Part shown: positions 1 to 64,000 of the stretch, piece by piece
Layout: the number at the start of each line of letters is the position of its first letter
Numbering within the stretch: position 1 is the first letter of the stretch
Sequence record: PZ357121.2
Length of the DNA stretch: 64,000 bases
Strand: one strand, 5' to 3'
Source: a phage
Notes under the pieces: model-generated
The model's database searches: none
Told to the model about the DNA's origin: nothing
What the model saw: only the letters and a program-made list of their open reading frames with translations
Position numbers and translations under genes: made by a program

Positions 1-74
1 TGGATATCAATAGGATTCCCACCTACCGACATGATGTTTTGATAACGAACACGATTTAATTTAAATGATTTCAT
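1..74 (-). CDS. 46: recombination nuclease subunit gp46, N-terminal 24 codons only (gene continues past window start)
   Basis: ATG at 72-74 on minus strand translates MKSFKLNRVRYQNIMSVGGNPIDI and stays open to position 1; start overlaps stop of upstream ORF (ATGA); lies downstream of gene 47 as in T4-like phages. Confidence 0.55.
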   Translation of the reverse strand, partial: MKSFKLNRVRYQNIMSVGGNPIDI

Positions 75-313
75 ATGTATTCTCTTCGAATGAAGTCCTC
101 TACATATTTTAACATGTCATCCCTATCAGCAAAATATTCATCTAGTTCTGCATACATAACAACACCTGGTGCGTACTCACAGGTAACATACATTGTTCCG
201 AAGAAACGAGGAGATGATTCCTCGTAATTCTCAGTCCATTCAACGATACCAATATAACCGTCACCAATACTAAATTCATGACGATGGATTTCATAGTCAG
301 TCTTCGTAGTCAT
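71..313 (-). CDS. hypothetical small acidic protein (between 47 and 46)
   Basis: ORF track 71..322; start moved to ATG at 311-313, which has GAGGA about 9 nt upstream. Confidence 0.45.
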   Translation of the reverse strand: MTTKTDYEIHRHEFSIGDGYIGIVEWTENYEESSPRFFGTMYVTCEYAPGVVMYAELDEYFADRDDMLKYVEDFIRREYI

Positions 314-557
314 TATAAGCATCCTCGATGCAGGCTTCAGCCATTTTCAGAAGAGAACCAGGAGTATCACCGTCCATTACATTGAAACTGAATTCCACAG
401 CCCAGTCTGTACAGACACGAACTGCTTTAACTTCACCGTCTTCAACTCGTAATGGTTCAATCCAGTATTTCACTGTGTTCTCGAATCCGTCGTCGTCAAT
501 AACGTCTATTTCAACTTCAAGCCCGAGCCCAGCATTGTTAAATTCATCTAAAGTCAT
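297..557 (-). CDS. hypothetical small acidic protein (between 47 and 46)
   Basis: ORF track 86 aa; ATG overlaps gene 47 stop (ATGA coupling). Confidence 0.5.
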   Translation of the reverse strand: MTLDEFNNAGLGLEVEIDVIDDDGFENTVKYWIEPLRVEDGEVKAVRVCTDWAVEFSFNVMDGDTPGSLLKMAEACIEDAYNDYED

Positions 558-1573
558 TGTGTTGCCTCAATATAAAGTTCGTTGGAATATTTGACCAGCG
601 CTTCTCTGTCTTCGTCTGAGATATCTGGAATCGCGTCAATATATTCTTTAATGATATCTTGAAGTGATTTAATCTCGATTTCCTGGTCGTCATCAGATTC
701 AACACTGTTATCAACTTTAGAAACCATACGAAGAGAGTGAACTACTTTTTCAAGTTCAGATTCAAACTTAGTCAAATCTGAATCAATTTCTGATACTATA
801 ACACGTACGGCTAGATTAGTATAATCAGAATAATTGATTTTGCCTTTAAACGGATAAGTGATTCGTCGATGCCATGTTGTTTCATTAGGAATAAATTCCA
901 TACGTTCGACATCAGTGTCAAATACCCAGAATCCGCGCGGGTCGTTCTCATCACCTGCAGTAAGAGTCCATGGTGTCCCAATATATTTGACGTTAGCAGC
1001 TTCAGAGATTGTGTGGAAGTGGCCGGACCAGACTTGTTTATAGGTCTTTAAGAAATCAGGTTCAAGCCCATGAGACTTCATTCCTTTATAGAAATAAAAG
1101 CCGTTCAGTTCCCAGTGACCAACACAATATGCAGCAGAAGAAGTCTTGATGTGCTCTAAGATTTCACCTGTATTTTCTTCACACATCCATGGAACGATAT
1201 CAATCAGGCATCCGTCAAAATCTACAGTAGTTGGATGTTCGTAAATAGTAAAGTTTTCAAATTGAGTTAACAATTCAGAAACAGTGTTAGGTGTTATTGT
1301 ATTCTTAAACGCCATGTCATGGTTTCCTATCGTGACATGAACGTGAATGCCTGCTTTAGAAATCATATCAACGATTTCACGATTGAATTCCATTGTACGA
1401 TGTGTTATTGCTTTACGGACGTCAAACCAATCACCGTACTGAATCCAAGTTTTAATCCCGTGTTTCTTAGAGTATTCAATTGCTTGTCGAATACCATCAC
1501 GTTGAATATCTTGAACCCATGGGTCGTCTTGTTTGACTCCGATATGGAAGTCGCCTAAGTGCAAAATTTTCAT
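554..1573 (-). CDS. 47: recombination endonuclease subunit gp47 (Mre11/SbcD-like phosphoesterase)
   Basis: 339 aa; calcineurin-like phosphoesterase motifs LHLGDFH, GDWFD, GNHD, GHWE; GAGGAAA Shine-Dalgarno before ATG at 1573; same length as T4 gp47. Confidence 0.9.
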   Translation of the reverse strand: MKILHLGDFHIGVKQDDPWVQDIQRDGIRQAIEYSKKHGIKTWIQYGDWFDVRKAITHRTMEFNREIVDMISKAGIHVHVTIGNHDMAFKNTITPNTVSELLTQFENFTIYEHPTTVDFDGCLIDIVPWMCEENTGEILEHIKTSSAAYCVGHWELNGFYFYKGMKSHGLEPDFLKTYKQVWSGHFHTISEAANVKYIGTPWTLTAGDENDPRGFWVFDTDVERMEFIPNETTWHRRITYPFKGKINYSDYTNLAVRVIVSEIDSDLTKFESELEKVVHSLRMVSKVDNSVESDDDQEIEIKSLQDIIKEYIDAIPDISDEDREALVKYSNELYIEATQ

Positions 1574-1596
1574 ATTATTTCCTCATTAGTTAATTC

Positions 1597-1624
1597 ATTC
1601 TATCATCCGTTTATAAAGCAAAAA
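1597..1624 (-). promoter_or_regulatory. T4-type middle promoter (MotA box TTTTGCTTTA plus -10 TAGAAT) upstream of gene 47
   Basis: minus strand reads TTTTTTGCTTTATAAACGGATGATAGAATGAATTAACTAATGAGGAAATAATATG; MotA box consensus (a/t)3TGCTT(t/c)A with TAnnnT 11 nt downstream. Confidence 0.55.
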
Positions 1625-1643
1625 AGGAACTCCGAAGAGTTCC
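1619..1643 (-). terminator. rho-independent terminator hairpin (GGAACTC-TTCG-GAGTTCC then T-run) for minus-strand transcription
   Basis: plus strand aaaaaggaactccgaagagttcc; on minus strand a 7-bp stem with tetraloop followed by TTTTTT; overlaps stop of upstream small ORF. Confidence 0.6.
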
Positions 1644-1816
1644 TATCCACATAGTACACCGTACAGAGGCTCATTTGAACTTTTAAATCGAATGGGCTTG
1701 TACGTAATAGTTCCTTCGGCTTTAGCTTTATCATAAGACTCTTTAAAACGTCTCATTCTTTCTGCTTTGCCTTTACGGATTTTATCAAAATTTTCAGAAG
1801 TCGGGATGTTCGTCAT
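1643..1816 (-). CDS. hypothetical 57-aa basic protein (below ORF-track size cutoff)
   Basis: hand translation MTNIPTSENFDKIRKGKAERMRRF...; ATG at 1814-1816 with GAGAGGTG upstream. Confidence 0.35.
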   Translation of the reverse strand: MTNIPTSENFDKIRKGKAERMRRFKESYDKAKAEGTITYKPIRFKSSNEPLYGVLCG

Positions 1817-1855
1817 GCATAAGCACCTCTCAGAAAATGCCTAAATCGATTTCTC

Positions 1856-2062
1856 TCATCGTTTCCACCATTTCTTAACTTGAAATGAATCAACCCACAC
1901 GAGTTGTTTTGGATCTGCCTTTACAATAGGCGGACAAATTTCTGTAATAGAACCGTCGTGATATTCCTTTTCGGAAATTTTAACACAAAGAGGACCACCC
2001 AATTTAACGGTGAACCCTGCGTTCAGCTTCAGACGTTTAAACTTTGTTTGAACTAGCGCCAT
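1856..2062 (-). CDS. hypothetical protein
   Basis: ORF track 1856..2077 begins at TTG; first ATG at 2060-2062 gives 68 aa. Confidence 0.4.
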   Translation of the reverse strand: MALVQTKFKRLKLNAGFTVKLGGPLCVKISEKEYHDGSITEICPPIVKADPKQLVWVDSFQVKKWWKR

Positions 2063-2360
2063 TAATGATGTCCTCAATAGCCTGACGAGTAGTAACCCAC
2101 TGGATTTTAATTAACTTGTCATTATACGGTTGTCGTAGAATATCCCGAGATTTCTTAATAGCATATTCGTAAGCTTCGAAGTTGTTTTGAATTGCTGCTT
2201 CTTGAGCATGTGCATAAAGACGGTTTAGTTCAAAACGATTCTTTTTAAGAATCTTTTCGGATTTTTTACGTGCTTCAGCTTCATTTTTCTTTTGGATTTC
2301 TTGTAGCATTTTAGCTACTGCATCTTCTGCTTCTTTATTTTCAATAATCTCGGTAGTCAT
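2037..2360 (-). CDS. hypothetical coiled-coil protein
   Basis: ORF track 107 aa, charged helical composition. Confidence 0.5.
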   Translation of the reverse strand: MTTEIIENKEAEDAVAKMLQEIQKKNEAEARKKSEKILKKNRFELNRLYAHAQEAAIQNNFEAYEYAIKKSRDILRQPYNDKLIKIQWVTTRQAIEDIINGASSNKV

Positions 2361-2361
2361 A

Positions 2362-2571
2362 TTATCTCATTAAATTAAAATAAAAACGTCCATCCTCTTC
2401 AATACAGAACTCATACTCAACTGGAGTCCCATTTATTGAAAATGACACGTCATGTGGGTTCAAAGGGTCGATGTCAAAATTAATTTTAAATTCACGACCC
2501 AACAGTTTTACCAAATAAGGGATTGCTTCGTCAAAAGGTTCTTCTAAGTAGTTAGAGATGTCAATTGTCAT
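2362..2571 (-). CDS. hypothetical protein
   Basis: ORF track 2362..2655 overlaps gene 55 by ~95 nt; internal ATG at 2569-2571 with GAGGA upstream gives 69 aa. Confidence 0.4.
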
Positions 2572-3118
2572 CCTCATATAAAAAATCCAAACTAGGCGAA
2601 TCGCTAACAACTTCCTTCTTTTCAGCCCCAGGAGCTTTATAAGCGGATTCTTCATAATGCGTCATTTTATCGTAGATGTCTTGAATAAACGTTTCATCTA
2701 CCAACGCTACCATATCATCGTCATGACTGTCGTAGACATTATGAACGAAGTAACTATATTTCTTTGCAACTTCCTTACGTTCTTTTTTGATACGTTGGAC
2801 AAAAGCATTAAAACAAGCTCGAGTTATGTATGCATGTGGGTTATTGTACTTAGTTTCGTCGAAATTATGAAGTCCCTTAATAGAGGCTTCAATCCCATCT
2901 GCAATCATCTCCTGCTTCCAAGACTGGGTATATCCTGAAAAGTTGAAACGTTTGGACAGGCCTTCGGCGATAAGCATAATTGCTAAACCGATGGTATCAT
3001 TCTGACGAATAATTTTGTTTGGGTCTTTATTATTTAAGAGCTCCTTTTTCCACTCGATTATAGCGGCGAGAAGCTCTTTATTATTCACATAGTTATTTTT
3101 AGGTTTTTGTTCAGTCAT
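2561..3118 (-). CDS. 55: late-transcription sigma factor gp55
   Basis: 185 aa from ATG at 3116-3118 (ORF track starts at upstream TTG); strong similarity to my recollection of T4 gp55 (NYVNNKELL...[47 protein letters not shown]). Confidence 0.9.
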
Positions 3119-3139
3119 AAGTACCTCTTGGCTCAATTC

Positions 3140-3183
3140 ATAGGTCTATTATATCATAATATTTAGAGACCTATCTTAAAGCA
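3140..3183 (-). promoter_or_regulatory. promoter region upstream of gene 55: MotA-like box, TATAAT, 8-bp inverted repeat ATAGGTCT/AGACCTAT
   Basis: minus strand GCTTTAAGATAGGTCTCTAAATATTATGATATAATAGACCTATG. Confidence 0.45.
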
Positions 3184-3190
3184 CGAGATA

Positions 3191-3460
3191 CTATCGGAGC
3201 AAACAATAAGCCTGAAACACTTTTTCCATTAAACGTTTGAACTCATGGATATCGATATAAAGCTCAGTAAGACCGGCATTATAAAGAAAATCTAAAAAGT
3301 TCTCATGTGTTTCGTTATAGTCGCCTTCGTTTAATTGAGATACATGAGTTTCCCAAAAACCAACACCTTTAACAAATGGAAAATACGTAACTTTCATAAA
3401 GTTGTCGACGTAAAATTCACCCAGCTTTTCTTCAGTTATACTGATTCGAGTTAATTTCAT
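3191..3460 (-). CDS. hypothetical protein
   Basis: ORF track 89 aa. Confidence 0.5.
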   Translation of the reverse strand: MKLTRISITEEKLGEFYVDNFMKVTYFPFVKGVGFWETHVSQLNEGDYNETHENFLDFLYNAGLTELYIDIHEFKRLMEKVFQAYCLLR

Positions 3461-3684
3461 TCTAGTTCCTTTGCTGCTTCAAGAGCAACATCCAGCGAAT
3501 CAAATTGGTCTACGAAATCAATATTCAACGCATCATCAACCGTAGCATATAACCACCATTGTTTGAATTCGTATTCTAGAATAAATCCAGGACCTTCAAT
3601 CTGAGGAAGACCTAGGCTATTTGTACCAACTTCGTAACCAGCTAGACGCAGGTCATTAATCAAAGTTTCTGTTAATACGCTCAT
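3457..3684 (-). CDS. hypothetical acidic protein
   Basis: ORF track 75 aa; overlaps neighbours by 4 nt. Confidence 0.5.
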   Translation of the reverse strand: MSVLTETLINDLRLAGYEVGTNSLGLPQIEGPGFILEYEFKQWWLYATVDDALNIDFVDQFDSLDVALEAAKELE

Positions 3685-4013
3685 TTTGCCGCCTTAACAA
3701 TTTTCAGGTCAACGAATTTTTTCTTACGTTGATTTTTCATACGACGGATAGTCTTTTCAGAGATTTCATGTTTCTGATAAGCTTTAGATTCAACACCAAA
3801 TGCAGCAACGTCAAATTCAGAAAGAATATATTGTACTAGAATTTCACGAATAGAATTACGTCCAATTTTCTGGTCGTGTTTTTGCATGATTTCATAAAGA
3901 CGGAATTCCCACGCATCAAGAACTTGAGGAGTAACAATATTGCCAGATTCCAGAAGAGCAACAACTTTATCGAAAGCGAAAGAATTAACTACGTTTTTGA
4001 TTTTAGTAGACAT
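3681..4013 (-). CDS. hypothetical protein
   Basis: ORF track 3681..4061; start moved to ATG at 4013 (MSTKIKN) because upstream codons overlap the promoter hairpin; GAGGAAA upstream. Confidence 0.5.
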   Translation of the reverse strand: MSTKIKNVVNSFAFDKVVALLESGNIVTPQVLDAWEFRLYEIMQKHDQKIGRNSIREILVQYILSEFDVAAFGVESKAYQKHEISEKTIRRMKNQRKKKFVDLKIVKAAK

Positions 4014-4040
4014 ATTATTTTCCTCGGTTATTTTATTATC

Positions 4041-4080
4041 CAACGAGAGAATTATACTCATCTCTCAAGAGTTTGTATAC
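4041..4080 (-). promoter_or_regulatory. early-type promoter with -10 TATAAT between inverted arms GAGAGA/TCTCTC (copy 1 of a ~50-bp repeat)
   Basis: minus strand GTATACAAACTCTTGAGAGATGAGTATAATTCTCTCGTTGGATAATAAAA; second copy at 35440-35486. Confidence 0.55.
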
Positions 4081-4319
4081 TATTTTTTAAGCATGAAAAG
4101 TAAGTAATTTGTATCACGTGGAGTAATATCAACACCCATATCAAAGATGCCTTTATAGATTGGGTATTTGTTTTCGGTTGTATCGAAGCTGAAACTATTT
4201 CCATCACAACTAACAGTAATAGCATCTGTTAAAATGTCATACTCAATCCTAACAATTGAATCCCCAATTTTAACGTCGAGGTGTTTTTTGAATTTGATAA
4301 AATCTAATTCTTGGGCCAT
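4080..4319 (-). CDS. hypothetical protein
   Basis: ORF track 79 aa. Confidence 0.5.
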   Translation of the reverse strand: MAQELDFIKFKKHLDVKIGDSIVRIEYDILTDAITVSCDGNSFSFDTTENKYPIYKGIFDMGVDITPRDTNYLLFMLKK

Positions 4320-4340
4320 GATATTTTCCTCATTTTAAGA

Positions 4341-4380
4341 CGATAGGAAGATAATAACATGTCTTCCTATCGTTGTACAT
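4341..4380 (-). promoter_or_regulatory. early-type promoter embedded in 11-bp inverted repeat CGATAGGAAGA/TCTTCCTATCG
   Basis: minus strand ATGTACAACGATAGGAAGACATGTTATTATCTTCCTATCG. Confidence 0.5.
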
Positions 4381-4382
4381 TA

Positions 4383-4583
4383 TTAACCGAACTTTTTAGC
4401 GCCTTTCCAGCCTTCGTACATAACTGCACAAGTCAGTAGTACAGCGTGCTGGCATTCTTTGTATTTGTAAATCCAGAACCAGCGTAAGAAGTCTTCATCC
4501 TCAACGCCGTTGAGTTTCATATTGGCAAAGAATTCGGCACGTTCTTCACGAAGCTTTTGCGATAACATAGATTCAGGATTCAT
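4383..4583 (-). CDS. hypothetical protein
   Basis: ORF track 66 aa. Confidence 0.45.
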   Translation of the reverse strand: MNPESMLSQKLREERAEFFANMKLNGVEDEDFLRWFWIYKYKECQHAVLLTCAVMYEGWKGAKKFG

Positions 4584-4714
4584 TTTGTGTTCCAGGCCCC
4601 ATTTTCATCGATGAACTTAATCCAGTCATTTACAGACCATTTAGTTGTATCACCCTTTGGATTAACATTTAAAGTATATAATCCCTGCTTAAAAAGCATT
4701 CGTTTGATATTCAT
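4580..4714 (-). CDS. hypothetical small protein
   Basis: ORF track 4580..4807; start moved to ATG at 4714 (GAGGAAA upstream), 44 aa. Confidence 0.3.
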   Translation of the reverse strand: MNIKRMLFKQGLYTLNVNPKGDTTKWSVNDWIKFIDENGAWNTK

Positions 4715-4721
4715 AATTTCC

Positions 4722-5015
4722 TCAACTGTAACGATAACATTCGTTAGCTTTACGTTTGGCTTCAGTATGAGAAGTATTATAATCATACTCTTCTTTACTG
4801 TAAACATCTTTTTTCAACTTACGAACTTCTTTGCGGAGTTGTCGATTCATTTCATTCTTGACTTCAGAATCAACGCCTTTCATACGCTTCCATTTATCAG
4901 AGCGGAATATGTTTTCAACCATGTCTTTGTGGCTAACACCGTCAGGAGCTTTACGCTTACCAAAATAGTCGTAATCGCGAACTTTCAAATCTTTACGACG
5001 ATATGTTTTACCCAT
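4722..5015 (-). CDS. hypothetical basic protein
   Basis: ORF track 4722..5042 (TTG); ATG at 5013-5015 with GAGGT upstream gives 97 aa. Confidence 0.5.
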   Translation of the reverse strand: MGKTYRRKDLKVRDYDYFGKRKAPDGVSHKDMVENIFRSDKWKRMKGVDSEVKNEMNRQLRKEVRKLKKDVYSKEEYDYNTSHTEAKRKANECYRYS

Positions 5016-5022
5016 AAGTACC

Positions 5023-5271
5023 TCAGAGGTTGATTGATACAACGCGTTTGATAAAATTCACTTCACTTACTGAAAGGTCTTTAAGACCGATTGATTCTAA
5101 ACGCTGAGTAAGCGTCAACATCGGGATATAATCCCAATGAGTTTTATTTGCTTGATAAGTACGAACGCCATTAGCAATTTCAACGTTCAAATCAGAAATG
5201 GTAATGAATATCGGACGTTCGTCATTAACTTTAAGGGTTAGAACAACTTTCTTTGAATCTAAACTAATCAT
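5023..5271 (-). CDS. hypothetical protein
   Basis: ORF track 82 aa. Confidence 0.5.
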   Translation of the reverse strand: MISLDSKKVVLTLKVNDERPIFITISDLNVEIANGVRTYQANKTHWDYIPMLTLTQRLESIGLKDLSVSEVNFIKRVVSINL

Positions 5272-5450
5272 GACTTAATTTCCTTCGCAATTGAACAGAA
5301 GATACCACGGTCACAAAGCATTTCACCAATTTCTGGATATTTGATTGAACGGTACCAAACATCCAGGTTTGAAACTTTGGTTATCTGTACTGCATTACCG
5401 TTGACAGAATAGTACTGGTCAACCTTAATTTCTTTATCTTCAATTGTCAT
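5268..5450 (-). CDS. hypothetical protein
   Basis: ORF track 5268..5612; start moved to ATG at 5450 (MTIEDKEIK), GAGGAAAA upstream, 60 aa. Confidence 0.4.
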   Translation of the reverse strand: MTIEDKEIKVDQYYSVNGNAVQITKVSNLDVWYRSIKYPEIGEMLCDRGIFCSIAKEIKS

Positions 5451-5469
5451 TTTATTTTCCTCTATAGTA

Positions 5470-5507
5470 GATGGTTTAATCTTAACACATTTATTGAGGA
5501 TGTAAAC
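5470..5507 (-). promoter_or_regulatory. canonical T4-type early promoter (GTTTAC -35, TAAGAT -10), no hairpin
   Basis: minus strand GTTTACATCCTCAATAAATGTGTTAAGATTAAACC. Confidence 0.5.
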
Positions 5508-5616
5508 TGTTTTATGAAAATATTTTTTGATTTGAGAGGGGCACAAGGAGATAGTGAAGTGAAGATTCCAATGGATTATATTAGAAATGAGATAAAGAAG
5601 ACCAGGCGGCACCTGG

Positions 5617-5940
5617 TCAATCTTCTATGATATCAGAGTCATATCCTAATGAAATCAAGGACTTTTTAAACTCTGCAATATTCTTTTGTTTCTTATCATT
5701 TAAAAATATGACAGGATAACGAATATTAAGTGAAGTGAATCCTGCACGTTTAGCAAGAGATACGATTAAAGGACGGTCATATTCAATCTTACCATTATTA
5801 GTGAGGACTTTATAAAATGTATAAGGAGCATTGAGCTCCTTTAAAAGTTTTGTAACAGTATAACATCCTGGACAACGTCCAACTTCTTCAGGGATGCCAT
5901 AAATTTCAATCTTGTTCTTTAAGTTCGAGTTTTGTTCCAC
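5617..5940 (-). CDS. nrdH: glutaredoxin-like protein NrdH
   Basis: CPGC redox motif (GRCPGCYTVTKLL); ORF track 150 aa has an implausible hydrophobic N-terminal extension; GTG at 5938-5940 with AAGGA upstream gives 107 aa; start uncertain. Confidence 0.6.
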   Translation of the reverse strand: MEQNSNLKNKIEIYGIPEEVGRCPGCYTVTKLLKELNAPYTFYKVLTNNGKIEYDRPLIVSLAKRAGFTSLNIRYPVIFLNDKKQKNIAEFKKSLISLGYDSDIIED

Positions 5941-6223
5941 GAGAAATAATTCCTTGGTAAGCCCAATAAGGAGGATTAACAGAATCCTCGCCAGAGTTTT
6001 CTTCAGGAAAATAAACCTGGATAACGAAGCCGGATTCATCAAAGGTAAAATAAACCGTAGGCAGTTCACCTAACAAATCGGCACGAGCGTTGATTTCTTC
6101 GAGGTCTTGTTCACGTCCAGCCCAGAAGCTTGGGTTCAGACTACATTCATAGAAATAATAGTCATTACCGAACATATCAAAACCATTCCAACTCTCTACT
6201 ACATACCGCTCAAAACTAATCAT
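5906..6223 (-). CDS. hypothetical acidic protein
   Basis: ORF track 105 aa. Confidence 0.5.
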   Translation of the reverse strand: MISFERYVVESWNGFDMFGNDYYFYECSLNPSFWAGREQDLEEINARADLLGELPTVYFTFDESGFVIQVYFPEENSGEDSVNPPYWAYQGIISRGTKLELKEQD

Positions 6224-6225
6224 AA

Positions 6226-6441
6226 TTAAGCCTTTTTATCAAGAACAGAGTTCAGTTTATTAGTAATTTTGTCCAAACGTTCATTGAATTCGCTGGAGGA
6301 TAAACCCTTTTCTGGAGAAATTAAACTAATCACGAAAAATACACCAGTAAAAGGAATAAGAAAAATAGCTCCAACTGCCATAAACAAAAAGAACGTTACA
6401 GTTGTAAGAAAATCAGCTAAACCTTTACGAAATTTGTACAT
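6226..6441 (-). CDS. hypothetical small membrane protein
   Basis: ORF track 71 aa; hydrophobic stretch FFLFMAVGAIFLIPFTGVFFVISLI. Confidence 0.5.
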   Translation of the reverse strand: MYKFRKGLADFLTTVTFFLFMAVGAIFLIPFTGVFFVISLISPEKGLSSSEFNERLDKITNKLNSVLDKKA

Positions 6442-6551
6442 ATTTACCCTTAATTAACTAAGCATTGATAATCATTAAACTATATTGCGAATAAAATTCT
6501 GGACCAAAACGAAAAATCATATCATTTATAGTATCCATAATGTAATTCAAT

Positions 6552-7022
6552 TTAATCATGTTTCCACACCCCATCGGTATTTGACCAAAGTCGCTGATTA
6601 TCTGATCCTCGCCACAGCTTTTTAGTCGGAAGATTTTTCTCATACTTCCCATCAATAATAACATCAACATATTTAAGCATTTCTAGTTGTTTAATATCTT
6701 CAAACTTATATCCTGTCCACAACCAAATGCTTTTATTGGGATAAAGATTTTTTACTGTTTGAGCAATGCAATGAATAACATCTCGGTTATCAGGATAGAG
6801 AGGGTCACCTCCGGTTATAGTTAATCCTTCTATATAATCATTATTCAAACATTCAATTAATTGTTCTAGTGTTTCACCAGTGAATGGAACACCATTTCTA
6901 GCATTCCATGTTGATTTATTATAACACCCTTCGCATTTATGCAAACAACCTGTAACGAAAAGAACGACCCTGCATCCAGGACCATTCACAAAATCGCAAG
7001 GATAAAATCTATCATAATTCAT
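6552..7022 (-). CDS. nrdG: anaerobic ribonucleotide reductase activating protein NrdG (radical SAM)
   Basis: 156 aa; CxxxCxxC motif GCLHKCEGC; lies directly downstream of nrdD. Confidence 0.9.
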   Translation of the reverse strand: MNYDRFYPCDFVNGPGCRVVLFVTGCLHKCEGCYNKSTWNARNGVPFTGETLEQLIECLNNDYIEGLTITGGDPLYPDNRDVIHCIAQTVKNLYPNKSIWLWTGYKFEDIKQLEMLKYVDVIIDGKYEKNLPTKKLWRGSDNQRLWSNTDGVWKHD

Positions 7023-8310
7023 TGGTGTTTAACCCTATGCATGATTTCTTTATTTTTACCGAGATTAAATCCGCGTTCGTTCGGATTTCCCAAATAACCA
7101 CATGTTCTTCTTATTGTGTTCATCTTTTTAGGATCAGTTTCTCCACAAACTGAACAAACAAATCCGTTTTCAGTAGGAGTCATTTCATGGGTACTTCCGC
7201 ATGTAAAACATTTATCTACTGGCATATTAACACCAAAATAATCTAAATGTTGTGCAGCATAATCCCATACGGCCTCAAGACCTTTTAGGTTATTTTTCAT
7301 ATCAGGAAGTTCAACATAAGAAATGTGACCGCCGGTCGCTATGAAATGATATGGCGCTTCACGAGAAATCTTTTCAAACGGAGTAATATTTTCTTCTACT
7401 GAAACGTGGAAACTGTTAGTGTACCAGCCTTTATCGGTAACATCCTTTACACTTCCATATTTTTCTGTATCGAGTTTACAGAAGCGATAACAAAGGTTTT
7501 CAGCAGGAGTCGAATATAAACTAAAAGCAAAACCGGTTCTTTCAGTCCACTGCTTAAGATGAGCATTCATTTTAGTTAAAATTTCTTGTCCAATATCACG
7601 ACCGACAAGAATATTCAATTCGTGAATACCAATGTATCCTAAGGACACTGAACTTCTACCGTTTTTAAATAACTCAATTATATCGTCATCAGGTTTAAGA
7701 CGAACCCCGAATGCACCTTCTTGGTAAAGAATAGGAGCAACAGTCGCTTTAACACCCTTTAAAGAACTAATTCTACACATCAAGGCTTCAAAACACAGAT
7801 CCATTCGTTCATTAAACAACTCGATAAATTTCTGTTCATTGAACTGTGTTCCAATATAAGAATCTAATGCGATGCGAGGAAGATTCAGCGTTACAACACC
7901 GAGATTATTACGTCCATCAAGAATTTCATTACCAGTCGAATCTTTCCATACGCTCAAGAAACTACGGCAACCCATTGGAGAAACTGGAACTGAAGAACCG
8001 GTAATAGCTTTATTATTCTTAACCGAAATAATGTCAGGATACATTCTTTTGCTTGCGCATTCTAACGCAAGTTGTTTAATATCATAGTTCGGATCATCTT
8101 TATAAAGATTAACACCTTCTTCAACAAACATAACAAGTTTAGGAAAAATAGGAGTTATTCCATCACGACCAAGACCTTTAATGCGGTTTTTAAGAATTGC
8201 CTTCTGAATAATTCGTTCAGTCCAGTCAATTCCCGTACCAAATGTAATTGTCACAAAAGGCGTTTGTCCATTAGAGCTGAAAAGTGTATTTACTTCATCA
8301 TTATATTCAG
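7019..8310 (-). CDS. nrdD: anaerobic ribonucleotide reductase NrdD, exon 2
   Basis: glycyl radical motif RRTCGYLGNP and zinc ribbon CFTCGS...CSVCGE at C-terminus; exon boundary inferred at about 8310. Confidence 0.85.
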
Positions 8311-9343
8311 CATGAGTCGCAAATTCATGCCCGTTTATATGAAACAACAAAATTTGGATAGTCCATAGATATGCAACGTTCTTTTATAGTGCTAGGATGA
8401 AAATTTAGCGCTTTAGCTGCTTCTATATAAGACGTATACTTAATACCGTCAACAACCACATATTCAGGAACTTTATGAATAGTAGTCTTAATACTCAAAA
8501 CAAGAGGATGAGTTTCGACTTCACTTTCAGTGCAATTTAAATATTCCGCTGCTTTTTTAAAACTTCTAAAAGTTTTATTTTTAAGCTTTATCGATACTTG
8601 TTTTTTACTTTTTCGACTATTGATATTATTTTGCACATGTTCCTTAGATCTTCCGTTTTTAGCATAATATTCAGCTACAGAAGATTTTATATTGTTTTTA
8701 TGAGATTCGGATAACACTTTACCCTTATGAGCATCTCTTAATTTTTGAATATGTTCTTCAGTATCCGGATGCTTATAAAACTTTTTACCGCCTATGGATT
8801 TATTTAAACATTTTTTGCTATAAAAATATTTACGTATGACCTCTTCTTCATGTTTTAATGCATCTTTATAACTATCAAATGTTTTTAAAATTATCCATTT
8901 AGTAGGTGTATCAGTTTTTAAGCGTTCATTTATATACTTAGATGACGTTGTGTAAGTTTTCCAGTTTGTGGGCTTGTTTTTAATTGTTCTAAATTTTTTA
9001 TAACCGATATAAATGTCACCATTAGAAAACTTAACTAAGTATGTAAATGCGTCTTTATCTTTTATTTTAGTACAACGTCTTTTTATCCATTTCATTGTTT
9101 CACCTCGTATTCATAAGATAATCTTATTTATACAAGATGACTGCTGCATGTCGCCATGCAGATTAGACTATATCTTCATCTTTCGATGCCGGCCGTTTCG
9201 AATAGCATTAGCTTCTATTCTACACCGCTACATTCATCACGGTTAGTCGTTAGGCATTTAGTTCAAAAGAACATTTAGCACGGGATTGTCTACTAGAGAG
9301 GTTCCCCGTTTAGACCGGTTTTACATGAGCCTGAATTAAATTA
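8311..9343 (-). mobile_element. group I self-splicing intron in nrdD (sunY-type), about 1033 nt, carrying a homing endonuclease ORF
   Basis: nrdD reading frame is interrupted; exon 1 ends ...TATGAGT followed by TAATTTAATTCAGG; conserved group I core GGTCTAAACGGGGAACCTCTCTAGTAGACAATCCCGTGCTAAAT at about 9255-9300; ORF sits 3' of the core; boundaries +/- a few nt. Confidence 0.8.
8325..9095 (-). CDS. I-TevII: intron-encoded GIY-YIG homing endonuclease, I-TevII-like
   Basis: 256 aa; N-terminal FTYLVKFSNGDIYIGYKK; NUMOD3-like repeats; C-terminal helix-turn-helix-like tail; GAGGTG before ATG at 9095. Confidence 0.75.
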   Translation of the reverse strand: MKWIKRRCTKIKDKDAFTYLVKFSNGDIYIGYKKFRTIKNKPTNWKTYTTSSKYINERLKTDTPTKWIILKTFDSYKDALKHEEEVIRKYFYSKKCLNKSIGGKKFYKHPDTEEHIQKLRDAHKGKVLSESHKNNIKSSVAEYYAKNGRSKEHVQNNINSRKSKKQVSIKLKNKTFRSFKKAAEYLNCTESEVETHPLVLSIKTTIHKVPEYVVVDGIKYTSYIEAAKALNFHPSTIKERCISMDYPNFVVSYKRA

Positions 9344-9881
9344 ACTCATACGCCTGGAATGCATCGTATACGTCTTTTTCTGTTTTAGATTGGGCATAAT
9401 TCAACGCATCAGCGATTTGCCATTTTTCTGCATCCTCAATATGTTTTGCATAGGTGCGTTTAACATAAGGAGAAAGAACTTTATCGACATTCGCAAATGT
9501 AGTTCCACCATACTGATGCGAAGCAACTTGTGCAGTAATTTGTGCCATAATTGCAGTAGCAACACCAATAGATTTAGGCGTTTCAATTTGAGCATTGCCG
9601 AGCTTAAATCCGTTTTCAAGCATTCCTTTTAAATCTACTAAACAGCAATTAGTAAAAGGCAATGATATACTGTAATCTAAATCATGAAAATGAATTAATC
9701 CAACATTATGGGCATTTACAATATGACTTGGAAGAATACGACAAGCGATATGTTTAGAAACAATACCGGCCATTAAATCTCTTTTTGTTGGAAAGACGCG
9801 AGAATCTTTGTTGGCGTTTTCTGTATTTAATTCTTTATCTTTATTTGAAATAAAATTTAAAACATCTTTTTCTAAAGACAT
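9344..9881 (-). CDS. nrdD: anaerobic ribonucleotide reductase NrdD, exon 1
   Basis: N-terminal 179 codons of NrdD (…NENANKDSRVFPTKRDLMAGIVSKH…FTNCCLVDLKGMLENGFKLGNAQIETPKSIGVATAIMAQ…); frame runs into intron stop at 9336. Confidence 0.85.
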
Positions 9882-10693
9882 AATTCTAATTTATCCTTTT
9901 GAAATTCTTCGTCTAAATATGGGTTCCAACCCATTTTAAACCTTTTGATGAAATTATCAATTCTAAATTTCGGTAAGTTTAAATCCGCAAAAATAGATGA
10001 TTTACTTTTAAAATCTGGACTTAAATAATCATATAAAATTTCTGCGTATTTTAACCATAATATACAAGTACCAGATTTAATTGCTCTCGGAGTTTTCCAA
10101 GGTTTTACACCATACATCGGATTTCCACTTCCTTTATGCCTGATAGAAGATGAAATTCCAATTTTAATTTTAGCTTCCTTTGTATGCGAAAATCCACGAT
10201 GTGGATTTTCTTTCCAGTATTTTTTAGAAGCTTCTGATATTTTCTTTCTGGCTAAATTAGTATGATGCTTTCCATAAAATCCATGATTTTTGCCTTTATT
10301 ACGATTTCTTTTAATCATGGTTATTGATTGCTTTTCTCTAGTTTCTTTAGAAGGAGAAATACCATATGTCGTAAATTGGCCATCAGCATATGCTAAATTA
10401 AAATACTCTTTATTCCATACATCTTTTTCTATATTCTTTTGAAATTCAGCTTCAATGCTAGTTATTTGTTCATCTCCGACTAATTGAAAATATAATATCT
10501 CAACTTTCGGCGTTTCTTTCAATAAGGCTTTTTGAAATTCGGAAGATGACGAAGACGAATAATAAAATTTACCATTTTTATCAATAATATTCGTTCCGTC
10601 AAAAGTGCAATTGGTTTTACTTCCAATGTAATAATATGGCGGGGTTTTAGCATTAATTCTACTAATAAACGATAGTTTATATACTACATTCAT
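9872..10693 (-). CDS. free-standing GIY-YIG family homing endonuclease-like protein (Seg-like)
   Basis: 273 aa; N-terminal VVYKLSF...PPYYYIGSKT; NUMOD3-like repeats (KETREKQSITMIKRNRNKGKNHGFYGK, HTKEAKIKIGISSSIRHKGSGNPMYG). Confidence 0.6.
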   Translation of the reverse strand: MNVVYKLSFISRINAKTPPYYYIGSKTNCTFDGTNIIDKNGKFYYSSSSSSEFQKALLKETPKVEILYFQLVGDEQITSIEAEFQKNIEKDVWNKEYFNLAYADGQFTTYGISPSKETREKQSITMIKRNRNKGKNHGFYGKHHTNLARKKISEASKKYWKENPHRGFSHTKEAKIKIGISSSIRHKGSGNPMYGVKPWKTPRAIKSGTCILWLKYAEILYDYLSPDFKSKSSIFADLNLPKFRIDNFIKRFKMGWNPYLDEEFQKDKLELCL

Positions 10694-11163
10694 TTTAAAC
10701 TCTTTCTAAGCTGCTTTTTGAATGAAGCTATTAATTGTGTTTTAGTATCAGATTCATTATATTCAAATCCTCTTTGAAGCATCTCGGCCATCATTTCCTC
10801 TTTACCTAGTCTCGAGAACTCTTTAGTTTTGTCTGGAACAAAATTAGGATGGATATTATTATCAGAATAATCTTGTTTCAAATAAGCAAGAAGAGCTTCA
10901 AGCCATTCGAGGTAGTTGACATCACGGCCTTTAAGACCGGAACGGTTGAACTTATGCTTCATTTGACCTTCTGCTGCGTTGCACAGATTACAGAGTAACC
11001 CACGAACTCTACCGGCTTTTGGCCCGTTTAATTCGTGGTCGTGGTCAAGATGGTTACCTTGAACATCAGGGTCTAATTCACGGTGGCAAATAGGACACTT
11101 ACCGTTCTGTGCATCATAAAATTTTTGTTTTTCTTCTTTATATTTTGCGCCTGATAATAACAT
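10690..11163 (-). CDS. 49: recombination endonuclease VII gp49
   Basis: 157 aa; zinc-binding CPICH and CNLCNAAEG motifs; strong similarity to my recollection of T4 gp49. Confidence 0.9.
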   Translation of the reverse strand: MLLSGAKYKEEKQKFYDAQNGKCPICHRELDPDVQGNHLDHDHELNGPKAGRVRGLLCNLCNAAEGQMKHKFNRSGLKGRDVNYLEWLEALLAYLKQDYSDNNIHPNFVPDKTKEFSRLGKEEMMAEMLQRGFEYNESDTKTQLIASFKKQLRKSLK

Positions 11164-11198
11164 GATAAACCCTTACCTTAAATAGATAAGGGTATTTA

Positions 11199-11624
11199 TT
11201 AACTTAAACGTCTTTCTAAATATTCAATGTATTCTGCGGCTGCTTGCATCAGGTTACCTTCATAGCCGTCGTTATTTTCTTGTCCAGCTAATTTAGCTAA
11301 TGCATAAGAAATTCGTTCACCTTCGAATTCACCAAGTTTACTACCTAGCACATCCGCAATATCAGCCGAATCAATTTCTTCGAGTTCATCTATTGAATGT
11401 GATTCCCAGAAGCACCAAAGAGAAGTATCACGGTCATAGATGCAAAGTTTCTCACCAGTGTTCAACATCACTTCAATAATGCCATGGTCGCCATAACCAT
11501 CTTCGGTCGTAGTACCAATTACCTTGATGATTGTTCCTTTCTTTAATTCAGGAAACTTGACTTGTAGTTCTTCATCTTCTTTAACAATCTTGAACCATTT
11601 ACCACGTGTGTCAGAAATATTCAT
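11199..11624 (-). CDS. hypothetical protein at the position of T4 pin (identity to Pin not established)
   Basis: ORF track 187 aa; ATG at 11622-11624 (MNISDTRGKWF) with GAGGA 8 nt upstream gives 141 aa. Confidence 0.45.
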   Translation of the reverse strand: MNISDTRGKWFKIVKEDEELQVKFPELKKGTIIKVIGTTTEDGYGDHGIIEVMLNTGEKLCIYDRDTSLWCFWESHSIDELEEIDSADIADVLGSKLGEFEGERISYALAKLAGQENNDGYEGNLMQAAAEYIEYLERRLS

Positions 11625-11625
11625 A

Positions 11626-11796
11626 TCAATATCCTCTATAAAAGTTACGATGAGAACGTTTAGCTTTGCGAAGCTGACGTTTAGTAGGACGAACTGTAAA
11701 TGGTTGTCCAGAGAAAAAATTCGGATCTGTTTTAATAAGCAAATACCAATCATGCTTGCCATTTTTTAATAAACGGTACAATAATTTAACTTGCAT
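11626..11796 (-). CDS. hypothetical small basic protein
   Basis: ORF track 11626..11823 (TTG); ATG at 11794-11796 gives 56 aa. Confidence 0.3.
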   Translation of the reverse strand: MQVKLLYRLLKNGKHDWYLLIKTDPNFFSGQPFTVRPTKRQLRKAKRSHRNFYRGY

Positions 11797-11924
11797 AATA
11801 ATCTCTTCCCATTTCCATATCAATCATATCGTTTACTGTAGGTTCATCATAACACGTTTCTTCGTCGTTGTAAACTGTTTCGACGTCTGGCTCGACAGTT
11901 TCCCATCGAGCCGAATACCATGGC

Positions 11925-12281
11925 TTAACCCCGGAGTTTATTGAGCTCTTCATAATCAATCCAGGATTCTAGCCCTGACGGCAGGTCACATTCAATGTTC
12001 CACAGAAGCTCTTCAATGGCTTGCAGGCGATTATATTCTTCAACGGTAATGGTAACCATTGGTGTAACCGGTTCTGCCTTTTTAACCATCATGTCGTTCA
12101 TCAGGACGTAAAGGTCATCACGAACGACAGTGTCGTTCCAACCCCATGATTTGGCTTCGTAAGCTAATGATGAAGGGAGCACATTTAAAACTTCAATAAT
12201 AGTTGGAGCATCAGGACCAAGTTCATTGGCACAAACTTCGTATACATCTTGGAAATCTTTAAGATTTAATGAATATGTCAT
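11925..12281 (-). CDS. hypothetical acidic protein
   Basis: ORF track 118 aa. Confidence 0.5.
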   Translation of the reverse strand: MTYSLNLKDFQDVYEVCANELGPDAPTIIEVLNVLPSSLAYEAKSWGWNDTVVRDDLYVLMNDMMVKKAEPVTPMVTITVEEYNRLQAIEELLWNIECDLPSGLESWIDYEELNKLRG

Positions 12282-12300
12282 TTAAAATATTCTCGCAGTT
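12278..12300. repeat. 23-bp direct repeat, copy A (tcatttaaaatattctcgcagtt)
   Basis: identical to 12593-12615; spans stop of ORF 12300..12596 and start of ORF 11925..12281. Confidence 0.9.
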
Positions 12301-12596
12301 TATTGTTCTACACATGCACAGGAAACTTCGAAATCAGGACCGTCGTACTTCCAGTGATATTCACCAACAGGAATCCAGTCACCATGCTCGTTTTCTTCAT
12401 AGTCCTCAGGCTCAAGGCCAACGAATCGCCATTGGACACCGATGATTCTATTACCCATCATTACTCGAAATTCGCCCCATGGATTATCAATAGCATACTG
12501 AATATCGTTCTTAGCACGAGAACACATTTCTTGATATAACAAAGTTTCTAATTCGTCCTGGTCATAAGGGCCTGGGAAAGTTAAATCGATATTCAT
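12300..12596 (-). CDS. hypothetical protein, flanked by 23-bp direct repeats
   Basis: ORF track 98 aa. Confidence 0.5.
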   Translation of the reverse strand: MNIDLTFPGPYDQDELETLLYQEMCSRAKNDIQYAIDNPWGEFRVMMGNRIIGVQWRFVGLEPEDYEENEHGDWIPVGEYHWKYDGPDFEVSCACVEQ

Positions 12597-12615
12597 TTAA
12601 AATATTCTCGCAGTT
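12593..12615. repeat. 23-bp direct repeat, copy B (tcatttaaaatattctcgcagtt)
   Basis: encodes the last codons of nrdC (QLREYFK*) and overlaps the start of the next ORF. Confidence 0.9.
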
Positions 12616-12856
12616 GGTCAAATCCACCAATGTGACTTCCGTCAGGAGCAAACACTTGAGGCATCGTCAATCCAACATGTGTTTCACGTCCAAGCTTAGC
12701 CAGAAGCTCAGCAATTTTTTCTTCATCGAATACACCTTTTTCTGGCATAACATTAATGAATTCGAACGGCTGTTTCTTAACAGTCAGCAATCGTTTCGCA
12801 TTATCACAATAAATGCATTTATGAATAGTAGAGTCATACCCGTACACTTTAAACAT
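12593..12856 (-). CDS. nrdC: thioredoxin NrdC
   Basis: 87 aa from ATG at 12856 (MFKVYGYD); redox CIYC motif; ORF track start is 6 codons upstream. Confidence 0.85.
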   Translation of the reverse strand: MFKVYGYDSTIHKCIYCDNAKRLLTVKKQPFEFINVMPEKGVFDEEKIAELLAKLGRETHVGLTMPQVFAPDGSHIGGFDQLREYFK

Positions 12857-13262
12857 TATTTTTCCTTTCATCAATTAAATATGCAATGCCAAATACAATA
12901 CATGTAATAAAACCTGTGATACAGATAGAAACCAACAACACTGTACCAAAGAACCAAATCAAGTTATCTTTAGTAGTTTGTTTGATATCCATCTCACGAA
13001 TTTCTATAGCTATCGTATCACCTTTATTCAGAAGCGTATAAAACGATGGCGATACACGCCTGTCAAAAACTCGTCCTTGCTCATCTTTATAGACTGCAAT
13101 AAATTCTAATTTAGAATATTTTCCTGTAGATTGACCTGAGATTAGCTCTACTACCTCCACAGGAATTACTTTAGTTTCCATGTAAGTATTCTGGCTGTTC
13201 CAAATGAATGGAATGATGGCAAAAACTAAAGCTGCAATAAAGCAACGAAGGCTATATCTCAT
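12849..13262 (-). CDS. hypothetical membrane protein
   Basis: 137 aa; hydrophobic N- and C-terminal segments. Confidence 0.5.
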   Translation of the reverse strand: MRYSLRCFIAALVFAIIPFIWNSQNTYMETKVIPVEVVELISGQSTGKYSKLEFIAVYKDEQGRVFDRRVSPSFYTLLNKGDTIAIEIREMDIKQTTKDNLIWFFGTVLLVSICITGFITCIVFGIAYLIDERKNNV

Positions 13263-13567
13263 TATAATGTTCTCTCAAATTTGTGGAAGCATTTACGGCA
13301 TTTCAATTTCAAGTTATCAGTGGTCCAGTTAACCAGTTGGACTTGGATAGTTCCACATTCCGGACATGGATGTTTTGCTGCCGATTTGGCAGCATTTTCA
13401 CGTCGTTCAACCATTTTCATGATTTCGTTCCATGCCGGAGGAACGAACTCTTCTTCACTGTGGATTTTATCTCGCTGAACAAATTCAATCTTTGAACTAT
13501 CGTCAATAAACTTAACCAAGCCGTGATTAGTGCTCATATCAATATCCTCTAAAAGACGTAGTTTCAT
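13262..13567 (-). CDS. hypothetical zinc-ribbon protein
   Basis: 101 aa; CPEC...CRKC. Confidence 0.5.
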   Translation of the reverse strand: MKLRLLEDIDMSTNHGLVKFIDDSSKIEFVQRDKIHSEEEFVPPAWNEIMKMVERRENAAKSAAKHPCPECGTIQVQLVNWTTDNLKLKCRKCFHKFERTL

Positions 13568-14517
13568 TATAAAACCTCAATGGCATTTCGTAAACCGTCC
13601 GCTTTCGCATTCAGAGCTTTTAACGATTTAGTTTGTTCTGCAATCTGGGCTTCGACTTCTTTCAGACGAGATTTGAGATATTCGCGTTCTTCTCTTAAGT
13701 TATCAACTTTTTCTGCTTTAGGCTCTTTAATAGGCTTAGGCTTATACTCGTTAGGGTTCTTCAGCTTAATTTGAATACGAGAACTGAATAACATTGAACC
13801 GTTATCTTCGGTTTCATCATACATTTCTACCACGTCCATGATTCTTAACATCATGCGAAGTTTATAAGACAGCGAACGAATGGTTTTGTTGCGCTTATTA
13901 ATTTCTTCGGCTTTCATGGTACCGAGATTACGTGAGTAGTAATAAGGAACCTGGATATCAATTGTCAATGATGCGTTACCATTACCGGTTGGTTTGAATA
14001 CTGCAGTAACCCAATCTTTAACATGAACTTTATTTGTACGACCATCGCCGCCTGTGAATAATTTACGTGAATGTTTAAAAAGCATATTCACTTGGTTATT
14101 GAATTCACAAGCAAATTTATCGGCAAATTTAGTTTCAGGAATGGTAGATAACCAATCAGCCAAATGAGTCTTTTTAACATCGTTAATAATAGTAAATTCA
14201 ACTAAATCAGTTTTAGGTGTCACAGATTTAATAAAGCTCGGCTTCATAAAGTTTTTAATGTTATCACGAGCTACAGTAGAAGATAATAAACGAGAACGTT
14301 TGAACCATTGAAGCAGTGTCCCTAATGAATGAGAATACGCATTCTGAGTATCTTTACAGATATGATTTTCTTGGCCTGTGTATGTACCAAAATCGCGAAG
14401 AATACCACTTACTACAACTCGGTGTGGAACATCAAATCCTAATGAACCAGAAGCACGTTGGGCATGAACGTTAGCGATAAGACCTGCAAAATAATCAATG
14501 TAATGTGAACGTGTCAT
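13567..14517 (-). CDS. hypothetical 316-aa protein with C-terminal coiled coil
   Basis: ORF track; C-terminal heptad-like LREEREYLKSRLKEVEAQIAEQTKSLKALNAKADGLRNAIEVL; own promoter upstream. Confidence 0.55.
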   Translation of the reverse strand: MTRSHYIDYFAGLIANVHAQRASGSLGFDVPHRVVVSGILRDFGTYTGQENHICKDTQNAYSHSLGTLLQWFKRSRLLSSTVARDNIKNFMKPSFIKSVTPKTDLVEFTIINDVKKTHLADWLSTIPETKFADKFACEFNNQVNMLFKHSRKLFTGGDGRTNKVHVKDWVTAVFKPTGNGNASLTIDIQVPYYYSRNLGTMKAEEINKRNKTIRSLSYKLRMMLRIMDVVEMYDETEDNGSMLFSSRIQIKLKNPNEYKPKPIKEPKAEKVDNLREEREYLKSRLKEVEAQIAEQTKSLKALNAKADGLRNAIEVL

Positions 14518-14545
14518 AATATTTTCCTCTCGTTAAGATAGAAAG

Positions 14546-14575
14546 ATTATACTCCAACCGTCCTTGGTTGTAAAC
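14546..14575 (-). promoter_or_regulatory. early-type promoter with spacer hairpin (GTTTACAACCAAGGACGGTTGGAGTATAAT)
   Basis: near-identical core at 15539-15568 and 16599-16622. Confidence 0.55.
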
Positions 14576-14579
14576 TGAT

Positions 14580-15512
14580 TTATGATTTTAATGCATTCAT
14601 TGCGTTAAAAAGTTTAGAGTACTGCAACTGGAGCTTGGTAACTACTTGTTGAGCATCACGAAGCTTAGCTTGTGCTTTGTCAAGTTCAACAGACAGTTGG
14701 TCCACAGTGGCTTTGATTTGATTATAATAGTAATCTTCTGCAGGAAGAAGACCGTTAGAGATTTCCAGTTTAGACGACGGTGTGCCGTTAAACATAACAG
14801 GTTGTGCTGAAGCTGAATTAATCTTACCGATAGTCGGGGCGACAATAATTGACGCTTCGAACGTTGCATTTTCCTTTTTAAGATTTTTATAATATTCAGA
14901 GTCTTTGTGCCACCATGGCGCAGGAACCTTTTTACCAATAGATACACGAGCCTGGATAGCGATATGGCCCTTATTCTTGATAACGTCGATAATATTAAGC
15001 TCACGAGAATAAATTGCTTTAATCTGGTGAATATTATCACCTAACACTTCCAACGCTTGGTGGAATACACGAGCAACGTTATCATTCTTAGGTTTATACG
15101 TAAGAGTGAACTCGTTCTCACTGATAACCATGATTTCCAACTTATCGTAAGTATATTTCAAATGTTTCATGTTAATTGCTTGAGGACGAATACGAGAAGC
15201 AATGGCCATCAGATTGTTAAGGTTATTCCGGAACTGCTTAGCGAAATATTGTCCTTCACCACCAATACAAAAATTACGAAGTTTCTGTTTGGCTAATAAA
15301 CGGCTGAACTCACCATTTTTAATGAACTCTTTAACGGGGGTGTTAGTAACGCATTCAAATTGAGTAAACTTACGAGAAGTAATTCCATAATACGAACAGA
15401 TTTCCTCAATCTCTTCAGGAGTCTTTACAGGCATACGGATAGGATTAGGACCTGGGGTATATGCGTTCGAGGTAAATTCTTTGATAAGTTCTCTACGTGT
15501 AATAAAAGCCAT
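14580..15512 (-). CDS. hypothetical 310-aa protein with C-terminal coiled coil
   Basis: ORF track; C-terminal VDQLSVELDKAQAKLRDAQQVVTKLQLQYSKLFNAMNALKS. Confidence 0.55.
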   Translation of the reverse strand: MAFITRRELIKEFTSNAYTPGPNPIRMPVKTPEEIEEICSYYGITSRKFTQFECVTNTPVKEFIKNGEFSRLLAKQKLRNFCIGGEGQYFAKQFRNNLNNLMAIASRIRPQAINMKHLKYTYDKLEIMVISENEFTLTYKPKNDNVARVFHQALEVLGDNIHQIKAIYSRELNIIDVIKNKGHIAIQARVSIGKKVPAPWWHKDSEYYKNLKKENATFEASIIVAPTIGKINSASAQPVMFNGTPSSKLEISNGLLPAEDYYYNQIKATVDQLSVELDKAQAKLRDAQQVVTKLQLQYSKLFNAMNALKS

Positions 15513-15538
15513 TTTATATTCCTCATGTTGAAAAATTT

Positions 15539-15568
15539 ATTATACTCCAACCATCCTTGGTTGTACAT
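15539..15568 (-). promoter_or_regulatory. early-type promoter with spacer hairpin (TGTACAACCAAGGATGGTTGGAGTATAAT)
   Basis: paralogous to the element at 14546-14575. Confidence 0.55.
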
Positions 15569-16563
15569 CATTCCTTAAGAAGTTTTACTACCTGAATAAG
15601 ATTAGCTCGTTCTGTTTTATTTTTACCGTTTAAGCCTGCTAATCGTGAGATTTCATCGTCAGTCTGTTGAATAGTTACATTAAGTTCGTTAATCAAAGCT
15701 TCAAAGTATTTGATTTGCTCAGCATGTTTTGATTCAAATTTCTGAACTGGAATAACGTCTTGGTTTAGTTCATCAATAAGGTCTTTAAGAGCATCTTCTT
15801 GGTTGATATCATATTCAACTTCTTTTATTTCTTCAATGAGCTCGTCTTTATATCTAACGTCTTTTAGTCCTGGTGCTGGTCCTGAAATCTCTTCTTTAGG
15901 AGTACAAACATATCCAATACGGTATCCAATGCCGTCTCGCTTGATATCAACTTCGTCAATAAATCCACAATGTTTAAGACCAGAGCCGATTAGGTCAAAA
16001 TATCCTTGACGTCGTCCTTCAAACGTTACACGAACTACTAAGACAGTTTTACCTGCAACCTTTTGAAGCTCACATTTATAAAAGTCTGTTGAACCTGAAT
16101 AACGTGGATGAGTTTTAAAGTTCATCTGACGATCTAGGCCCATTTGTAAGCGTGCTGATACGGCCATAAAACGTGTTTGGTTCTCGTTAAGATGAGCAAC
16201 AATCCATTTCAAAGGCATTTTACACTGTTCACGACCGAACAAATCAGTATATCCTAGATTACGCAGAATGTTGTTAGAGTTAATCATCGACAGAACGTTA
16301 AGTTTATTCAGCGCGCTGAAGATTCCATCGGCCATTGATTTTCCGTAACCTTTACACGCTTTAATAAGCGCTCGCGGTAGATTAGTATAGATTTCAGACG
16401 GCATATGAAAATCAAATTTACTAGTCAGTAATTGATGAACTTGGATAGCAATTTGCTCATAATTAAGCGCTCTGCGATCATTATGGTCTTTAAACCACAC
16501 TTTAATCTGTGAAGCACATAAACCGTTAATTTCATGTTTTACCGCATCAGATGTAATGCTCAT
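15568..16563 (-). CDS. hypothetical 331-aa protein with C-terminal coiled coil
   Basis: ORF track; C-terminal QIKYFEALINELNVTIQQTDDEISRLAGLNGKNKTERANLIQVVKLLKE. Confidence 0.55.
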   Translation of the reverse strand: MSITSDAVKHEINGLCASQIKVWFKDHNDRRALNYEQIAIQVHQLLTSKFDFHMPSEIYTNLPRALIKACKGYGKSMADGIFSALNKLNVLSMINSNNILRNLGYTDLFGREQCKMPLKWIVAHLNENQTRFMAVSARLQMGLDRQMNFKTHPRYSGSTDFYKCELQKVAGKTVLVVRVTFEGRRQGYFDLIGSGLKHCGFIDEVDIKRDGIGYRIGYVCTPKEEISGPAPGLKDVRYKDELIEEIKEVEYDINQEDALKDLIDELNQDVIPVQKFESKHAEQIKYFEALINELNVTIQQTDDEISRLAGLNGKNKTERANLIQVVKLLKE

Positions 16564-16598
16564 AACTATTTCCTCAGATTGAATTGGAACTCAAAACC

Positions 16599-16622
16599 AT
16601 TATAACCCGTCCTTGGGTAAAG
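16599..16622 (-). promoter_or_regulatory. early-type promoter containing CCAAGGACGGGTTATAAT core
   Basis: third member of the CCAAGGA(C/T)GG promoter family. Confidence 0.45.
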
Positions 16623-16625
16623 CGT

Positions 16626-17153
16626 TTATGCGTGAACCGTCTTTAAACGTTCTTCAAATTTCCGAAGAGTACTAATACGTTCTGCTTTCTGTTTTGTATA
16701 GTTTGCAATACGTTCTGAAGTGAGAGCGTATCGTTCGTTTACTGTTTCTTTCATGAAGTCAGGGATTTCACGAGAAGCTTTAATTTCATCAAACTTATCG
16801 AGTACTGCCTGGTCTTCAGCGATTAAATTTTCGTACATCTCGATATCTTTCTTGATAAACTCGATATCTTCCTGGGTTACTTTGGATAAACGAGATGCTT
16901 TATCCTTTTTGTACTGCTCGTTAGTTTCACGAGACCAGAATAATGTACGTTTTTTGTTAGTGTTTTTGTAGACTTCCACAATTCCAACTGAATCGATGAT
17001 AGCAATCCAATTCCAGCGAGATTTGAAAATCTGACCTCCGTCCACGGTAATCTCGTTACCATAAGCAACGTCATTAAAGAACTTGCTTTGTGCTTCAGAT
17101 TTAAATTTACCGTCGTTATAATTTACCAGGTTGAAAATATCTTTAGCGTTCAT
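16626..17153 (-). CDS. hypothetical protein
   Basis: ORF track 175 aa; GGAGGT before ATG. Confidence 0.55.
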   Translation of the reverse strand: MNAKDIFNLVNYNDGKFKSEAQSKFFNDVAYGNEITVDGGQIFKSRWNWIAIIDSVGIVEVYKNTNKKRTLFWSRETNEQYKKDKASRLSKVTQEDIEFIKKDIEMYENLIAEDQAVLDKFDEIKASREIPDFMKETVNERYALTSERIANYTKQKAERISTLRKFEERLKTVHA

Positions 17154-17172
17154 GTTTTACCTCCAGTAGTTG

Positions 17173-17209
17173 ATAGGTCTATAATAACATAACCATAGAC
17201 CTTGTAAAC
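17173..17209 (-). promoter_or_regulatory. early-type promoter with -10 inside hairpin (arms AGGTCTAT/ATAGACCT)
   Basis: minus strand GTTTACAAGGTCTATGGTTATGTTATTATAGACCTATC. Confidence 0.5.
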
Positions 17210-17211
17210 AA

Positions 17212-17499
17212 CTAAAAGAAACTTTTTTCGGTATTTTTTCCACTGAACCAAACCGATTTCGGAATTTTCTGTAATTTTTCAGATTTAAGTTTCTCTTCCT
17301 GTTCTTTCTTATATGCATCCTTGTCGTACCGGAACAACTCTAGGGCATTCTTTTGTAGACGGTCTAAGGTAATTAAGGCTTTAGTTTTTCCTTTCAAGGA
17401 AGAGTCCTGGCGAACCTCCTCGCTATATTGCATCGTAGAACTAACCATACGATGAGCATAGAGTTCGACTGCGGCTTTAATTTTTTGCATAAAATCCAT
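17212..17499 (-). CDS. hypothetical protein
   Basis: ORF track 95 aa. Confidence 0.45.
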   Translation of the reverse strand: MDFMQKIKAAVELYAHRMVSSTMQYSEEVRQDSSLKGKTKALITLDRLQKNALELFRYDKDAYKKEQEEKLKSEKLQKIPKSVWFSGKNTEKSFF

Positions 17500-17637
17500 A
17501 ACATATCCTCTTTGATTTGTACATCATTATTTTTAAATATTTCTATGCCCTCAGTAGGTTCCTGGTGTCCTTATTTGAGGTAAGCCATATGATTATTCAT
17601 CTTTATGGCTTTTGTTACCTCAGAACTTCCTATAAGC

Positions 17638-18639
17638 TTATTTCAGTAAAGTTACTTCAGAGATTTCCTCCCAACCATCTTTGTCAGTTGAAATAAAATC
17701 TGCTACGTAAAGAGCCGTACGTAATGATACATTGCGAAGACGAGATACGTTAGCCTTCATCCAGGACAAGGCTTTATACGTTTCTGCATCTGTCAGACCA
17801 CGTTTCTGCATCATGTCAGTAGATAATATTACATCTTCAACTCGAACCATAATCTCTTCATTAGAGTGTACTCCAAGGTCGAGATACACTGAACGAGATA
17901 CTAAAGCTTGAAGGTGTGGGGCAAGTTTCGAACCGCGTTCTAACTCTTTATCGATATCAACGTTTGTAATGAAAACGATAGTACCTTCAAACTCAAATTC
18001 TTTATCAATACCCTTATCATCGAGATAAGATGACGCAGTGCTCCAGCAAACTTTGCGTTTATCTCCAGTATCTAATGCTGCTTTAAGAAGGTTCAAGATG
18101 TCCATATCTGAGAATACGTCAACGTCGTCGATTAAGAGAACGCTGTCTGCATCACGGTTGAGCCAAAGTTGTTCGTAAAGGCCGATACCAGAGATTTTAC
18201 CATTAATGCTTTTGTATTTGATGAAACCGTTATCATTAGCATTATTAAGTGCTTTATCCAGAGAATACGTCTTACCAATACCAGCTGCACCTGAAATAAT
18301 GAGTGAACGAATTTTACCATCGATAATGCCATTCGTCATCATGTTCATTACTTTAAAGCGTTTGTTGATACGAGTTTTCATATCTTCAGTGCTTTCAACA
18401 ACTGCAACTGGTGATGTCTCAACTCCTTCCATTACGATGTCTGATTTGAAGACCCATACTCCACGTTCAGAACCATCAATCATAACGAAAATTTTACCAT
18501 CACCTAAGTGGGAACATTCAGGATTAAGCTTTGCCGGGAACCAGGTCTTTGTGGCAACATAAGAACCAGAGATTTCGTTATTACGATAGATACCTTTTTT
18601 GATTTGAACGTTGAACATTTTATTCTCCAATTTACTCAT
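17638..18639 (-). CDS. P-loop ATPase (AAA-like)
   Basis: 333 aa; Walker A GAAGIGKT, Walker B VLLIDDVD, sensor-like FITNVD. Confidence 0.65.
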   Translation of the reverse strand: MSKLENKMFNVQIKKGIYRNNEISGSYVATKTWFPAKLNPECSHLGDGKIFVMIDGSERGVWVFKSDIVMEGVETSPVAVVESTEDMKTRINKRFKVMNMMTNGIIDGKIRSLIISGAAGIGKTYSLDKALNNANDNGFIKYKSINGKISGIGLYEQLWLNRDADSVLLIDDVDVFSDMDILNLLKAALDTGDKRKVCWSTASSYLDDKGIDKEFEFEGTIVFITNVDIDKELERGSKLAPHLQALVSRSVYLDLGVHSNEEIMVRVEDVILSTDMMQKRGLTDAETYKALSWMKANVSRLRNVSLRTALYVADFISTDKDGWEEISEVTLLK

Positions 18640-18647
18640 TTCGTTTC

Positions 18648-18684
18648 GATAGGTCTATAGTATCATATCCTAAAAGCATGTACA
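18648..18684 (-). promoter_or_regulatory. early-type promoter (TGTACA...TACTATAGACCTATC)
   Basis: shares the -10/right-arm sequence TATAGACCTATC with the element at 17173-17209. Confidence 0.4.
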
Positions 18685-18714
18685 CTACTTTTTTAAAATA
18701 TTTTAACCCCCTAA

Positions 18715-18735
18715 AGGGACCCGAAGGTCCCCACA
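18715..18735 (-). terminator. terminator-like hairpin GGGACC-TTCG-GGTCCC
   Basis: plus strand gggacccgaaggtcccc immediately 3' of ORF 18737..19018; weak T-run. Confidence 0.4.
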
Positions 18736-18736
18736 T

Positions 18737-19018
18737 TTACTTATCGCACTTAGCAACATAATTAGGCATATCACAGAATACGGAGCGAGTAACTACTCGG
18801 CCCTTTGACCATGCTTCAGTTGCTTGTCCGGCCGTGCTATTAATATAGCTTGATCTAATGTTCTCAATACCCTGAGAATGTGATGCATTTACCGAACCAT
18901 TAGAAGACCCAGAAGACTGGTTACCACCAGCTCCTGCACTACCGCCAGCAGCACCCGTGGTAGCACCAACAGAGAATGCCATCATTACTGCGAATAAACC
19001 AATTACTAATTTTTTCAT
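18737..19018 (-). CDS. hypothetical secreted protein (signal peptide, Gly/Ser-rich linker, 2 Cys)
   Basis: 93 aa; N-terminal MKKLVIGLFAVMMAFSVGA. Confidence 0.5.
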   Translation of the reverse strand: MKKLVIGLFAVMMAFSVGATTGAAGGSAGAGGNQSSGSSNGSVNASHSQGIENIRSSYINSTAGQATEAWSKGRVVTRSVFCDMPNYVAKCDK

Positions 19019-19049
19019 ATTTACCTCAAGTTAATGGTTATTTATCTAC

Positions 19050-20039
19050 TTATTTATAGTAAGAATTATGATTTTCGAGATAGACTTGTTCAAGGAAGTC
19101 ATCCCAGAAACTCATATCTACTTTTTGTTGCATGCCGTTCTTGGCAGCTTGTTCTGATGCTTGTTCAACTTGGTCAACGATATCTTCTAGGAATTCTTGT
19201 ACAGTTTTAAATGTATGTTTACCAAGCTTAACATCGAGAATAAATGGAGCATCCTGAAGTGGGTAAACCAGATCGCCTGTTTTGTAAATTTCCAATAATT
19301 GAAGTCCACCACGACATGCATGACTCAATGCTTTCCAGTCAATACCTTCGTTAGCTTCTGCCTTACGAGCACGTTCACCATAGTTCTCTTCCAGTTTAAC
19401 CAGGATGGCATTGAACTCTTTATTGGTTAATGTGTCTTGGAATTTACGGTCTAACAGATTATAGAATGTTTGCTTACCTGTTTTCTCGTTTTCAGTTTCA
19501 ACCCACGAAGCAAATTCACCTACAGGCAGAACATTCTTCATATGTGATAAACGAATTACTGCACCATTATCAAAGTATTGTCCCCATTCATTAGAACGTT
19601 TAAGGGCTTGACGAAGAACAGCCAGTCGAGAACCCTTGACACCGTATTTAGAAGCTTGCTTACGGACGTACCCTAAATAAGATTTCATGTTAGTGGTATA
19701 GAAACGAGACCTGTTGTCTTGAATATACTTCCATACATCAGGCAAATCAGATTTAACTACTAAACTTGGTGGAGTGTGAAGCATATCTAATGCGACGGTT
19801 TCACCATCTGCAGCTAGTTTAAAGAAATATTTGAGACTATACAACTCATGGTCCACGTCGTCTTTTGTGTTCTTAGAAGATGTGTTATTCGTGTTCTTGC
19901 TCACGTGTTCTTTAACGTTACCGGTCAAGATATCACGAGCATGAGGGACATAAATTTCTTTAAAATCGACGTCGGATTCAGGAGTAGACGTTCCATAAAG
20001 GTGGCTACCAAAGTAGCCTTTCATAATTGTTTTCATCAT
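19050..20039 (-). CDS. predicted nucleotidyltransferase (Pol-beta superfamily fold motif)
   Basis: 329 aa; N-terminal GSHLYGTSTPESDVDF fits the GS-x(9-13)-DxD NTase signature, with a further acidic residue in ETVALD; start overlaps stop of upstream membrane protein (ATGA). Confidence 0.55.
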   Translation of the reverse strand: MMKTIMKGYFGSHLYGTSTPESDVDFKEIYVPHARDILTGNVKEHVSKNTNNTSSKNTKDDVDHELYSLKYFFKLAADGETVALDMLHTPPSLVVKSDLPDVWKYIQDNRSRFYTTNMKSYLGYVRKQASKYGVKGSRLAVLRQALKRSNEWGQYFDNGAVIRLSHMKNVLPVGEFASWVETENEKTGKQTFYNLLDRKFQDTLTNKEFNAILVKLEENYGERARKAEANEGIDWKALSHACRGGLQLLEIYKTGDLVYPLQDAPFILDVKLGKHTFKTVQEFLEDIVDQVEQASEQAAKNGMQQKVDMSFWDDFLEQVYLENHNSYYK

Positions 20040-20509
20040 TTAGCCTTATATTCAAGAGTAGGACAAACTTTTTCTTTACGAGCTTTAAGGTATTCGCCTA
20101 TTAATGATTTCTTACGTTCAATAGGCTCAAGTCCATTTTTAATTCGTTCTTGGTTTTGCGCAATGAGCTCAATTTCTTTATAATATTTTCTGTCGTTATA
20201 TTTGTCTAACAACCAAGACGGACCAATTACCAATCCAGTAGCAATAAAAGCCATGACTGCTACCATTAAAATGCCTACGCCAATTGAGGCCGGAACTAAT
20301 GTCCATAGACTGCTAAAAACAAAGAATCTAGTTAAAATTTCCTGGCCAATGATTGTGACTGCTGCTAAAATCGCAAATCCAATAATTGAAACAGACAATA
20401 CCGGGATTAACGTTTTCCAAAAATAAGCACACAACGTTTTCGGACGATTCCATGTACTATTGAACGCGGCATAAATTTTAAAGTGCCAAGAGTTTTCATT
20501 GATAATCAT
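20036..20509 (-). CDS. hypothetical integral membrane protein (several predicted TM segments)
   Basis: 157 aa; hydrophobic segments LIPVLSVSIIGFAILAAVTIIG and LVPASIGVGILMVAVMAFIATGLVIG. Confidence 0.55.
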   Translation of the reverse strand: MIINENSWHFKIYAAFNSTWNRPKTLCAYFWKTLIPVLSVSIIGFAILAAVTIIGQEILTRFFVFSSLWTLVPASIGVGILMVAVMAFIATGLVIGPSWLLDKYNDRKYYKEIELIAQNQERIKNGLEPIERKKSLIGEYLKARKEKVCPTLEYKAK

Positions 20510-20518
20510 AATAATTCC

Positions 20519-21049
20519 TTATTTCAAAGTTGGGATAATAGAATCGAGATAAGCTTTAAGAGCAACTGCTTCATCTTTGTCTAATGTAATGATATGTTGA
20601 CGAAGGTCATCAATTTGGCGAATAACTACGACATCACCGTCTTCATAAGAAGGATTAACGCCTAGGACTGTTGTATAGTCAGGGCGGTCCTGATTTGTAA
20701 TAAAAGCATTACGGCATTTAGCCCATTGAAGCTTGGCCTTTTTGGCAGTTTCAGATTCTATGAATTCTTTCACCTTAGTGACGAATGTTTTCCAATTATT
20801 GATAGAAAGGCATTCATCTTCTGTTTCGATATTAACCCCACTATAAAGACCGTGATAAAAACGAACTTGAAGGTCTTCATCAATGTTAATTACAGATGCA
20901 TGTCCCGGTGGATTGAGTTTCAAAATCTTGTCCAGTTCCATAGGAAGAATAGTAGCAGCATCATCTTCTTGTGTCAGAACATACACATAACCACGTTTTT
21001 CGATACATAAATCACCAAACAACTCGGTTGTTTCAATTACAGTTTTCAT
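20519..21049 (-). CDS. hypothetical protein
   Basis: ORF track 20519..21061; ATG at 21049 (MKTVIETT) gives 176 aa. Confidence 0.5.
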   Translation of the reverse strand: MKTVIETTELFGDLCIEKRGYVYVLTQEDDAATILPMELDKILKLNPPGHASVINIDEDLQVRFYHGLYSGVNIETEDECLSINNWKTFVTKVKEFIESETAKKAKLQWAKCRNAFITNQDRPDYTTVLGVNPSYEDGDVVVIRQIDDLRQHIITLDKDEAVALKAYLDSIIPTLK

Positions 21050-21056
21050 ATTATTC

Positions 21057-21230
21057 ACCAATTAAAGTTTCAACAAAATTCACCAAAGCATTCTGGCAAA
21101 CATCAACCTGATTTTCATAAAAGTCTTCGTTATCATTTACTGCATGATAAGCTACATCATTTAAATCTGAATCAGCTTCACGTAAGTCATGGATAAGGTC
21201 CATCAATTTATTAGCTTGTTCACGGGTCAT
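21057..21230 (-). CDS. hypothetical 57-aa acidic protein (below ORF-track cutoff)
   Basis: hand translation MTREQANKLMDLIHDLREADSDLNDVAYHAVNDNEDFYENQVDVCQNALVNFVETLIGE. Confidence 0.35.
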
Positions 21231-21337
21231 TTTACCATACTCGTTTCAATAAGATTCACTATGCCATTTACCATGTTATAAGTAAACATCGGATAATTGT
21301 ATTGTACTACAACATAAGAGATAAGCAAAAGTTTCAT
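21227..21337 (-). CDS. hypothetical 36-aa hydrophobic peptide, first ORF after promoter
   Basis: MKLLLISYVVVQYNYPMFTYNMVNGIVNLIETSMVK; GGAG Shine-Dalgarno; stop overlaps next start (ATGA). Confidence 0.25.
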   Translation of the reverse strand: MKLLLISYVVVQYNYPMFTYNMVNGIVNLIETSMVK

Positions 21338-21356
21338 TTTGTTCTCCGTTTGTTTT

Positions 21357-21395
21357 GATAGGACTACTATAACATAGTCCTATCAAGATGTAAAC
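21357..21395 (-). promoter_or_regulatory. hairpin-embedded early promoter, family A (GTTTAC, 10-bp arms GATAGGACTA/TAGTCCTATC flanking TGTTATAG)
   Basis: minus strand GTTTACATCTTGATAGGACTATGTTATAGTAGTCCTATC; same hairpin at 31346, 32641, 39733 (arms perfect in 3 of 4 copies). Confidence 0.6.
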
Positions 21396-21604
21396 TACCG
21401 ATTGTGTTTTAAATGTTGATAAAGTTCTTCAACTTGTTTAGGGTCCAAAACAATTAAGTCATTTTCTTGACGAAGATAAATCCATCCCTTATCCCCAGGG
21501 CCATTTTTACAAAACATCACCGTCGTCATATCGTCATCTTCAGCGCTTTCAGGTAAAAGTTCAAGTACACCGTCTTCAGATTTTCCAGTATAATCGTAAA
21601 GCAT
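21395..21604 (-). CDS. hypothetical acidic protein
   Basis: ORF track 21395..21631; ATG at 21604 with GAGGA upstream gives 69 aa. Confidence 0.45.
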   Translation of the reverse strand: MLYDYTGKSEDGVLELLPESAEDDDMTTVMFCKNGPGDKGWIYLRQENDLIVLDPKQVEELYQHLKHNR

Positions 21605-21611
21605 AATATCC

Positions 21612-21791
21612 TCACATAATCTCGTTAACATACATTTGCAATTCGGTGTGGGCTTCAGCCATCTTTTTCATAGCTCTGTTAATGTCGATGTCTCCATCTT
21701 CGCAACCATGAGCATTTTCCCAATCAGATACCGCATTAGCGTACTCTTCAATCAAAAACATTAACTTTGAAATCTTTTCTTTACGCGTCAT
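21612..21791 (-). CDS. hypothetical protein
   Basis: ORF track 21612..21860; ATG at 21791 (MTRKEKISK) sits downstream of promoter and GAGGAG, 59 aa. Confidence 0.45.
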   Translation of the reverse strand: MTRKEKISKLMFLIEEYANAVSDWENAHGCEDGDIDINRAMKKMAEAHTELQMYVNEIM

Positions 21792-21797
21792 AATGTT

Positions 21798-21847
21798 CTC
21801 CTCTAGTAAGTAAGGACTACTATAACACAACCTGAGGAGAAGTAAAC
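21798..21847 (-). promoter_or_regulatory. early-type promoter inside a long hairpin whose 3' arm is the Shine-Dalgarno (CTCCTC...GAGGAG)
   Basis: minus strand GTTTACTTCTCCTCAGGTTGTGTTATAGTAGTCCTTACTTACTAGAGGAGAACATTATG. Confidence 0.5.
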
Positions 21848-21860
21848 TGATAGATGCCAA

Positions 21861-21890
21861 AAAGCCCCAACCATAAGGAAGGGGCTAGTA
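21861..21890 (-). terminator. rho-independent terminator after rI (AGCCCC...GGGGCT hairpin then T5)
   Basis: plus strand aaaaagccccaaccataaggaaggggct; same hairpin type at 36606-36634. Confidence 0.6.
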
Positions 21891-21892
21891 AA

Positions 21893-22195
21893 TTAGATAG
21901 ATGTAGGCTCTAATTTTATTTTCATGAACTCAGCAAATTGTCTGGCAGTTTTTATGCCTTGTTCATGACATTCAAATGCATCATCACAGGGGCTATTTTT
22001 GTAATGCTTTGCCATATACTTATAGAATTTTTCAGAATTCTCGACATTTTGAATTTCAAACAAAGTATATACGTTTTTAATCCCTGATTCCATAAAGTTA
22101 TCAAAATATGGGTCGATATATGCAGTACCAACGATAGGAGTTGTTGCTGCAAAAAACCCCAGCATCGCCATGACAGCTATCGCTCTTAAGGCCAT
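21893..22195 (-). CDS. rI: lysis inhibition regulator rI (antiholin-like, signal-anchor N-terminus)
   Basis: 100 aa; similarity to my recollection of T4 RI (AMLG...DPYFDNFMESGIKNVY...PCDDAFEC...FMKIKLE). Confidence 0.8.
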   Translation of the reverse strand: MALRAIAVMAMLGFFAATTPIVGTAYIDPYFDNFMESGIKNVYTLFEIQNVENSEKFYKYMAKHYKNSPCDDAFECHEQGIKTARQFAEFMKIKLEPTSI

Positions 22196-22207
22196 ATAGG
22201 CCTCCTG

Positions 22208-22420
22208 TTAATTTTGGCCAGTATTTATTTTTCGCCTTTGGACGGCCTTAACATCTGTGAGGTATTTTTCCAGCTTGCGCTTGCGTGTATAATCAGCTTT
22301 AGAACCAGTTTGACGGATATCCTCGTTTAAATGAGAAATAGAATGACCTAATTCTCTTCGGATTTCATCCAATTGGGTTACAGTAAGATTACGAAGTTGT
22401 CTTTCGTTTAATTGCTGCAT
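22208..22420 (-). CDS. hypothetical protein (rI.1 position)
   Basis: ORF track 70 aa. Confidence 0.5.
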
Positions 22421-22447
22421 ATATACCTCTTGGTTAGATATTAGTAT

Positions 22448-23029
22448 TTATAACAACCCTGTCAAATCGTTCCAATGCTTCCGGCATAATGACACATATC
22501 TATCGGTATCACCAATTTCAATTTGACTGCCATCTGTAATTGGAAGTCCGTCTTCCGTGACTCTAGCTACCATTGTGGCCTTTTTACCACAATGACAGAC
22601 ACCTTTAAGTTCAACAAGCTTATCGGCAATAGCCATTAATGCTTGAGAACCTTCAAATAGATTACCTTTAAAATCTGTTCGTAGTCCATATGCCATTACC
22701 GGCACATTGTATACGTCAACAATACGACTAAGTTGATACACCTTTTCAGTAGTTAAGAACTGAGCTTCATCAACAAATACACAGTGAATATCCTTTTGTG
22801 CTGCAGCCCATTTATAGAATTCAAAGATATCCATGTCTTTTGTAATTATATTGGCATCCTGACGAATACCAATACGAGAGACTATTTCACCTTTTGAATC
22901 ACGAGTATCAATAGCCGGTTTAAGAACTAATACACCCATGCCACGTTCTTTATAGTTATGTGCGGCAGTAAGTAATGAAGCAGACTTACCAGCGTTCATA
23001 GCGGCATATGTAAAAATTAAACTAGCCAT
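22448..23029 (-). CDS. tk: thymidine kinase
   Basis: 193 aa; P-loop AAMNAGKSASLL; zinc-binding C-terminal CHCGKKA...SLCRKH. Confidence 0.9.
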   Translation of the reverse strand: MASLIFTYAAMNAGKSASLLTAAHNYKERGMGVLVLKPAIDTRDSKGEIVSRIGIRQDANIITKDMDIFEFYKWAAAQKDIHCVFVDEAQFLTTEKVYQLSRIVDVYNVPVMAYGLRTDFKGNLFEGSQALMAIADKLVELKGVCHCGKKATMVARVTEDGLPITDGSQIEIGDTDRYVSLCRKHWNDLTGLL

Positions 23030-23037
23030 AAGAGTCC

Positions 23038-23223
23038 TTATTCGGTAATTCGTTCTAAATAATCATCCAATGCTTTTTGAGCATCTTCCAATTCTTGTGT
23101 TGCAAGTTGTTTTGCCAGTTTAGACGAGAAATACGATGAATGTTCCCATTCATAAGCTTGTTCTGCTAACCGTATTTCATTAGACAAATAAATTATTTCT
23201 TCTTTCTGTTGGCGAGTAATCAT
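23038..23223 (-). CDS. hypothetical protein
   Basis: ORF track 61 aa. Confidence 0.45.
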   Translation of the reverse strand: MITRQQKEEIIYLSNEIRLAEQAYEWEHSSYFSSKLAKQLATQELEDAQKALDDYLERITE

Positions 23224-23402
23224 AACGAATTCACATAGTTAATGAGTTCTTGCTCTTTCCTGTCAAATGATTCCATCAATGCTTGATATTCTTCGTCTGA
23301 TAACGGGGCGTATTCGTCGTATGTGGCTGTACCCGCCTGCTCATCCAAAAGGTCGTGAATGAGTTCAAATAATTTAGCTTTTTCTTCTTTAGTCAATTTC
23401 AT
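23220..23402 (-). CDS. hypothetical acidic protein
   Basis: ORF track 60 aa. Confidence 0.45.
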   Translation of the reverse strand: MKLTKEEKAKLFELIHDLLDEQAGTATYDEYAPLSDEEYQALMESFDRKEQELINYVNSL

Positions 23403-23605
23403 TTAGGTTCGCCTTCTTTAACGAAATCTGGATAAGGGCAAAATCCTGAGTAAAACCCTTCACCTTTATGATTGTTACAACCCTTGTTCGAGCAATAGCA
23501 CCAATAATCAAAATCACAAGCCATTTCGTCATTGCATAGAGCAAATACTACAGGCCATTCGCACTTTTCGCATTTAGCGCCTAGAAGAATTTTTGTTTGA
23601 CTCAT
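23399..23605 (-). CDS. hypothetical Cys-rich small protein
   Basis: ORF track 23399..23626; ATG at 23605 gives 68 aa; 12 Cys. Confidence 0.45.
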   Translation of the reverse strand: MSQTKILLGAKCEKCEWPVVFALCNDEMACDFDYWCYCSNKGCNNHKGEGFYSGFCPYPDFVKEGEPK

Positions 23606-23814
23606 AACCACGTCACCTGCATGCAATATTCTTCGACATGCTTTTTACGACCTTTCTTATCGATAAAGGTGTATTCCATAAAGCGGCCATGATAACGACG
23701 TTCAACATCATGTGGGGTATTAATAGGACACTTAGTCTGGCGAATTTCTTCCCATTCACGAATAATGACTGCTTTATTCTTCGGGTCATACGGGTGAGGA
23801 TAATGTACATTCAT
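23602..23814 (-). CDS. hypothetical protein
   Basis: ORF track 23602..23829; ATG at 23814 gives 70 aa. Confidence 0.45.
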   Translation of the reverse strand: MNVHYPHPYDPKNKAVIIREWEEIRQTKCPINTPHDVERRYHGRFMEYTFIDKKGRKKHVEEYCMQVTWL

Positions 23815-24308
23815 AACAATGGTTCCCAATCAACAATCACAATTTCTAGTTTAGTGGAATACGTATCAAGAATTTCTTCAATGATATCCCAGTTTCCACC
23901 ACCTATACCTGCACCAATTCTCGGCATATAAATCACAGGCTTTGTTATTTTATTCTTTCCGAATTCATTTAATTCTATTATACAATTCATTAAAGCATAG
24001 TACTCGAAATTAGGTCCCGGCTCAAACTGTGTATAAAGATTAAAGCAATAAGCTTTATGGGTCTTAAAATATTTTTCATAAACCGAATAAGTCCCGAGTT
24101 TAGTCTCATCACCGAATTCGGTTTGAAGTTTATCTGCTTCTAAAATTTTTGGATAAGCCTTTGCTAATTGTCCTGCTACACCGGAACCCATTGTATGAAA
24201 ACAATTACACCCATGAGCAATATTATTACCTTTAGAAAACAGGGCGACAATATCGCCCTTGATATAGTTTTTAATCACTTGCTGCAAGTCCTCTATTATA
24301 AGAGTCAA
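23811..24308 (-). CDS. macro-domain-like protein (putative ADP-ribose binding/processing)
   Basis: 165 aa; NIAHGCNCFHTMGSGVAGQL resembles the macro NAAN...GGGV motif and PVIYMPRIGAGIGGG the second glycine-rich loop; motif-level only. Confidence 0.45.
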   Translation of the reverse strand: MTLIIEDLQQVIKNYIKGDIVALFSKGNNIAHGCNCFHTMGSGVAGQLAKAYPKILEADKLQTEFGDETKLGTYSVYEKYFKTHKAYCFNLYTQFEPGPNFEYYALMNCIIELNEFGKNKITKPVIYMPRIGAGIGGGNWDIIEEILDTYSTKLEIVIVDWEPLL

Positions 24309-24618
24309 CTAGACGGTCCACCATAGAATTGCATGCTGCCTTATCTTTAGGTTCCGCCACCGAGCATTCTAATATTTGCCATTTTTTATAGTATCTTTTA
24401 ATTAAGGTAGACGCCTTGAACCTACTAGACGCCCCATCTTTTTCTCCGTCTTTATACGCATATAACAATTTTTGTGAAAAATCTACTTTACACTCTTGAC
24501 TTTTACCACAATAATCAGACGCCGTTCTGTTTGTATACTCCGTTACATCAGTATATGTAGTATTAGCAAGAGCGCTAAATGAAACCAAGCCAACTATTAA
24601 AGCCAACATTTTGGTCAT
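24271..24618 (-). CDS. hypothetical secreted protein (signal peptide, 4 Cys)
   Basis: 115 aa; N-terminal MTKMLALIVGLVSFSALA. Confidence 0.5.
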   Translation of the reverse strand: MTKMLALIVGLVSFSALANTTYTDVTEYTNRTASDYCGKSQECKVDFSQKLLYAYKDGEKDGASSRFKASTLIKRYYKKWQILECSVAEPKDKAACNSMVDRLVDSYNRGLAASD

Positions 24619-25157
24619 TCTTTTATTTCCAGTAGTTTATTTGATTTAAGGTAATTAGCCTTTTCTAGGACTTCAGAAGCATATTTACTTCCAGCACTTG
24701 TCTTCCATCCCGCATTATATGAGGATATAGCTTTTCTTATATCCCCATTATGTATATTTAACCAATAAGAAAATTCGATATAAGCCCATCTGGCTGAATT
24801 AGACCGCTTAGATAGCATTTTCTTAATTTGGGCATCAGTCATATTATAACCAAGTTGGTTAATTCTTGCCCTCATTGTTGGTAGATAATTTTGGAACATT
24901 CCATACGCATGGTGACCTTTCTTATCTTTAAGATTAATACCGGCAGATGATTCCTGCCATAGTATTGCGGCCATTATGTATCCAAGTCCTTTCTTATGCA
25001 TATTTTCATGCGTTTTAAATTTTCCGTCCTTAGAAAACTGTTCCCCAAACTGATAAGCATAATTCAAGTTATCGAGTTGGACATTACTAAAAGTATGCTC
25101 GGAGCTATGTGCTGATAATGAAAGAGCAAATAGACCAGCGAGTAGTGCTTTTCTCAT
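24615..25157 (-). CDS. secreted lytic transglycosylase-like protein (SLT domain)
   Basis: 180 aa; signal peptide MRKALLAGLFALSLSAHS; AILWQESS...AYGMFQ resembles the SLT catalytic Glu-Ser and GLMQ motifs. Confidence 0.5.
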   Translation of the reverse strand: MRKALLAGLFALSLSAHSSEHTFSNVQLDNLNYAYQFGEQFSKDGKFKTHENMHKKGLGYIMAAILWQESSAGINLKDKKGHHAYGMFQNYLPTMRARINQLGYNMTDAQIKKMLSKRSNSARWAYIEFSYWLNIHNGDIRKAISSYNAGWKTSAGSKYASEVLEKANYLKSNKLLEIKE

Positions 25158-25165
25158 GTTTACCT

Positions 25166-25624
25166 CTAGATTTTAATCACTGCTTTAGAAGCTTTTCCTG
25201 GTAGTCGTTTACTGTTAATAATAGCCATTCTGCATTGAAGAGTCTTCATTTTGAATGCTGGATTTTCGCGACAAACTGTAAGTCCTAACCAAAGATTTCC
25301 ATCAGTTATTTCTAAACGGCCTGGGCGATATTCGACACCTTCGACAAAATCTTCATCAACATCTGGACGTGCCGGCATTGATAAAAATTCTGCAACTTCT
25401 TTAACATGATTTTTTACTTTACGAAATAATTCAAAAACGTAATTCTCATCTATTTCTCTCTGGATGGCACGATCTAAGAGATGTTGAGAATACTTGATAT
25501 GAAAGCCTGGTAGTCCAAGAGACTTTGCAGCATCTTTTATACTGGCATTTATTTTGCGGAACTCCGTTTCAAAGATTCGACGGAGTTTATTGCGGCGGAT
25601 AAAAACGTCTGAATTGATAGCCAT
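25166..25624 (-). CDS. regB: endoribonuclease RegB
   Basis: 152 aa; similarity to my recollection of T4 RegB (FIRRNKLRR...YSQHLLDRAIQREID...CRMAIINS.RLPGKASKAVIK). Confidence 0.8.
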   Translation of the reverse strand: MAINSDVFIRRNKLRRIFETEFRKINASIKDAAKSLGLPGFHIKYSQHLLDRAIQREIDENYVFELFRKVKNHVKEVAEFLSMPARPDVDEDFVEGVEYRPGRLEITDGNLWLGLTVCRENPAFKMKTLQCRMAIINSKRLPGKASKAVIKI

Positions 25625-25632
25625 TTTGATTT

Positions 25633-25681
25633 CTCCTCTAGTTGACAGGTCTATAGTAACACAACTAGAGGAGAAGTAAAC
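25633..25681 (-). promoter_or_regulatory. early-type promoter inside 12-bp inverted repeat CTCCTCTAGTTG/CAACTAGAGGAG; 3' arm is the regB Shine-Dalgarno
   Basis: minus strand GTTTACTTCTCCTCTAGTTGTGTTACTATAGACCTGTCAACTAGAGGAGAAATCAAAATG. Confidence 0.55.
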
Positions 25682-25980
25682 TACTCTTTGAAAGGAATTA
25701 ACTTTTTAACTGCTTTAGATACTTCGTCACGAACCTGGTGGAAGTTCTTGAGCTGTTCAAGGCGTTGTTCGTAATACGCAATCTCATCTTCTTCAAGACA
25801 ATCGTCAGCGTCTTCTTTCAGATATGCCTTGTACTCATTAAAGAGGGCCCATAGGCGGTTCTCAAAGTCATCAAGGCTTTGAATTTTCTTGTGCTTCGGA
25901 ACAAGGCCAAAAGGATTGCTTTCAGTTATGCGTCTAGATGCTTCATAATGAGTTCCAAAGCCTGATAGGATTTGAGCCAT
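25681..25980 (-). CDS. hypothetical acidic protein
   Basis: ORF track 99 aa. Confidence 0.5.
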
Positions 25981-26246
25981 TAGTATTTTTCCTCAGGTCG
26001 AAATACTGCACGACAGGCCCACATGCTGGCTTCTTTTAGATGTTGCTTAGCATACTTAAGAGCCTGTACTGCATCCATATCTTCTTTGGTTTGTTGCTCT
26101 GTTTCATTTTCTTTCAAGATATATGCTTCTTCAATCAGAGCATCAAACAACAATCCAAGACGGACTTCTGCATCTTTAATAGCGTTCACTTTACCGATTT
26201 TATCATCGGTATGCGGCTTGTAGCCTTTGATGTCTTCAATCGACAT
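25980..26246 (-). CDS. hypothetical protein
   Basis: ORF track 25980..26414; ATG at 26246 (MSIEDIKG) with GAGGAAA upstream gives 88 aa. Confidence 0.45.
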
Positions 26247-26460
26247 AAGGAATTTCCTCATCGGTGGCAAGGTCATATTCGACCAATTGGATAGGCTCAT
26301 TAATACCATATCCACGTACAGTGATATCAGTTGTCGGATAGTTTCCAGTAATATCACCCATTCTAAATGATTCAATGAATGATTGCTCGCCTGAGCAACT
26401 AAACCAGGCGGCAAAACATTTTAAAACATCTTCAGACCCTTCTATAATCAATTTAGCCAT
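26236..26460 (-). CDS. hypothetical acidic protein
   Basis: ORF track 74 aa. Confidence 0.45.
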   Translation of the reverse strand: MAKLIIEGSEDVLKCFAAWFSCSGEQSFIESFRMGDITGNYPTTDITVRGYGINEPIQLVEYDLATDEEIPYVD

Positions 26461-26822
26461 TATAGACTCTCAGTAAAGGTGCGAGCGATAACGTCACGCT
26501 GCTGTTCCGGAGTCAGAGAGTTAAAGCGAACTGCATAACCGGATACACGGATGGTCAGCTGCGGATATTTTTCCGGATGCTTAACTGCATCTTCCAGAGT
26601 TTCACGACGCAGAACGTTAACGTTCAGATGTTGACCACCTTCAATTTTAACTTTAGGTTGATGTTCAATTTCAATTTCACGGGCATTCAAACCGTAGAAA
26701 ATTTCTGGGTCTACAATAGCGTCTTCTTTAAAAGTCTTAGAGACAATAATCCGGGCTTGAGTACCGTCTTCAAAATAAATAGTGCCTTTGTGTGTGCCTT
26801 CAAGAATTTGATATGCTTTCAT
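26460..26822 (-). CDS. autonomous glycyl radical cofactor (GrcA/YfiD-like)
   Basis: 120 aa; C-terminal half [61 protein letters not shown] matches the glycyl-radical domain (RVSGY) of E. coli GrcA as I recall it. Confidence 0.85.
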
Positions 26823-26828
26823 ATAACC

Positions 26829-27137
26829 TCAATTAGAAAATAAATTTATCCAAGTTTTTTCTTTAATCAAAAATGGGTTGGAATTAAACACCATTAAACT
26901 TTGAGTGATTAATCCCTTAAATGGCCCATCAATAAATTCCATTTTGAAATGTGGAATACTAGTCATCAACCGTGCATTAGGAGCAGTACAAAGAACCTGC
27001 TGACCTGCGAACGGACCTTTAGTCAAACGATATCGTTTAGGTTTAAAATGGTAAATCTCATAATTTTCTACAAGAGCCCTTTTATTGCATACCGGGCTAT
27101 TATAACAATATTCAAAAACTTCAATAGTGGTCATCAT
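26829..27137 (-). CDS. hypothetical protein
   Basis: ORF track 26829..27200; likely start at internal Met about 27137. Confidence 0.4.
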   Translation of the reverse strand: MMTTIEVFEYCYNSPVCNKRALVENYEIYHFKPKRYRLTKGPFAGQQVLCTAPNARLMTSIPHFKMEFIDGPFKGLITQSLMVFNSNPFLIKEKTWINLFSN

Positions 27138-27673
27138 TGCATTCCAATCACAAAAAATTGAGGACGAGCAATACCGCCGTTGCAATATTTGCTTTTGCAA
27201 CAGTGTTGGACTGTTTTAATATGTACATTGTAAATCTTATCCATATCAGGAGCTTTAATAGGCTCGTCAATTATATACAGAATACGAGAAAGCGTTAATC
27301 CACGGAATTTAGAACCTTCATTGCCAATAAAACTACGAACAGAATCAGTAAATAAACGGAATCGAATATCGTCGCTAGAATAACGAGAAAATTCTTTTTC
27401 AATGTTGCCAGCAGAAATTTTAGCATAAGCTGAAGTATTAGAAAGAACAATAACCGTTCCACCATCATACAGCCAATTAGCAGCAAAGTTAGTCACAGCA
27501 ATTGATTTACCTGATTGTCGGCCACCGTCTAAACGAAGTGTACAGTACTGCTTGAGTACGTCTTCAAACGGTGGGACATAACCGTTCTTACAAATTTCTT
27601 CTACTCTAGCATCAGAATGGTGTGTAAAAGCATTCATCAGGGATAGATAAGGTCCAGTTAAAAATGTTCTCAT
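27134..27673 (-). CDS. hypothetical P-loop NTPase
   Basis: ORF track 27134..27709; ATG at 27673 gives 179 aa; Walker A DGGRQSGKS, Walker B ILYIIDEP. Confidence 0.5.
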   Translation of the reverse strand: MRTFLTGPYLSLMNAFTHHSDARVEEICKNGYVPPFEDVLKQYCTLRLDGGRQSGKSIAVTNFAANWLYDGGTVIVLSNTSAYAKISAGNIEKEFSRYSSDDIRFRLFTDSVRSFIGNEGSKFRGLTLSRILYIIDEPIKAPDMDKIYNVHIKTVQHCCKSKYCNGGIARPQFFVIGMQ

Positions 27674-27849
27674 ATTATTTCTCTTAAGGTTTGGGCCATT
27701 CCGTGGCACATGTTAGGTCCTTCGACTCGCTATGTAAACCCATTACCGCATTGCGCTCGACCTTATTACAGGTTGGAAAAGGTACATCACTCAGAGGACT
27801 CGACGTTCATGAGGAGAGGTTGCGTTCCCCTTTATTAGACAGGAATTAT

Positions 27850-28110
27850 TTAAGCTTTACCACCAGAAACAATTCCAAAGTTATCAAAATCGTATTCAAT
27901 ATCATCAGCATCCACTTTAGGTCCCGCTACGATGTATGCGATTTCGCGGCGCTTTGCATAGGTATTGATTTCTTTACCGTCACCACCTAAGAAAGAATAT
28001 CCATTACGTTTTAATGAGCCAAAGTCTTCAGCATCACCTGCGAATGCTTTAACTTTAAATTTAGGGCCTTTAACGACTGCTTCTGTGATAAATTCTTGAT
28101 ACGTTTTCAT
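27850..28110 (-). CDS. internal head protein (IP) paralog with N-terminal capsid-targeting sequence MKTYQEFITEA
   Basis: 86 aa from ATG at 28110; N-terminus matches the conserved T4 IPI/IPII/IPIII leader. Confidence 0.6.
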   Translation of the reverse strand: MKTYQEFITEAVVKGPKFKVKAFAGDAEDFGSLKRNGYSFLGGDGKEINTYAKRREIAYIVAGPKVDADDIEYDFDNFGIVSGGKA

Positions 28111-28125
28111 TTTTATGTCCATTAG

Positions 28126-28539
28126 TTAGTAAATTGATTTGCCATAATATTTGTACCAAGACGGCCGTTGAGCAATTTTTTCATCTAAGCGTGCTTGACT
28201 TATCGCAATGGACGCTTCGGACGGGTCATAATTATTACGAAATTCGGCAGGGATGTCGGAAATATCCTGGACTGTCGTGTCCTTGATTTTGAAACCACGT
28301 TTCAAGCATTCAGCGATTAGCTCGATTTGACGTAAACGTAAAAATTCGAGTTTGTCGTAAAAGAATGTTACGTGACCTGTGCCTAAGATAAATGTTGGAG
28401 AGATTTTAAAATCCTTTACACGTTTACCGTTTTGAACATGTTTACGGACTGCACCAAATACGCGTGGTAATTCACGATACTCAGCCATAAGATGTTGGTC
28501 GGCCAGTTCAGAAACAAGTGTTAAATTGATACGGGTCAT
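28126..28539 (-). CDS. denV: endonuclease V (pyrimidine dimer DNA glycosylase) DenV
   Basis: 137 aa from ATG at 28539; very high similarity to T4 endonuclease V ([35 protein letters not shown]...). Confidence 0.9.
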
Positions 28540-28542
28540 AAT

Positions 28543-28596
28543 TTCCTCCAAGTAGTTGATGAATGTATAGTATCAAAGTCCTTGGAGGAAGTAAAC
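28543..28596 (-). promoter_or_regulatory. early-type promoter inside 10-bp inverted repeat TTCCTCCAAG/CTTGGAGGAA; 3' arm is the denV Shine-Dalgarno
   Basis: minus strand GTTTACTTCCTCCAAGGACTTTGATACTATACATTCATCAACTACTTGGAGGAAATTATG. Confidence 0.55.
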
Positions 28597-28597
28597 A

Positions 28598-28879
28598 CTA
28601 TTTTTCTGAAGCGCCTGAAATATATTTTTCAAGACGTTGTTTCATTAGCGAGCCGTTCTTAGCGATTTCTTCCGGTTTATCGCACATACGTAACAAGGCT
28701 TCAAGCTTAGCGATATCGCTGGTACGTTCAAATTTGCGAGTATCTATCTTACTAGCAAGTTCAGAAATACGTGCTAATAGACTTTCAGCTTCAACCAAAG
28801 CTGCACCTAGCTTAGTTGCAAATGTGTCAGTAGCTTCGTTAAGAATAGATTCTGATAAAAATTCACTATATGTTTTCAT
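28598..28879 (-). CDS. internal head protein (IP) paralog with leader [11 protein letters not shown]
   Basis: 93 aa from ATG at 28879. Confidence 0.55.
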
Positions 28880-29364
28880 ATATACGCTTTCCAAGTTCCT
28901 GTTTTAAATGTTGAGATTACGCGTTTCGCGCGATTAGGTGTCTGACGATACCATTTAGATTGGGCTAGATTTACTGCCGCTTCATCCCAACGTTTCTGTT
29001 GAAGCATACGAAGAGAATTAGTAAAACCGGCGACTCCTGCTACACCCATTTGGAAGACCATATTGACCAATGCACACCGACGAACTGCATCTAAAGAATC
29101 ATATACCGGTTTAAGTTTAGCATTACCCAAGATTCCGCGGACGGCTTTATCAACGTCTTCATTAAATAGCTTTTCAGCCTCATCAAGGGTAATTGTACCG
29201 TTGCATTTACGTCCGATCATTCTGTCAAGTTCAGCTTTAGCTACGGCTAAAGACGGATTCTTTGTTACTAAATGACCTATGCCAATCGTCCAAAAGCCTT
29301 CAGTGTCTTTGTATAAAGTCAGTCTAAGACCTTCGTCATTACGAAGCATTTCAAATATATTCAT
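28876..29364 (-). CDS. e: lysozyme (endolysin) e
   Basis: 162 aa from ATG at 29364 (MNIFEMLR); catalytic E11, D20, T26 conserved; roughly 80% identical to T4 lysozyme from memory. Confidence 0.9.
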
Positions 29365-29365
29365 A

Positions 29366-29400
29366 ATACCTCCCACGTTTATAGGAGGTATTTATTACTT
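29366..29400 (-). promoter_or_regulatory. lysozyme regulatory hairpin TACCTCC/GGAGGTA with late-promoter-like AATAAATA and TATAAACG; 3' arm is the Shine-Dalgarno
   Basis: minus strand AAGTAATAAATACCTCCTATAAACGTGGGAGGTATTATG; same architecture as the T4 gene e translational control. Confidence 0.55.
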
Positions 29401-29854
29401 ATAGGAGGGTAGTGAGCACCTTATATAATGATTTGCCCATTACATATTCCCATTGAGAAGGTTTAATTAAAGCGAATGCATCAAATTCAGGAATCTGTCG
29501 TCCGTCTGGGAACGTATGATAGGAATTACAAACACTGTTTCTGAATTGCTCGTGCTCTACAGGGATGGTATATAAGAACAGATGAATATTCTTATTGTCT
29601 GAGTAACGATGTTCACCTAGGTCTTTCAGGAAGGCAGGGTCATATTGTGTAAACCCAGTTTCTTCTTCGCATTCACGAATAGCGGCTTCGATAGGAGATT
29701 CACCGGGCTCGACACGGCCTTTAGGAATATCCCACCGATGAGCTAAAGAACCTTTAGGACGAGAACCAGTTACACGGCCCATGAATAACTCTTTATCTTT
29801 TGTCATGAAGATAATACCAGCTGATAGCTCTTTCACTTTATTTTTCTTACTCAT
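29399..29854 (-). CDS. nudE: Nudix hydrolase NudE
   Basis: 151 aa from ATG at 29854; Nudix box GRVEPGESPIEAAIRECEEETG. Confidence 0.8.
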   Translation of the reverse strand: MSKKNKVKELSAGIIFMTKDKELFMGRVTGSRPKGSLAHRWDIPKGRVEPGESPIEAAIRECEEETGFTQYDPAFLKDLGEHRYSDNKNIHLFLYTIPVEHEQFRNSVCNSYHTFPDGRQIPEFDAFALIKPSQWEYVMGKSLYKVLTTLL

Positions 29855-30333
29855 CATCTCAAATTCCTGCATTCGGTAATAAAATGTTCAACTTCATTAT
29901 TCTTGGCCTTTATCTTGTCTTTATGATCTTGTAAACTACTTTTAATAAGATTAATAATGATGGCGGCGGTACCGCCGCCAATGATGCCACCAACAACACT
30001 TATGATACTAGATGCTAATAAGATAGCAATAATATCAACAAAACCGAAAGAACTCACCTTAGTACTGAAAAACCATATAGACGGTACAAATATAATCCAT
30101 CCTGTTATCCATTGGCACTTATTGAAAAACCTTTCAAGCTCAGCTTGAGTTGTTCGTATTACTTCATCGATAGGTTGATATCCATTAATGTATCTGTTCA
30201 CGATAATACCTGCTGGCTGGTCGATTTTAAATTCTTGACAAATATGTTTCACTAAGTAGGATGGACAGGATGTCCAATCTACTGAATAGTATGAAATACC
30301 TTCATTGCCATCGTCTATATTATTGTTAATCAT
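29854..30333 (-). CDS. hypothetical membrane protein with C-terminal HFITECR motif
   Basis: 159 aa; TM segments; C-terminal motif shared with 31021, 33475, 34177 ORFs. Confidence 0.5.
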   Translation of the reverse strand: MINNNIDDGNEGISYYSVDWTSCPSYLVKHICQEFKIDQPAGIIVNRYINGYQPIDEVIRTTQAELERFFNKCQWITGWIIFVPSIWFFSTKVSSFGFVDIIAILLASSIISVVGGIIGGGTAAIIINLIKSSLQDHKDKIKAKNNEVEHFITECRNLR

Positions 30334-31019
30334 TACCAGCCTTCCATAGGGAATTCCAGATAAACTTGAGCATTGACACGAATTTCATTGGTAATCTTTT
30401 TAACTCGGTCTGTATTACGAGATACACGTCCGAACCAACGCCATCCATTACTAATTGCACGAGAACCAGTGTGCCATGTTTGCCAATCAAACTGAAGAAG
30501 AGTACGATCTGGAGCTTCCCATTTCTCTAGTTCACCTTTTTCGATTTTTTCGAGGACTTCTTTGTGCCACTGGCGATAGATAAGTTCGCCATCAGGAATC
30601 TGACCGAACTCTGCAGTTCCTGTTGCAAAATGAGTAGGACACACATCAGCGTTAACAAGACCAAGAATATGTTCAGAATGGTAACGAGGGTTGTCATAAT
30701 CAGGTTGTCCTGCAGTAATAAAGTGTTGACCGGCTGGAATATCAGGGCGTGGTACGTCATCATGGTGATATCCAGGAATAGCAGGATACCAACCAGGCAT
30801 CAACATGTGAACTCGTGAATCAAATACTACATCCGAGTCTTTCCAATCGCCAGGAAGATTTTGGATAAAGCTACGAGTAATTGGACCGCCATTATCAAAA
30901 GCAAAATTCAAATCGCAGTTAAAGAACATAGGCTCGTTTTTAATCTGGTCGTTTTTAATCGCGTGAGCAAAACCACCTACTGCACGAGCTTGGCTATTAA
31001 ACACTTTAGAACTATTCAT
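30333..31019 (-). CDS. hypothetical protein with His-rich HxD...H motifs (possible metal-dependent enzyme)
   Basis: 228 aa; GYHHDDVPR...AGQHF. Confidence 0.45.
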   Translation of the reverse strand: MNSSKVFNSQARAVGGFAHAIKNDQIKNEPMFFNCDLNFAFDNGGPITRSFIQNLPGDWKDSDVVFDSRVHMLMPGWYPAIPGYHHDDVPRPDIPAGQHFITAGQPDYDNPRYHSEHILGLVNADVCPTHFATGTAEFGQIPDGELIYRQWHKEVLEKIEKGELEKWEAPDRTLLQFDWQTWHTGSRAISNGWRWFGRVSRNTDRVKKITNEIRVNAQVYLEFPMEGW

Positions 31020-31020
31020 A

Positions 31021-31326
31021 TTATTTTCCTCGACATTCTTTAATGAAATTTTCTAGATTGGTAGATTCAATAGCTTTTTTACGAGCTTCTGCGTGTTCTT
31101 CTTCAGACAATTTACATTTATAATTGACCCAGACATTATGGTCGAAACTAGTCGTGGCATATAATAACAATGCTCCAACGAATAGCAAAAACGGCGATAA
31201 GAATACAAAACCAGGAACACCATCCATATCGTAAGCCTTTTGTAATACTGCAACAGAAAGAGCTGCGTAAAAAGGTGATGCAAATATTGTTAAAAGACCA
31301 ATTCGGTTGGTTTCGCCTAATTTCAT
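31021..31326 (-). CDS. hypothetical membrane protein with C-terminal NFIKECR motif
   Basis: 101 aa; GAGGAG before ATG. Confidence 0.5.
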   Translation of the reverse strand: MKLGETNRIGLLTIFASPFYAALSVAVLQKAYDMDGVPGFVFLSPFLLFVGALLLYATTSFDHNVWVNYKCKLSEEEHAEARKKAIESTNLENFIKECRGK

Positions 31327-31345
31327 AATATTCTCCTCATGTTTT

Positions 31346-31384
31346 AATAGGACTACTATAACATAGTCCTATCATGTTGTAAAC
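31346..31384 (-). promoter_or_regulatory. hairpin-embedded early promoter, family A copy
   Basis: plus strand aataggactactataacatagtcctatcatgttgtaaac. Confidence 0.6.
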
Positions 31385-31396
31385 AGTTTTGCGAAA

Positions 31397-32353
31397 CTAT
31401 TTGAAAGGTTTTACCATATGGAAATTTTGTTTGAAACGTTTGACGTAATCATCATGTCCTAAGCTTTGATACATACTTACTACTTTGCTGTAGTTTTCCC
31501 AGGCATACTCACGGAACCAGCCGGAGGTTATGCTTGTGCAGACTTTTTCTAATGCTATCATAAAACTGGCTTCAGGGTTAATTTTAAAGTCATTAGGAAT
31601 CTGAGAACGTTCTAATGCTAGTACACATGATTCTTCGTATACGCCGGCCAATTTGACCATTTCTGGCAATGATTCAAACTTCTCGCGTGAGGTCATGACT
31701 TCAGAACCGTCTTTCATATAAAATGTATACGCTGGACGGTCTGTTAGTGCAATGGCTTCATGAATAGTATCATGGTCGTATGTATAGATGTCATCTTTAA
31801 AGAACGCACTTTTAGAAGTGTCAAGAACTGGGTGAGCATAGTTCAAGGTTTCTTTCTGGCGTTTCAGCATAATTTCAGTAAGTTCATCGTTCAGTGTAAC
31901 ACCTTTACCACGAAGATACTGAATATGGTTCATAGTCTTTAAAAAGAACGGATTATTTTTCTTGAAACGATGAGACATCTTAATTGCAAGACATATCTCA
32001 GGAGTTGCCCAGTAAAACCCATTCAAACGGTCTTTAGACAAATGTTTCTTGGCGTATTTTAAAAGGTCATAAGAAGACGTGAAATCTTCAGGAGTGAGTT
32101 CACCGACTAATTCACGGACATTAGTGATTGCCGGAACAATATACGCTTCAAAATGAGTTTCGCGTCCGTTATGGAAGCATTTGAAAACTTGGACATCAGG
32201 GTTATCTTGATGAACATATACACCCATCATTTGATTTTTGAATGTATTCCAAGAACCTTGGTCTGCAATAAAGTCCCAGTCACTATTTTTGATAGCGTTA
32301 GAATCAATAAGACCATGATAGTGAAGTGCACGAGAACCAATAACTAACATCAT
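31397..32353 (-). CDS. hypothetical 318-aa protein (N-terminal IGSRALHYHGL...SDWDF, weak NTase-like signature)
   Basis: ORF track. Confidence 0.45.
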   Translation of the reverse strand: MMLVIGSRALHYHGLIDSNAIKNSDWDFIADQGSWNTFKNQMMGVYVHQDNPDVQVFKCFHNGRETHFEAYIVPAITNVRELVGELTPEDFTSSYDLLKYAKKHLSKDRLNGFYWATPEICLAIKMSHRFKKNNPFFLKTMNHIQYLRGKGVTLNDELTEIMLKRQKETLNYAHPVLDTSKSAFFKDDIYTYDHDTIHEAIALTDRPAYTFYMKDGSEVMTSREKFESLPEMVKLAGVYEESCVLALERSQIPNDFKINPEASFMIALEKVCTSITSGWFREYAWENYSKVVSMYQSLGHDDYVKRFKQNFHMVKPFK

Positions 32354-32381
32354 AATATTTTCCTCGGATTAATTCATTAAC

Positions 32382-32621
32382 TTAAATTTCACGACATGCG
32401 ATATCATATTCATCCCAGAGGTCATCGTGTGAAGCCTCTACCAATGGAACGATTGTACCATTTATGTCTTCATTATAAGGGCAAATTGTACAGTGCGCAT
32501 CTTCGAATCGAATGCCTTTGTGTTCAGATTTTTTATAACGCATATCGAATATCTTTGCAAACTTTTCACGAGTAATGGTTTTAGCAACCACTTCGGTTCC
32601 AACACTTTCGTAATAAATCAT
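32382..32621 (-). CDS. hypothetical protein
   Basis: ORF track 79 aa; GGAG before ATG. Confidence 0.5.
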   Translation of the reverse strand: MIYYESVGTEVVAKTITREKFAKIFDMRYKKSEHKGIRFEDAHCTICPYNEDINGTIVPLVEASHDDLWDEYDIACREI

Positions 32622-32640
32622 TGTGGACTCCGTTTAATTT

Positions 32641-32679
32641 GATAGGACTACTATAACATAGCCCTATCTTGTTGTAAAC
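32641..32679 (-). promoter_or_regulatory. hairpin-embedded early promoter, family A copy (one arm mismatch)
   Basis: plus strand gataggactactataacatagccctatcttgttgtaaac. Confidence 0.55.
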
Positions 32680-32683
32680 TGTT

Positions 32684-32881
32684 TTAGCAAGAATAACTAG
32701 ATGATACCCAGCCTTGAACAGTAATACTATTATTTGATACCGAGATCGCGTTCTGGAGATTCAGGCCTGCGTTATCTTCAATCCACAATGTAACTTCTTC
32801 GCGTTCTTCTGTTGCAATTTGGAACAGGTTTTCTAGGGCAGCTACTGCCGTACGTACAGCACAATCTAATTCACGAGACAT
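32684..32881 (-). CDS. hypothetical small protein ending GWVSSSYSC (paralog family)
   Basis: ORF track 65 aa. Confidence 0.45.
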   Translation of the reverse strand: MSRELDCAVRTAVAALENLFQIATEEREEVTLWIEDNAGLNLQNAISVSNNSITVQGWVSSSYSC

Positions 32882-32890
32882 ATGGTTTCC

Positions 32891-33163
32891 TTAACAAGTG
32901 TGAGAAGATGCGATCCAACCACCAGTTTCGAGGCTCAGGTTGTAGTCGTATTGGTAAACATCAGCCCATTCAGCATAGCCGTTTTTTGTACAACGTTCAA
33001 GATCGGCTTTAAGTTGTCCGGGTGAATGATAGGTTCCACCCATACCATAAGCTGGACACAAGTCGAATGTTGTGTTTTGTTTATCAGCAATTTCTTTGGC
33101 AGCCTCAATAGCTGCATAGATTTTTGCTACGGCTTCAGCCAGTTCGGTTTGTTCTTTAGACAT
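32891..33163 (-). CDS. hypothetical small protein ending GGWIASSHTC (paralog family)
   Basis: ORF track 90 aa. Confidence 0.5.
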   Translation of the reverse strand: MSKEQTELAEAVAKIYAAIEAAKEIADKQNTTFDLCPAYGMGGTYHSPGQLKADLERCTKNGYAEWADVYQYDYNLSLETGGWIASSHTC

Positions 33164-33172
33164 AATGATTCC

Positions 33173-33478
33173 TTAGCACAACGCAGAAGACGAAACCCAA
33201 GCACCTTCAGTAATAACGTAACCATTACCTTCACGCTTAACATCGCCACCATTATTTTCAATTTCATCTTTCATCCACTGGGATACGATTTCACCCTTAG
33301 GATAATAAGTACGACCGCTACCATAATCACCTACAGAAAATGATACGGCGTATTGGTCTGCGATCTTTGTTGCTTCTTCTTCGATACGTTCAGCTTGATT
33401 CAGAAGTTTATAAATTGCATCTGAAGCGGATTTGGCATCATTAAACTCTGGTACTTTAATTTCAATAATCTTACTCAT
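33173..33478 (-). CDS. hypothetical small protein ending GAWVSSSALC (paralog family)
   Basis: ORF track 101 aa. Confidence 0.5.
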   Translation of the reverse strand: MSKIIEIKVPEFNDAKSASDAIYKLLNQAERIEEEATKIADQYAVSFSVGDYGSGRTYYPKGEIVSQWMKDEIENNGGDVKREGNGYVITEGAWVSSSALC

Positions 33479-33834
33479 TTTCTACATTCCTTAATAAAGT
33501 TTTCTATTGTTTCATTTTCACGTCTAGCTAGGAGTTCATTATAACTAATCATTTGAGAAGCGTAAACCTTTTTATTTTTCTTGTTATGGTTTATAAAATC
33601 GTAGTAAAAATAGACTACAGTACAAAATGATGCGATGGATGCAAAGGCTTGGGTATACCGTAAGTCCTGCCATTGGTCTGTGAATCCACCAGTGTTCCCT
33701 ATAAATCCTAACACAACGCCGTCAATAAGAAATCCAACTAATCCAAAGGCAAATCCCATGCCAATACTCATAATAAAAATTAGAATGTTCTCACCAAGAG
33801 AAGGCCATACGGTTAAGAGTTGAGGCTTTTGCAT
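33475..33834 (-). CDS. hypothetical membrane protein with C-terminal NFIKECRK motif
   Basis: ORF track 119 aa. Confidence 0.5.
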   Translation of the reverse strand: MQKPQLLTVWPSLGENILIFIMSIGMGFAFGLVGFLIDGVVLGFIGNTGGFTDQWQDLRYTQAFASIASFCTVVYFYYDFINHNKKNKKVYASQMISYNELLARRENETIENFIKECRK

Positions 33835-34238
33835 CTTATTTCCTTAACGAATTCCATAGCTTCTTCATATTCATACTTTTTAACAGCTTCGTCATACTGA
33901 GCTTGGGCTTTTGCGCACTGAACTTTCCATTCTCTTAATCGGGCTCTGTGATGACGTCCTTGGTGCCAATATCCTGCCCAATTAATAGGCATTAATAAAA
34001 ATGGTACAATAAACGACCCGGCTATAATAAGTAAAAACACTGCATCAGACGATATAACTTCACTAGAATCTAAAATAGCTCCTATAATCATAAAGATTAA
34101 AAATGCTAAAGCTAAAATAGGGCCAAATAGTACTTCATTTGGGATTAATTTACGCTTGTATTCATACGCCCAGGGCTTACTTGGCATGTATAGGGTTGGC
34201 TTTGACATATTCTCTACATTCCATAATAAATTGCTCAA
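33813..34238 (-). CDS. hypothetical membrane protein (start uncertain)
   Basis: ORF track 141 aa; two TM segments; possible start at internal Met near 34190. Confidence 0.45.
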   Translation of the reverse strand: MSNLLWNVENMSKPTLYMPSKPWAYEYKRKLIPNEVLFGPILALAFLIFMIIGAILDSSEVISSDAVFLLIIAGSFIVPFLLMPINWAGYWHQGRHHRARLREWKVQCAKAQAQYDEAVKKYEYEEAMEFVKEIRCKSLNS

Positions 34239-34794
34239 GGATTAAATTGTTAGTGAAATTAGGACTAACAACCATGGTTTCATAAAGCGCATCAATAGCA
34301 CTTAAAGCATCAACTCTTTTAAGCAAAGGCTTGCCTTCATACATAGTTTCAGAATCGACGATTAACGTAAAGTAATATTTTTTATTATCGACTAGAACTT
34401 CAGTATCGATATAAAACATGTTAGACCTTAAGAGCTTATCTCTAAAACCATAATAATCTTCAGAGCGTTCGCTGATATAGTCCCGTTCAGTGTTTAAACA
34501 ACAAACAGACCATGTAGGAGCAACAAAATCAGTGAATCTAATATCATGGTCTGCAACTAGTTTAGCAATAGCTCCGATATCATGAATCATAATACCTGGG
34601 GCTAATAAAGATTTTCGGCGATTTGCATATTCAGTTGTCTCATAAGAAGACGACCAGTACCATTTACGTCCAGTTGCAACATATCGTAATGAATCAACTA
34701 AAGAAGTAGGTGGATTTACCTTATTTCGGAACTCTTCGAACATTGAGTCAATATCATTATTTTGGTTTCGCATGTTAACTCCTTTATTATCCAA
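34177..34794 (-). CDS. hypothetical protein with near-C-terminal QFIMECR motif
   Basis: ORF track 205 aa. Confidence 0.5.
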   Translation of the reverse strand: MDNKGVNMRNQNNDIDSMFEEFRNKVNPPTSLVDSLRYVATGRKWYWSSSYETTEYANRRKSLLAPGIMIHDIGAIAKLVADHDIRFTDFVAPTWSVCCLNTERDYISERSEDYYGFRDKLLRSNMFYIDTEVLVDNKKYYFTLIVDSETMYEGKPLLKRVDALSAIDALYETMVVSPNFTNNLILEQFIMECREYVKANPIHAK

Positions 34795-34821
34795 AGGAGG
34801 ACCGGAGTCCTCCGTATTATT

Positions 34822-35415
34822 TTATTTCAAAGAGTTAATATATTCTTGTACATCAGCAGAAGTGGTTTCGACACCAGCTGGAGCGCCATTGAACGTTTCA
34901 ACACGAGTCAGAGTGTCTTCGATATCAACCTTAGTCAGTGCAGCGATTTCAATTACATCGTCAGCCGTAGAGATACCAAGGGCATTAGCTGCTCGAGTTT
35001 CACGAATGTATTCGAGTTTGATTGCCAGATTCTGACGAGCATCGTCAAGTTCAACAACCTTACGAGCAATTTCAATTCGCATAGCGGCATACCCGTCAGC
35101 TTTTGTATTAAGTTGTTCAGCCGTTCGACGATACAGAAGACCAAGCTTAGCATGCATGGTAACATCTTGACCTTCAGCCAGGAGCTTACGAATTTCACGT
35201 TCCTTAGAAGCGGCTTGCTTATTCTTTTCATTAACAAGTTCGCGAATACGTTTTTCTTCATTAATAGATTTAACAGAAGCCGTTTTTAGTTCTTTGATTT
35301 GGGTAATCAACTTATCTGCAGCTGCGTTATACTGTTCTTCGACAGTCAGATTTTTAGCCATAGCAGTACCCAGTTTAGTGCGGATGAATTCAACAAGTTT
35401 CTTCAGTGTGTTCAT
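34822..35415 (-). CDS. hypothetical coiled-coil protein
   Basis: ORF track 34822..35430; ATG at 35415 gives 197 aa. Confidence 0.5.
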
Positions 35416-35439
35416 ATTATTACCTTTCAATTGGTGGTT

Positions 35440-35486
35440 TATTATCCAATGAGAGCATTATACTCTGCTCTCAAGAGTTTGTAAAT
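35440..35486 (-). promoter_or_regulatory. early-type promoter with -10 between inverted arms GAGAGC/GCTCTC (copy 2 of ~50-bp repeat; compensatory change versus copy at 4041-4080)
   Basis: minus strand ATTTACAAACTCTTGAGAGCAGAGTATAATGCTCTCATTGGATAATAAA. Confidence 0.55.
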
Positions 35487-35713
35487 TATTTTTTAATCAA
35501 ATTGACATAAAACTCGGCGTCTTCCGGGTGCATGCCTTCGCAGTATTCTTCAACCATGAACTTCTTAACAGCTTCATAAGGACCACTCAGATTAAGCTCA
35601 GTTGTCCAGAACTTGGAATCTTGGACTGAATCGATACGAACTTCAGGGTGGCGGTTGCGAATAACTTCTTCGGTGTATTCATAATCAACGACATCAATAC
35701 TAACTGTAGCCAT
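35486..35713 (-). CDS. hypothetical acidic protein
   Basis: ORF track 75 aa. Confidence 0.5.
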   Translation of the reverse strand: MATVSIDVVDYEYTEEVIRNRHPEVRIDSVQDSKFWTTELNLSGPYEAVKKFMVEEYCEGMHPEDAEFYVNLIKK

Positions 35714-35742
35714 TTTGTTTCTCCTCTGTAGTTGATAAGTCT

Positions 35743-35772
35743 ATAGTATCACCATCTTTGGTGCTTGTACAT
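35743..35772 (-). promoter_or_regulatory. early-type promoter with small spacer hairpin (CACC...GGTG)
   Basis: minus strand ATGTACAAGCACCAAAGATGGTGATACTATAG. Confidence 0.4.
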
Positions 35773-35780
35773 CATTATTT

Positions 35781-36086
35781 TTAATTTTTCCAACTTAACA
35801 ACTTGTAGTGTCCTTCATTCATACGTGGTTTATCCCAAGAAATACTAATATATGATTCGCTGTCAATAGAAGTCGCCGGGTTTTTCTCTACCGTAAGACC
35901 TTCACTTTCCAGCCATTCAATAGTATTTGCGCATAAATCGGAAGAACACCTCATTGGAAACCGGCAAGATTTTTCACCTTTAGCTGCAGTGTTATACATC
36001 TTTTCTAAAATACGCTTTTGCACGTTTTTAAAAATAGTTTCAGCAGATTCTTCAGATTTTTTATTCAGTTCAGTATAAAGATTCAT
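35781..36086 (-). CDS. hypothetical protein
   Basis: ORF track 35781..36113; ATG at 36086 with GAGGAG upstream gives 101 aa. Confidence 0.45.
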   Translation of the reverse strand: MNLYTELNKKSEESAETIFKNVQKRILEKMYNTAAKGEKSCRFPMRCSSDLCANTIEWLESEGLTVEKNPATSIDSESYISISWDKPRMNEGHYKLLSWKN

Positions 36087-36103
36087 AATATTCTCCTCAT
36101 TAA

Positions 36104-36141
36104 TAGGGCTCATAATATCTCAATCATAAGCCCGTGTAAAC
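36104..36141 (-). promoter_or_regulatory. early-type promoter with -10 inside imperfect hairpin (GGGCTTATGA...TATGAGCCC)
   Basis: minus strand GTTTACACGGGCTTATGATTGAGATATTATGAGCCCTATTAATGAGGAG. Confidence 0.45.
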
Positions 36142-36143
36142 AA

Positions 36144-36419
36144 TTATTTCATATTATTGAAATAATCTTCCGCATCAAAATCGTTATCATGGTAAACTTT
36201 GGTAGACGATTTGGCGTAACCTTCAGCTGAGAACATATTAATCACAACTTTAATTGTATACCACTGTCCGTCTTCATTACCCATTACTGCATAGGTTTCA
36301 TACACTGGGTGTTCAGGTCCAATAACTTTAATATCATTCACCGTACGTCCGAAATCTTCTGGAACGCATTTCATAAAGAAGTTGAACAGTTCACCGTAAT
36401 TATCCATTTCATTCTCCAA
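36144..36419 (-). CDS. hypothetical acidic protein
   Basis: ORF track 91 aa. Confidence 0.5.
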   Translation of the reverse strand: MENEMDNYGELFNFFMKCVPEDFGRTVNDIKVIGPEHPVYETYAVMGNEDGQWYTIKVVINMFSAEGYAKSSTKVYHDNDFDAEDYFNNMK

Positions 36420-36605
36420 GTTTTTTCTGTATTGGTAGTTGATAGTTGTATAGTACCACGGAAGAACAGGGATGTAAACAGTTTTGTGAAAAAAAGTTTT
36501 TGTGGAATTCTAGGGCAGGGAGAGGAAATTAAAAAGTAGGATAATATATTATAAAGGGTATAAACTAAATGATGTGCCTAGAGAGGTCCAGAAAGGCCTA
36601 GATAC

Positions 36606-36634
36606 CAAAAAGCCCCAACCTTTCGGAAGGGGCT
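36606..36634 (-). terminator. rho-independent terminator (AGCCCC...GGGGCT hairpin then T5)
   Basis: plus strand aaaaagccccaacctttcggaaggggct; downstream of the tRNA/stable-RNA region. Confidence 0.6.
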
Positions 36635-36673
36635 ATACCTTGTCGGGGTTCCACCTGCAAGGCAAGTGTTTGT

Positions 36674-36765
36674 ACGAAACGCCGGGATTCGAACCCGGTT
36701 ATTAAGCAGTTGACGCTACTCAATATTTTTAAAAGGCCATATCTCGACCATATCCGAACGTTCCG
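36674..36765 (-). ncRNA. tRNA-like small RNA candidate (canonical T-arm and acceptor-like stem, no full cloverleaf)
   Basis: minus strand has CCGGG-TTCGAAT-CCCGG T-arm followed by CGTTTCG that can pair with CGGAACG 92 nt upstream; D and anticodon arms could not be folded by hand; in an ORF-free 290-nt gap. Confidence 0.3.
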
Positions 36766-36933
36766 TCAAAAACGCTACTCGGCTTACGGCAAAGATATTT
36801 CCTCGAATCGATAATTCTGTGCGCTGTTTCTGCTGTGATGTAAGGGGATATTAACGAATCATAAAGATTTATTAAGACCAGTCCTTACGCAGGGAACATC
36901 AGTCCGACGACTTACCGGTAGCGACCCGGCTTC

Positions 36934-37278
36934 TTATTTTGGCATATCATCAATTTGCTCTCGACGCCGACGCCATAGATTAATCGCTTCATAAACACAT
37001 TCTGCGTTTGGTATATGACGGCAATAATATAATGATTCGCGTTTCTGGAACCGATGTTGCAACGGGATTTCGTTTAAAAGGTCTTTACGGTCAAAGTATT
37101 CAAAACTAGTTAACCCAGAACGATTTTTAATGAACTTCCAATGCCCAAATTCATTTTGAACATAGATGTAATCGGCATGCTGATACAGCGAATTAATCAA
37201 TCGATGAGAAATAACTGTATCATATTCGTTAAAATAAAACGTTAAATCATGAACTACCAGATAAATATTGCCTTTCAT
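36934..37278 (-). CDS. hypothetical protein
   Basis: ORF track 36934..37329; ATG at 37278 with GAGGAAA upstream gives 114 aa, immediately 3' of tRNA-Arg. Confidence 0.45.
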   Translation of the reverse strand: MKGNIYLVVHDLTFYFNEYDTVISHRLINSLYQHADYIYVQNEFGHWKFIKNRSGLTSFEYFDRKDLLNEIPLQHRFQKRESLYYCRHIPNAECVYEAINLWRRRREQIDDMPK

Positions 37279-37296
37279 ATTTTCCTCACTTAAAGT

Positions 37297-37372
37297 TGGT
37301 GCCTCTAGAAAGATTTGAACTCTCACCATTAACCTTAGAACGATTATATGCTATCCATTACACTATAGAGGC
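37297..37372 (-). tRNA. tRNA-Arg (anticodon UCU), CCA encoded
   Basis: hand-folded cloverleaf: acceptor GCCTCTA/TAGAGGC, D-arm GTGT-AATGGATA-GCAT, anticodon stem TAATC/GGTTA with loop GTTCTAA, T-arm GAGAG-TTCAAAT-CTTTC, then ACCA. Confidence 0.8.
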
Positions 37373-38023
37373 AATTAAATTATTTACAATATCTTCTTTA
37401 TAAACTTCAGCATAATGAAGTTCATATATTTCCCATCCTAATGATTTTATAATATCATGGCGTTCTTTATAATAAGGGGCCAAAATCTTTTTCTTAGGAT
37501 TGGAGTAATGTTGGTTTCCATTAACTTCAATAATAATCTTTTTATCTATTAAAGCAATATCCGTGCAATACGCTCGGTTTTTAACCGGTTGGTATTCTTC
37601 AATAAATGAAATTCCGTTTTCTATTAATTTAGATTTCAAAAATTCACAAGGCACAGATTTAAATTTTGTATTTTTCTTCCAAGGATGTTTATCAGGGTTT
37701 TCATTCAACCATTTTTTCCGAGCATTAGATATTTTTATTCTAGATTCCTCAGAGTGTTCTCTACCTAATGAAGCGGCTGACAATTTTTGTCTAGTCTCTT
37801 CCGAAATTACTACAGGGACACCAGTCTTTTTAGATACAACATACTGGTTTAAATTACCTGAAGCTATACGTGCTTTATTCATTGCTGCAATGGCTGATTT
37901 AGAACTTTCTTTATACAATTCCAATTTAGGGTTGGATTTACACCATCTAGTGTGGTTAGCCATCCATCCTTTAGGTTTATTAGAAATATCAAATTCCATA
38001 TTACAATGTTTACAAATGCTCAT
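37358..38023 (-). CDS. putative free-standing endonuclease: N-terminal zinc finger, NUMOD3-like linker, C-terminal Vsr/DUF559-like (PD-(D/E)xK) domain
   Basis: 221 aa from ATG at 38023 (AGGAGA upstream); CKHCN...HTRWC; SEETRQKLSAASLGREHSEESRIKISNARKKW; IEVNGNQHY...ERHDIIKSLGWEIYELHY; last 5 codons overlap the 5' end of tRNA-Arg. Confidence 0.5.
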   Translation of the reverse strand: MSICKHCNMEFDISNKPKGWMANHTRWCKSNPKLELYKESSKSAIAAMNKARIASGNLNQYVVSKKTGVPVVISEETRQKLSAASLGREHSEESRIKISNARKKWLNENPDKHPWKKNTKFKSVPCEFLKSKLIENGISFIEEYQPVKNRAYCTDIALIDKKIIIEVNGNQHYSNPKKKILAPYYKERHDIIKSLGWEIYELHYAEVYKEDIVNNLIASIV

Positions 38024-38097
38024 TACCAATTATCTCCTATAAAATATAGGAGTATTTATTATTTGGATAGAGCACTTAATTTACTTCGTTTAAATTA

Positions 38098-38169
38098 CTG
38101 GCGCACTTGGACTCGAACCAAGATAAAGGAGTTAACAGCTCCCCGTAATAACCTTTATACGATGCACCA
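38098..38169 (-). tRNA. tRNA-Asn (anticodon GUU), CCA not encoded
   Basis: hand-folded: acceptor TGGTGCA/TGCGCCA (one G-U), D-loop with GG, anticodon stem GGGAG/CTCCT with loop CTGTTAA, T-arm CTTGG-TTCGAGT-CCAAG; D-stem has one mismatch. Confidence 0.6.
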
Positions 38170-38175
38170 TTTGTT

Positions 38176-38250
38176 TGGTGACCCTGGCTGGTTTCGATCC
38201 AGCTACCTATCAGTTATGAGCTGACAGCTCTCCCATTGAGCTACAGGGCC
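38176..38250 (-). tRNA. tRNA with CAU anticodon (Met, or Ile if lysidine-modified), CCA encoded
   Basis: hand-folded: acceptor GGCCCTG/CAGGGTC, D-arm GCTC-AATGGGA-GAGC, anticodon stem GTCAG/CTGAT with loop CTCATAA, T-stem GCTGG/CCAGC with atypical loop ATCGAAA, then ACCA. Confidence 0.7.
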
Positions 38251-38329
38251 TAAATAACTTTCTATTATGAAAGGCACTTTAGAGCACCTTTGGTAATAGA
38301 GGGTATGAATTAATAATAACACATAATTC

Positions 38330-38845
38330 TTAAAGCAAATCAATCATTTTAACAGTCGGCAAAACAATTTCTTCTTCAATATAAGCGAATTCAACACGTT
38401 CAACTACACGCAAGAAATCATAGTCGTAGTATTCAGAAGCATAGCCAAGAATATCAATAAGGCCTTGGGATATCTCATCGCCTTTCACAAAGAACAGGTC
38501 GAATACACGCGATTCGTCTTCTTCAGATTTATTACCAAGGTCGACTTCAATATCAAAGACCTTTTTAATGAATTCTGGATAAAGCTGGTCTGAGAACAGT
38601 CCTTCAACCAAGTATTCATAGATTAAAAGCGAGCAATCACTGAATGGTGTATTACCACAGTAACGTTCAACTTTAGTGCTAGAATGACGACTCTTAAATT
38701 TCTTCAAGAGATATTTAAACTGTTGGAGCTCATGCTCTTCTACACCAAATAATGTTTTGGTTTTATAGTTGTCGCCGTCATTTTCCCAAGTAGTGACATC
38801 AATTACGTAACCTTTAGGAATTGTACTGCCTAAACAAATATTCAT
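38330..38845 (-). CDS. hypothetical acidic protein
   Basis: ORF track 171 aa. Confidence 0.5.
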   Translation of the reverse strand: MNICLGSTIPKGYVIDVTTWENDGDNYKTKTLFGVEEHELQQFKYLLKKFKSRHSSTKVERYCGNTPFSDCSLLIYEYLVEGLFSDQLYPEFIKKVFDIEVDLGNKSEEDESRVFDLFFVKGDEISQGLIDILGYASEYYDYDFLRVVERVEFAYIEEEIVLPTVKMIDLL

Positions 38846-38849
38846 TTAC

Positions 38850-39140
38850 TCACCGTACCATATTAATGTAATTATATTCAATGCAACATAATTTCAAAGG
38901 ATTCTTGAAAATATCATATTCAAGAGGACCTTTTTCTGTTTCAATAAAGAAATCAAAGTTCACACTATTAAATTTGCGGTCTTCCCAAAGTAATTTAACC
39001 TGTGAAGATGAACGGTCGACGTAAACCTTTTCAACTTCAAAACATGTTAAAATGCCATAATCATCAATCAAGGCTTTAGCTGCTTCTTGATCATATTTAT
39101 ATCCATTTTCAATGGATGATACTTTCGCATAAAGAATCAT
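38850..39140 (-). CDS. hypothetical protein
   Basis: ORF track 96 aa. Confidence 0.5.
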   Translation of the reverse strand: MILYAKVSSIENGYKYDQEAAKALIDDYGILTCFEVEKVYVDRSSSQVKLLWEDRKFNSVNFDFFIETEKGPLEYDIFKNPLKLCCIEYNYINMVR

Positions 39141-39142
39141 TA

Positions 39143-39526
39143 TTAACCTTTATCAACAATAGTATGTGTATGGGCATTTACGATTTGCCACCAGTCAAAA
39201 CTATCGCCAAATCGTTTTGATTTATTGTCTTCAATAATTTGGCGTAATTCATCTTCAGTAGCGGCTTTCGCGATTAAATCAGCATATCCACCACGAGGAT
39301 AATAATTATCACCTGCAAAAAGTAAAAAGTTTGGTTTAATATTATTAAACTCTTCAAGAGTAATAACTTTTCCTGTCGGTTGAACAATCTCTACATATTT
39401 ATATCCTAATTTTTGAGCAGCATCTACTGCTTCAAGCAAAGTATCATGAGCCCATCCAATTTGACAACCTGGCTTTTCAGATGGATTAGCCTGATAATCC
39501 GCGTACACTTTATACATTCTATTCAC
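39143..39526 (-). CDS. hypothetical protein
   Basis: ORF track 127 aa. Confidence 0.5.
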   Translation of the reverse strand: MNRMYKVYADYQANPSEKPGCQIGWAHDTLLEAVDAAQKLGYKYVEIVQPTGKVITLEEFNNIKPNFLLFAGDNYYPRGGYADLIAKAATEDELRQIIEDNKSKRFGDSFDWWQIVNAHTHTIVDKG

Positions 39527-39725
39527 CTTTAGAAATTTTATCCATAACGATAGCGATTAAGCCGATTAGAAATGCTACTACCAATGAGATAGAATTTTCG
39601 GTTGTTGTCAGTAGTCCGCAAATGAATCCTACAAACATCGAAAAACTAAAAGCCATTGAAGCAATTACTACAGCAACATTACGAATCAGTTCAGCGCGTT
39701 TCATTTTATTTCTCCATTTACTCAT
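39519..39725 (-). CDS. hypothetical small membrane protein
   Basis: ORF track 68 aa; two hydrophobic segments. Confidence 0.5.
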   Translation of the reverse strand: MSKWRNKMKRAELIRNVAVVIASMAFSFSMFVGFICGLLTTTENSISLVVAFLIGLIAIVMDKISKGE

Positions 39726-39732
39726 TTGTTTT

Positions 39733-39771
39733 GATAGGACTACTATAACATAGTCCTATCATCATGTAAAC
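39733..39771 (-). promoter_or_regulatory. hairpin-embedded early promoter, family A copy
   Basis: plus strand gataggactactataacatagtcctatcatcatgtaaac. Confidence 0.6.
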
Positions 39772-39773
39772 TA

Positions 39774-40037
39774 TTAAATACCAGCTTCGCGTTTAACATA
39801 ATCGACGTAAGCTTGGATAGCTTTCTTGCTGGTAATTTTTACCTGACCACGACCATTGCCTTCTTTAGAGTTTTTCTTAACAACTACATTACCATCTTTA
39901 ACACCCCATACATGGACGTAAGTACCGATGTTTCGGTCGTAGAACATTGCATGGTCGTTGTTGTAAGAGAATGATTCGTAGTTCTCTGTCAGAGTAGAAG
40001 ATTGAGATTCGGCGATAAATTCTTTATAGGTTTTCAT
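39774..40037 (-). CDS. internal head protein (IPI-like) with leader MKTYKEFIAES
   Basis: 87 aa; capsid-targeting leader; located next to 57B as ipI is in T4. Confidence 0.6.
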   Translation of the reverse strand: MKTYKEFIAESQSSTLTENYESFSYNNDHAMFYDRNIGTYVHVWGVKDGNVVVKKNSKEGNGRGQVKITSKKAIQAYVDYVKREAGI

Positions 40038-40062
40038 TTTATTTCCTTGAGGCTGTTTATTT

Positions 40063-40101
40063 GATAGGATGATAGTAACACACCATCATCCTTATGTAAA
40101 C
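40063..40101 (-). promoter_or_regulatory. hairpin-embedded early promoter, family A architecture with different arms (GGATGAT/ATCATCC)
   Basis: plus strand gataggatgatagtaacacaccatcatccttatgtaaac. Confidence 0.5.
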
Positions 40102-40114
40102 TGTTTTGTGAAAA

Positions 40115-40800
<686 letters not shown>

Positions 40801-40804
40801 TTTA

Positions 40805-41539
40805 TTACCTTAAGATTGTTTCAATTTTAGAATAAAGCTCTTCTAAAGAGCCGTCGTTTGTAATAACTAAATCGCCTTCTTCAATAGGCAACCCAGCTTC
40901 TGTAATATGTTTATCAGTGGATTCCGTACCAGAGCGAACCACATGAATAACTGTAGCACCCATCGCTCTAGCGGTTTCCATTTCATGGACTTGGCGTGTA
41001 TCGGTTACAACATAGTAATCGAAATCACTTCCAATATAATCCATATAGTTTAATGCAAAAAGTTTAACCCAATACATACGGTCAAATAAATTAACGACAA
41101 CATCCGTACCGAGGGCTTGCATAAGACGGCGGATTGACCATGTGTCGTTGATATTATTTATAGCTTCACGCAGGGCTTCATATGGTTTAATATCTAGATA
41201 TGAATACCCACCTTCTAATGATGATAATACTTTAACATTATTAATTGGTAAATATTGACTTTGTAAATAAATTAGCGCTTCTTCCAATAATTCAATAACA
41301 TCCAACTTATTGAGATTTAATGGTGTTTCACGGTCGTATCCAACACCTTCGAAGTATTCATATTTCAACTCAGTGAATACATCAGGATTTTCAGCATGCC
41401 TACGTCCCCAGGCTATTGCTAGAGCGTCTTTAATCGGATATGCCAATTGGTATTTTACGGATTTAAAGTTTGAATTGATGTAATCGGCAGTAGTGTCTTT
41501 ACCACTACGTTTGATGCCGCTTAAAAAGATTAGCTCCAT
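40805..41539 (-). CDS. 1: deoxynucleoside monophosphate kinase gp1
   Basis: 244 aa; P-loop GIKRSGKDT; T4-like gene order 57A-1-3-2-4. Confidence 0.85.
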   Translation of the reverse strand: MELIFLSGIKRSGKDTTADYINSNFKSVKYQLAYPIKDALAIAWGRRHAENPDVFTELKYEYFEGVGYDRETPLNLNKLDVIELLEEALIYLQSQYLPINNVKVLSSLEGGYSYLDIKPYEALREAINNINDTWSIRRLMQALGTDVVVNLFDRMYWVKLFALNYMDYIGSDFDYYVVTDTRQVHEMETARAMGATVIHVVRSGTESTDKHITEAGLPIEEGDLVITNDGSLEELYSKIETILR

Positions 41540-41592
41540 AGGTTTTCCTCATATAATTTATGAATGATTATAACATACGGAGCTAGAAGCGA

Positions 41593-42177
41593 TTAACGCA
41601 AGGAAGGGTGTCTAGAAATGGATTTAGATTCGACCGCTTGACGTGGCTGTTGAGATACAATGACTTCGCCATCCTTTTCTATCGTCATATACGCGTAGTG
41701 AATAGTTGCTACGCACGTAACGGCAGGGTCAGAGTCTTCGGTGTAACTAAATTCAATTTCACTCAAATCAGAAATCCATGGTTTATAGAAATTTGCCGTC
41801 AAAACTACTTCGGTCTTATTGTTGTTTAAAATGTGCAAAGTAACAAACTCAGGACCATCTGAGTGGGCCGTATTATGTCCGGTTATATAGTTATTAGTGC
41901 TGAGCATCCATTTATACATGTTCATCCAGGACGTCATGTCTTCATCAACTATAAATCGTACAACAAAAGGGTCATATTCAAATGTGGTGCCTGCACGCAT
42001 TGCACGTCCTAACCCCATTGTGCCTGTCACAGTTTCAACAACAGGAATTCTCACACCTGGTAATGGAGCCGTTTGGGCATTGAGCACAAAACCTGAAGTT
42101 CGTGTACTATCTGGGATATCCACAACAAAGTTTGTTATATTTGTTTGGTTAAAAATCTGTCTCGCTGGACGAGTCAT
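41593..42177 (-). CDS. 3: tail completion and sheath stabilizer protein gp3
   Basis: ORF track 41593..42183 (GTG); ATG at 42177 with GAGGTG upstream gives 194 aa; called by position between 1 and 2. Confidence 0.65.
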   Translation of the reverse strand: MTRPARQIFNQTNITNFVVDIPDSTRTSGFVLNAQTAPLPGVRIPVVETVTGTMGLGRAMRAGTTFEYDPFVVRFIVDEDMTSWMNMYKWMLSTNNYITGHNTAHSDGPEFVTLHILNNNKTEVVLTANFYKPWISDLSEIEFSYTEDSDPAVTCVATIHYAYMTIEKDGEVIVSQQPRQAVESKSISRHPSLR

Positions 42178-42279
42178 AAGCACCTCAAAAACGCTTTAAT
42201 AAAAATGCAGTATAATGGTTTTAGGTCTCTTCCATTAATCCGGTTCAACAGAATATCAGAAGAACGGAAGAGAATAGAA

Positions 42280-43101
42280 TTAAGATTTCCAAACAGTATT
42301 CGCAGAGAAACGTTTTCCTTTTGACATAAACTGCTGAGTAGGTAACATGATTATGTTAGCCCAGTCTTTAGGAGCTATTTCTGTTATTGTTCCTCTAATG
42401 TGGCCTGGCAGGTATGCTTTAATCATTTTGTCAGCACCTTGAAATCCTTTCACCTTGCTCCAGTCTATCTTAAACTTTGTGTTATTAGTAATAGTAGTTG
42501 TGCTAGCATATTGCTTCAGCAATTCTTCAAGAAACTGTTGTCGTGCTTTAGGTGGGATATAGTGCAAGTTTAACCCATACATCAAATTATGTTTACCTAA
42601 TCCTAAATAAATAATCAAAGGATATCGGTCCCAGTATGGCAAAGTATCTTTATGTTTAGCATCATACACGTAAGTATAAATTTTGCCTGGCGTAGGCTTG
42701 ACTACTTTATGACCTTTTACACTTTTCTTAATTGTTTCAACAAACCACTTAGATGATTTGTTGTTTACTGCTGCGCCTTCATTTCTAATCTTTTCTCGTA
42801 TTGAACTGCGAAACGAGTTTATCATCAGAAGTTGACGTTCTTGCTTATTGAGTTTATTTTTAGGTTTAGATTCAAGCGTTTCAATTTTCTGTGCAGTCTT
42901 AATAGATGATGCATATCTAGACATTGCAGATGTAAACGACGAGTATTTTATTCCTTTTGATTCTGCAAATGCTTTTGCAGTGATTCCTTTCTCTTTAGCT
43001 TTCTTGTATTCTAATCCTATCTCAATCCATTTTCTTTCATTCATAGACTGAGCAATCTTAGTGGCTTGTACGCCTTCAGATATAATTTGGAATATGCTCA
43101 T
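42280..43101 (-). CDS. 2: DNA end protector protein gp2
   Basis: 273 aa; position and length match T4 gp2; start overlaps stop of upstream endonuclease gene (ATGA). Confidence 0.75.
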
Positions 43102-43748
43102 TCAACTTTCCTCATTTTACAATTATCACCATGCCAACGTTTATAAGGCGCAGGTTTACATTCTATACCGCAGTATTGGCATATCTTATTATGAGTATTT
43201 AAGTATCCTAATCTCATGTTTTCCTTTTCTTCAGGAGTTCTATTTCGTCCTGTAAGAGTATTTTTTATTTTGTCTCTAATCTCTTTGGGCATTATCCTGC
43301 CTCGGCCTGCTTTACCTATTTTAGCTTTATGCTCTTCGGATAATTTCTTACCCTTCTTAGCTAAACTCATTTTCTTTTTAGATTCTTCGGAAATAGGACC
43401 TAATTTTCTACCTCTGGATGAATCGCCTATTCTTTTTCGCACATCAATAGAACGGCCTCGTCCTCCCTTTCCTCCTAGGTCTATATTATATGTATCTTCT
43501 CTATCCACAAAAGATTGATCAACTAATTCTGCTTCCTTTTGGAAAGCCATTTCTTCATTTAGTAATTCGTCACCGGTATCATACACATATAATACTTCTT
43601 TTACAAAATTATCTAATCCGTATTTAGCATGGGCTTTTAAGATAATTTTACCTGTTCCTTTATAAGAATCATCCGGATTATTAGTTTTATGAACACCTAT
43701 ATAAATTTTATTATTTACGATGTTAGTTATTTTATATACAGTATACAT
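43098..43748 (-). CDS. free-standing GIY-YIG homing endonuclease (Seg-like) between genes 4 and 2
   Basis: 216 aa; canonical GIY-YIG N-terminus [21 protein letters not shown]; NUMOD3 repeats; C-terminal zinc finger CQYCGIECK...HGDNCK. Confidence 0.75.
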
Positions 43749-43749
43749 A

Positions 43750-44199
43750 TCATCCCTTATATCCTAAACGACGTAAACCGTCTTCTGTGAGAATTCTGAA
43801 TTTTATATTTCTCTTTTCTGCGACAGCAGAAGCAGCTTTCCATTTATCACAGTTCACAGACCACACGTAGATCTCGTTCATATAACGTTTCTTTGCTGCG
43901 GTCGTAAGATTTGCAGGCTTAATAGGTGGCTGAGTTTCTTTCTTTGGTTTTATTTCTACAAAGAACTCTTGACCTGATGCATCTTTCATCCATATGTCCA
44001 TATAGTATCGACGTTTCTTACCTTCGGCATTACAAAAATATGGAATTACTGCTGTTTCACTACCCCATGCAATAATTTCTGGATTTTTATCTAACCATTC
44101 GAAAAAGAATTTTTCCCAGTTTGAACGATACGTTATTTTGGTATGGTCTCCACGGTATTTTTTTAAATTTTTTGGGACCCATTTACCAGAGTAGGCCAT
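43750..44199 (-). CDS. 4: head completion protein gp4
   Basis: ORF track 43750..44343; ATG at 44197-44199 (MAYSGKWVPKNLKKYRGD) with GGAGGA upstream gives 149 aa, matching T4 gp4 length and N-terminus. Confidence 0.8.
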   Translation of the reverse strand: MAYSGKWVPKNLKKYRGDHTKITYRSNWEKFFFEWLDKNPEIIAWGSETAVIPYFCNAEGKKRRYYMDIWMKDASGQEFFVEIKPKKETQPPIKPANLTTAAKKRYMNEIYVWSVNCDKWKAASAVAEKRNIKFRILTEDGLRRLGYKG

Positions 44200-44210
44200 G
44201 TTGTCCTCCT

Positions 44211-44218
44211 TATAAATA
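44211..44218 (+). promoter_or_regulatory. T4 late promoter TATAAATA upstream of gene 53
   Basis: exact TATAAATA about 43 nt before the gene 53 start, in the divergent 4/53 intergenic region. Confidence 0.6.
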
Positions 44219-44260
44219 GTATTATTATTTATACCAATTTCATATTGGAAGGAGACTATC

Positions 44261-44836
44261 TTGTTATTTACATTCTTCGACCCAATAGGATACAGTGCTA
44301 AAACAGTTAATAAGAATGCACCTACTATTCCTATGACAGACATATTTCGTAACTATAAAGAGTACTTTAAGCGTGTTGCTGCCAATTATAGATTACGTTC
44401 TTATTATATTAAAGGCTCTCCGCGTCCTGAAGAACTAGCAAACATAATTTATGGCAACCCTCAATTATACTGGGTCCTTTTGATGTGTAATGACAACTAT
44501 GATCCGTATTATGGTTGGATTACATCTCAGGAAGCAGCGTATCAAGCTTCTATTCAGAAATATGCTAATGCCGGCGGCGACCAAGTTCTTTATCATATTA
44601 ATGAAAATCATGAGAAATTTTACAATTTGGTTTCATATCCAGACGAGCCTTTAGTGTGGTACGATAAAGGTGATGAAGCTCGTAAGTATCCGCAATATAA
44701 AGGACCTTTAGCTGCAGTAGATACTTATGAAGCTGCAGTATTAGATAATGAAAAACTTCGTAAAATAAAAATTGTTGCAAAAGAAGATATAAACTCGTTT
44801 ATCACAGATTTGATTCGTGAGATGGAGATTGCATAA
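44261..44836 (+). CDS. 53: baseplate wedge protein gp53
   Basis: 191 aa; TTG start with GGAG upstream; position between 4 and 5. Confidence 0.75.
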   Translation: MLFTFFDPIGYSAKTVNKNAPTIPMTDIFRNYKEYFKRVAANYRLRSYYIKGSPRPEELANIIYGNPQLYWVLLMCNDNYDPYYGWITSQEAAYQASIQKYANAGGDQVLYHINENHEKFYNLVSYPDEPLVWYDKGDEARKYPQYKGPLAAVDTYEAAVLDNEKLRKIKIVAKEDINSFITDLIREMEIA

Positions 44837-46572
44837 TGGAAATGATTAGCAGTAGCCTTAATTGGTTCGTGGGTGTTGTCGAGGACAGAATGGACCCGTT
44901 AAAACAAGGGCGAGTTCGAGTTCGAGTCGTTGGTCTTCATCCGGCGCAGAGAACACAAGGTGATGTACAAGGTATTCCTACAGAAAAACTTCCATGGATG
45001 ACTGTTATTCAACCTATTACGTCTGCATCAATGTCAGGTATTGGTGGTTCTGTTACAGGTCCTGTTGAAGGAACTCGAGTATATGGTCATTTCTTAGACA
45101 AATGGAAAACAAACGGGATTGTACTTGGTACATATGGCGGAATAGTACGTGAAAAGCCTAATAGACTTGAAGGTTTTTCAGACCCGACAGGTCAGTATCC
45201 GCGACGTTTAGGTAATGATACGAACGTATTAAACCAAGGTGGTGAAGCTGGTTATTATTCGAACTCTAACGTAATTCAAGATAACAACTTGGATTACGGT
45301 ATAAACCCAGATGATACAGATTTAGCAAATATTCCAGAAGATGACGACCCTAATTTTACAATAACAGAAATGTTACGTCGTGATGAAGGTCTTCGTGATA
45401 AAGTGTATTGGGACCATCTCGGGTATCCTACAGTAGGTATTGGACACCTTATCGTAATGGAAAAGACCCGAGATATGTCTCGAATTAATAAATTGTTATC
45501 TGATCAAGTAGGGCGTGAAGTAACAGGAAATCCGGGAACTATTACATTAGAAGAAGCAACAGCGTTATTTGAGAAGGACCTTTCTAAGATGCAGAAAGAC
45601 ATTCGTTCTAATTCTAAAGTAGGTCCTGTTTATGCTAAAATGAACAGATCTCGCCAAATGGCATTAGAAAACATGTGCTTCCAAATGGGCGTTGGTGGTG
45701 TAGCAAAATTCAATACTATGCTTAAAGCAATGGCCACAGGTGATTGGAAAACCGCATACAAATCTGGACGCGATTCGTTATGGTTCCAACAGACTAAAGG
45801 GCGTGCTTCACGTGTAACAACAATTATTTTAACTGGTAACATGGAATCATATGGCGTTCCTGTTAAAACACCACCTTCACCAGGAGTTGGTGCTGATTTA
45901 GTTACTAGAAATACCGATCCAGAAGACCCAGCTGGTCCTCCTGTTCCGTTAGATTCGCGTATCCTTTTTAAAGAACCGGAATCAAGTTATCGTGGTGAGT
46001 ATCCATACGTTCATGCTATGGAAACAGAAAGTGGTCATATCCAAGAATTTGACGATACTCCAGGTAATGAACGTTATCGCTTAGTTCATCCAACAGGGTC
46101 ATATGAGGAAGTTTCTCCGTCTGGGCGTCGTACTCGTAAAACTGTAGAAGACCTTTTTGACATCACTAATGGCGATGGGAACTTCTTGATTTCTGGTGAT
46201 AAACTTGTTAACGTTGGTGCTAACGAAATATATTATAACATGGCAGACCGCCTCCATCAAATAGATGGCAATGACACAATCTTTATTCGTGGTAACCAAT
46301 CTAAAACTGTTGAAGGCGATGGAACTCTTTACGTTAAGGGTAATATCAAAATAGTTGTTGACGGAAATGCAGATATTCTTGTTAAAGGTGATGCTAAAAC
46401 TCAGGTCGAAGGGAATCATGATTACACCGTCAATGGAAACGTTAAATGGACTGTTAACGGTAATGTTGATATGACTGTTGCCGGGGATTGGGCAGAAACA
46501 ATGTCTACAATGAGCTCAGTAGCTTCAGGACAATACACAATTGATGGTAGCCGTGTGGATGTCGGGTTATAA
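44836..46572 (+). CDS. 5: baseplate central spike / cell-puncturing lysozyme gp5
   Basis: 578 aa; N-terminal OB-fold region, internal lysozyme domain (…LRRDEGLRDKVYWDHLGYPTVGIGHL…), C-terminal beta-helix VxGxxxxxx repeats. Confidence 0.9.
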   Translation: MEMISSSLNWFVGVVEDRMDPLKQGRVRVRVVGLHPAQRTQGDVQGIPTEKLPWMTVIQPITSASMSGIGGSVTGPVEGTRVYGHFLDKWKTNGIVLGTYGGIVREKPNRLEGFSDPTGQYPRRLGNDTNVLNQGGEAGYYSNSNVIQDNNLDYGINPDDTDLANIPEDDDPNFTITEMLRRDEGLRDKVYWDHLGYPTVGIGHLIVMEKTRDMSRINKLLSDQVGREVTGNPGTITLEEATALFEKDLSKMQKDIRSNSKVGPVYAKMNRSRQMALENMCFQMGVGGVAKFNTMLKAMATGDWKTAYKSGRDSLWFQQTKGRASRVTTIILTGNMESYGVPVKTPPSPGVGADLVTRNTDPEDPAGPPVPLDSRILFKEPESSYRGEYPYVHAMETESGHIQEFDDTPGNERYRLVHPTGSYEEVSPSGRRTRKTVEDLFDITNGDGNFLISGDKLVNVGANEIYYNMADRLHQIDGNDTIFIRGNQSKTVEGDGTLYVKGNIKIVVDGNADILVKGDAKTQVEGNHDYTVNGNVKWTVNGNVDMTVAGDWAETMSTMSSVASGQYTIDGSRVDVGL

Positions 46573-46575
46573 ATA
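46568..46575 (+). promoter_or_regulatory. T4 late promoter TATAAATA overlapping gene 5 stop, upstream of the segC-like gene
   Basis: exact TATAAATA 17 nt before the start at 46592. Confidence 0.5.
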
Positions 46576-46591
46576 ATTCCAGAGGTAAATT

Positions 46592-47455
46592 ATGAAGAAA
46601 TCCAAAACCATACAATTCCGTTACATTTATAAATCAACAGTAACCAACCCAAAGGGGTTGGTTCGAATATATATAGGAAAGCATGAATCCAGATATTTTA
46701 ATCTAGAGGATGATAATTACGTAGGAAGCGGGGATTATATACAAAAGATTAAAAACAAACCAGGCTATGCTATAGATTTCGAAATTATCGAATTCGTTTC
46801 AACACTCGATGTTTTAAATGAAAGAGAAAAATTTTGGATATCTGAATATAGAAAAACAGGCCAGTGTGTTAATATAAAAGACGGTGGAGATGGATTTTCT
46901 TCAAACGATTTAAAACGAATGTGGTCTAATCCTGAGTATCGAGAAACTCAACTTAAAGCTTTGGCAAAAGGAAAATCTACAAAAGAATTTTCAGAAAAAA
47001 TTTCAAAAATTAATAAACTTAGATGTTCGGAATCGGAATATCGAAAGAAAATGAGTAATGCGATGAAAACTGCTTTTGAAAATGATCCCACATTAAAAAT
47101 TCGTATTTCTAATACTGTCAAATCTTTATGGAAATCCGATGAATATAGAAACAAATTAATTAATCATCCAGGAAAAATAGAAGGAACGAAAAAATCCTGG
47201 AATAATCCTTTAATAAGAAAATCAAGATTAGATACTAGAAATAAAAAACTAAGATCAGTTGAACCTTGGATTAGTATTGAAAAAGTCAAAAAACTTTGGG
47301 AGGATTTGGGAAAACCTCATCCGCAGAAATATAAATGGTTTAGAGAAAAAGCAATTGAACATAATCTACCGGATGTAAGTTATAACGCAATTTTAAAAGC
47401 ATTGAAAAAATGTGATTATAAATTTACACCATTGGAGAATTCAGTAATTGGCTAA
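46592..47455 (+). CDS. free-standing GIY-YIG homing endonuclease, SegC-like (between 5 and 5.1)
   Basis: 287 aa; FRYIYKSTVTNPKGLVRIYIGKHE, YVGSGDY, KFWISEY; repeated W-x-N/S-x-EYR motifs. Confidence 0.7.
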   Translation: MKKSKTIQFRYIYKSTVTNPKGLVRIYIGKHESRYFNLEDDNYVGSGDYIQKIKNKPGYAIDFEIIEFVSTLDVLNEREKFWISEYRKTGQCVNIKDGGDGFSSNDLKRMWSNPEYRETQLKALAKGKSTKEFSEKISKINKLRCSESEYRKKMSNAMKTAFENDPTLKIRISNTVKSLWKSDEYRNKLINHPGKIEGTKKSWNNPLIRKSRLDTRNKKLRSVEPWISIEKVKKLWEDLGKPHPQKYKWFREKAIEHNLPDVSYNAILKALKKCDYKFTPLENSVIG

Positions 47456-47963
47456 TATACTTCCTTTAAATACCGACTTAGGAGAAGACATGGAAGGGGC
47501 GTCTATTGACGTCCTTTTTACTCCACAGTTAGAAACAACCGAAACTTTAGTGTCAATAAATATAACAGATTATGAACCGACACAAGGCATTACGGTAGAT
47601 GGTAATCGTTTATATGGAACATATGAAAGTGTGTTTAGTTTTTCTTCGGATGCATTGAAATACCGATTAAATGATGATTTTGAAACTGCATCTTCATGGG
47701 ATGATTTACCAAAAGATGAATCCACACAGTTATATTTGTGGAGAGCTCCTCAGAATCTTCGTAAAGTGTTTAGTTATACGGTTGAAATGATTTATAACTA
47801 CCAAGAAGAAAGTTCATCAGGCGATTCTAGAAGTGCCTCTGGTACAGAACCTCCACCGGCTCCAGTACAAAAAACTCTTACTAAGGTTTATACAAAAACT
47901 ATAGTAGGAAATTGGAGCAAATGGGCTCAACAATTACGAAACTATGTTTATGTGAGGCCGTGA
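47448..47963 (+). CDS. 5.1: gp5.1-like protein
   Basis: 171 aa; position between gene 5 and the PAAR protein. Confidence 0.55.
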
Positions 47964-47965
47964 AA

Positions 47966-48259
47966 ATGTCTGGTTTAAGTTACGACAAGTGCGTTACAAC
48001 AGGTCATGAAGCATGGCCTCCTACTGTAATAAATGCTTCCCAATCTAAAGTATTCACCGGCGGTATTCCTGTTCTTGTGGCAGGAGACCAAATAACACCT
48101 CATACAGAAATTAAAAAACCATACGAGACTCATGGAGGTGTTACTGAACCTCGTACATCTAAAGTATACGTCACCGGTAAAAAGGCCGTTCAAATGGCTG
48201 ACCCAATTTCATGCGGGGATACTGTTTCTCAGGCCTCGTCAAAAGTCTTTATAAAATAG
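47966..48259 (+). CDS. 5.4: PAAR-repeat spike tip protein gp5.4
   Basis: 97 aa from ATG at 47966 ([33 protein letters not shown]...); GAGG Shine-Dalgarno; ORF track start is 18 codons upstream. Confidence 0.85.
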
Positions 48260-48267
48260 GAATTAAA

Positions 48268-50241
48268 ATGGCAAACACTCCTGTAAATTATCAATTAGCC
48301 CGAACAGCGAATGCTATTCCCGAGATTTTTATCGGGGGCACATTTGCCGAAATCAAACAGAATATTATCGAATGGCTTAATGGGCAGAATGAATTTCTTG
48401 ATTATGATTTTGAAGGTTCGCGTTTAAACGTATTGTGTGACCTTTTAGCATATAACACTCTTTACATCCAACAGTTCAGTAATAGTGCAGTGTATGAAAG
48501 TTTTATGCGTACTGCAAACTTGCGTAGTTCTGTTGTACAAGCGGCTCAAGATAACGGATATCTGCCTTCATCTAAATCAGCAGCACAAACAGAAATTATG
48601 CTCACATGTACGGATGCATTAAATAGAAACTATATCACCATTCCACGCGGCACTCGTTTCTTAGCATACGCTAAAGATACTTCTGTTAACCCGTATAACT
48701 TTGTTTCTACTGAAGATGTCATTGTAGTTAAAGACAAAAATAACCAATATTTTCCACGTCTTCGATTAGCTCAAGGACGTATTGTTCGCACTGAATTAAC
48801 ATTTGATAAATTAAAACCTATCATTATTCGTGATAAGAATATTGACCGTAATTTGGTTAAGTTGTATGTTGACGGAGCAGAATGGATTAACTGGACTCGT
48901 AAGTCGATGGTTCACGCTGGTTCTACGTCAACAATCTATTATATGCGTGAAACAGTTGATGGGAACACCGAATTTTATTTTGGTGAAGGCGAAATCTCTA
49001 TTAACACATCAGAAGGTGCGTTAACATCTAACTATATTGGTGGCCTTAAACCTGTTCAGGGTTCTAAAATCGTAATTGAGTATATTTCTACTAATGGTGC
49101 AGATGCTAACGGAGCTGTAGGATTTTCTTATGCTGATACATTAGCTAATATCACGGTAATCGATATTAACGAGAACCCTAGCAATAACCCAGACTTTGTT
49201 GGGGCAGACGGTGGTGGTGACCCTGAAGATATTGAACGTATCCGCGAATTAGGCACAATTAAACGCGAAACTCAACAACGTTGTGTAACCGCTTCCGACT
49301 ATGACACATTCGTCTCTGAGCGGTTTGGTTCTATTATTCAAGCGGTTCAAACATTCACAGATTCATCTAAACCAGGGTACGCATATATTGCTGCTAAGCC
49401 TAAATCTGGATTGTATTTGACTTCTGTCCAACGTGATGATATCAAAAACTATTTGAATGATTATAACTTAGGGACTATTACACCTGTTGTTATTTCGCCT
49501 GATTATTTGTTTATCAAAATGAATATCAAAGTTACATACGCGTTGAATAAACTCCAAGAATCAGAACAATATCTTGAAGGGCAAATTATTAATAAAATTG
49601 ACCGATATTATATTGAAGATGTAGAAATTTTTAACTCATCGTTTGCAAAATCTAAAATGCTAACTTATGTCGATGATGCAGATATTTCTATTATTGGTTC
49701 TTCTGCTACTATTCAAATGGTTCGCGAAGTACAAAACTTCTATAAAACGCCTGAGGCCGGTATTAAATACAATAATCAGATTAAAGATAGATCGATGGAA
49801 TCTAATATATTCTCGTTTGATTCGCACAGACCTAATCCAGAAAATGCAAACGAAACTATTAAATACGGTGTTCGCATAGTATCTTCTGACCGTAATGACC
49901 GTGGCATAGGTCAAGTTATTATTGGTCCATTTGCAGAAGGTGATGTTGTTGAAAACGAAAATATACAACCTTATACAGGTAATGATTTTAATAAACTTAC
50001 TGTTACTGACGGACGAAACAAATACTATTCAATTGGTGAAGTGAATTATCCTGCCGATTCGATTTATTGGAACATTGCTAAAATTGACCTCACTTCAGAC
50101 CGTTTTGAAGTTCAAACAATTGAACTTTATTCCGACCCTGCAGATGATATTATTTTTACAAAGGATGGTTCTTTAATCGTATTCGAAAATGACTTACGTC
50201 CTCAGTACTTAACTATAGATTTGGAGCCTATTTCACAATGA
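48268..50241 (+). CDS. 6: baseplate wedge protein gp6
   Basis: 657 aa from ATG at 48268 (MANTPVNYQLARTANAIPEIFIGGTF). Confidence 0.9.
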   Translation: MANTPVNYQLARTANAIPEIFIGGTFAEIKQNIIEWLNGQNEFLDYDFEGSRLNVLCDLLAYNTLYIQQFSNSAVYESFMRTANLRSSVVQAAQDNGYLPSSKSAAQTEIMLTCTDALNRNYITIPRGTRFLAYAKDTSVNPYNFVSTEDVIVVKDKNNQYFPRLRLAQGRIVRTELTFDKLKPIIIRDKNIDRNLVKLYVDGAEWINWTRKSMVHAGSTSTIYYMRETVDGNTEFYFGEGEISINTSEGALTSNYIGGLKPVQGSKIVIEYISTNGADANGAVGFSYADTLANITVIDINENPSNNPDFVGADGGGDPEDIERIRELGTIKRETQQRCVTASDYDTFVSERFGSIIQAVQTFTDSSKPGYAYIAAKPKSGLYLTSVQRDDIKNYLNDYNLGTITPVVISPDYLFIKMNIKVTYALNKLQESEQYLEGQIINKIDRYYIEDVEIFNSSFAKSKMLTYVDDADISIIGSSATIQMVREVQNFYKTPEAGIKYNNQIKDRSMESNIFSFDSHRPNPENANETIKYGVRIVSSDRNDRGIGQVIIGPFAEGDVVENENIQPYTGNDFNKLTVTDGRNKYYSIGEVNYPADSIYWNIAKIDLTSDRFEVQTIELYSDPADDIIFTKDGSLIVFENDLRPQYLTIDLEPISQ

Positions 50242-53200
50242 CAGTAAAAGCGCCAGCAGTCACAAGTCTCAGAATATCCAAGTTGTCCGCTAACCAAGTT
50301 CAAATACGCTGGGATGACGTTGGTGCTAATTTCTACTATTTCGTAGAAATCGCTGAGACTAAAACAGCGGACGGTGGAATAATTCCCCCTGCCAGCTACA
50401 GATGGATAAATTTAGGATATACTCCTAATAGCAACTGGTTCGAAAATAGCTTAGACCCATTAACTTCTTATATTATTCGTGTATCAACTGCCGCTGAAGG
50501 CTTTGAGAGATCTGATTGGGTATATACCGAAATATTTGAATCATTTCAGACTAACGCGTATACATTTCAACATATGATTGAAATGCAATTGGCTAACACT
50601 TTTATTAGAGAAAAATTTACAAATAACAACATGGCTTATGTCGATTTTAATAACGACACTATAATGGCAGCTCTAATGAATGAATCGTTCCAATTTAGCC
50701 CTGCTTATGCGGATATTTCATCTATTAAAAATTTCATTATTGGCGAAAATGAGTATCATGAAATTCAAGGTTCGATTCAACAGGTGTGTCATGATATAAA
50801 CCGTGTTTATTTGATGGAATCCGAAGGAATTCTTTATTTGTTTGAACGGTATCAGCCTGTGGTTAAAGTCTCTAATGATAAGGGACAAACCTGGAAATCG
50901 GTTAAATTGTTTAATGACCGTGTAGGGTACCCTGTATCAAGAACAGTGTATTACCAGACAGATTACACCACGTATGTTCTTGGGTATGATAAATTATTTT
51001 ACGGCCGTAAATCAACTGACGTTCGTTGGTCTGCTGATGATGTGAGATTTAGTTCTCAAGATATAACATTTGCTAAAATTGGTGACCAGTTAAATTTAGG
51101 ATATGATGTAGAAATATTTGGTAACTATGCATCATTACCTGCTAACGTATCACGTATTGCAGAAGCTATCGTTTGCAATGACGATTATGTATACGTTGCT
51201 GCTCGAGATAAAGTTCGTTTTATTAAAACTAGTAATGCCCCTATTGATTCAGACCCGTTATCTCCGACGTATTCCGAACGTTTGTTTGAACAAGAAACAT
51301 TTAACATCACAGGTAACCCTAAGGCAGTTTGCTATAAAATGGATTCTGTCGGTGGTAAAATATTTGCACTGATTATCGGTGAAGTTGTTAATCTTAATGA
51401 CGACCCGAGGACCACTCCTATTGTCGATTCTGCTGATAAGGGTGTTTATGTTCTAGACCATGATGCTGGCACATTTAAACGTGTGTTTGGTAATACTGAA
51501 GAAGAACGCCGTCGTATTGAACCAGGGTACACCAGTATGTCTACTGATGGTGTTGAGTTATCTATTTCATCTAGTAATTTTAAATTTTTAGAATCGGATA
51601 TTGTTGATGACCCAAAAACACAAATCAAGTACGGTTTAATCGGTGCTGTTAAATATGAGTATCCTCGCGAATGGTTGGCTGATAAACATTATCATATGAT
51701 GGCATTTACTTCAACTGAAGACTCTCAATGGGAATCGTTCACTCCACAACCGATGGAATACTATGCCGAGCCATTCTTTAGTTATTCTAGAAAGTCTGGT
51801 ACTCGTTGTTGGATTAATAACTCAGACAAGGCTGTTGTAATTTATTCTGATTTACTTTACACTAAGGTTATTGAGAATCATCCACTTAGTTCTTCAGACC
51901 GTGAAGTTCATGAATATTGGAAGGACGGTGACTGTACAATAGTGATGCCTAACGTAGATTTCACCGGATTTAAAAAATATGCATCTGGCATGATTTTCTA
52001 TAAAGCATCAGGTGAGATTATTTCTTATTATGACTTTAGTTACCGTGTTAGAGATAATGTTTCTATAATTTGGAAGCCTACTAATATATTCTTAACAGCA
52101 TCGTTACAAAACCAAGAAAAAGATACCACATGGACTCCTGTAGAAGAGACTGGTATCGCGGACCCAGATTTACGACCATTGCTCACTACAATGATGCCAG
52201 AGTCTTATCTTTTAGATAATACAAACTTCGAAGCATTCTGCGAGGCTTATATTCAGTATCTTTCTGACGGTTATGGGACACATTATAACAACCTTTTAAA
52301 TCTTATTAAAAATCAATATCCACGCGAAGAACATGCGTGGGAATATTTATGGTCTGAGATTTATAAACGAAACATTTACTTAAACGCTGAAAAACGCGAT
52401 TTAGTGTCTCGTTTCTTTGAATCAAGAAGTTATGACTTCTATTCAACTAAAGGAACTGAAGCATCATATAAATTCTTGTTTAAAGTGCTTTATAACGAAG
52501 ATGTTGAAATTGAAATTGAATCTAGTTCCGGGACCGAATATGATATCATCATTGAATCTGATTCGTTGACAGAAGATTTGGTCGGACAAACCATATACAC
52601 CGCTACAGGACGTTGTAATGTGACGTATATCGAGAGAAGTTACTCTAAAGGTAAATTACAATGGACCGTAACAATTCACAACCTCTTAGGTCGTTTAATC
52701 CAAGGACAGGAAGTTAAAGCTGAAAGACTCCCTGGTTTTGAAGGTGAAATTGTTCGCGGTATTAAAGGTAAAGAGCTTTCTCAGAACAACATCGATTACA
52801 TAAATCGTGGTAGAGCATACTACGTAATGAAGATTAAATCTAAACTTCCGTCATCTCGTTGGAAATCAGACGTATTACGTTTTGTTCATCCGGTTGGATT
52901 TGGATTTATCGCAATTACCCTTCTCACAATGTTTATTAACACCGGATTAACACTTAAACATGTTGAAACCATTATTAATAAATATAAAAACTATAAGTGG
53001 GATTCTGGATTACCGACTAAATATGCAGACCGAGTGGCTAAATTAGACCCACAAGGAAATGTTGAGTTTGACCCTATTACAGGTAAAGCGATATATGAAA
53101 TAGGCCCTATGGCTGGTCAAGATTATCCATTGCCTGAAGATTATAACGCTGAAAACAATAACTCTGTATTTCAAGGTCAACTTCCATCGGAACGTCGTAA

Positions 53201-53336
53201 ACTGATGAGCCCATTATTTGATGCGTCCGGAACAACATTCTCTAGATTTAGAGATTTGGTTGAACAACGGTTAATCGATAATGTAGGAAATCCAAGAGAC
53301 CCCGTGAATCCACCACAGGTTAAATTAGATGAATGA
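50238..53336 (+). CDS. 7: baseplate wedge protein gp7
   Basis: 1032 aa, identical length to T4 gp7; 4-nt overlap with gene 6. Confidence 0.9.
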   Translation: MTVKAPAVTSLRISKLSANQVQIRWDDVGANFYYFVEIAETKTADGGIIPPASYRWINLGYTPNSNWFENSLDPLTSYIIRVSTAAEGFERSDWVYTEIFESFQTNAYTFQHMIEMQLANTFIREKFTNNNMAYVDFNNDTIMAALMNESFQFSPAYADISSIKNFIIGENEYHEIQGSIQQVCHDINRVYLMESEGILYLFERYQPVVKVSNDKGQTWKSVKLFNDRVGYPVSRTVYYQTDYTTYVLGYDKLFYGRKSTDVRWSADDVRFSSQDITFAKIGDQLNLGYDVEIFGNYASLPANVSRIAEAIVCNDDYVYVAARDKVRFIKTSNAPIDSDPLSPTYSERLFEQETFNITGNPKAVCYKMDSVGGKIFALIIGEVVNLNDDPRTTPIVDSADKGVYVLDHDAGTFKRVFGNTEEERRRIEPGYTSMSTDGVELSISSSNFKFLESDIVDDPKTQIKYGLIGAVKYEYPREWLADKHYHMMAFTSTEDSQWESFTPQPMEYYAEPFFSYSRKSGTRCWINNSDKAVVIYSDLLYTKVIENHPLSSSDREVHEYWKDGDCTIVMPNVDFTGFKKYASGMIFYKASGEIISYYDFSYRVRDNVSIIWKPTNIFLTASLQNQEKDTTWTPVEETGIADPDLRPLLTTMMPESYLLDNTNFEAFCEAYIQYLSDGYGTHYNNLLNLIKNQYPREEHAWEYLWSEIYKRNIYLNAEKRDLVSRFFESRSYDFYSTKGTEASYKFLFKVLYNEDVEIEIESSSGTEYDIIIESDSLTEDLVGQTIYTATGRCNVTYIERSYSKGKLQWTVTIHNLLGRLIQGQEVKAERLPGFEGEIVRGIKGKELSQNNIDYINRGRAYYVMKIKSKLPSSRWKSDVLRFVHPVGFGFIAITLLTMFINTGLTLKHVETIINKYKNYKWDSGLPTKYADRVAKLDPQGNVEFDPITGKAIYEIGPMAGQDYPLPEDYNAENNNSVFQGQLPSERRKLMSPLFDASGTTFSRFRDLVEQRLIDNVGNPRDPVNPPQVKLDE

Positions 53337-54333
53337 TTCAAGTGTTATCTATCGTGCAATAGTTACATCAAAATTTAGAACAGAGAAAATGCTGAATTTT
53401 TATAATTCAGTTGGGGATGGAGATGATAAGAACTCCATTTATATTACGTTTGGACGTTCAGAGCCTTGGGCGTCAAATGAAAATGAGGTGGGCTTCGCCC
53501 CACCTTATCCTACAGATTCTGTTCTTGGTGTTACTGATATGTGGACCCACATGATGGGTACCGTTAAAGTTTTACCTTCAATGTTAGATTCTGTTATTCC
53601 TAGACGTGATTGGGGAGATGTGCGATATCCAGACCCTTACACGTTTAGAATTAACGATATAGTCGCATGTAATACTGCTCCGTACAACGCGACAGAAGTT
53701 GGAGCTGGTTGGTTAATTTACCGTTGTTTAGATGTCCCTGACGTAGGGCTCTGTTCAATAGAATCTTTAGATAATAAAGATGAATGTCTTAAATTAGGTG
53801 GTAAATGGACCCCGTCTGTTCGTTCTATGTCTCCTCCTGAAGGCAGAGGCGATGCTAATGGGGTTATAGAAACCGGTGATGGATATATTTGGGAATATCT
53901 TTATGAGATTCCTGCCGATGTGTCAATTAACCGTTGCACTAACGAATATCTTGTAGTTCCATGGCCGGAAGAAATTAAAGAAGACCCCACCCGTTGGGGA
54001 TATGAAAATAACTTAACTTGGCAACAAGATGACTACGGCTTGATTTATCGTGTTAAAGCTAATACAATGCGGTTTAAAGCATATTTTGATTCTGTTTATT
54101 TCCCTGAGGCAGCTTTGCCTGGTAATAAGGGTTTTAGACAGATATCAATTATCGCAAACCCGTTAGAAGCTAAGAAAAATCCAAACGACCCTAATGTTAA
54201 AGCAGAAAAGGATTATTACGACCCTAGAGACCTGCAACGTCATTCTGGTGAAATGATTTATATGGAAAACCGCCCACCTGTTATTATGGCAATGGACCAA
54301 ACAGAAGAAATTAACATTTTGTTTATGTTTTAA
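53329..54333 (+). CDS. 8: baseplate wedge protein gp8
   Basis: 334 aa, same length as T4 gp8. Confidence 0.9.
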   Translation: MNDSSVIYRAIVTSKFRTEKMLNFYNSVGDGDDKNSIYITFGRSEPWASNENEVGFAPPYPTDSVLGVTDMWTHMMGTVKVLPSMLDSVIPRRDWGDVRYPDPYTFRINDIVACNTAPYNATEVGAGWLIYRCLDVPDVGLCSIESLDNKDECLKLGGKWTPSVRSMSPPEGRGDANGVIETGDGYIWEYLYEIPADVSINRCTNEYLVVPWPEEIKEDPTRWGYENNLTWQQDDYGLIYRVKANTMRFKAYFDSVYFPEAALPGNKGFRQISIIANPLEAKKNPNDPNVKAEKDYYDPRDLQRHSGEMIYMENRPPVIMAMDQTEEINILFMF

Positions 54334-54340
54334 TTAGGGA

Positions 54341-54362
54341 GCCTTCGGGCTCCCATTTTTGT
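54341..54362 (+). terminator. rho-independent terminator after gene 8 (GGGAGCC-TTCG-GGCTCCC then ATTTTTG)
   Basis: 7-bp GC-rich stem with tetraloop followed by T-run. Confidence 0.65.
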
Positions 54363-54365
54363 ATC

Positions 54366-54373
54366 TATAAATA
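54366..54373 (+). promoter_or_regulatory. T4 late promoter TATAAATA upstream of gene 9
   Basis: exact TATAAATA 33 nt before the gene 9 ATG. Confidence 0.6.
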
Positions 54374-54405
54374 GAATATAATATCGGACAACAAAAGGCA
54401 GAATT

Positions 54406-55278
54406 ATGGCATTTTTTAAGCAAACTCCTAAACAATTAATTGATACCGGCGAAATTGGTAATGCCTCAACAGGTGATATCTTATTCGATGGTGGTAATAA
54501 AATAAATGACGATATCAACGCTATTTACAATGCATTTGGCGATCAACGTAAAATGGCCGTAGCAGATGGAACCGGGCCTACAGGTCAAACTATTCATGCC
54601 ACAGGTTATTATCAAAAAGGAAAGGCTGTCGATTATCAAACTCCTATTAAACCAGGCACTATGCATGATATTGATGCTTCTGATGGTGGTGTGATTGTTA
54701 TTATTGACCGTCCTGAATTAGGTGACTCTGTAGAATTCATAAACTCTAATGGGTCTATTTCTGTTAACAATCCTTTAAGTATCCAAGTAACTGATGGTTC
54801 AATTAAAGGTGTTCTTAATAATCTTGTTATTTCCACCCCTTATACCCATGTTGTTCTTCGTTGTGTTGAAATTAATGGGCCTACTTCAGTATGGAATTAT
54901 TCTACTGATAGCATGTTTGGGCAGAAAGAATCTCCTGTCGATGGGACTTGGAGTCTTACAGGAAACACAGTTTCTATTCCTCTGTTTTATCGCACAGATT
55001 ATAACATGGCTAAATTGCTTGTTACATGCCAATCCGCAGACGGTAGAAAAATAAAAACATGCGAAATAAATATTCTAATAGATACAATTAACTCAGAAGT
55101 TCTTTCTACTGAATTTGCAGTAATGCGAGTTGGTAATGTAGATGAAACCGACGAGATTGCTAATATTAGCTTTAGTATTATTAACAACTTTGCTACTATG
55201 ACGATTACATCCGATATTATTGGATTACGTTCAGCAGTTAAAATTATCTCAACACAGAAAATTGGGGTCGCTCAATAA
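54406..55278 (+). CDS. 9: baseplate wedge / long tail fiber socket protein gp9
   Basis: 290 aa; similarity to my recollection of T4 gp9 (LIDTGEIGNASTGDILFDGGNKIN...KIGVAQ). Confidence 0.85.
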   Translation: MAFFKQTPKQLIDTGEIGNASTGDILFDGGNKINDDINAIYNAFGDQRKMAVADGTGPTGQTIHATGYYQKGKAVDYQTPIKPGTMHDIDASDGGVIVIIDRPELGDSVEFINSNGSISVNNPLSIQVTDGSIKGVLNNLVISTPYTHVVLRCVEINGPTSVWNYSTDSMFGQKESPVDGTWSLTGNTVSIPLFYRTDYNMAKLLVTCQSADGRKIKTCEINILIDTINSEVLSTEFAVMRVGNVDETDEIANISFSIINNFATMTITSDIIGLRSAVKIISTQKIGVAQ

Positions 55279-57083
55279 TGAAACAAAATATTAAAATTGG
55301 TAACGTCGTTGATGACGGACAAGGCGATTACCTTCGTCGAGGTGGTGAAAAAATAAATGAGAACTTTGACGAAATCTATTATGAATTAGGTGATGGTGAA
55401 GTTCCTTATGCCGCTGGCGCATGGAAGACTTATGATGCGGCTGATGGTCTTAATCTTAAGGCCGCTTGGGGTAAATCTTATGCAATTAATACTACTTCTG
55501 GGCGAGTTTCGGTAAATCTTCCTAAAGGGACAATTGCAGACTATAATAAAGTTATTCGTGCTCGTGACGTATTTGCAACTTGGAACATTAACCCTGTTAC
55601 TTTAATTCCGGCAAATGGAGACACGATTAAAGGTTCTTCATCTCCGGTAGAAATTAACGTTCAGTTCTCTGATTTAGAATTAGTTTATTGTGCTCCTGGA
55701 CGTTGGGAATACATCAAGAACAAACAAATTGATAAAATAGTTAGCTCTGACATTAGTAACGTTGCTCGTAGAGAATATCTGGTTGAAACCCAAGGTCAGA
55801 CCGATTTCATGGATGTTTTTAACGGGACCTCTTATAACGTTAACAACATTCGCGTAAAACATCGTGGCAACGAATTGTACTATGGTGATGTATTCAGTGA
55901 TAACAGTGATTTTGGTTCTCCAGGCGCTAATCCTGGTGAACTGGTTGCACTTGATGGATTTAATATTAGATTACGCCAACCATGTAATGTTGGCGACACT
56001 GTACAAATTGAGACATTCTTAGATGGTGTTTCTCAGTGGCGTAGTTCATATACTCGTCGCCAAGTTCGCATTTTAGATAGTAAATTGACTGCTAAAAAAT
56101 CTATTGACGGAAGTATTTACGTCACTGATTTGAGTACGTTCCGGTCTATTCCATTTACAGCATTTGGTATTAATCCTACGGAACCACCTAACCCTAATTC
56201 GTTAGAAGTTCGCTTCAATGGTATTCTCCAAGAATTAGCTGGTACTGTTGGAACTCCTATTTTCCGTTGTGAAGGTGTGGATGCTGATTCTGAAGAGTCA
56301 TGCGCTAATCTCGGTGGGACGTGGACTCAATCGTATACAGATTATGCGATTGAATATACTGATAATATCCCTAGCGCAATTCTGTTTGACCGTCAATTTG
56401 AAGACCAAGACATTATTACCATCACATGGTTTAATAACGATTTAGGAACTCTTCTTGAAATGGAAGAAATCCTTGATGCCACTGACGAGAAATATGTTTC
56501 TCAAGGGTCTAACATTGAAATTACTGGTGACGTTGCATTAACCGATTTCGATAAAATTGGATGGCCTAATGTAGAACCTGTTCCTAAGTATGAACGTGAA
56601 TTCTCGACTATCTCAGCAATATTTGATACAATTTATCCTGTCGGGACTATTTACGAAAATGCGGTTAACCCTAATAATCCGGCAACTTATTTAGGTTTTG
56701 GTTTGTGGAAAATTTGGGGACAAGGCAAAGTATTAGCAGGTTGGAATGACGACGCATCCGATCCTAATTTTGCATTAAATAATAATGACCTTGACGTCAA
56801 TGGTAACCCTACTCATACCGCAGGTGGTACCGTTGGTGTAACAACCATCACATTAGAAAATGCTGATTTACCAGCTACACAAACCGATGAAAAGGTTCTT
56901 ATTTCTGATGATAATGGTACAGTAATTATAGGCGGTTGCCAATATGACCCGGATGAAGAAGGTCCTATTTACACTAAATATCGTGAAGACCATGCAAAGA
57001 CTAATGGATCTCATGTTCCAGCGCGTTCTATAACTAATATTCAGCCATCTATAACTGTATACCGTTGGGTAAGGATTGCATAA
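55278..57083 (+). CDS. 10: baseplate wedge protein gp10
   Basis: 601 aa; stop overlaps gene 11 start (TAATG). Confidence 0.85.
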
Positions 57084-57742
57084 TGACTGTACTTAATACA
57101 AAGGCGGGAGTTATTTCCCGTCATGCTGATTTTTTGAATTACAGAAAAAATCCAGCTCAAATTGATGTTTTAAACAACCAAGCTGTAGGTTCCGTGACTA
57201 TTTCTCAGTTAGCTCGCGGTTTTTATGATGCTAACGTAGAATCTGCAATAAATGATGTCCATAATATGGCACGAGCTGATATTGGTACTGTTGTCACAAA
57301 CACTTCAGGCGTATCGCCTGAAGGTACAGCACAAGTTGATTATTGGACTTTTTCTGGTGATGTTCTCGACGATACTTTGACCACTGGAACGCCAGTCGTT
57401 ATTAACGTATTTGGACTTGCTGTTAAAGCAACAATCGGTATGACTGATAACGAATTAACGGCACAAGTTCGTATAGCTTTACAAGAAGCCATTGCTAATC
57501 AAATCGCTATTTCTTCTTATAAAGACCATCCGTCTGAAGGTAATAAACTTCAGGTGACATATTTAGATAACCAACGTCATGTGTTGCCAACATATGCTTC
57601 GTTTGGTGTAACAATTTCGCAAGAAATTTTGTCTGAAGCAAAATCCGGATACGGAACATGGAATTTATTGGGTGCCCAAACGGTTACTCTTGATAACCAT
57701 GATACTCCTACCGTTTTCTACCACTTTGTGAGAGCCTCATGA
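57083..57742 (+). CDS. 11: baseplate wedge protein gp11 (short tail fiber attachment)
   Basis: 219 aa from ATG at 57083 ([17 protein letters not shown]); ORF track start is 6 codons upstream. Confidence 0.85.
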
Positions 57743-59322
57743 GTAATAACAATACATACCAACACGTTTCAAACGAATCCATTTACGTTGAATTCGACCC
57801 AGTAGGGTCGAATTTTCCAGATACAGTCACTAATGTCCAAGCCGCATTAGCTGCTATTTCTCCTTCAGGTGTTAATGGCGTACCGGAAGCAACAACTACT
57901 ACACCTGGAATTATTCAAATAGCCACTCCACAAGAAGTTATTGATGGATTAGATAATAATAAAGCTGTTACTCCGGCATCACTGAATGCTCGTCTACAAT
58001 ATCCTAATGCAACCGAAACTCAATATGGTTTAACTCGTTATGCTACTGAAGATGAAGCAGTAGCCGGAGCTATTGACGATGCATCAATTACTCCGCTTAA
58101 ATTGAATCAAAAAATAGACAATGTATTCCAGACAAAAGTATCAACAGAAGCAACAAATGGTGTAATTAAAATTTCAACTTCTGCTGCGGCATTAGCTGGT
58201 TCTGACGATACAACGGCAATGACTCCGTTAAAAACGCAACAATTAGCAATTAAACTTATTTCGCAAATTGCTCCAAATAATAGTGACGCCACCGAATCTA
58301 TTACAGGTGTTGTTCGTTTAGCTACAGTTGCACAAGCACAACAAGGCACCCTGCGTGAAGGCTATGCAATTTCACCTTATACCTTTATGAATTCAGTAGC
58401 ATCAGAAACTAATAAAGGTGTCGTTAAACTAGGGACACAGACTGAAGTAAATAGTAACAACTCTTCAGTTGTAGTGACCGGCGCAACATTAAACGGGCGT
58501 GGGGCTACAACTTCTTTACGTGGAGTTGTTCGTTTAACTACACAAGCGGGTAGCCAATCAGGTGGTGATGGTTCTTCTGCCCTTGCTTGGAATGCTGATG
58601 TTATCCACCAACGAGGCGGTCAAACTATTAATGGCACTCTTCGCATTAATAATACGTTGACGGTTGGTTCTGGTGGTGCTAATATAACGGGTAATGTCAA
58701 TATGACCGGTGGTTATATTCAAGGCAATCGTATTGTGACTCAAAATGAATTAGACCGAATTCTTCCAGTTGGCGCTATTACAATGTGGGCTGCAGATAGT
58801 TTGCCGAGTTCGGACTGGCGTTTCTGTCACGGTGGGACCGTTTCTGCTTCAGAATGTCCGGTATATGCTTCCAGAATTGGGACACGATATGGTGGTAGTT
58901 CTTCTAACCCAGGCTTGCCCGATATGCGTGGATTATTTGTTCGCGGCTCAGGTCGTGGTAACCATTTAACTAACCCTAATGTTAATGGTAATGACCAATT
59001 CGGTAAGCCTCGTCTGGCGGTAGGTTGTACCGGTGGATATGTTGGTGAGGTGCAAAAACAACAGATGTCATATCATAAGCATGCTGGCGGTTTTGGTGAA
59101 CATGACGATGCAGGAGCATTCGGTAATACTCGTCGTTCAAACTTTGTTGGTACTCGTAAAGGACTTGACTGGGATAACCGTTCGTATTTTACTAACGATG
59201 GATATGAAATTGATCCAGCGTCTCAGCGTAACTCTAAATATACCCTGAATCGTCCAGAATTAATTGGAAATGAAACTCGCCCATGGAATATTTCTTTAAA
59301 CTATATCATTAAGGTAAAATAA
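57739..59322 (+). CDS. 12: short tail fiber protein gp12
   Basis: 527 aa, identical length to T4 gp12; conserved C-terminal receptor-binding region. Confidence 0.9.
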
Positions 59323-60770
59323 TGACTGATATAACTCTGGTAGATTTACCATATGTTGACGGCCCACCAGACGCGGGTCAGAGTCGTATTGAATGGATTA
59401 AAAACGATGAAGAAATAACAGGTGCTGACACAAAATACGGTTCTGAAGGTGTAATGAACCGTCCTATTGTTGAAGTTCAACGTAACGTAGAAGCGTTAGA
59501 TGTTAATATTAAAACTATAGCATCTTCTTTGAATACGGCCAATGAAGATATCAAAGCTATTCAAGGTATTTTAGATGTTTCTGGGGATGTTGATGCTCTT
59601 GCACAGATAGGCCAGAACACCCAAGATATTGATGTCATTAAAGTCACAATTCAAACCCATGCTAGTGAATTGAATGATTTGAATGAACATATTGATGCGA
59701 ATACTGATGATATTGGTGTTTATAATCAGGAAACAGATTCAGTTTATAGAACTGTTCGTAACGACCTGCTTTGGATTAAAAATGAATTAGGACAATACAC
59801 TGGTCAAGATATTAATGGGGTTCCTACTCCAGGAAATGATAGCACTGGTATGAAACGCCGTATTATGACTAATAGCTCCGTAATTGTTGACCACGGTGTT
59901 CGTTTATCCGATTTAGAAACTAAATTTGCTGATTCTGACGTCGGCTCTTTAACTATTGAAGTCGAACACTTGCGCGAAGAAATGGGACCTCGCACTTCTT
60001 TCACTACTCCAGTGTTTAGTCGTCTTTCCAGTATTGATTTAACTTTGTCACGTCAAAATGCTGACTTGGATGGCATTAAACAGTCTATTGGGTATCCTAA
60101 TACGACTTCTATTATTACTACAACTAATGCGAATAGTTCAGCAATAAACGACATTAATCTTGAGCTCAATCAATCTGGTGGTATTAAACCTCGTTTGACT
60201 ACAGTAGAAACTGCCATTGGCGCCGATGATTTGCCTACTACAATCCAAGGACGTATTAAACTCAATACTGATGCTATCGGAGCATTGAATACTGTTGTCG
60301 GCTCTGATTCTTCGTCAGGATTGCGTTTTAATGTGTCATGGTTAAATAACGTAGTTGGTGTTGACGCTTCAGGTGGGAAACCGGAACCAGACGGCTCTTT
60401 GCTTTATCGTACTCGAGAGCTTGAAGGAACTATCGGTGGGCTGAGTAATGACATTCAGAACATTCAAACTGATGTTGGGACTAATTCCACAGGAATTAAG
60501 GGTTCTGTAAACACATTAAATACTCTTATAAATGGCACCAACCCAAATGGTTCGACTGTTGAAGAACGCGGTATATTGCCTACAGTTAAAAGTCATGATA
60601 CGACAATTAATGGTTTAACTTCTAGAATTGCTACTCTTGAAACTGATTTGGCCGCTGCAGAAGCTGAAATCCAAACTCTTAAGGACGCTGGATATATTGA
60701 AGATGCTCCTTCAGACGGTAAATTCTATGTTCGCAAAGATGGCGCATGGGTTGAACTTCCTACAGCTTAA
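59322..60770 (+). CDS. wac: fibritin (whisker antigen control) wac
   Basis: 482 aa; coiled-coil segments and C-terminal foldon-like GYIEDAPSDGKFYVRKDGAWVELPTA. Confidence 0.85.
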   Translation: MTDITLVDLPYVDGPPDAGQSRIEWIKNDEEITGADTKYGSEGVMNRPIVEVQRNVEALDVNIKTIASSLNTANEDIKAIQGILDVSGDVDALAQIGQNTQDIDVIKVTIQTHASELNDLNEHIDANTDDIGVYNQETDSVYRTVRNDLLWIKNELGQYTGQDINGVPTPGNDSTGMKRRIMTNSSVIVDHGVRLSDLETKFADSDVGSLTIEVEHLREEMGPRTSFTTPVFSRLSSIDLTLSRQNADLDGIKQSIGYPNTTSIITTTNANSSAINDINLELNQSGGIKPRLTTVETAIGADDLPTTIQGRIKLNTDAIGALNTVVGSDSSSGLRFNVSWLNNVVGVDASGGKPEPDGSLLYRTRELEGTIGGLSNDIQNIQTDVGTNSTGIKGSVNTLNTLINGTNPNGSTVEERGILPTVKSHDTTINGLTSRIATLETDLAAAEAEIQTLKDAGYIEDAPSDGKFYVRKDGAWVELPTA

Positions 60771-60775
60771 TGAAA

Positions 60776-60793
60776 AGGGCCTTCGGGCCCTAA
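60776..60793 (+). terminator. terminator-like hairpin after wac (GGGCC-TTCG-GGCCC)
   Basis: plus strand aaagggccttcgggcccta; weak T-run. Confidence 0.45.
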
Positions 60794-60802
60794 AGGATTT
60801 AT

Positions 60803-61729
60803 ATGTCAGGTTATAATGCACAAAACCCTAAAGAATTAAAGGACGTAATATTACGTCGTTTAGGCGCTCCTATTGTAAATGTTGAATTAACTACAGACCA
60901 AATTTATGATTGTATTTCACGAGCGTTAGAACTTTATGGCGAATACCATTTTGACGGGTTGAATAAAGGTTTCCACGTATTTTTTGTTGATGACGAAGAA
61001 AAATACCGTCATGGTGTATTTGATATGCGTGGTTCTAATGTATTTGCTGTAACAAGAATTATAAGAACAAATGTTGGCTCTATTACTTCAATGGATGGTA
61101 ATGCAACTTATCCATGGTTCACTGATTTCCTTTTAGGAATGGCAGGTGTTTCAGGTGGTATGGGTAGTAATTGTGGTAAATTCTACGGCCCGAACGCTTT
61201 TGGCGCTGACCTCGGGTATTATTCTCAATTAGTATCTTATATGGGTATGCTTCAAGATATGATTGCTCCTCTTCCAGATTTTTGGTTTAACTCTGCAAAC
61301 GAGCAATTAAAAGTAATGGGTAACTTTAGACAGAAAGATGTCATTATCGTTGAATCGTATGTTCGCTCTTATATCGAGACCCATAAGATGGTAGGAAATA
61401 CAGTAGGGTACGGTCAGGTCGGTCCTCGTGATTCATGGTCTATTTCTGAACGTTATGATAATCCAGACCATAATTTGGTCGGACGTCGAGTTGGTGAAGA
61501 TCCTGCAACTAAACAAGGCGCATATAACAACCGCTGGGTTAAAGATTATGCAACTGCATTAGCTAAAGAGCTTAATGGACAAATTCTTGCTAAACATCAA
61601 GGTATGATGTTACCTGGTGGCGTCACTGTTGATGGTGTTCGATTAATTGAAGAAGCTCGTTTAGAGAAAGAAGCTTTACGAGAAGAGTTATATTTACTGG
61701 ACCCTCCTGCAGGTATTTTGGTAGGTTAA
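60803..61729 (+). CDS. 13: neck protein gp13
   Basis: 308 aa; position after wac. Confidence 0.85.
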
Positions 61730-61730
61730 T

Positions 61731-62366
61731 ATGGCAACATACTACAGATTGTATATTACAACATTTGAAACATCCACCGGTATAAAGATTTATGGTGGTA
61801 AACACAAATCAGTTTACGAAGACCCTTCAAAAGACCCTTATACTGGGTCTGGCACCTTTATACGAAGGGCCAAAAGAAAATACGGTCCGTCTTGTATAAA
61901 AGAAATTATATGGTCTAAGCCATTTGAATCTAAAGCTCTAATGGATGAAGCTGAAGAGTTACTGGTAGATGAATTATCCATTTTAGAAAATTGCGCAAAT
62001 CTTGTTAAAGGTGGTGCAGGCGGAAGGTCGTATATTAACCCAGAAGATAATCCATCTATAGGACAAAAACGTTCAGCCCAATCTAAAAAGAAAATGTCTG
62101 ACGCCGCAAAATCAAGAAAATGGACTGAAGAAGGGTTAAGAAAACGTAAAGAATCTACAGCAAGAATGTGGAAAGATTTCAAACATAGACATCCTGATTT
62201 TTCTGGTTCAAAAAATCCAGCAGCTCGAAAAGTTAGTGTAAATGGTAAAATATTTAACACCTGCAAAGAATGTGGTGAAGAATTTAATATCACATCAAGC
62301 GCGGTTATAGGCCGATGCAAAAACAACAAACCTAAATGGGCAGGATGGAATTATGTCGACGTATAA
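61731..62366 (+). CDS. free-standing GIY-YIG-like homing endonuclease between neck genes 13 and 14
   Basis: 211 aa; [24 protein letters not shown]; NUMOD3-like repeats; C-terminal CKECGEE...GRCKNN; starts 1 nt after gene 13 stop and overlaps gene 14 start by 14 nt. Confidence 0.6.
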
Positions 62367-63117
62367 TTCAAATTTATTTGCAAAGTTAGAAAACCGAGAA
62401 GGCTATTCTAAAACTAATGAAACAGAGATTTTAAACAAATACGTGAACTTCAACAAATACGAAAATAGCCAGACATTAGCCGATGTTCTAGTGGCAGAAA
62501 GCATACAGATGCGCGGTATTGAATGTTTTTATGTTCCACGTGAATATGTTGCCGTGGACCTTATCTTTGGTGAGGACCTTAAAAATAAATTTACTAAAGC
62601 ATGGAAATTTGCTGCATATCTGAACTCTTTTGAAGGTTATGAAGGAGCGAAATCGTTCTTCAGCAACTTCGGAATGCAAGTTCAAGACGAAGTTACATTA
62701 TCTATTAACCCGGGTCTTTTCAAACACCAGGTCAACAATCAGGAGCCCAAGGAAGGTGATTTAATATACTTCCCAATGGACAACAGTTTGTTTGAGATTA
62801 ACTGGGTTGAACCATATGACCCATTCTATCAAGTAGGTAAAAATGCGATTCGTAAAATTACTGCAGGCAAGTTTATTTACTCTGGCGAAGAAATCAATCC
62901 GGTGCTTCAGAAAAATGAAGGTATCAATATACCTGAATTTAGTGACTTGGAACTTAACCCTGTTAGAAATCTTGACGGTATCCATGACATTAATATCGAT
63001 GAGTATTCTGAAGTTGAGCAAATCAATTCAGAGGCAAGTGAATACGTTGAGCCGTATGTAGTAGTTAACAACCGTGGTAGACAAAATTCACCATTTGACG
63101 ATGGGTTTATGAATTAA
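62353..63117 (+). CDS. 14: neck protein gp14
   Basis: 254 aa. Confidence 0.85.
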
Positions 63118-63166
63118 TAAATAGATAAGATAAAGCAAACACCGGTCGAAAGGCCGGTTAGGAGAA

Positions 63167-63991
63167 ATGATGTTTGGTTATTTTTACAACTCGTCGTTCA
63201 GGCGATATATCACAATGATGGGCGATTTGTTTTCAAATATCCAAGTTAACCGTCAATTGTCTACAGGCAATAAATTAATTAGAGTTCCTATTACGTATGC
63301 ATCTAAAGAGCACTTTATGATGAAACTTAATAAATGGACCTCTATAAACTCACAAGAAGATGTGGCTAAAGTCGAAACTATTCTACCACGTATAAATCTC
63401 CAAATGGTAGATTTCGTTTATAACCCGACGTTTAAAACGAATATATTGAATAACTCTCTTTTGAGTAAATCGACTAAGGATATTGTAGACCAATACAACC
63501 CATCACCAATTAAAATGATTTTTGAACTGAGCATCTTTACTCGTTATGAAGATGATATGTTCCAAATCGTTGAGCAAATTATTCCATATTTTCAGCCGCA
63601 TTTTAATACGACTATGATTGAGCAATATGGGCAGGATATTCCATTTGAAAGGGATATTAAAGTCGTATGGATGGCAGCAGCAATGGATGAACAAATAGAC
63701 GGTGATAATTTATCCCGTCGACGTTTAGAGTGGTCATTAACATTTGAAGTAAATGGATGGATGTATCCTCCGGTAGGCGCAGCTGAAGGCCTTATTAAAA
63801 CGACTTATCTTGATTTTCATGCTAATGAGCGAGACCTTCAAACAGCCGCCAGTGTTTTTGAATCAGTTGATACAGAAATTAAACCGAGAGACGTTGAAGC
63901 ACAAGATTGGAATGGTGAAGTTGAACAAACTTATACTCATGATATTCCAATCCCGACTCCACCAACCCCTCCTGGTCCTAGAAAACAATAA
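63167..63991 (+). CDS. 15: tail sheath stabilizer / tail terminator gp15
   Basis: 274 aa (second ATG at 63170 has better AGGAGA spacing); hairpin ACCGG-TCGAAAGG-CCGGT just upstream. Confidence 0.85.
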   Translation: MMFGYFYNSSFRRYITMMGDLFSNIQVNRQLSTGNKLIRVPITYASKEHFMMKLNKWTSINSQEDVAKVETILPRINLQMVDFVYNPTFKTNILNNSLLSKSTKDIVDQYNPSPIKMIFELSIFTRYEDDMFQIVEQIIPYFQPHFNTTMIEQYGQDIPFERDIKVVWMAAAMDEQIDGDNLSRRRLEWSLTFEVNGWMYPPVGAAEGLIKTTYLDFHANERDLQTAASVFESVDTEIKPRDVEAQDWNGEVEQTYTHDIPIPTPPTPPGPRKQ

Positions 63992-64000
63992 GAGGTAAAT

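Follow-up and report, generated by a model that had tools for sequence, protein, structure and literature searches.

The interval between genes 47 and 55 in a Mosigvirus genome: T4-type small genes, a hairpin and a MotA-type promoter without an alpha-glucosyltransferase gene

The interval between genes 47 and 55 of phage T4 has the order 47, 47.1, a-gt, mobB, a-gt.2, a-gt.3, a-gt.4, a-gt.5, 55, with the alpha-glucosyltransferase gene a-gt, whose product has a GT-B fold (PDB 1XV5), and the homing endonuclease gene mobB placed next to each other. In T6, where mobB is missing, the order is 47, a-gt, a-gt.2 to a-gt.5, 55. The pair of a-gt and mobB in T4 is flanked on both sides by a module which consists of a hairpin and a Mot box. 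The module downstream of a-gt.2, located just before mobB, reads TAGGAGC-TTCG-GCTCCTA-TAT-TGCTTTA-N12-TAAAAT, and the one downstream of a-gt, located before 47.1 and 47, reads AAGGGC-TTCG-GCCCTT-T-AGCTTTA-N12-TATAAT. Two middle promoters of T4 have been mapped in this region, PmobB (Palpha-gt.1) with its start at 38682 and P47 with its start at 36576, and the MotA box consensus is described as (a/t)(a/t)(a/t)TGCTTtA, with the -10 element spaced by 12+/-1 nucleotides (PMC2988021). Both starts agree in position with the Mot box and the -10 element of the respective module.

The closest described system is RB69 (NC_004928), in which genes 47, a-gt.2, a-gt.3, a-gt.4, a-gt.5 and 55 follow one another at 38972-41536. 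Nolan et al. (2006) predicted in this genome a middle promoter, Pm:40046, at 40007-40046, with a score of 22 that is among the four highest of 32, and a TransTerm terminator at 40044-40061, with a confidence of 100 and the label '47<--a-gt.2'. RB69 was later reported to be devoid of homologs of a-gt, b-gt and ba-gt and to contain arabinose (Thomas et al. 2018, PMC6024577). The a-gt-less layout described below, including its gene order, promoter, terminator and lack of a-gt and b-gt, is already known from these sources. In RB69 the modified base is 5-hydroxycytosine, to which one or more arabinoses are attached by an ether linkage; gp48 has been shown experimentally to make 5-hydroxy-dCMP, and gp46:47 and gp3 are putative arabinosyltransferases (Lee et al. 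2026, PMC13326640). In the Durham Collection study, the DNA of the Mosigvirus NP contained mono- and di-arabinosyl-dC and was cleaved by BrxU, and the earlier hydroxymethyl assignment was called erroneous (PMC13390438). Brig1, a glycosylase specific for alpha-glucosyl-hydroxymethylcytosine (hmC), leaves the phages Bas46 and Bas47 unrestricted (PMC11078745).

The window analysed here is a stretch of 64,000 nucleotides of phage DNA (PZ357121.2). Over 2.9 kb, its slot between genes 47 and 55 matches dozens of Mosigvirus isolates at 98.1-98.7% identity; among them are PECP20, p000y, mar005P1, AlbertHofmann/Bas47 (98.4% across the slot), HX01 and JS09. The window is collinear with PECP20, its closest complete relative, at 94-97% identity over most of its length; it is also mosaic, as the identity to PECP20 is about 81% over 47457-58421 and extra homing-endonuclease ORFs are present. 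No genome identical to the window was found among the database records, and the best IMG/VR contig in a search with gp47 (L011) is 96-97.6% identical. Within the slot, the genes are ordered and spaced as in RB69, the type member, from which they differ by point changes only (95-100% identity at the protein level); elsewhere the window represents a different, mosaic isolate. Both the nucleotide identity and the collinearity with the RB69 group place the window within Mosigvirus. It is therefore very probable that the window comes from a Mosigvirus with the genus-standard order between 47 and 55, and that a-gt is absent because this lineage makes no glucosyl-hydroxymethylcytosine.

The features of the slot are collected in Table 1.

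Table 1. Genes and transcription-related elements between genes 47 and 55, in positions of the window
Feature	Position	Strand	Details
Gene 47 (SbcD-like recombination endonuclease subunit)	554-1573	-	339 aa; Pfam Metallophos
Shine-Dalgarno GAGG of gene 47	1581-1584	-	7 nt before ATG (1573); read from sequence
-10 element TAGAAT	1597-1602	-	pattern match
MotA box TTTTGCTTTA (TTT-TGCTTTA)	1614-1623	-	11 nt upstream of -10; TGCTTTA = 1614-1620
Stem-loop AGGAACUC-UUCG-GAGUUCCU	1625-1644	-	8-bp stem, UUCG loop; terminator scan
a-gt.2 ortholog	1643-1816	-	57 aa; DUF5486; phrog_2140
a-gt.3 ortholog	1856-2062	-	68 aa counted from ATG; phrog_1648
a-gt.4 ortholog	2037-2360	-	107 aa; DUF2654
a-gt.5 ortholog	2362-2577	-	71 aa; second ATG (2571), used in the RB69 annotation, gives 69 aa; DUF5491
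Gene 55 (late sigma factor)	2561-3118	-	185 aa

The first 6 kb of the window have all their genes on the minus strand. The flanking genes are well conserved: gp47 is 75.8% identical to its T4 counterpart over 339 aa (tblastn) and 99.7% identical to that of RB69, while gp55 reaches 90.7% (E 3e-114) and 99.5%, respectively. Between them, only four ORFs are present, and their sizes agree with the 57, 68, 107 and 69 aa given in the original prediction. Judged by their amino acid identity of 47-76%, these ORFs are orthologs of T4 a-gt.2 (75.9% over 54 aa, E 3e-24), a-gt.3 (70.8%, E 1.5e-29), a-gt.4 (57.7%, E 2.5e-32) and a-gt.5 (46.6%, E 1e-14). The a-gt.5 ortholog and the 3′ end of gene 55 share 17 nt, as they do in T4. 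The Pfam scan assigned three of the proteins to families with bit scores above the gathering cut-offs, namely DUF5486 for a-gt.2 (97.3/27), DUF2654 for a-gt.4 (96.6/25) and DUF5491 for a-gt.5 (49.4/27), and returned no family for the a-gt.3 ortholog. All four carry the PHROGs label 'unknown function', and a search of the PDB with them returned no relative at E<=0.1. In the full-text literature on a-gt.2 to a-gt.5, the sole mention found was the conservation of a-gt.4, which was present in 5/5 genomes studied (PMC1524935). In line with it, a-gt.4 is the gene of the slot with the widest conservation, as it was also found in the distant T4-like loci L016-L020. An Rfam scan of the whole window gave three tRNAs only, none of them in the slot.

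The comparison with T4 leaves only 47.1, a-gt and mobB missing, and on the sequence a-gt is replaced by nothing. The original prediction had the small ORFs, the terminator and the promoter occupy the place of a-gt. These elements are indeed present, but the picture of a vacated and refilled slot does not hold, as T4 has the same ORFs beside its a-gt and carries the hairpin-plus-Mot-box module twice, where the window has it once. The intergenic gaps of the slot measure 69 bp (between a-gt.2 and 47) and 39 bp, so there is no space for a gene remnant.

The absence of a-gt between 47 and 55, as originally proposed, was borne out by a tblastn search, in which T4 a-gt, T4 b-gt and T6 ba-gt gave no match to the 64-kb window at E<=1e-3; for T4 a-gt and b-gt, relaxing the threshold to E<=10 returned noise only. 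A gene of a gp42-type dCMP hydroxymethylase is likewise missing from the window. Remote glycosyltransferases were also sought in the ORFs of those window stretches that have no megablast match to PECP20, and none was found. The ORFs there that match Pfam resemble homing endonucleases; the others scanned along with them, three without a Pfam match and the PinA protease-inhibitor gene, gave no glycosyltransferase either. The window covers 64 kb of a genome of roughly 168 kb, phages of the T4 type have mosaic genomes, and the b-gt and ba-gt genes of T4 and T6 are found away from the 47-55 region. It could thus be argued that hmC is still glucosylated in this phage, by a product of a-gt, b-gt or ba-gt encoded outside the window. 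Such an arrangement is very improbable in the light of the relatives. The complete genome of PECP20 has no homolog of any of the three glucosyltransferases and contains the complete arabinose pathway. Its sole relative of T4 gp42 is of the RB69 gp48 type and only 24.8% identical to T4 gp42; since RB69 gp48 is a 5-hydroxy-dCMP synthase, the hmC substrate would be missing as well. Across the phage collection, a-gt was found in 657 records, and among the matches listed those of higher identity belong to Tequatrovirus-type phages and those at roughly 66% to Klebsiella/Raoultella phages, with no named Mosigvirus relative of the window.

A second possibility is that the gap results from a recent deletion, or from an assembly artefact, in this genome alone. 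The two similar hairpin-plus-Mot-box modules that bracket a-gt and mobB in T4 could recombine with each other, which provides a conceivable route for such a deletion. PECP20, mar005P1 and L011, however, have the same junction between a-gt.2 and 47 base for base, and RB69 departs from it at a single position. A 311-bp probe spanning it found the junction uninterrupted in 176 phage records; against Tequatroviruses, the alignment of the same probe breaks at the a-gt insertion. The chance that the gap is private to this genome is therefore negligible.

The reading of the locus as that of an arabinosylating Mosigvirus draws on the modification genes of its relatives. PECP20 contains homologs of RB69 gp3, gp45, gp46:47, gp48, gp50, gp51, gp52:53 and gp55 at 96-99% amino acid identity; among these, gp51, gp52:53 and gp55 belong to the synthesis of the arabinose nucleotide. 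L011 carries genes of an arabinose-5-phosphate isomerase and a sugar nucleotidyltransferase/kinase just past gene 43. A homolog of the arabinose-pathway dNMP kinase is located within the window itself, at 40805-41539. According to the proposed scheme, a thymidylate-synthase homolog produces 5-hydroxy-dCMP in these close relatives, and two putative arabinosyltransferases then put arabinose on the DNA. The latter are encoded at two loci outside the window, in the interval from uvsX to gene 43 and in that from rIIA to gene 39, and would represent the functional counterparts of T4 a-gt in Mosigvirus, encoded away from the 47-55 slot. With the modification loci located beyond the window, the expectation that this phage carries the same set comes from its relatives. 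Homologs of RB69 gp3 were found in 212 records, 156 of which have at least 95% identity and are all Escherichia or Shigella phages, the relatives of the window included; the remaining 56 fall below 60%, and the matches listed in that band are Acinetobacter phages.

These data modify the idea that the missing a-gt points to a different scheme of hydroxymethylcytosine glycosylation. A non-glucose modification is indeed found in the close relatives, but the modified base in RB69 and NP is 5-hydroxycytosine, ether-linked to one or two arabinoses, and not hydroxymethylcytosine. The expected change in the sensitivity to restriction has the right direction, as the relatives escape Brig1 and are sensitive to BrxU, although it is not novel, being established for the genus. 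The modification group affects which defence systems can restrict a phage: Mosigvirus relatives evade Brig1, while BrxU, of the GmrSD family, still cuts their DNA. The absence of a-gt can therefore serve as a quick marker which assigns a T4-type phage to the arabinosyl-5-hydroxycytosine group rather than to the glucosyl-hmC group, and may be of use in annotation and in the choice of phages for therapy. Since all this is already established for RB69 and its relatives, the window brings no new biology in this respect.

The 69-bp gap between a-gt.2 and gene 47 contains both predicted transcription signals. On the minus strand it reads TAG-GAACTC-TTCG-GAGTTCC-TTTTTT-GCTTTA-TAAACGGATGA-TAGAAT-...-GAGG-AAATAAT-ATG. 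The hairpin folds with dG of -13.9 kcal/mol. Folded within 50 nt of sequence it has a z-score of -2.8, and within 38 nt one of -4.4; 0/200 shuffled sequences fold equally well. It is followed by a run of 6 T at 1620-1625, which is then interrupted. A stable hairpin containing G+C and followed by a U-tract is the composition of an intrinsic terminator, and the terminator predicted in RB69 at 40044-40061 maps onto positions 1626-1643 of the window (offset 38,418). The stop codon of a-gt.2 lies inside the 5′ arm of the hairpin, likewise in T4. The structure is thus likely to be an intrinsic terminator and/or an RNA-stabilising element closing the transcript of a-gt.5 to a-gt.2, with termination in vivo as the presumed outcome. 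The matching hairpins of VR7, T4, T6 and Mineola have stem sequences different from that of the window. Six hairpins, from the window, VR7, T4 and Mineola, were folded, and all are stable; stability maintained in spite of the different stems argues that selection acts on the structure itself.

The MotA box matches the T4 consensus exactly. The spacer between the box and TAGAAT, which is 11 nt long, stays inside the range of 12+/-1 but at its short end. The two sequence hallmarks of MotA-dependent promoters, a box centred near -30 and a -10 element of the form TAnnnT, are both found here. Across the window, 6 matches to TGCTTTA-N11-13-TANNNT were counted where 1.05 would be expected, and 0/100 shuffles reach 6. 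Within 1500-3300, the box at 1614-1623 is the sole Mot-like site on the coding strand, and a homolog of the internal T4 promoter Palpha-gt.4, sought in the window, is not conserved. The promoter Pm:40046 of RB69 maps onto positions 1589-1628 (offset 38,418). The single base by which the RB69 intergenic region differs lies in the -10 element, TAAAAT in RB69 versus TAGAAT in the window; the other Mosigviruses compared agree with the window. The MotA box is conserved in the Gaprivervirus VR7 as well, and the mapped T4 promoters PmobB and P47 are its homologs. The first T of TGCTTTA is at the same time the last T of the T-run behind the hairpin. Both the terminator with the MotA-type promoter and their overlap, which the original prediction had read from the letters, could thus be confirmed as sequence elements by the terminator scan, the fold and the exact consensus match, the Mot box starting within the T-run. 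PECP20 encodes MotA (Pfam MotA_activ 2.4e-39, MotCF 2.2e-8) and AsiA (6.7e-33), and the promoter of gene 47 would presumably be MotA-dependent in vivo. The genes motA and asiA are located outside the window, and RB69 has a motA ortholog.

Taken as a unit, the two signals would divide the region into two transcripts. The operon of 55, a-gt.5, a-gt.4, a-gt.3 and a-gt.2 would end at the UUCG hairpin, and the middle promoter fused to it, predicted to depend on MotA/AsiA, would restart transcription into 47 and 46. Such a fusion corresponds to the PmSL (promoter-middle stem-loop), the Mot-box variant of the PeSL cassettes, which are found at the boundaries of indels in the genomes of T4-like phages (Arbiol 2010; Comeau 2014, PMC4122927). 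The PmSL was described in the Vibrio phage nt-1, and the window shares with it the stem-loop directly 5′ of the promoter, the ribosome-binding site and the start codon. In the window, the stem-loop, the promoter with its Mot box, the ribosome-binding site and the ATG are placed exactly at the indel formed by a-gt, mobB and 47.1 in the comparison with T4. The layout of hairpin, Mot box, -10 element and ribosome-binding site is the same as at PmobB and P47 of T4, while the stems are different; in the alignment, the promoter of the window matches both T4 modules in the spacer and the -10 region. VR7, which also has no a-gt, carries AGGAAGC-CTAGT-GCTTCCT-TTTTT-TGCTTTA-N12-TAAAAT upstream of its gene 47. 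In the Klebsiella phage Mineola, which has a-gt, hairpin-plus-Mot-box modules flank the gene on both sides. The element may have mediated a recombination event.

The distribution of a-gt at this site gives some indication of the direction of such an event. The gene is present in Tequatrovirus, in the Jiaodavirus Mineola and in a locus that appears to come from an Erwinia phage (L014), and absent in Mosigvirus, in VR7 and in two further loci; the homologous position is thus filled in T4, T6, Mineola and the Erwinia-phage locus and empty in the window and PECP20. One fixed position of a-gt beside stem-loop/Mot-box modules in several genera, missing in others, is a modest comparative addition to what has been described. 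The slot without a-gt could be ancestral; a-gt would then have entered the Tequatrovirus, Jiaodavirus and Erwinia-phage lineages by independent insertions or by lateral spread, and Mosigvirus would never have lost it. The more distant T4-like loci, which hold just a-gt.4 or nothing in the slot, are compatible with this scenario, and so are the two PmSL modules around a-gt in T4 and T6, an architecture proposed for mini-circle integration (PMC4122927). Against it, three lineages carry a-gt at the identical site, between a-gt.2 and 47. From its T4 counterpart, a-gt has diverged (63.7% identity in Mineola, 56% in the Erwinia-phage locus) to a degree similar to that of the flanking gp47 (70% and 66%), as vertical descent predicts. 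The gp47 of T4 is 70.3% identical to that of Mineola and 75.8% to that of the window, which brings T4 nearer to the a-gt-less Mosigvirus than to the a-gt-bearing Mineola. Because both Mineola and the Erwinia-phage locus are more distant from T4 than Mosigvirus is, independent insertions at the same site would cost more events than loss. Ancestral absence is on these grounds a serious possibility, if a somewhat doubtful one, and the identities and positions weakly favour an old presence of a-gt at the site followed by later losses.

If a-gt was indeed present early and lost, the single module upstream of gene 47 might be an excision scar. The a-gt of the Mosigvirus ancestor, bracketed by two modules like that of T4 and T6, would have been removed by recombination between them after the precursor switched from 5-hydroxymethyl-dCMP to 5-hydroxy-dCMP, as this switch would leave a-gt without a substrate. 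This reading is put forward tentatively, as a real but somewhat doubtful possibility.

In T4 (record positions 36576-36590), the start codon of 47.1 is overlapped by the -10 element of the middle promoter P47, and therefore the P47 transcripts cannot encode 47.1. In the Klebsiella phage Mineola, the alpha-glucosyltransferase gene a-gt is annotated with 416 aa, compared with 400 in T4. The annotated start runs through the module of a hairpin and a promoter with the MotA-binding element (Mineola 3430-3460), and it is probably placed too far upstream. The internal middle promoter of T4, Palpha-gt.4 (record 39440-39500), has no counterpart at window positions 2400-2470. Upstream of gene 55, the P55 region (window 3119-3190) differs very little from that of T4.

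Among the genes listed for the RB69 cytosine-modification pathway, the window includes just one, which encodes the dNMP kinase. RB69 gp3 is the putative arabinosyltransferase; its homolog in the Mosigvirus HX01 (NC_018855.1, 103242-104339) is labeled in RefSeq as 'DNA alpha-glucosyltransferase'. Because no similarity of this homolog to T4 a-gt is detectable by tblastn, the name could mislead annotation-based surveys.

Features of the window; PECP20 is the closest complete Mosigvirus relative
Feature	Position	Strand	Remark
nrdD C-terminal part	7019-8350	-	ORF
Homing-endonuclease ORF inside nrdD insertion	8325-9095	-	GIY-YIG/NUMOD1
nrdD N-terminal part	9336-9881	-	ORF
Second homing-endonuclease-like ORF, 273 aa	9872-10693	-	NUMOD3 motif
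tRNA genes Arg-TCT, Asn-GTT, Met-CAT	37297-38250	-	
Mobile-endonuclease-like ORF	37358-38029	-	no megablast match to PECP20
Gene 1 (dNMP kinase)	40805-41539	-	Pfam DNMK
Mobile-endonuclease-like ORF	43098-43748	-	no megablast match to PECP20
Mobile-endonuclease-like ORF	61731-62366	+	no megablast match to PECP20

The three ORFs in stretches unmatched in PECP20 resemble mobile endonucleases. One matches SegE GIY-YIG and NUMOD3 weakly, another carries an I-TevI-type DNA-binding domain, and the remaining one, flanked by tRNA genes, is of the DUF559/RAP type. None of the three is a glycosyltransferase.

The gene for the anaerobic ribonucleotide reductase, nrdD, is split between two ORFs (7019-9881, minus strand). 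The insertion of about 1 kb that separates them bears the GIY-YIG/NUMOD1 ORF and is absent from PECP20. It may be an intron, or nrdD may be genuinely split; Rfam gives no group I intron that passes its gathering threshold. The 273-aa ORF sits between nrdD and gene 49, and PECP20 lacks it as well.

The block of baseplate and tail genes (47457-61735) shares about 81-83% identity with PECP20, compared with 94-97% in the other parts of the window, which points to a mosaic exchange of the structural genes. The window contains three tRNA genes; two are reported for RB69.

Follow-up and report, generated by a model that had tools for sequence, protein, structure and literature searches.

The minus strand of positions 9343-8299 of the window, the 64,000-nt stretch of phage DNA analyzed here (sequence record PZ357121.2), very probably holds a mobile, self-splicing phage IA group I intron in nrdD of a T4-like phage, a reading to which we assign a probability of about 0.93. 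Its anatomy, its homology to known introns, covariation within its helices and the colinearity of its flanks with intron-less alleles are direct observations of this analysis. The element belongs to a known type, in which phage nrdD is interrupted by a mobile group I intron that encodes a GIY-YIG-type homing endonuclease, and leaves the known workings of such elements unchanged. Overall, the classic T4 pair of nrdD intron and I-TevII is joined by a diverged sister that occupies the identical site.

All features described below lie on the minus strand. The nrdD gene of phage T2 is uninterrupted (1818 nt), and its alignment to the window gene leaves a single gap of 1045 nt at 9343-8299. Exon 1 (9881-9344, 538 nt, from the ORF list) is colinear with T2 nrdD nt 1-538 and exon 2 (8298-7019, 1280 nt including the stop codon) with nt 539-1818, and because of this colinearity the junctions are fixed at 9343 and 8299. 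The 5′ exon ends in AUGAGU and the intron opens with UAAUUUAAUUCAG followed by GCUCAU; its first bases, TAATTTAATTCAGG at 9343, are those given in an earlier note made from the sequence alone. At the other end, the intron closes with ...CUGAAUAUAAUG and exon 2 begins with AUGAAGUA. The exon-1 frame (ORF 9336-9881) encodes the N-terminal 179 NrdD residues and ends ...DAFQAYELI before a stop, in agreement with the frame break after ...DAFQAYE recognized earlier. This in-frame UAA at 9336-9338 occupies intron nt 6-8, 5′ of the guide sequence, and translation of the T4 allele gives a read-through product ending ...AYELT with the stop at the same position. ORF 7019-8350 contains the remainder of NrdD preceded by 17 unrelated residues, and exon 2 offers no start codon of its own where it meets the intron.

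Removal of 9343-8299, with the terminal G at 8299, restores the conserved NrdD frame, colinear with T2. The product spliced in silico is a 605-aa NrdD reading ...QAYE-YEVNTLF, with 94% identity to the T2 and T4 proteins and 100% identity to both across exon codons 76-180. It matches Pfam NRDD over positions 1-562/562 in one stretch and also the glycine-radical domain, bearing out the proposal that the intron splits nrdD. A 200-nt query across the spliced junction matched 583 phage records as one colinear piece; these are intron-less alleles, whereas intron-bearing phages match as two halves. By the identical alignment procedure the intron measures 1033 nt in T4 and G8 and 1031 nt in U5, and the insertion follows nrdD nt 538 in these three phages and in the window. 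The gene should be annotated as a join of 9881-9344 + 8298-7019. In many public records with an intron of this type, nrdD is given as two CDSs, of which the second begins within the intron.

The insert had been called a group I intron, with a covariance-model search suggested as a check, and such a search supports the assignment. Rfam RF00028 (Intron_gpI) matches 9144-9379 with 70.6 bits (gathering score, 50; E = 1.4e-17), spanning model positions 1-253/253 in a 1.25-kb search of 8200-9450. At the gathering threshold, a search of the entire 64-kb window returned three tRNAs only, the intron being missed by the filters, and a core-motif scan of the window yielded no further group I intron. The internal guide sequence GCUCAU (9325-9330) pairs with exon AUGAGU (9349-9344) to form P1, a helix of six standard pairs that ends in a U.G wobble at the 5′ splice site. 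The ribozyme core, supported by RF00028, a helix check against T4 and RNAalifold, occupies 9145-9318 in the order P3-P4-P5-P6-P6a-P7-P7.1-P7.2-P3′-P8-P7′-P9. Its helices are P3 (CCGGUC/GGCCGG), P4 (ACGGGG/UCCCGU), P5 (UCU/AGA), P6 (GC/GC), P6a (GUUC/GAAC), P7 (GACUA/UAGUC, 9248-9244 + 9170-9166), P8 (CAUC/GAUG) and P9 (UGCAUG/CAUGCA, intron nt 184-199), together with the extra helices of subgroup IA, P7.1 (ACCG/CGGU) and P7.2 (GAAUAG/CUAUUC). P2 is absent. Otherwise P1 through P9.2 all form, with no non-standard pair in either the window or the T4 intron. By eye, no P9.1 helix closing across the ORF was found in the window intron, where the CUGUUUAU/AUAAACGG pairing of T4 is not conserved.

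These helices are maintained by compensatory change. A comparison of the window intron with that of T4 nrdD, limited to helices that match in length, shows both partners altered in 13/45 pairs. A five-intron alignment was assembled from the window intron, the T4 nrdD intron, the nrdD intron of phage C3, an Aeromonas phage terminase intron and the T4 td intron with its ORF loop masked. From this alignment RNAalifold recovered P3, P4, P5, P6, P6a, P7.1, P7.2, P8, P9 and P9.2, and P7 was entered as a pseudoknot on top of these helices for the pair counts. The resulting 56 pairs in 11 helices are paired in 97.3% of cells, a value that is inflated, since part of the structure came from this very alignment; the compensatory-pair count, with 28/56 pairs changed on both sides, among them three in P7.1 and five in P7.2, is the stronger evidence. 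None of 500 shuffles reached any of five measures, and helix partners slid by 1-3 columns paired in 35-41%. P7 and J8/7 are invariant and therefore uninformative for covariation, but in these catalytic segments the window intron does not differ from active T4 introns.

Two readings that dispense with splicing can be weighed against this core. One holds that the insert is a decayed, non-splicing relic, leaving nrdD a split pseudogene or two separately translated halves. The two-CDS annotations would agree with it, as would the window intron's RF00028 score, which is below the 105.3 bits obtained for the T4 nrdD intron in the same test; nrdD is also dispensable in aerobic growth. Nevertheless, we consider a relic very unlikely: all core helices are intact and kept so by compensatory change, P7 and J8/7 retain the segments of active introns, codons 76-180 are unchanged from T2 and T4, and exon 2 lacks a start codon at the junction. 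The two-CDS annotation arises because annotation pipelines do not model bacterial introns. Under the other reading, nrdD is split by a free-standing homing endonuclease cassette with no intron involved, and split ribonucleotide reductase genes of this kind do exist, as in phage Aeh1, where mobE splits nrdA (PMC3653736). The insert here contains a complete group I core that exceeds the Rfam threshold, a P1 with U.G at the 5′ junction, a terminal G at the 3′ junction and boundaries exactly colinear with intron-less alleles. A cassette is already contradicted by the RF00028 match, the T2 alignment and the five-intron covariation, and its probability is close to nil.

In contrast to the 5′ junction, the 3′ junction in the earlier note must be moved. 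The intron had been placed at 8311-9343, a length of 1033 nt equal to that of T4, with exon 2 resuming at EYNDEVNTLF; alignment to T2 nrdD puts the true junction at 8299 and the length at 1045 nt, so that 8311 lies 12 nt too far upstream and the agreement with T4 is a coincidence. The intron's last 12 bases code for the residues EYND, which were mistaken for exon because the exon-2 frame stays open upstream of the junction. The true end carries the motif UGAAUAUAAUG (8299-8309), whose last base at 8299 is the terminal G (omega-G). The corresponding terminal bases are UGAACACAUUG in the T4 nrdD intron and UGAACAUAAUG in both the T4 td intron and the ORF-less nrdD intron of phage C3, and all four introns share UGAAYAYAWUG up to the splice site. 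Directly before this motif, each of the four has a P9.2 hairpin, which in the window (GCAUGA/UCAUGC, 8310-8330, intron nt 1014-1034) folds as a hairpin and holds 6/6 pairs, 5/6 of them changed on both sides relative to GUAGAG/CUCUAC in T4. The sister introns thereby offer a natural covariation data set for this remote 3′ domain.

Splicing after G 8311 would give a 609-aa NrdD reading ...QAYE-SEYND-EVNTLF, and the site has some outward appeal. The product remains in frame, and G 8311 lies between AU and CUGAA, mimicking the true context AUG/AUGAA (the slash marking the splice site). However, T2 nrdD and the 583 other intron-less records read YEYEVN with no 12-nt insertion, and the terminus conserved in four related introns sets the end at 8299. 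Furthermore, 8311 is a paired G in the 3′ strand of P9.2, and its homologous base in T4 is C. We therefore regard 8311 as an extremely improbable boundary for this intron, although this second G, in the similar context AUG/NUGAA, could in principle act as a competing 3′ splice site.

For the intron ending at 8299, two short pairings that may help to position the 3′ end can be read from the sequence. UUCA just 5′ of the guide sequence (9332-9335) can pair with UGAA at exon-2 nt 2-5 (8297-8294), making it a candidate P10 by direct reading. Likewise, the dinucleotide preceding the terminal G is complementary to J7/9 and would give a putative P9.0, as AU/AU in the window and UU/AA in T4.

As noted earlier, the intron carries a 256-aa ORF on the minus strand (8325-9095, intron nt 249-1019) 3′ of the core. 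It lies between P9 and P9.2, starting 50 nt past P9, and its UGA stop codon is inside the 5′ strand of P9.2. The description of the product as I-TevII-like holds: by BLASTP, 144/257 positions are identical to T4 I-TevII (56%) from end to end, with E = 1e-101. Pfam SegE_GIY-YIG (PF19835) scores 26.6 bits against a cut-off of 25 and NUMOD1 25.3 bits against 22.8, whereas the generic GIY-YIG family PF01541 reaches 10.3 bits, below its threshold of 22.6. PHROGs places the ORF in phrog_314, homing endonuclease, and NCBIfam gave no match. In the ORF one can see the motifs F-T-Y...Y-I-G-Y together with E and N, all common to I-TevII, which has been classed as a GIY-YIG enzyme (PMC2988022).

Among 5.8 billion proteins, the relatives detected at the sensitivity of the tool fall into only two clusters, one of the window type (n=64) and one of the I-TevII type (n=38), and the alignment is therefore too shallow for a good structure model. 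An AlphaFold model from a 3-sequence alignment has a mean pLDDT of 57 and an N-terminal beta-beta-alpha-beta-alpha arrangement. Foldseek found no match for this model in the PDB at E <= 0.001, but its weak top matches include the DNA-binding domain of I-TevI as well as UPF0213 and Slx1, which we take to be GIY-YIG proteins. A PDB sequence search with the ORF returned nothing even at E <= 10.

Signals that could control expression of the ORF are also present. A 10-pair hairpin at 9101-9139 buries GAGGUG (9106-9101), the Shine-Dalgarno sequence of the endonuclease gene, with a minimum free energy of -17.6 kcal/mol (z = -4.8) compared with -17.4 kcal/mol (z = -4.9) for its T4 counterpart. Within the hairpin, at 9125-9132, TATAAATA is an exact match to the T4 late-promoter consensus and sits at the same relative position in the T4 intron. 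Late transcripts starting after TATAAATA would be without the 5′ strand of the hairpin, a regulatory logic of late promoter and hairpin described for I-TevII (PMC2988022). Just 5′ of the ORF, TATGAATACGAGGTGAAAC is identical in both lineages and resembles the exon junction of the T4 allele, TATGAGTATGAAGTGAAC. This likeness fits the putative operator proposed in a review (PMC2988022).

From the T4 system we infer that this element splices, that its endonuclease is active and that it homes. In the pre-mRNA, the guide GCUCAU and the end of exon 1 would form P1, and the P3-P9 core would bind guanosine and cleave after U at 9344. The P9.2 hairpin, a two-pair P9.0, P10 and terminal G 8299 would then bring in the 3′ end, and exon ligation would produce the mRNA for the 605-aa NrdD. 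Early read-through transcripts would hide the ribosome-binding site in the hairpin, and the late promoter within the hairpin would provide translatable transcripts. The 256-aa enzyme would cut the intron-less nrdD of co-infecting phages, and repair would copy the intron, with flanking exon sequence, into the cut allele.

The closest characterized counterpart is the T4 nrdD (sunY) intron with I-TevII. The two share the nrdD insertion site (after ...UAUGAGU), the guide GCUCAU, the absence of P2, the order of helices, the in-frame stop at intron nt 6-8 and an ORF placed after P9 and before P9.2. Upstream of the ORF, both also have the late promoter, the RBS hairpin and TATGAATACGAGGTGAAAC, and the endonucleases belong to the same length class with the same domain order. 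In contrast, the introns differ in length (1045 versus 1033 nt) and have a DNA identity of only 66%, and the endonucleases (256 versus 258 aa) are 56% identical. The sequences of P3, P6a, P7.1, P7.2, P8 and P9.2 differ with compensatory pairs, and the loops of the RBS hairpins differ by an 11-nt insertion. The window ORF stops in the P9.2 stem, whereas that of T4 is two codons longer and extends into the P9.2 loop. With 56% identity and presumably one target, the two endonucleases would be useful for studies of GIY-YIG specificity.

The T4 td intron shares the phage IA core and the 3′-terminal motif after a P9.2 hairpin. Its I-TevI is an endonuclease of the GIY-YIG class under late-promoter and hairpin control (PMC2988022), as in the scheme proposed for the window. 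However, it interrupts another host gene at another insertion site, possesses P2, and has its ORF within the loop of P6a rather than after P9. Between I-TevI and the window ORF, identity is only 16%. Introns in nrdD of Escherichia coli myoviruses, Escherichia phage HMD-6 and ‘Campylobacter phage C3’ (a Justusliebigvirus record), have cores ~82% identical to window intron nt 14-203 and are closer to the window than the T4 nrdD intron is in several core segments. These introns too interrupt nrdD, but at another codon (exon 1 of HMD-6 measures 1170 nt), with different 5′ exon and P1 sequences. The HMD-6 intron has an HNH ORF in the P6a loop and the C3 intron is without an ORF, both unlike the window.

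An alignment to the T4 nrdD intron and I-TevII had been suggested as a check, and it showed the same site and full-length homology to I-TevII, but an intron identity of only 66%, against our expectation of near-identity. The introns of T4, G8 and U5 are 99.6-99.9% identical to one another and 66% identical to that of the window, which is 99.8% identical to the ELT1 type (1045 nt). The window intron is therefore a member of a sister lineage and not the T4 intron, and the global alignment, which rules out near-identity to the T4 intron, leads to a picture of two lineages. Using the 1251-nt query 8200-9450 and requiring at least 80% coverage, we found the window type in 44 other phage records; among the 40 matches listed, identity to the query is 98.6-99.6%. 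An intron-only search showed that the vB_EcoM_SYGD1 intron is 100% identical to that of the window. The T4 type, at 99% or more identity to T4, accounts for 25 records, many of which are T4 isolates. We found no description of a second nrdD-intron lineage in the searched literature, and an earlier description may exist.

Different segments of the core have different closest relatives. The P1 region is nearest to the T4 nrdD intron (85%), P7.1 (95%) and P7.2 (83%) are nearest to the Aeromonas phage terminase intron, and intron nt 30-71, from the 3′ part of P3 through the 5′ strand of P6, are 42/42 identical to the T4 td intron. Accordingly, the 44-nt segment quoted earlier as the conserved T-even group I core is present at 9316-9273, but in its td-intron version and not that of T4 nrdD. 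The core thus looks mosaic, although recombination and constraint are indistinguishable with these data. The ribozyme could be a natural mosaic with td-like P3-P6, Aeromonas-terminase-like P7.1/P7.2 and T4-nrdD-like P1, P9 and ORF context; if so, phage introns would have exchanged domains in nature. Shuffling of domains between T4 introns has reportedly been achieved by experiment. G 8311, which is specific to this lineage, might additionally act as a cryptic in-frame 3′ splice site, yielding NrdD with four extra residues. A broader view joins all of these elements: an uncharacterised second lineage, commoner than that of T4 (44 versus 25 records), with a mosaic ribozyme, a competing endonuclease and a cryptic site at 8311. 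Taken together this combination is doubtful; were it correct, the I-TevII paralogue of the window lineage would compete with I-TevII for one homing site.

Beyond the intron, the window as a whole is Tequatrovirus, its best match being Shigella phage JK45 (96.9% over 95% of the first 25 kb). The pairing of the intron with an upstream gene for a 273-aa endonuclease was considered as a unique feature and rejected, as Salmonella phage Lv5cm carries both.

In the window, a seg-like free-standing homing endonuclease gene of 273 aa on the minus strand (9872-10693) separates nrdD from gene 49 (10690-11163) and overlaps the start of nrdD. Its product matches phrog_7504 and contains NUMOD3 repeats together with a V-V-Y...Y-I-G-S motif. 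We found the gene in 49 phage records, and T4, T2 and Escherichia phage ELT1 are without it. The portion of nrdD next to this endonuclease gene is divergent: NrdD codons 1-75 (9657-9881, minus strand) share just 63% identity with their T2 and T4 counterparts, identity to both rises to 100% over codons 76-180, and most phages match exon 1 from nt 226 onward only. Judged from sequence, codons 1-75 look like a divergent tract tied to the adjoining endonuclease, whether by target-site immunity or by co-conversion.

At the other end of the gene, nrdD runs straight into nrdG (6552-7022), the two sharing positions 7019-7022, and the HNH gene mobC is absent between them. In this respect the window resembles T2, which also lacks mobC at this boundary, and differs from T4 and ELT1, where mobC lies between nrdG and nrdD.

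Comparison of the intron with its relatives suggests that the core may be a mosaic. Intron nucleotides 30-71 (9273-9314, minus strand), a segment of 42 nt, match the T4 td intron at every position, and across the same segment the T4 nrdD intron mismatches the window at about one quarter of positions. The nearest relative of P7.1 and P7.2 of the window intron is a terminase intron from an Aeromonas phage. Related group I introns also interrupt nrdD elsewhere along the gene in other E. coli myoviruses. In Escherichia phage HMD-6, the P6a loop of the intron (2499-3248 of locus L007) houses an HNH ORF, and the intron in a Justusliebigvirus record named 'Campylobacter phage C3' (about 600-930 of locus L009) is ORF-less and lacks annotation; both insertion sites differ from that of the window intron.

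The G at 8311 (minus strand), which the earlier note had proposed as the 3′ junction, has a local context of AUG|NUGAA, as at the real 3′ splice site, and splicing there would keep the frame while adding 12 nt. This G is base-paired within the P9.2 hairpin, and the T4 nrdD intron differs in having a C at the matching position. The 8311 G might act as a cryptic 3′ splice site peculiar to this lineage.

An Rfam search of all 64 kb at the gathering threshold missed the intron, and the same intron scored 20 bits above the Rfam threshold when 1.25 kb was searched; Rfam speed filters can lose ORF-bearing introns. Scanning the window for core motifs turned up no further intron. Its tRNA genes number only three, Arg-tct, Asn-gtt and Met-cat (37297-38250, minus strand); the T4 tRNA cluster comprises eight genes.

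In many public records with this intron type, nrdD is entered as a pair of distinct CDSs, and none of the listings examined includes a join or intron feature. In ELT1 (4104-5432 of locus L002), the second nrdD CDS begins within the intron, so placed that it overlaps the endonuclease gene at that gene's end.

Follow-up and report, generated by a model that had tools for sequence, protein, structure and literature searches.

A SegG-type free-standing homing endonuclease gene with a linked foreign nrdD 5' end at the gene 49/nrdD junction of a Mosigvirus-like phage

The window, i.e., the whole stretch of 64,000 nucleotides of phage DNA that was analysed (PZ357121.2), is not T4 but a Mosigvirus-like phage, with its best matches over 21.8 kb (~96% identity) to JK36, ATK47/48, JK42 and mar005P1. 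According to the ORF list and Pfam, a co-oriented block on the minus strand comprises nrdG (6552-7022), nrdD exon 2 (7019-8350), an intron ORF (8325-9095), nrdD exon 1 (9336-9881) and gene 49, encoding endonuclease VII (10690-11163). An earlier note on this DNA had claimed an additional free-standing GIY-YIG/NUMOD3 endonuclease gene between nrdD and gene 49, and the six-frame ORF list indeed places an ORF of 273 aa exactly there (9872..10693, minus strand). The ORF, a selfish nuclease gene in intact form, belongs to a type well known from phages, the free-standing homing endonucleases called 'Seg' in T-even phages, and encodes a paralogue of SegG. The gene 49 stop and the endonuclease start overlap in an ATGA (10690..10693, minus strand), and the 3' end of the endonuclease gene overlaps the nrdD start by 10 nt (9872..9881, minus strand), with an AAGGA within the endonuclease gene 13 nt upstream of the nrdD ATG. 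In T4, nrdD directly overlaps gene 49 by 4 nt and no nuclease gene is found at the 49/nrdD junction, in agreement with the earlier note; T4 carries mobC between nrdG and nrdD, where the window has no gene. The ATGA start context at the gene 49 stop is used by nrdD in nuclease-free phages and by the endonuclease here, suggesting that the nuclease took over the start context that nrdD uses elsewhere.

The N-terminal part of the protein (aa 1 to ~108; 10370..10693, minus strand) forms a SegG-type GIY-YIG catalytic domain recognised by V3-V4-Y5, Y21-Y22-I23-G24, E81 and N99. Next comes a linker that carries NUMOD3 DNA-binding motifs (PF07460; aa ~118-190; 10124..10342, minus strand), and then a SegG-type C-terminal domain (aa ~195-266; 9896..10111, minus strand), which was assigned by similarity to the protein P0004, contains the motifs PWKTP...W and FKMGWNPYLDEEFQK, is presumed to bind DNA and has a pLDDT <50 in the predicted structure. 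The PF07460 match (E 6.3e-07; 29.7 bits at a gathering threshold of 20.4) covers two stretches, the better one at aa 130-153, and a third, degenerate NUMOD3 copy at aa ~113-130 was spotted by eye only, not by Pfam. In BLASTP, residues 1-126 are 40% identical to T4 SegG (E 6e-27), tblastn yields matches at E 3e-17 to many segG-annotated records, and in PHROGs aa 1-125 fall into a 'homing endonuclease' family (3e-34). The C-terminal ~75 residues are 38% identical to the C-terminus of P0004 (E 6e-14), a protein of 212 aa whose gene occupies the SegG position (59/32) and which matches T4 SegG at 40% identity over its full length. Full-length homology to SegG combined with an extra NUMOD3 linker of ~65 aa thus makes the protein a SegG paralogue; it is not filed as a SegG orthologue because its gene is located at 49/nrdD, not at 59/32.

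The protein is assigned to the GIY-YIG superfamily by its homology to SegG, by profile-profile comparison and by its fold. A Pfam scan with PF01541 and PF19835 gave no GIY-YIG match for the ORF at E<=1, in the NCBIfam scan TIGR01453 'group I intron endonuclease' stayed below threshold (22.9 bits at a cut-off of 56), phmmer against PDB sequences returned no match for the endonuclease, and Foldseek with the whole model gave no significant result. The comparison of a SegG-like profile with a canonical GIY-YIG profile (I-TevI, SegD, SegE and others) by hhalign resulted in an E-value of 5.5e-05 and a probability of 66%, placing YIG on the YIG of I-TevI, SegD and SegE, N99 on N90 and E81 within one column of E75. 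The GIY and the YIG motifs are both present, on two N-terminal beta strands, and the catalytic Glu (E81) and Asn (N99) are invariant or nearly so across three family alignments. By SegG BLASTP and profile comparison the GIY-YIG alpha/beta fold, on which the family assignment in the earlier note depended, is detectable in the endonuclease. Within 14 SegG-like N-terminal domains Y5, R12, P19, Y22, G24, S25, K26, N28, Y44, S47, E81 and N99 are invariant. For R27 of I-TevI, the canonical catalytic Arg, the alignment shows no counterpart in the protein, and the same applies to T4 SegG, SegD and SegE in that alignment. SegG and SegE are listed as active enzymes (PMC2988022, Table 1), and the family-invariant R12 and K26 are guesses for residues standing in for R27.

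A megablast search with 9300-11200 showed that 744 phage records match the locus and that the ORF is covered in 49 of them. Similarly, a search with the ORF DNA returned 50 records; of these, one is partial and 49 contain the gene in full length at 97-99.8% identity. The full-length records include six RefSeq/GenBank duplicates and correspond to ~43 distinct genomes. Every full-length copy (49/49 records) is located at the 49/nrdD junction. Carriers are found in Mosigvirus, including AV112, ST0, JK42 and AV116, as well as in Tequatrovirus, including Lv5cm, fPS-2, Shinka and Lutter. Among the closest relatives of the flanks, JK36, ATK47/48, NBG1 and G53 are without the gene and JK42 has it. The comparison of the junction in relatives thus reveals sporadic presence at one fixed site, and with 49 of ~744 locus-bearing records the gene is far from being common to all close relatives. 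All 11 copies tested are intact, pN/pS is 0.15 and 26 of 42 variable sites are third codon positions; the endonuclease is under purifying selection. Across genera the copies are 97-100% identical, as opposed to 62-86% for gene 49 outside its final ~100 nt. In this upstream part gene 49 falls into two allele classes, which track the genus rather than the presence of the nuclease. As the adjacent gene 49 is only 62-86% identical, vertical descent cannot explain an identity of 97-100% between genera, and the sequences indicate that the cassette was transferred recently between Mosigvirus and Tequatrovirus. Near-identical copies in two genera next to divergent flanks speak for the mobility that the earlier note had suggested.

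The GenBank labels at the locus are mostly 'homing endonuclease' or 'hypothetical protein', and one (JK42) is 'SegG'. Literature searches found no paper naming or testing the endonuclease gene. Protein scans of metagenomes resulted in two loci in IMG/VR and one locus in JGI, and a gp49-based scan of IMG/VR yielded 44 loci with just two carriers. Several more distant homologues proved to be located elsewhere: P0003 is encoded between gp5 and 5.1, P0005 adjoins a DNA polymerase fragment, the PspYZU05 homologue is located near a recombinase, and P0004 occupies the true SegG position (59/32).

The similarity between carriers extends beyond the endonuclease gene. In a sliding-window analysis ~9655-10690 of all carriers is 96-100% identical to the window, whatever the genus. 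This segment includes a nuclease-linked foreign nrdD 5' end (nrdD nt 1-~226, NrdD aa 1-~76; 9655..9881, minus strand), which is 95-100% identical among carriers and has 58-82% (~70%) nucleotide identity to nuclease-free alleles. The encoded NrdD of carriers matches T4 at 66% identity over residues 1-85 and at 100% over residues 86-180. The divergence between carriers and non-carriers is greatest at nrdD nt 121-226 and ends at nt ~226. Beyond this point the identity is back to ~90-100%, including a stretch of ~40 nt that is invariant in all phages, and from nrdD nt ~265 each carrier shows the SNPs of its own genus. Values of pS 0.73 and pN 0.29 for the block compared to T4 argue for a foreign orthologous segment and not for a few immunity mutations. 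On these alignments the mobile unit comprises ~1.04 kb (window ~9655-10690), consisting of the endonuclease gene and the foreign ~226 nt of nrdD. The ORF described in the earlier note stands as such, but it is not the mobile unit on its own, as this includes the first ~226 nt of nrdD.

A megablast search with the foreign nrdD segment returned 50 records, the 49 full-length carriers and the deletion derivative OLB35. The foreign nrdD 5' end is presumed to represent a cleavage-resistant allele; the changes YSPALPF to YSISLPF and KNMVPSFIMK to CRILPSHIVN are candidates for what makes it resistant. In a blastn search for its donor nothing was found between 95% and ~74% identity, with Citrobacter and Klebsiella phages as the best non-carrier matches (~74%). 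On its right side the block ends at the same point in every carrier, which would thus record one ancestral acquisition; this end point could be set by where homology resumes and not by the cleavage site.

Decayed and deleted forms of the element were found as well. OLB35, a Mosigvirus genome flagged UNVERIFIED in GenBank, has the foreign nrdD block and lacks the nuclease gene. Its NrdD starts with MNVVYKL, the first seven residues of the nuclease, joined in frame onto nrdD codon ~9, which by its sequence has the form of an in-frame deletion scar. In FL18 the nuclease is cut off at aa ~201 and continues as a fusion with the final ~20 residues of NrdD, nrdD is lost, and a SegD/E-like gene adjoins nrdG. 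A second lineage is represented by L057, a single metagenomic contig of 4.7 kb built from the short reads of SRR27536177 and derived from a more distant T4-like phage (gp49 64% identical), which shows the order gene 49, a 55-codon nrdD 5' remnant, a nuclease homologue and a complete nrdD. The nuclease homologue is 58% identical and broken by stops and a frameshift. The remnant (codons 1-55) is of the L037/L038 type, i.e., the native allele of the L057 lineage. The complete nrdD is chimeric: its first ~60 aa are nearer to the linked allele of the window (54-67% versus 39-60%) and the remainder is L037/L038-like. Moreover, the alleles linked to the window-type and the L057-type nuclease share LLNENANKD to LNTENANKD, PTQRD to PTKRD and the loss of YSPALPF, and at the replaced positions none of the enterobacterial non-carriers examined shows any variation. 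Between the two types the nucleases are 58% and the linked NrdD N-termini 67% identical. The junction of the L057 remnant with the nuclease contains an ATGAA microhomology (native ...ATT ATG AAA..., nuclease ATG AAT). One-sided double-strand-break repair leads to microhomology junctions, and by analogy the L057 junction is of the type described for such one-sided, illegitimate repair in T4 (PMC2988022).

As a neighbour outside the cassette, a group I intron interrupts nrdD, with approximate ends at 8305..9345 (minus strand) from the alignment to intron-less relatives, which align up to ~9346 and resume at ~8300. The intron ORF (8325-9095) matches SegE_GIY-YIG and NUMOD1 in Pfam and is 56% identical to T4 I-TevII and 100% identical to the ORF of Lv5cm; the idea that this ORF is unusual was rejected, the variant being present in 44 records at >=99% identity. 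Only five phages among the carriers listed also have the nrdD intron, the ORF being T4-type in G8 and fPS-2 and the variant in Lv5cm, F26 and the window (Manna left out). The scarcity of intron-bearing carriers and the two variants of the intron ORF show that the intron and the endonuclease gene assort independently. Three separate nuclease sites surround nrdD: the nrdG/nrdD junction, with mobC in T4 and Seg-like genes in Lv5cm, fPS-2 and FL18; the nrdD intron, with two ORF variants that are mutually 56% identical; and the 49/nrdD junction with the present endonuclease. The idea of a hotspot of mobile nucleases around nrdD, raised in the earlier note, therefore holds.

Regarding expression, a pattern match identified a T4 middle-promoter-like motif (MotA box TGCTTCA, 13-nt spacer, TATAAT) at 10756..10781 (minus strand), which falls within the conserved 3' part of gene 49 and precedes the start codon of the endonuclease by ~65 nt; the pattern has 17 matches in the window at 6.2 expected and is a consensus match only. 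The sequence at this position is common to T4, L003 and OLB35, i.e., it is present in non-carriers too. A generic scan for sigma-70 promoters gave 12 matches, which does not exceed chance (9.7 +/- 3.2 expected), a terminator scan found none, and near the endonuclease ORF there is no TATAAATA late promoter; a TATAAATA late-promoter motif is located at 9125-9132 in the nrdD intron. The 'promoter' annotated in phage Lutter was rejected, as it merely overlies the ORF start. The endonuclease gene is a promoter-less cassette, probably co-transcribed with nrdD from the putative middle promoter in the gene 49 3' end.

The genes of Seg enzymes are free-standing cassettes that lack a promoter and point in the same direction as their neighbours. 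In phages without such a gene, the enzymes cleave a conserved neighbour gene at a distance of hundreds of bp from where the Seg gene is inserted, and break repair copies the Seg gene along with flanking markers (PMC2988022). It is likely that the protein described here is a Seg-type free-standing homing endonuclease, paralogous to SegG, that would target the 5' part of nrdD in nuclease-free phages; nuclease activity, target position and expression signals are what we infer from the sequence. The proposed mechanism is modelled on SegG with gene 32 and SegF with gene 56. In a mixed infection, the enzyme would introduce a double-strand break into the 5' part of a nuclease-free nrdD, with nt ~165-226 as the most probable place. 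After resection, the carrier genome would serve as the template for repair, and crossovers would occur on one side in the final ~100 nt of gene 49, which are conserved, and on the other in nrdD nt ~227-265, which are invariant. In this way, repair would copy in the endonuclease gene and the linked uncuttable nrdD 5' end.

For the recognition/cleavage site in nuclease-free phages, a position at nrdD nt ~165-226 has perhaps an even chance of being correct. The native nrdD is kept to nt 165 in L057, which would place the break at or downstream of nt 165. As carriers must be immune, the site would overlap the diverged block, which ends at nrdD nt 226. Furthermore, native nrdD resumes by nt ~180-270 in both the window-type and the L057-type lineages. 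The equivalent of this putative site in the window (9656..9717, minus strand) presumably is its diverged, immune version. More tentatively, and at slightly less than an even chance, the nuclease and the foreign nrdD 5' end may constitute a co-evolved 'cutter plus immune target' cassette, which would have followed the 49/nrdD junction in at least two distant T4-like lineages and whose fossils would map the cut to nt ~165-226.

The main rival to a target in nrdD is a site spanning the junction: the homing endonuclease would recognise the uninterrupted 49/nrdD junction, as do the intron-encoded I-TevI and I-TevII, and the foreign nrdD segment would be a hitch-hiker from the donor. The insertion destroys the 49-stop/nrdD-start junction in every carrier, and one boundary is common to all carriers. 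Moreover, the right edge of the block is the first nrdD stretch that is invariant among distant T4-like phages and could merely mark the earliest possible crossover. However, the characterised Seg enzymes including SegG cut well inside the neighbour gene (PMC2988022), and L057 keeps the native 49/nrdD junction and nrdD codons 1-55 upstream of the nuclease. The survival of the native junction in L057 speaks for a break and resection downstream of nt 165 and against a target at the junction. With a neutral hitch-hiker, the linkage in 49/49 records and the lack of recombinants within 226 nt are less expected, although an identity of 70% would itself suppress recombination within the block. A target at the junction is thus regarded as unlikely, and a target within nrdD is preferred.

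Even the nuclease activity as such might be questioned. The gene could be an inactive or domesticated passenger, e.g., a non-cutting DNA-binding protein, which is inherited vertically and repeatedly lost. This would fit with the decayed or deleted copies in L057, FL18 and OLB35, with the missing Pfam GIY-YIG match and the missing counterpart of the canonical Arg, and with the independent assortment of the intron, by which no long co-conversion tracts are visible. However, T4 SegG, which is listed in a review as an active enzyme (PMC2988022), has the same motif set, and purifying selection (pN/pS 0.15), cross-genus identity of 97-100% against 62-86% in the adjacent gene 49 and the variation of close relatives in gene presence and absence all stand against a passenger, which is considered highly improbable. 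Finally, the main role of the enzyme might be to help the phage, either by excluding the nrdD region of competitors (marker exclusion) or by mobilising the nrdD intron in trans. Seg and Mob enzymes cause localised marker exclusion (PMC2988022), MobE mobilises the nrdB intron in trans (PMC2988022, and the title of PMC2790892), and the putative cut site is only ~320-370 bp away from the intron insertion site. Yet marker exclusion and trans-mobilisation are consequences of homing and not alternatives to it, and there is no linkage of intron and endonuclease gene, with only five intron phages among the carriers listed and two intron-ORF variants. A main role of this kind is conceivable, even if rather doubtful. 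The breaks may moreover have side effects on nrdD, either mobilising its intron in trans from a distance of ~350 bp or causing the loss of nrdD as in FL18.

Compared to known systems, the element is ordinary in kind, yet a clear example of a mobile gene cassette that would not surprise a specialist. T4 SegG (formerly gp32.1), encoded between genes 59 and 32, is like the window endonuclease a free-standing GIY-YIG enzyme, and its promoter-less gene is located upstream of a conserved gene and co-oriented with it; the N-terminal catalytic domains are 40% identical, and for the C-terminal domain the homology was traced through P0004, a SegG orthologue. For SegG, a target distance of 332 bp was reportedly found by Liu et al. 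in 2003. The SegG target is located in the downstream gene 32 (PMC2988022, Table 1). The window endonuclease differs from SegG in its length (273 aa versus 210 aa), which is due to the inserted linker with two NUMOD3 motifs, in its locus (49/nrdD versus 59/32) and presumably in its target gene (nrdD versus gene 32). Similar to the situation here, T4 segF is a free-standing Seg gene that is inherited together with polymorphisms of a neighbour gene and whose product has its cut site in the neighbour of the nuclease-free phage (PMC2988022). In contrast to SegF, the linked flank in the present case has diverged deeply as a block (pS 0.73, with 34% of the amino acids replaced over 85 codons) and is unchanged in all carriers, instead of showing a few point differences.

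T4 mobC (nrdG/nrdD) and I-TevII (nrdD intron) are likewise homing endonucleases that occupy or target anaerobic reductase genes, and SegH of phage U5 is said to be a homing endonuclease at the nrdG/nrdD junction. Compared to mobC, SegH and I-TevII, the insertion site and the protein are different, mobC being an HNH enzyme. Unlike I-TevI, the window endonuclease is not intron-encoded; in its model, the helix carrying R27 appears to be replaced by a beta-hairpin-like insert at aa 27-47, and it combines NUMOD3 with a SegG C-terminal domain, whereas I-TevI has a zinc finger, a minor-groove helix and an HTH.

The finding adds an uncharacterised Seg-type endonuclease and, with 49/nrdD, a new insertion site to the T-even catalogue, and it makes nrdD a gene that is flanked or interrupted by three independent nuclease sites. 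For annotation, it means that 'SegG' labels at 49/nrdD reflect paralogy and not orthology, and that the chimeric nrdD 5' ends in these phages are the signature of the element and not sequencing noise. The natural record yields a specific and cheaply testable prediction, i.e., cleavage of the nuclease-free nrdD at about nt 165-226. Moreover, for this one element the public genomes hold every stage of the homing-endonuclease life cycle: the recent invasion across genera, the fixed cassette of cutter plus immune allele, decay by frameshift next to an illegitimate-repair junction, truncation accompanied by loss of the host gene, and a clean deletion scar.

The start of nrdD in Escherichia phage OLB35 is a deletion scar of the endonuclease gene, located at a short TTTATT-like repeat. 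In this phage (MH992122, 2200–2228; record flagged UNVERIFIED) the N-terminus of NrdD reads MNVVYKLLYFISNK, i.e., codons 1–7 of the endonuclease are joined in frame to approximately codon 9 of nrdD, and the foreign nuclease-linked nrdD 5′ allele is kept. A different arrangement was found in a distant T4-like phage that is represented by a single metagenomic contig (L057, Logan SRR27536177, 2188–3180), in which a native nrdD remnant of 55 codons is followed by a frameshifted endonuclease homologue of 58% identity and then by a chimeric full nrdD, with an ATGAA microhomology at the junction. In Escherichia phage FL18 (PP400780, 1614–3105) the endonuclease ends early at residue ~201 and is fused to the final ~20 amino acids of NrdD. 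The nrdD gene is almost entirely deleted and two nuclease genes lie back to back adjoining nrdG; the large subunit of the anaerobic reductase appears to be missing from FL18.

The nrdD intron (window ~8305–9345) encodes a GIY-YIG/NUMOD1 protein (8325–9095) that shares just ~56% identity with I-TevII of T4, and compared to T4 the intron ends are 72–87% identical while the ORF core reaches only 50–70%. This T4-divergent variant is 100% identical to the intron ORF of Salmonella phage Lv5cm and is present at full length with at least 99% identity in 44 records, so that two I-TevII alleles circulate in one nrdD intron site. The exon stretches of ~50 nt on each side of the intron (9339–9388 and 8251–8300) are closest to Lv5cm with 98 and 92%, respectively, and the other compared phages show 78–96% similarity to the window in the same stretches. 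The Lv5cm-like flanks are consistent with short co-conversion tracts resulting from intron homing. One copy of TATAAATA is located directly upstream of the intron ORF (9125–9132, minus strand); in the whole window this motif is without overall enrichment (10 versus 8.9).

Gene 49 (10789–11187) occurs in two allele classes that are 62–86% identical and track the genus, the window carrying the Mosigvirus type, whereas its last ~100 nt are 96–100% conserved across all phages, which creates a sharp mosaic boundary within the gene. The conserved part contains a middle-promoter-like motif. Scanning the whole window for a MotA-box/-10 pattern (TGCTTNA, 10–14 nt, TANNNT) yielded 17 occurrences compared to 6.2 ± 2.6 expected from shuffles, an excess consistent with the presence of many T4-type middle promoters.

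Finally, no gene intervenes at the nrdG/nrdD junction of the window (7019–7022). In T4 this position is occupied by mobC, and Seg-like GIY-YIG genes are found there in Lv5cm, fPS-2 and FL18. The nrdG/nrdD junction is a third variable nuclease site around nrdD.

Follow-up and report, generated by a model that had tools for sequence, protein, structure and literature searches.

A perfect 23-bp direct repeat in a T4-like phage genome bounds a 315-bp unit, one repeat copy plus the body of a small gene, that is a clean presence/absence polymorphism in GenBank Mosigvirus genomes. We consider it probable that the repeat is a junction duplication, produced by recombination in the variable region that runs from nrdC to gene 49, and that it has since acted as a short island of homology. 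The 64-kb stretch of DNA that was analysed (the window) belongs to a T4-like phage of the RB69 group (Mosigvirus), with best matches to ST0, KMB38, PTK, phiC120 and NBG1. The genes of the nrdC-ORF118 region all lie on the minus strand, and the features of the locus are as follows.

12593..12856, minus strand: nrdC, phage glutaredoxin/thioredoxin of 87 aa (Pfam Glutaredoxin PF00462, phrog_22, synteny with T4 nrdC)

12593..12615, minus strand: proximal repeat copy, the nrdC 3' end (QLREYFK plus TGA) overlapping the ATG of ORF98 (ATGA)

12300..12596, minus strand: ORF98, T4 gp49.3 family, a present-or-absent gene (BLASTP, phrog_4203)

12278..12300, minus strand: distal repeat copy, non-coding, derived from the nrdC tail and forming the leader and ATG of ORF118

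12278..12592, equivalently 12301-12615, minus strand: indel unit of 315 bp, comprising one repeat copy and the ORF98 body

11925..12281, minus strand: ORF118, allele 'a', a two-module small protein (phrog_11244; C-terminal half phrog_3402)

The first-pass annotation had described a perfect 23-bp direct repeat at 12278-12300 and 12593-12615 that brackets ORF 12300..12596, and an exact search of the 64-kb window for TCATTTAAAATATTCTCGCAGTT returned these two matches only. On the minus strand, which is the coding strand, the 23-mer reads AACTGCGAGAATATTTTAAATGA, and its two copies start 315 bp apart. A third site was absent from the window at up to three mismatches (0 expected by chance), and when the whole 64 kb was scanned for exact direct repeats separated by no more than 5 kb the 23-mer was the longest; in random Markov-1 sequences with the same dinucleotide transitions (n = 30) the longest repeat had a mean length of 14.6 nt and a maximum of 17. 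The bases that flank each copy differ on both sides, giving the repeat sharp edges. There are suggestive, though not conclusive, signs that it extends past the ATGA as a degenerate ATATYGATTT at offsets of 0-3 nt: the starts of ORF98 and ORF118b, offset by 3 nt, agree at 9 of 10 positions (probability by chance ~7e-4 for each comparison, made post hoc), and those of ORF98 and 118a at just 7 of 10.

The same annotation held that one copy encodes the nrdC C-terminus, overlapping the next ATG, and that the other reproduces this junction ahead of the following gene, and the codons agree on both counts. The proximal copy reads (C)AA CTG CGA GAA TAT TTT AAA TGA, the QLREYFK and stop of nrdC, while the distal copy is made up of the final A of the TAA that stops ORF98, 18 non-coding bases, and the ATGA at which ORF118 starts. 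In every Mosigvirus locus examined nrdC ends in the 23-mer or in a variant of it with one synonymous change (CTG/CTA).

ORF98 aligns with T4 gp49.3 over its full length (BLASTP, 38% identity over 99 aa, E 9e-24) and matches phrog_4203, a PHROG without assigned function, at E 3.6e-45. The slot directly after nrdC, with the ATGA overlap, is common to T4 gp49.3 and ORF98, and the Shf125875 and Mizar records also annotate their orthologues of ORF98 as gp49.3 family. ORF98 is a syntenic gp49.3 homologue and therefore not an exotic or foreign cassette. Its base composition gave no signal of a foreign source, the GC content of 41.4% being unremarkable for the window (mean 37.1 +/- 3.5; 10% of windows of this size reach or exceed it). 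Neither a Pfam domain nor a PDB relative was found for ORF98, and a literature search on the function of gp49.3 yielded nothing useful.

The two halves of ORF118 are separate genes in Salmonella phage S16, and in RB69 a frameshift splits the ORF118 gene into ORF092c and ORF091c; phrog_3402, to which the C-terminal half matches, bears a putative 'antitoxin' label. In T4 (NC_000866) the gene order is nrdC, 49.3, 49.2, 49.1, pin, 49. The T4 block and the window are alike in that a gp49.3-family gene comes next after nrdC and overlaps it by ATGA, and that 49.1, pin and gene 49 lie downstream, but in T4 49.3 is followed by 49.2 with no relic of the nrdC tail, whereas in the window the relic is followed by ORF118, which is unrelated to 49.2 (the two proteins gave no alignment). 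A NUMOD3-containing homing-endonuclease-like gene lies at 9872..10693, 1.6 kb from the repeat.

The state of the junction in other genomes was determined with the contiguous nrdC-ORF118 junction of phage SSE1 (401 bp) as query against GenBank phage records, 112 of which covered it in full. The match was in one piece over 401 bp (the '-' state) in RB69, JS09, SSE1, F2, mogra, G2469, mar005P1, the O157 typing phages and many others, and in two pieces over 716 bp (the '+' state) in SF, phiC120, Shf125875, CCU7, ChristianSchoenbein and others, the two spans differing by exactly 315 bp. AV109 is '-' as well. Relatives that lack ORF 12300..12596 and hold a single 23-mer, for which the first-pass annotation had proposed to look, thus exist (RB69, JS09, SSE1, O157 typing phage 3, mogra, G2469, mar007P3 and ST2), and the contrary outcome that it had named, an ORF present in all relatives with divergent flanks, was not seen. 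ORF98 DNA at 90% identity or more is present in 57 GenBank records, and about 90 records are in the '-' state; roughly 40% of sequenced Mosigvirus genomes carry ORF98 and 60% are without it.

Junctions were extracted from 24 Mosigvirus loci in addition to the window. All 12 '+' loci examined (the window counted) had two copies at 315-bp spacing, and in all 13 '-' loci a single copy joined nrdC to the start of ORF118a or ORF118b through the ATGA overlap; the longer and shorter alleles are those of an indel bounded by short direct repeats, with two copies in the one and exactly one in the other. By the taxonomy lines of the records, both states occur within the species Mosigvirus JS09 (ST0 '+'; JS09 and SSE1 '-') and within Mosigvirus mar005p1 (NBG1 and APCEc01 '+'; G2469 '-'). 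No genome with this clade of ORF98 but without the distal nrdC-tail relic was found, the examined loci at 90% identity or more all having two copies, and the next-best relatives of ORF98, in Moonvirus and Dhakavirus, are about 70-75% identical and have other neighbour genes. An exact scan of IMG/VR for the 23-mer gave four contigs, all with the match at an nrdC end and one with the known distal site in addition; an nrdC-based search of IMG/VR found only 15 loci, and the comparison was therefore made on GenBank phage records.

The 22 bases ahead of the ORF118 start codon belong to the 3' coding end of nrdC in '-' genomes and are non-coding sequence between ORF98 and ORF118 in '+' genomes. Given that the distal copy keeps the synonymous codon choices of Mosigvirus nrdC, unlike those of T4 (AATTGCGGGAATACTTTAAATGA), whose nrdC tail differs at three synonymous positions, the likeness of the two copies is by descent and not by convergence. 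Judged by these codons, the distal copy is shown to descend from the final 22 nt of nrdC together with the ATG that overlaps them, and ORF118 must therefore once have adjoined nrdC directly.

Substitutions are found in either copy. The distal copy reads ACCTG... in phiC120, SF and APCEc01, with an extra T12A in the last of these, and ends in ...AAATGT in ST0, while the proximal copy reads AACTA... in SF, Shf125875 and Mizar. Position 2 is changed from A to C only in distal copies (three '+' genomes), and the change would replace Gln by Pro in nrdC, a pattern that fits a loss of coding constraint on the distal copy. Because the copies have drifted independently in several genomes, and because the alleles of ORF98 diverge, forming two clades up to 11% apart, the duplication is old, a widespread polymorphism and not a recent event in the window genome; the perfect identity of the copies in the window is just one of several states. 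Variable sites number 3 of 23 in the distal copy and 50 of 292 in the ORF98 body. The variability of the distal copy thus resembles that of neighbouring DNA, and site variability therefore gives no positive sign that this copy evolves in concert or is specially selected, be it as a site of recombination or a signal for translation.

ORF118 occurs as two alleles, 118b having its first ~230 nt replaced, and the divergence of 118a and 118b begins at the first base past the 23-mer. Presence and absence of ORF98 combine with 118a and 118b in all four ways (about 43 +a, 69 -a, 14 +b and 21 -b records), each combination in several independent isolates. Among the ~21 records that have 118b without ORF98 are AV109, AV112-116, PhAPEC2, ZQ3, G2285 and phi25-307, and among the ~14 that have both are the LF82 series, Mizar and TH12; the 118b junctions likewise span 716 bp in the '+' state and 401 bp in the '-' state. 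LF82-1 and SHSML-52-1 are 98.7-99.3% identical across nrdC and ORF98 and 88% identical downstream, and Mizar and LF82-1 are 99.7% identical downstream and 91.8% identical in ORF98. The 23-mer is the sole shared sequence that lies between ORF98 and the variable part of ORF118. The four combinations, together with a divergence that starts right past the 23-mer, therefore show that exchanges have recurred at the 23-bp island, and any history with a single founding duplication must include at least one further exchange or deletion there. Rare nrdC-tail haplotypes are also common to '+' and '-' genomes, one to APCEc01 and mar007P3 and another to the window and RB69, up to a point no more than ~11 nt from the repeat; we gave this sharing less weight because ordinary homologous crossovers that end at a homology boundary suffice for it, and some of the mixing of haplotypes on the nrdC side needs only such crossovers, with no pairing between the two copies.

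Similar arrangements occur at the nrdC locus of other T4-like phages. In Tequatrovirus-like IMG/VR contigs nrdC likewise ends in this 23-mer without any change, and an unrelated gene (MMLEGTDY...) comes next; across phages, no fewer than four different genes are found behind this nrdC tail. A QL01-like (Dhakavirus-like) IMG/VR contig has a hydrophobic ORF of 53 codons inserted between nrdC and 49.3, with an exact copy of the 18-bp sequence TTCAAATGATTGAATTAA on either side. This repeat consists of the final codons of nrdC and the first four codons (MIEL) of 49.3; the first copy supplies the inserted ORF with its MIEL start, and the second with its terminal FK and stop. In three contigs related to this one a 12-13-bp repeat brackets two ORFs, and Moonvirus and Gelderlandvirus have yet other sets of ORFs between nrdC and gene 49. 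The repeats of the QL01-like type indicate that junction duplication around small inserted ORFs has arisen independently at the nrdC locus.

As to the mechanism, the founding event would have been a single crossover, unequal and essentially illegitimate, between two genomes that co-infected a cell, of which the first, hypothetical parent had nrdC followed by a gp49.3-like ORF98, in the T4-type order, and the second had nrdC followed by ORF118, in the RB69-type order. Such a crossover would have placed the ORF98 stop codon directly before the final 22 nt of nrdC from the second genome, with a microhomology at the joint of at most AA, common to TAA and CAA, and its product would be nrdC, ORF98, the nrdC tail and ORF118, in that order. 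This product should be viable, since each gene would retain its native upstream sequence: ORF98 would stay translationally coupled to nrdC through the ATGA, and ORF118 would retain a 22-nt leader with the GAG that annotators have marked as a ribosome-binding site. From then on the 23-mer would constitute a short homology island at a module boundary, at which the homologous recombination of the phage itself may delete the 315-bp unit (proximal by distal copy), re-insert it, or swap the downstream module. The outcome would be a long-standing presence/absence polymorphism of a gp49.3-family gene, with no need of a dedicated recombinase. It is equally apt to say that an ORF118 module with 22 nt of nrdC tail was joined behind a gp49.3 gene. 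The '+' and '-' sequences fit deletion and insertion alike, and '-' genomes may be ancestral or may be secondary deletions.

The first-pass annotation had proposed a one-gene cassette that was inserted, or can be excised, by recombination across a duplicated gene junction. The exact 315-bp presence/absence supports this proposal, with the qualifications that the supposed cassette is a resident gp49.3 homologue and that the event is old. A rival reading would make ORF98 plus one repeat copy a dedicated mobile cassette whose excised mini-circles re-integrate at the nrdC junction in an integrase-free, integron-like manner, analogous to the promoter-early stem-loop (PeSL) cassettes that flank ORFans in T4-type phages and recombine to mini-circles (PMC2839356; Comeau et al. 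2014, PMC4122927); the junction would then be a reusable attachment site from which translation signals come as well. We regard this as unlikely. That ORFs flanked by PeSLs in T4-type phages form mini-circles by way of their flanking repeats (Arbiol et al. 2010, PMC2839356) speaks in its favor, as do the variety of genes that follow the 23-mer in different phages and the ORF of the QL01-like contig, which borrows both its start and its stop from the duplicated junction. On the other hand, a single type of cassette is found between the two copies in Mosigvirus, the 23-mer was found at nrdC ends and one distal site only, with no donor sites seen elsewhere, ORF98 is no wandering ORFan, and one founding event followed by ordinary homologous recombination explains the data equally.

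The comparison with PeSL cassettes is nevertheless a close one in several respects. In both cases short repeats flank single small ORFs in hyperplastic regions of T4-like genomes, the repeats offer homology for insertion, deletion and replacement by phage recombination while expression signals travel with the ORF, and close relatives differ by exactly the flanked ORF. A PeSL, however, is an intergenic sigma-70-type early promoter with a terminator stem-loop, whereas the 23-mer is the coding 3' end of nrdC with the ATGA overlap, so that the signals supplied are transcriptional in the one and translational in the other. PeSLs number dozens of sites per genome and the 23-mer two, and mini-circles have been demonstrated for PeSLs, whereas the 23-mer unit is known here from sequences alone.

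We scanned 11500-16000 with the T4-group promoter consensus TTTACW-N17-TAYWAT. No promoter-like site on the minus strand overlapped either copy, and 23 bp would not accommodate a -35 element together with a -10 element. When the 71 nt around each copy were folded as RNA, the z-scores against shuffles were 0.18 and 0.17, no significant structure, and a search for terminator-like sites at either copy found none. With neither promoter nor stem-loop in or at the repeat, identity with a PeSL was rejected. An integron cassette was rejected as well, there being no structured attC-like element at the repeat and no integrase among the ORFs of 9.8-14.5 kb; Rfam gave no match within 11000-14000. True PeSL-like promoters do occur nearby, at 14574-14546 and 15567-15539.

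A broader version of the mobile-cassette reading would have the ATGA junction at the nrdC end serve as a reusable, integrase-free docking site for promoter-less single-gene cassettes that are transferred as mini-circles between co-infecting phages. We think this improbable. If it were true, DNA recombining into the junction would duplicate it and thereby be provided with a start codon and coupled translation and, in cases such as the QL01-like contig, with a stop codon too; the flanking copies would permit excision as mini-circles, and the system would be a translational counterpart of the PeSL cassettes.

A different reading is that the copies are alike only through a shared constraint of translation initiation or coupling, as a convergent or conserved motif with no history of recombination. 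Both copies do end in ATGA and hold a GAG, which the annotators of Mizar mark as the ribosome-binding site of ORF98 and of ORF118b, and other long local repeats in the window, at 11621/13534 and 31322/36082, also lie in ribosome-binding-site/ATG regions. But the 23-mer has no match, at up to three mismatches, at any further gene start of the window, and a GAG placed 10 nt from the ATG is a weak Shine-Dalgarno sequence whose function needs no identity at 23 of 23 positions. The distal copy, though non-coding, repeats seven nrdC codons with their synonymous choices, and the same bases before ORF118 are the actual nrdC end in '-' relatives, which largely refute the constraint reading; we accord it hardly any credence.

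It is highly improbable that the repeat is a target-site duplication left by a transposon-like or homing-endonuclease-driven insertion. The locus does present a discrete insert flanked by direct repeats, with the NUMOD3 gene not far off, but that homing-endonuclease-like gene is found in some '+' and some '-' genomes and is missing from most of both. ORF98 (98 aa) has no nuclease, transposase or recombinase domain, the inverted matches seen are weak and AT-rich and make no convincing terminal inverted repeats, and 23 bp, like the 18 or 12-13 bp of the analogues, is too long and too variable for such a duplication. With neither an enzyme domain (Pfam, PHROG, PDB) nor terminal inverted repeats, a transposon or homing-endonuclease identity was rejected. 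The chance that the repeat is an artefact of assembly or sequencing is negligible, given two copies 315 bp apart in ~57 independently sequenced GenBank genomes and one IMG/VR contig, and lineage-specific substitutions in either copy.

We return to junction duplication followed by recombination at the short island of homology. Classical deletions in rII and in the non-essential regions of T4 have their endpoints at short direct repeats, and were obtained as laboratory mutants. They and the 315-bp indel share direct-repeat bounds, a shorter allele that keeps one copy, and a location in a non-essential region of small ORFs; unlike them, the 315-bp indel is a natural, ancient and balanced-looking polymorphism, and unlike the repeats at their ends, the 23-mer is the product of an earlier gene-junction duplication and not a chance homology. 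The deletions of Mosig et al. 1998, as summarised in PMC2839356, are an example of this class.

The locus is thus best classed as a short-direct-repeat-bounded indel in a hyperplastic region. What is unusual is that the repeat itself is a duplicated coding-end/ATGA translational junction. Lambdoid phages have conserved boundary or 'linker' sequences between modules, as described in the modular theory of phage evolution. There, as here, alternative modules are swapped at a gene boundary that is marked by a short conserved sequence, but the lambdoid phages are another phage group, and the 23-mer is the conserved end of a coding gene, duplicated as a pair around one gene. The locus neatly illustrates, in natural phages, a principle already known, and reveals no new type of mobile element.

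For the T4-like phages, the locus offers a clean and datable case of the gain, loss and swapping of a small accessory gene without a dedicated recombinase. The duplicated 23-bp junction marks a module boundary, keeps translation signals for both of its neighbours, and has been reused several times as a crossover point. Given a split of ~40% to 60% between '+' and '-' genomes that often runs through a single species, the locus amounts to a natural experiment, from which the rates of short-homology recombination and the role of gp49.3 may be approached.

Just 3' of the ATGA, the motif ATATYSATT(T) is found at the starts of ORF98 (the gp49.3 homologue following nrdC) and of both alleles of ORF118, the gene after the distal copy of the 23-mer (118a in the window, 118b in other genomes), at offsets of 0, 1 and 3 nt, in the following segments:
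12583-12592: start region of ORF98
12268-12277: first bases of ORF118a
1505-1517 of L008, a relative's locus: ORF118b

The ORF98 and 118b starts match at 9 of 10 positions, for which the chance expectation is ~7e-4 per comparison, the comparison having been chosen post hoc. The segment duplicated at the outset may have included the first few codons of the downstream gene, similar to the case of L016, a QL01-like locus in which the duplication is of the nrdC/49.3 junction:
L016 3256-3273 and 3414-3431 (IMG/VR contig 2974497520): exact 18-bp duplication of the nrdC/49.3 junction

Between the L016 copies lies a 53-codon hydrophobic ORF, which opens with four codons (MIEL) borrowed from 49.3 and closes with two codons and a stop (FK*) borrowed from nrdC. 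Three related contigs (L017, L018 and L020) carry two ORFs bracketed by 12-13 bp versions of the junction duplication.

ORF118 itself (11925-12281) is a fusion of two modules that are separate genes, gp50.3 and gp50.1, in Salmonella phage S16. Many T2/RB-type phages have the C-terminal module only (phrog_3402, labelled 'antitoxin'), and in RB69 the gene is broken in two by a 1-nt insertion, the parts being ORF092c and ORF091c.

A further repeat surrounds the nrdC block, one copy lying at the start of pin, the Lon-protease inhibitor gene:
11621-11641 and 13534-13554, minus strand: 21-nt repeat, 95% identical, 18 nt exact
11199-11624: pin, compared with L008, L030, L037 and L005

The 21-nt repeat, T[A/T]TAGAGGATATTGATATGA, comprises a strong GAGGA ribosome-binding site and an ATG; one copy is at the pin start (MNISD...) and the other lies inside or at the start of an nrdC.2-like ORF (…LEDIDM-STNHG). 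The copies are 1913 bp apart, with the entire nrdC.7-nrdC-ORF98-ORF118-49.1 block between them, and may represent a second junction-type homology or merely a common ribosome-binding site. Among Mosigvirus genomes pin is variable, being present in the window, SSE1, JS09, NBG1 and Mizar and absent from ST0, Shf125875, AV109 and phiE142, where a small ORF56 is followed directly by gene 49.

Beside gene 49 (endonuclease VII, 10690-11163), and separating it from the downstream genes, is another variable gene:
9872-10693, minus strand: 273-aa homing-endonuclease-like ORF with a NUMOD3 motif

AV109 and two Tequatrovirus-like contigs from IMG/VR have this gene (MNVVYKLSFI...) as well; most of the Mosigvirus loci examined lack it, gene 49 there adjoining nrdD, and in the loci examined its presence did not track with that of ORF98.

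The window holds further repeats:
14546-14574 and 15539-15567: direct repeat of 27 nt (minus strand), copies 96% identical
31347/32642: exact direct repeat, 20 nt
31322/36082: exact direct repeat, 19 nt
21360/21813: exact direct repeat, 15 nt

The copies of the 27-nt repeat (plus-strand sequence ATTATACTCCAACC[G/A]TCCTTGGTTGTA) coincide with the two best minus-strand matches to a sigma-70-type promoter (TTTACA-N17-TATAAT, 11/12; TGTACA-N17-TATAAT, 10/12), and a small palindrome, CCAAGGA[C/T]GGTTGG, falls within the promoter spacer. By sequence, they look like early-promoter cassettes of the PeSL (promoter-early stem-loop) type around the nrdC.3/nrdC.4-like genes.

The three exact repeats are of unusual length for local repeats. 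ATAGGACTACTATAACATAG occurs twice in the window, with its core AGGACTACTATAACA at two additional sites, and TTCATAATATTCTCCTCAT reads on the minus strand as ATGAGGAGAATATTATGAA, a ribosome-binding-site/ATG junction. The 31347/32642, 31322/36082 and 21360/21813 pairs may be more promoter or junction repeats, belonging to other variable regions.
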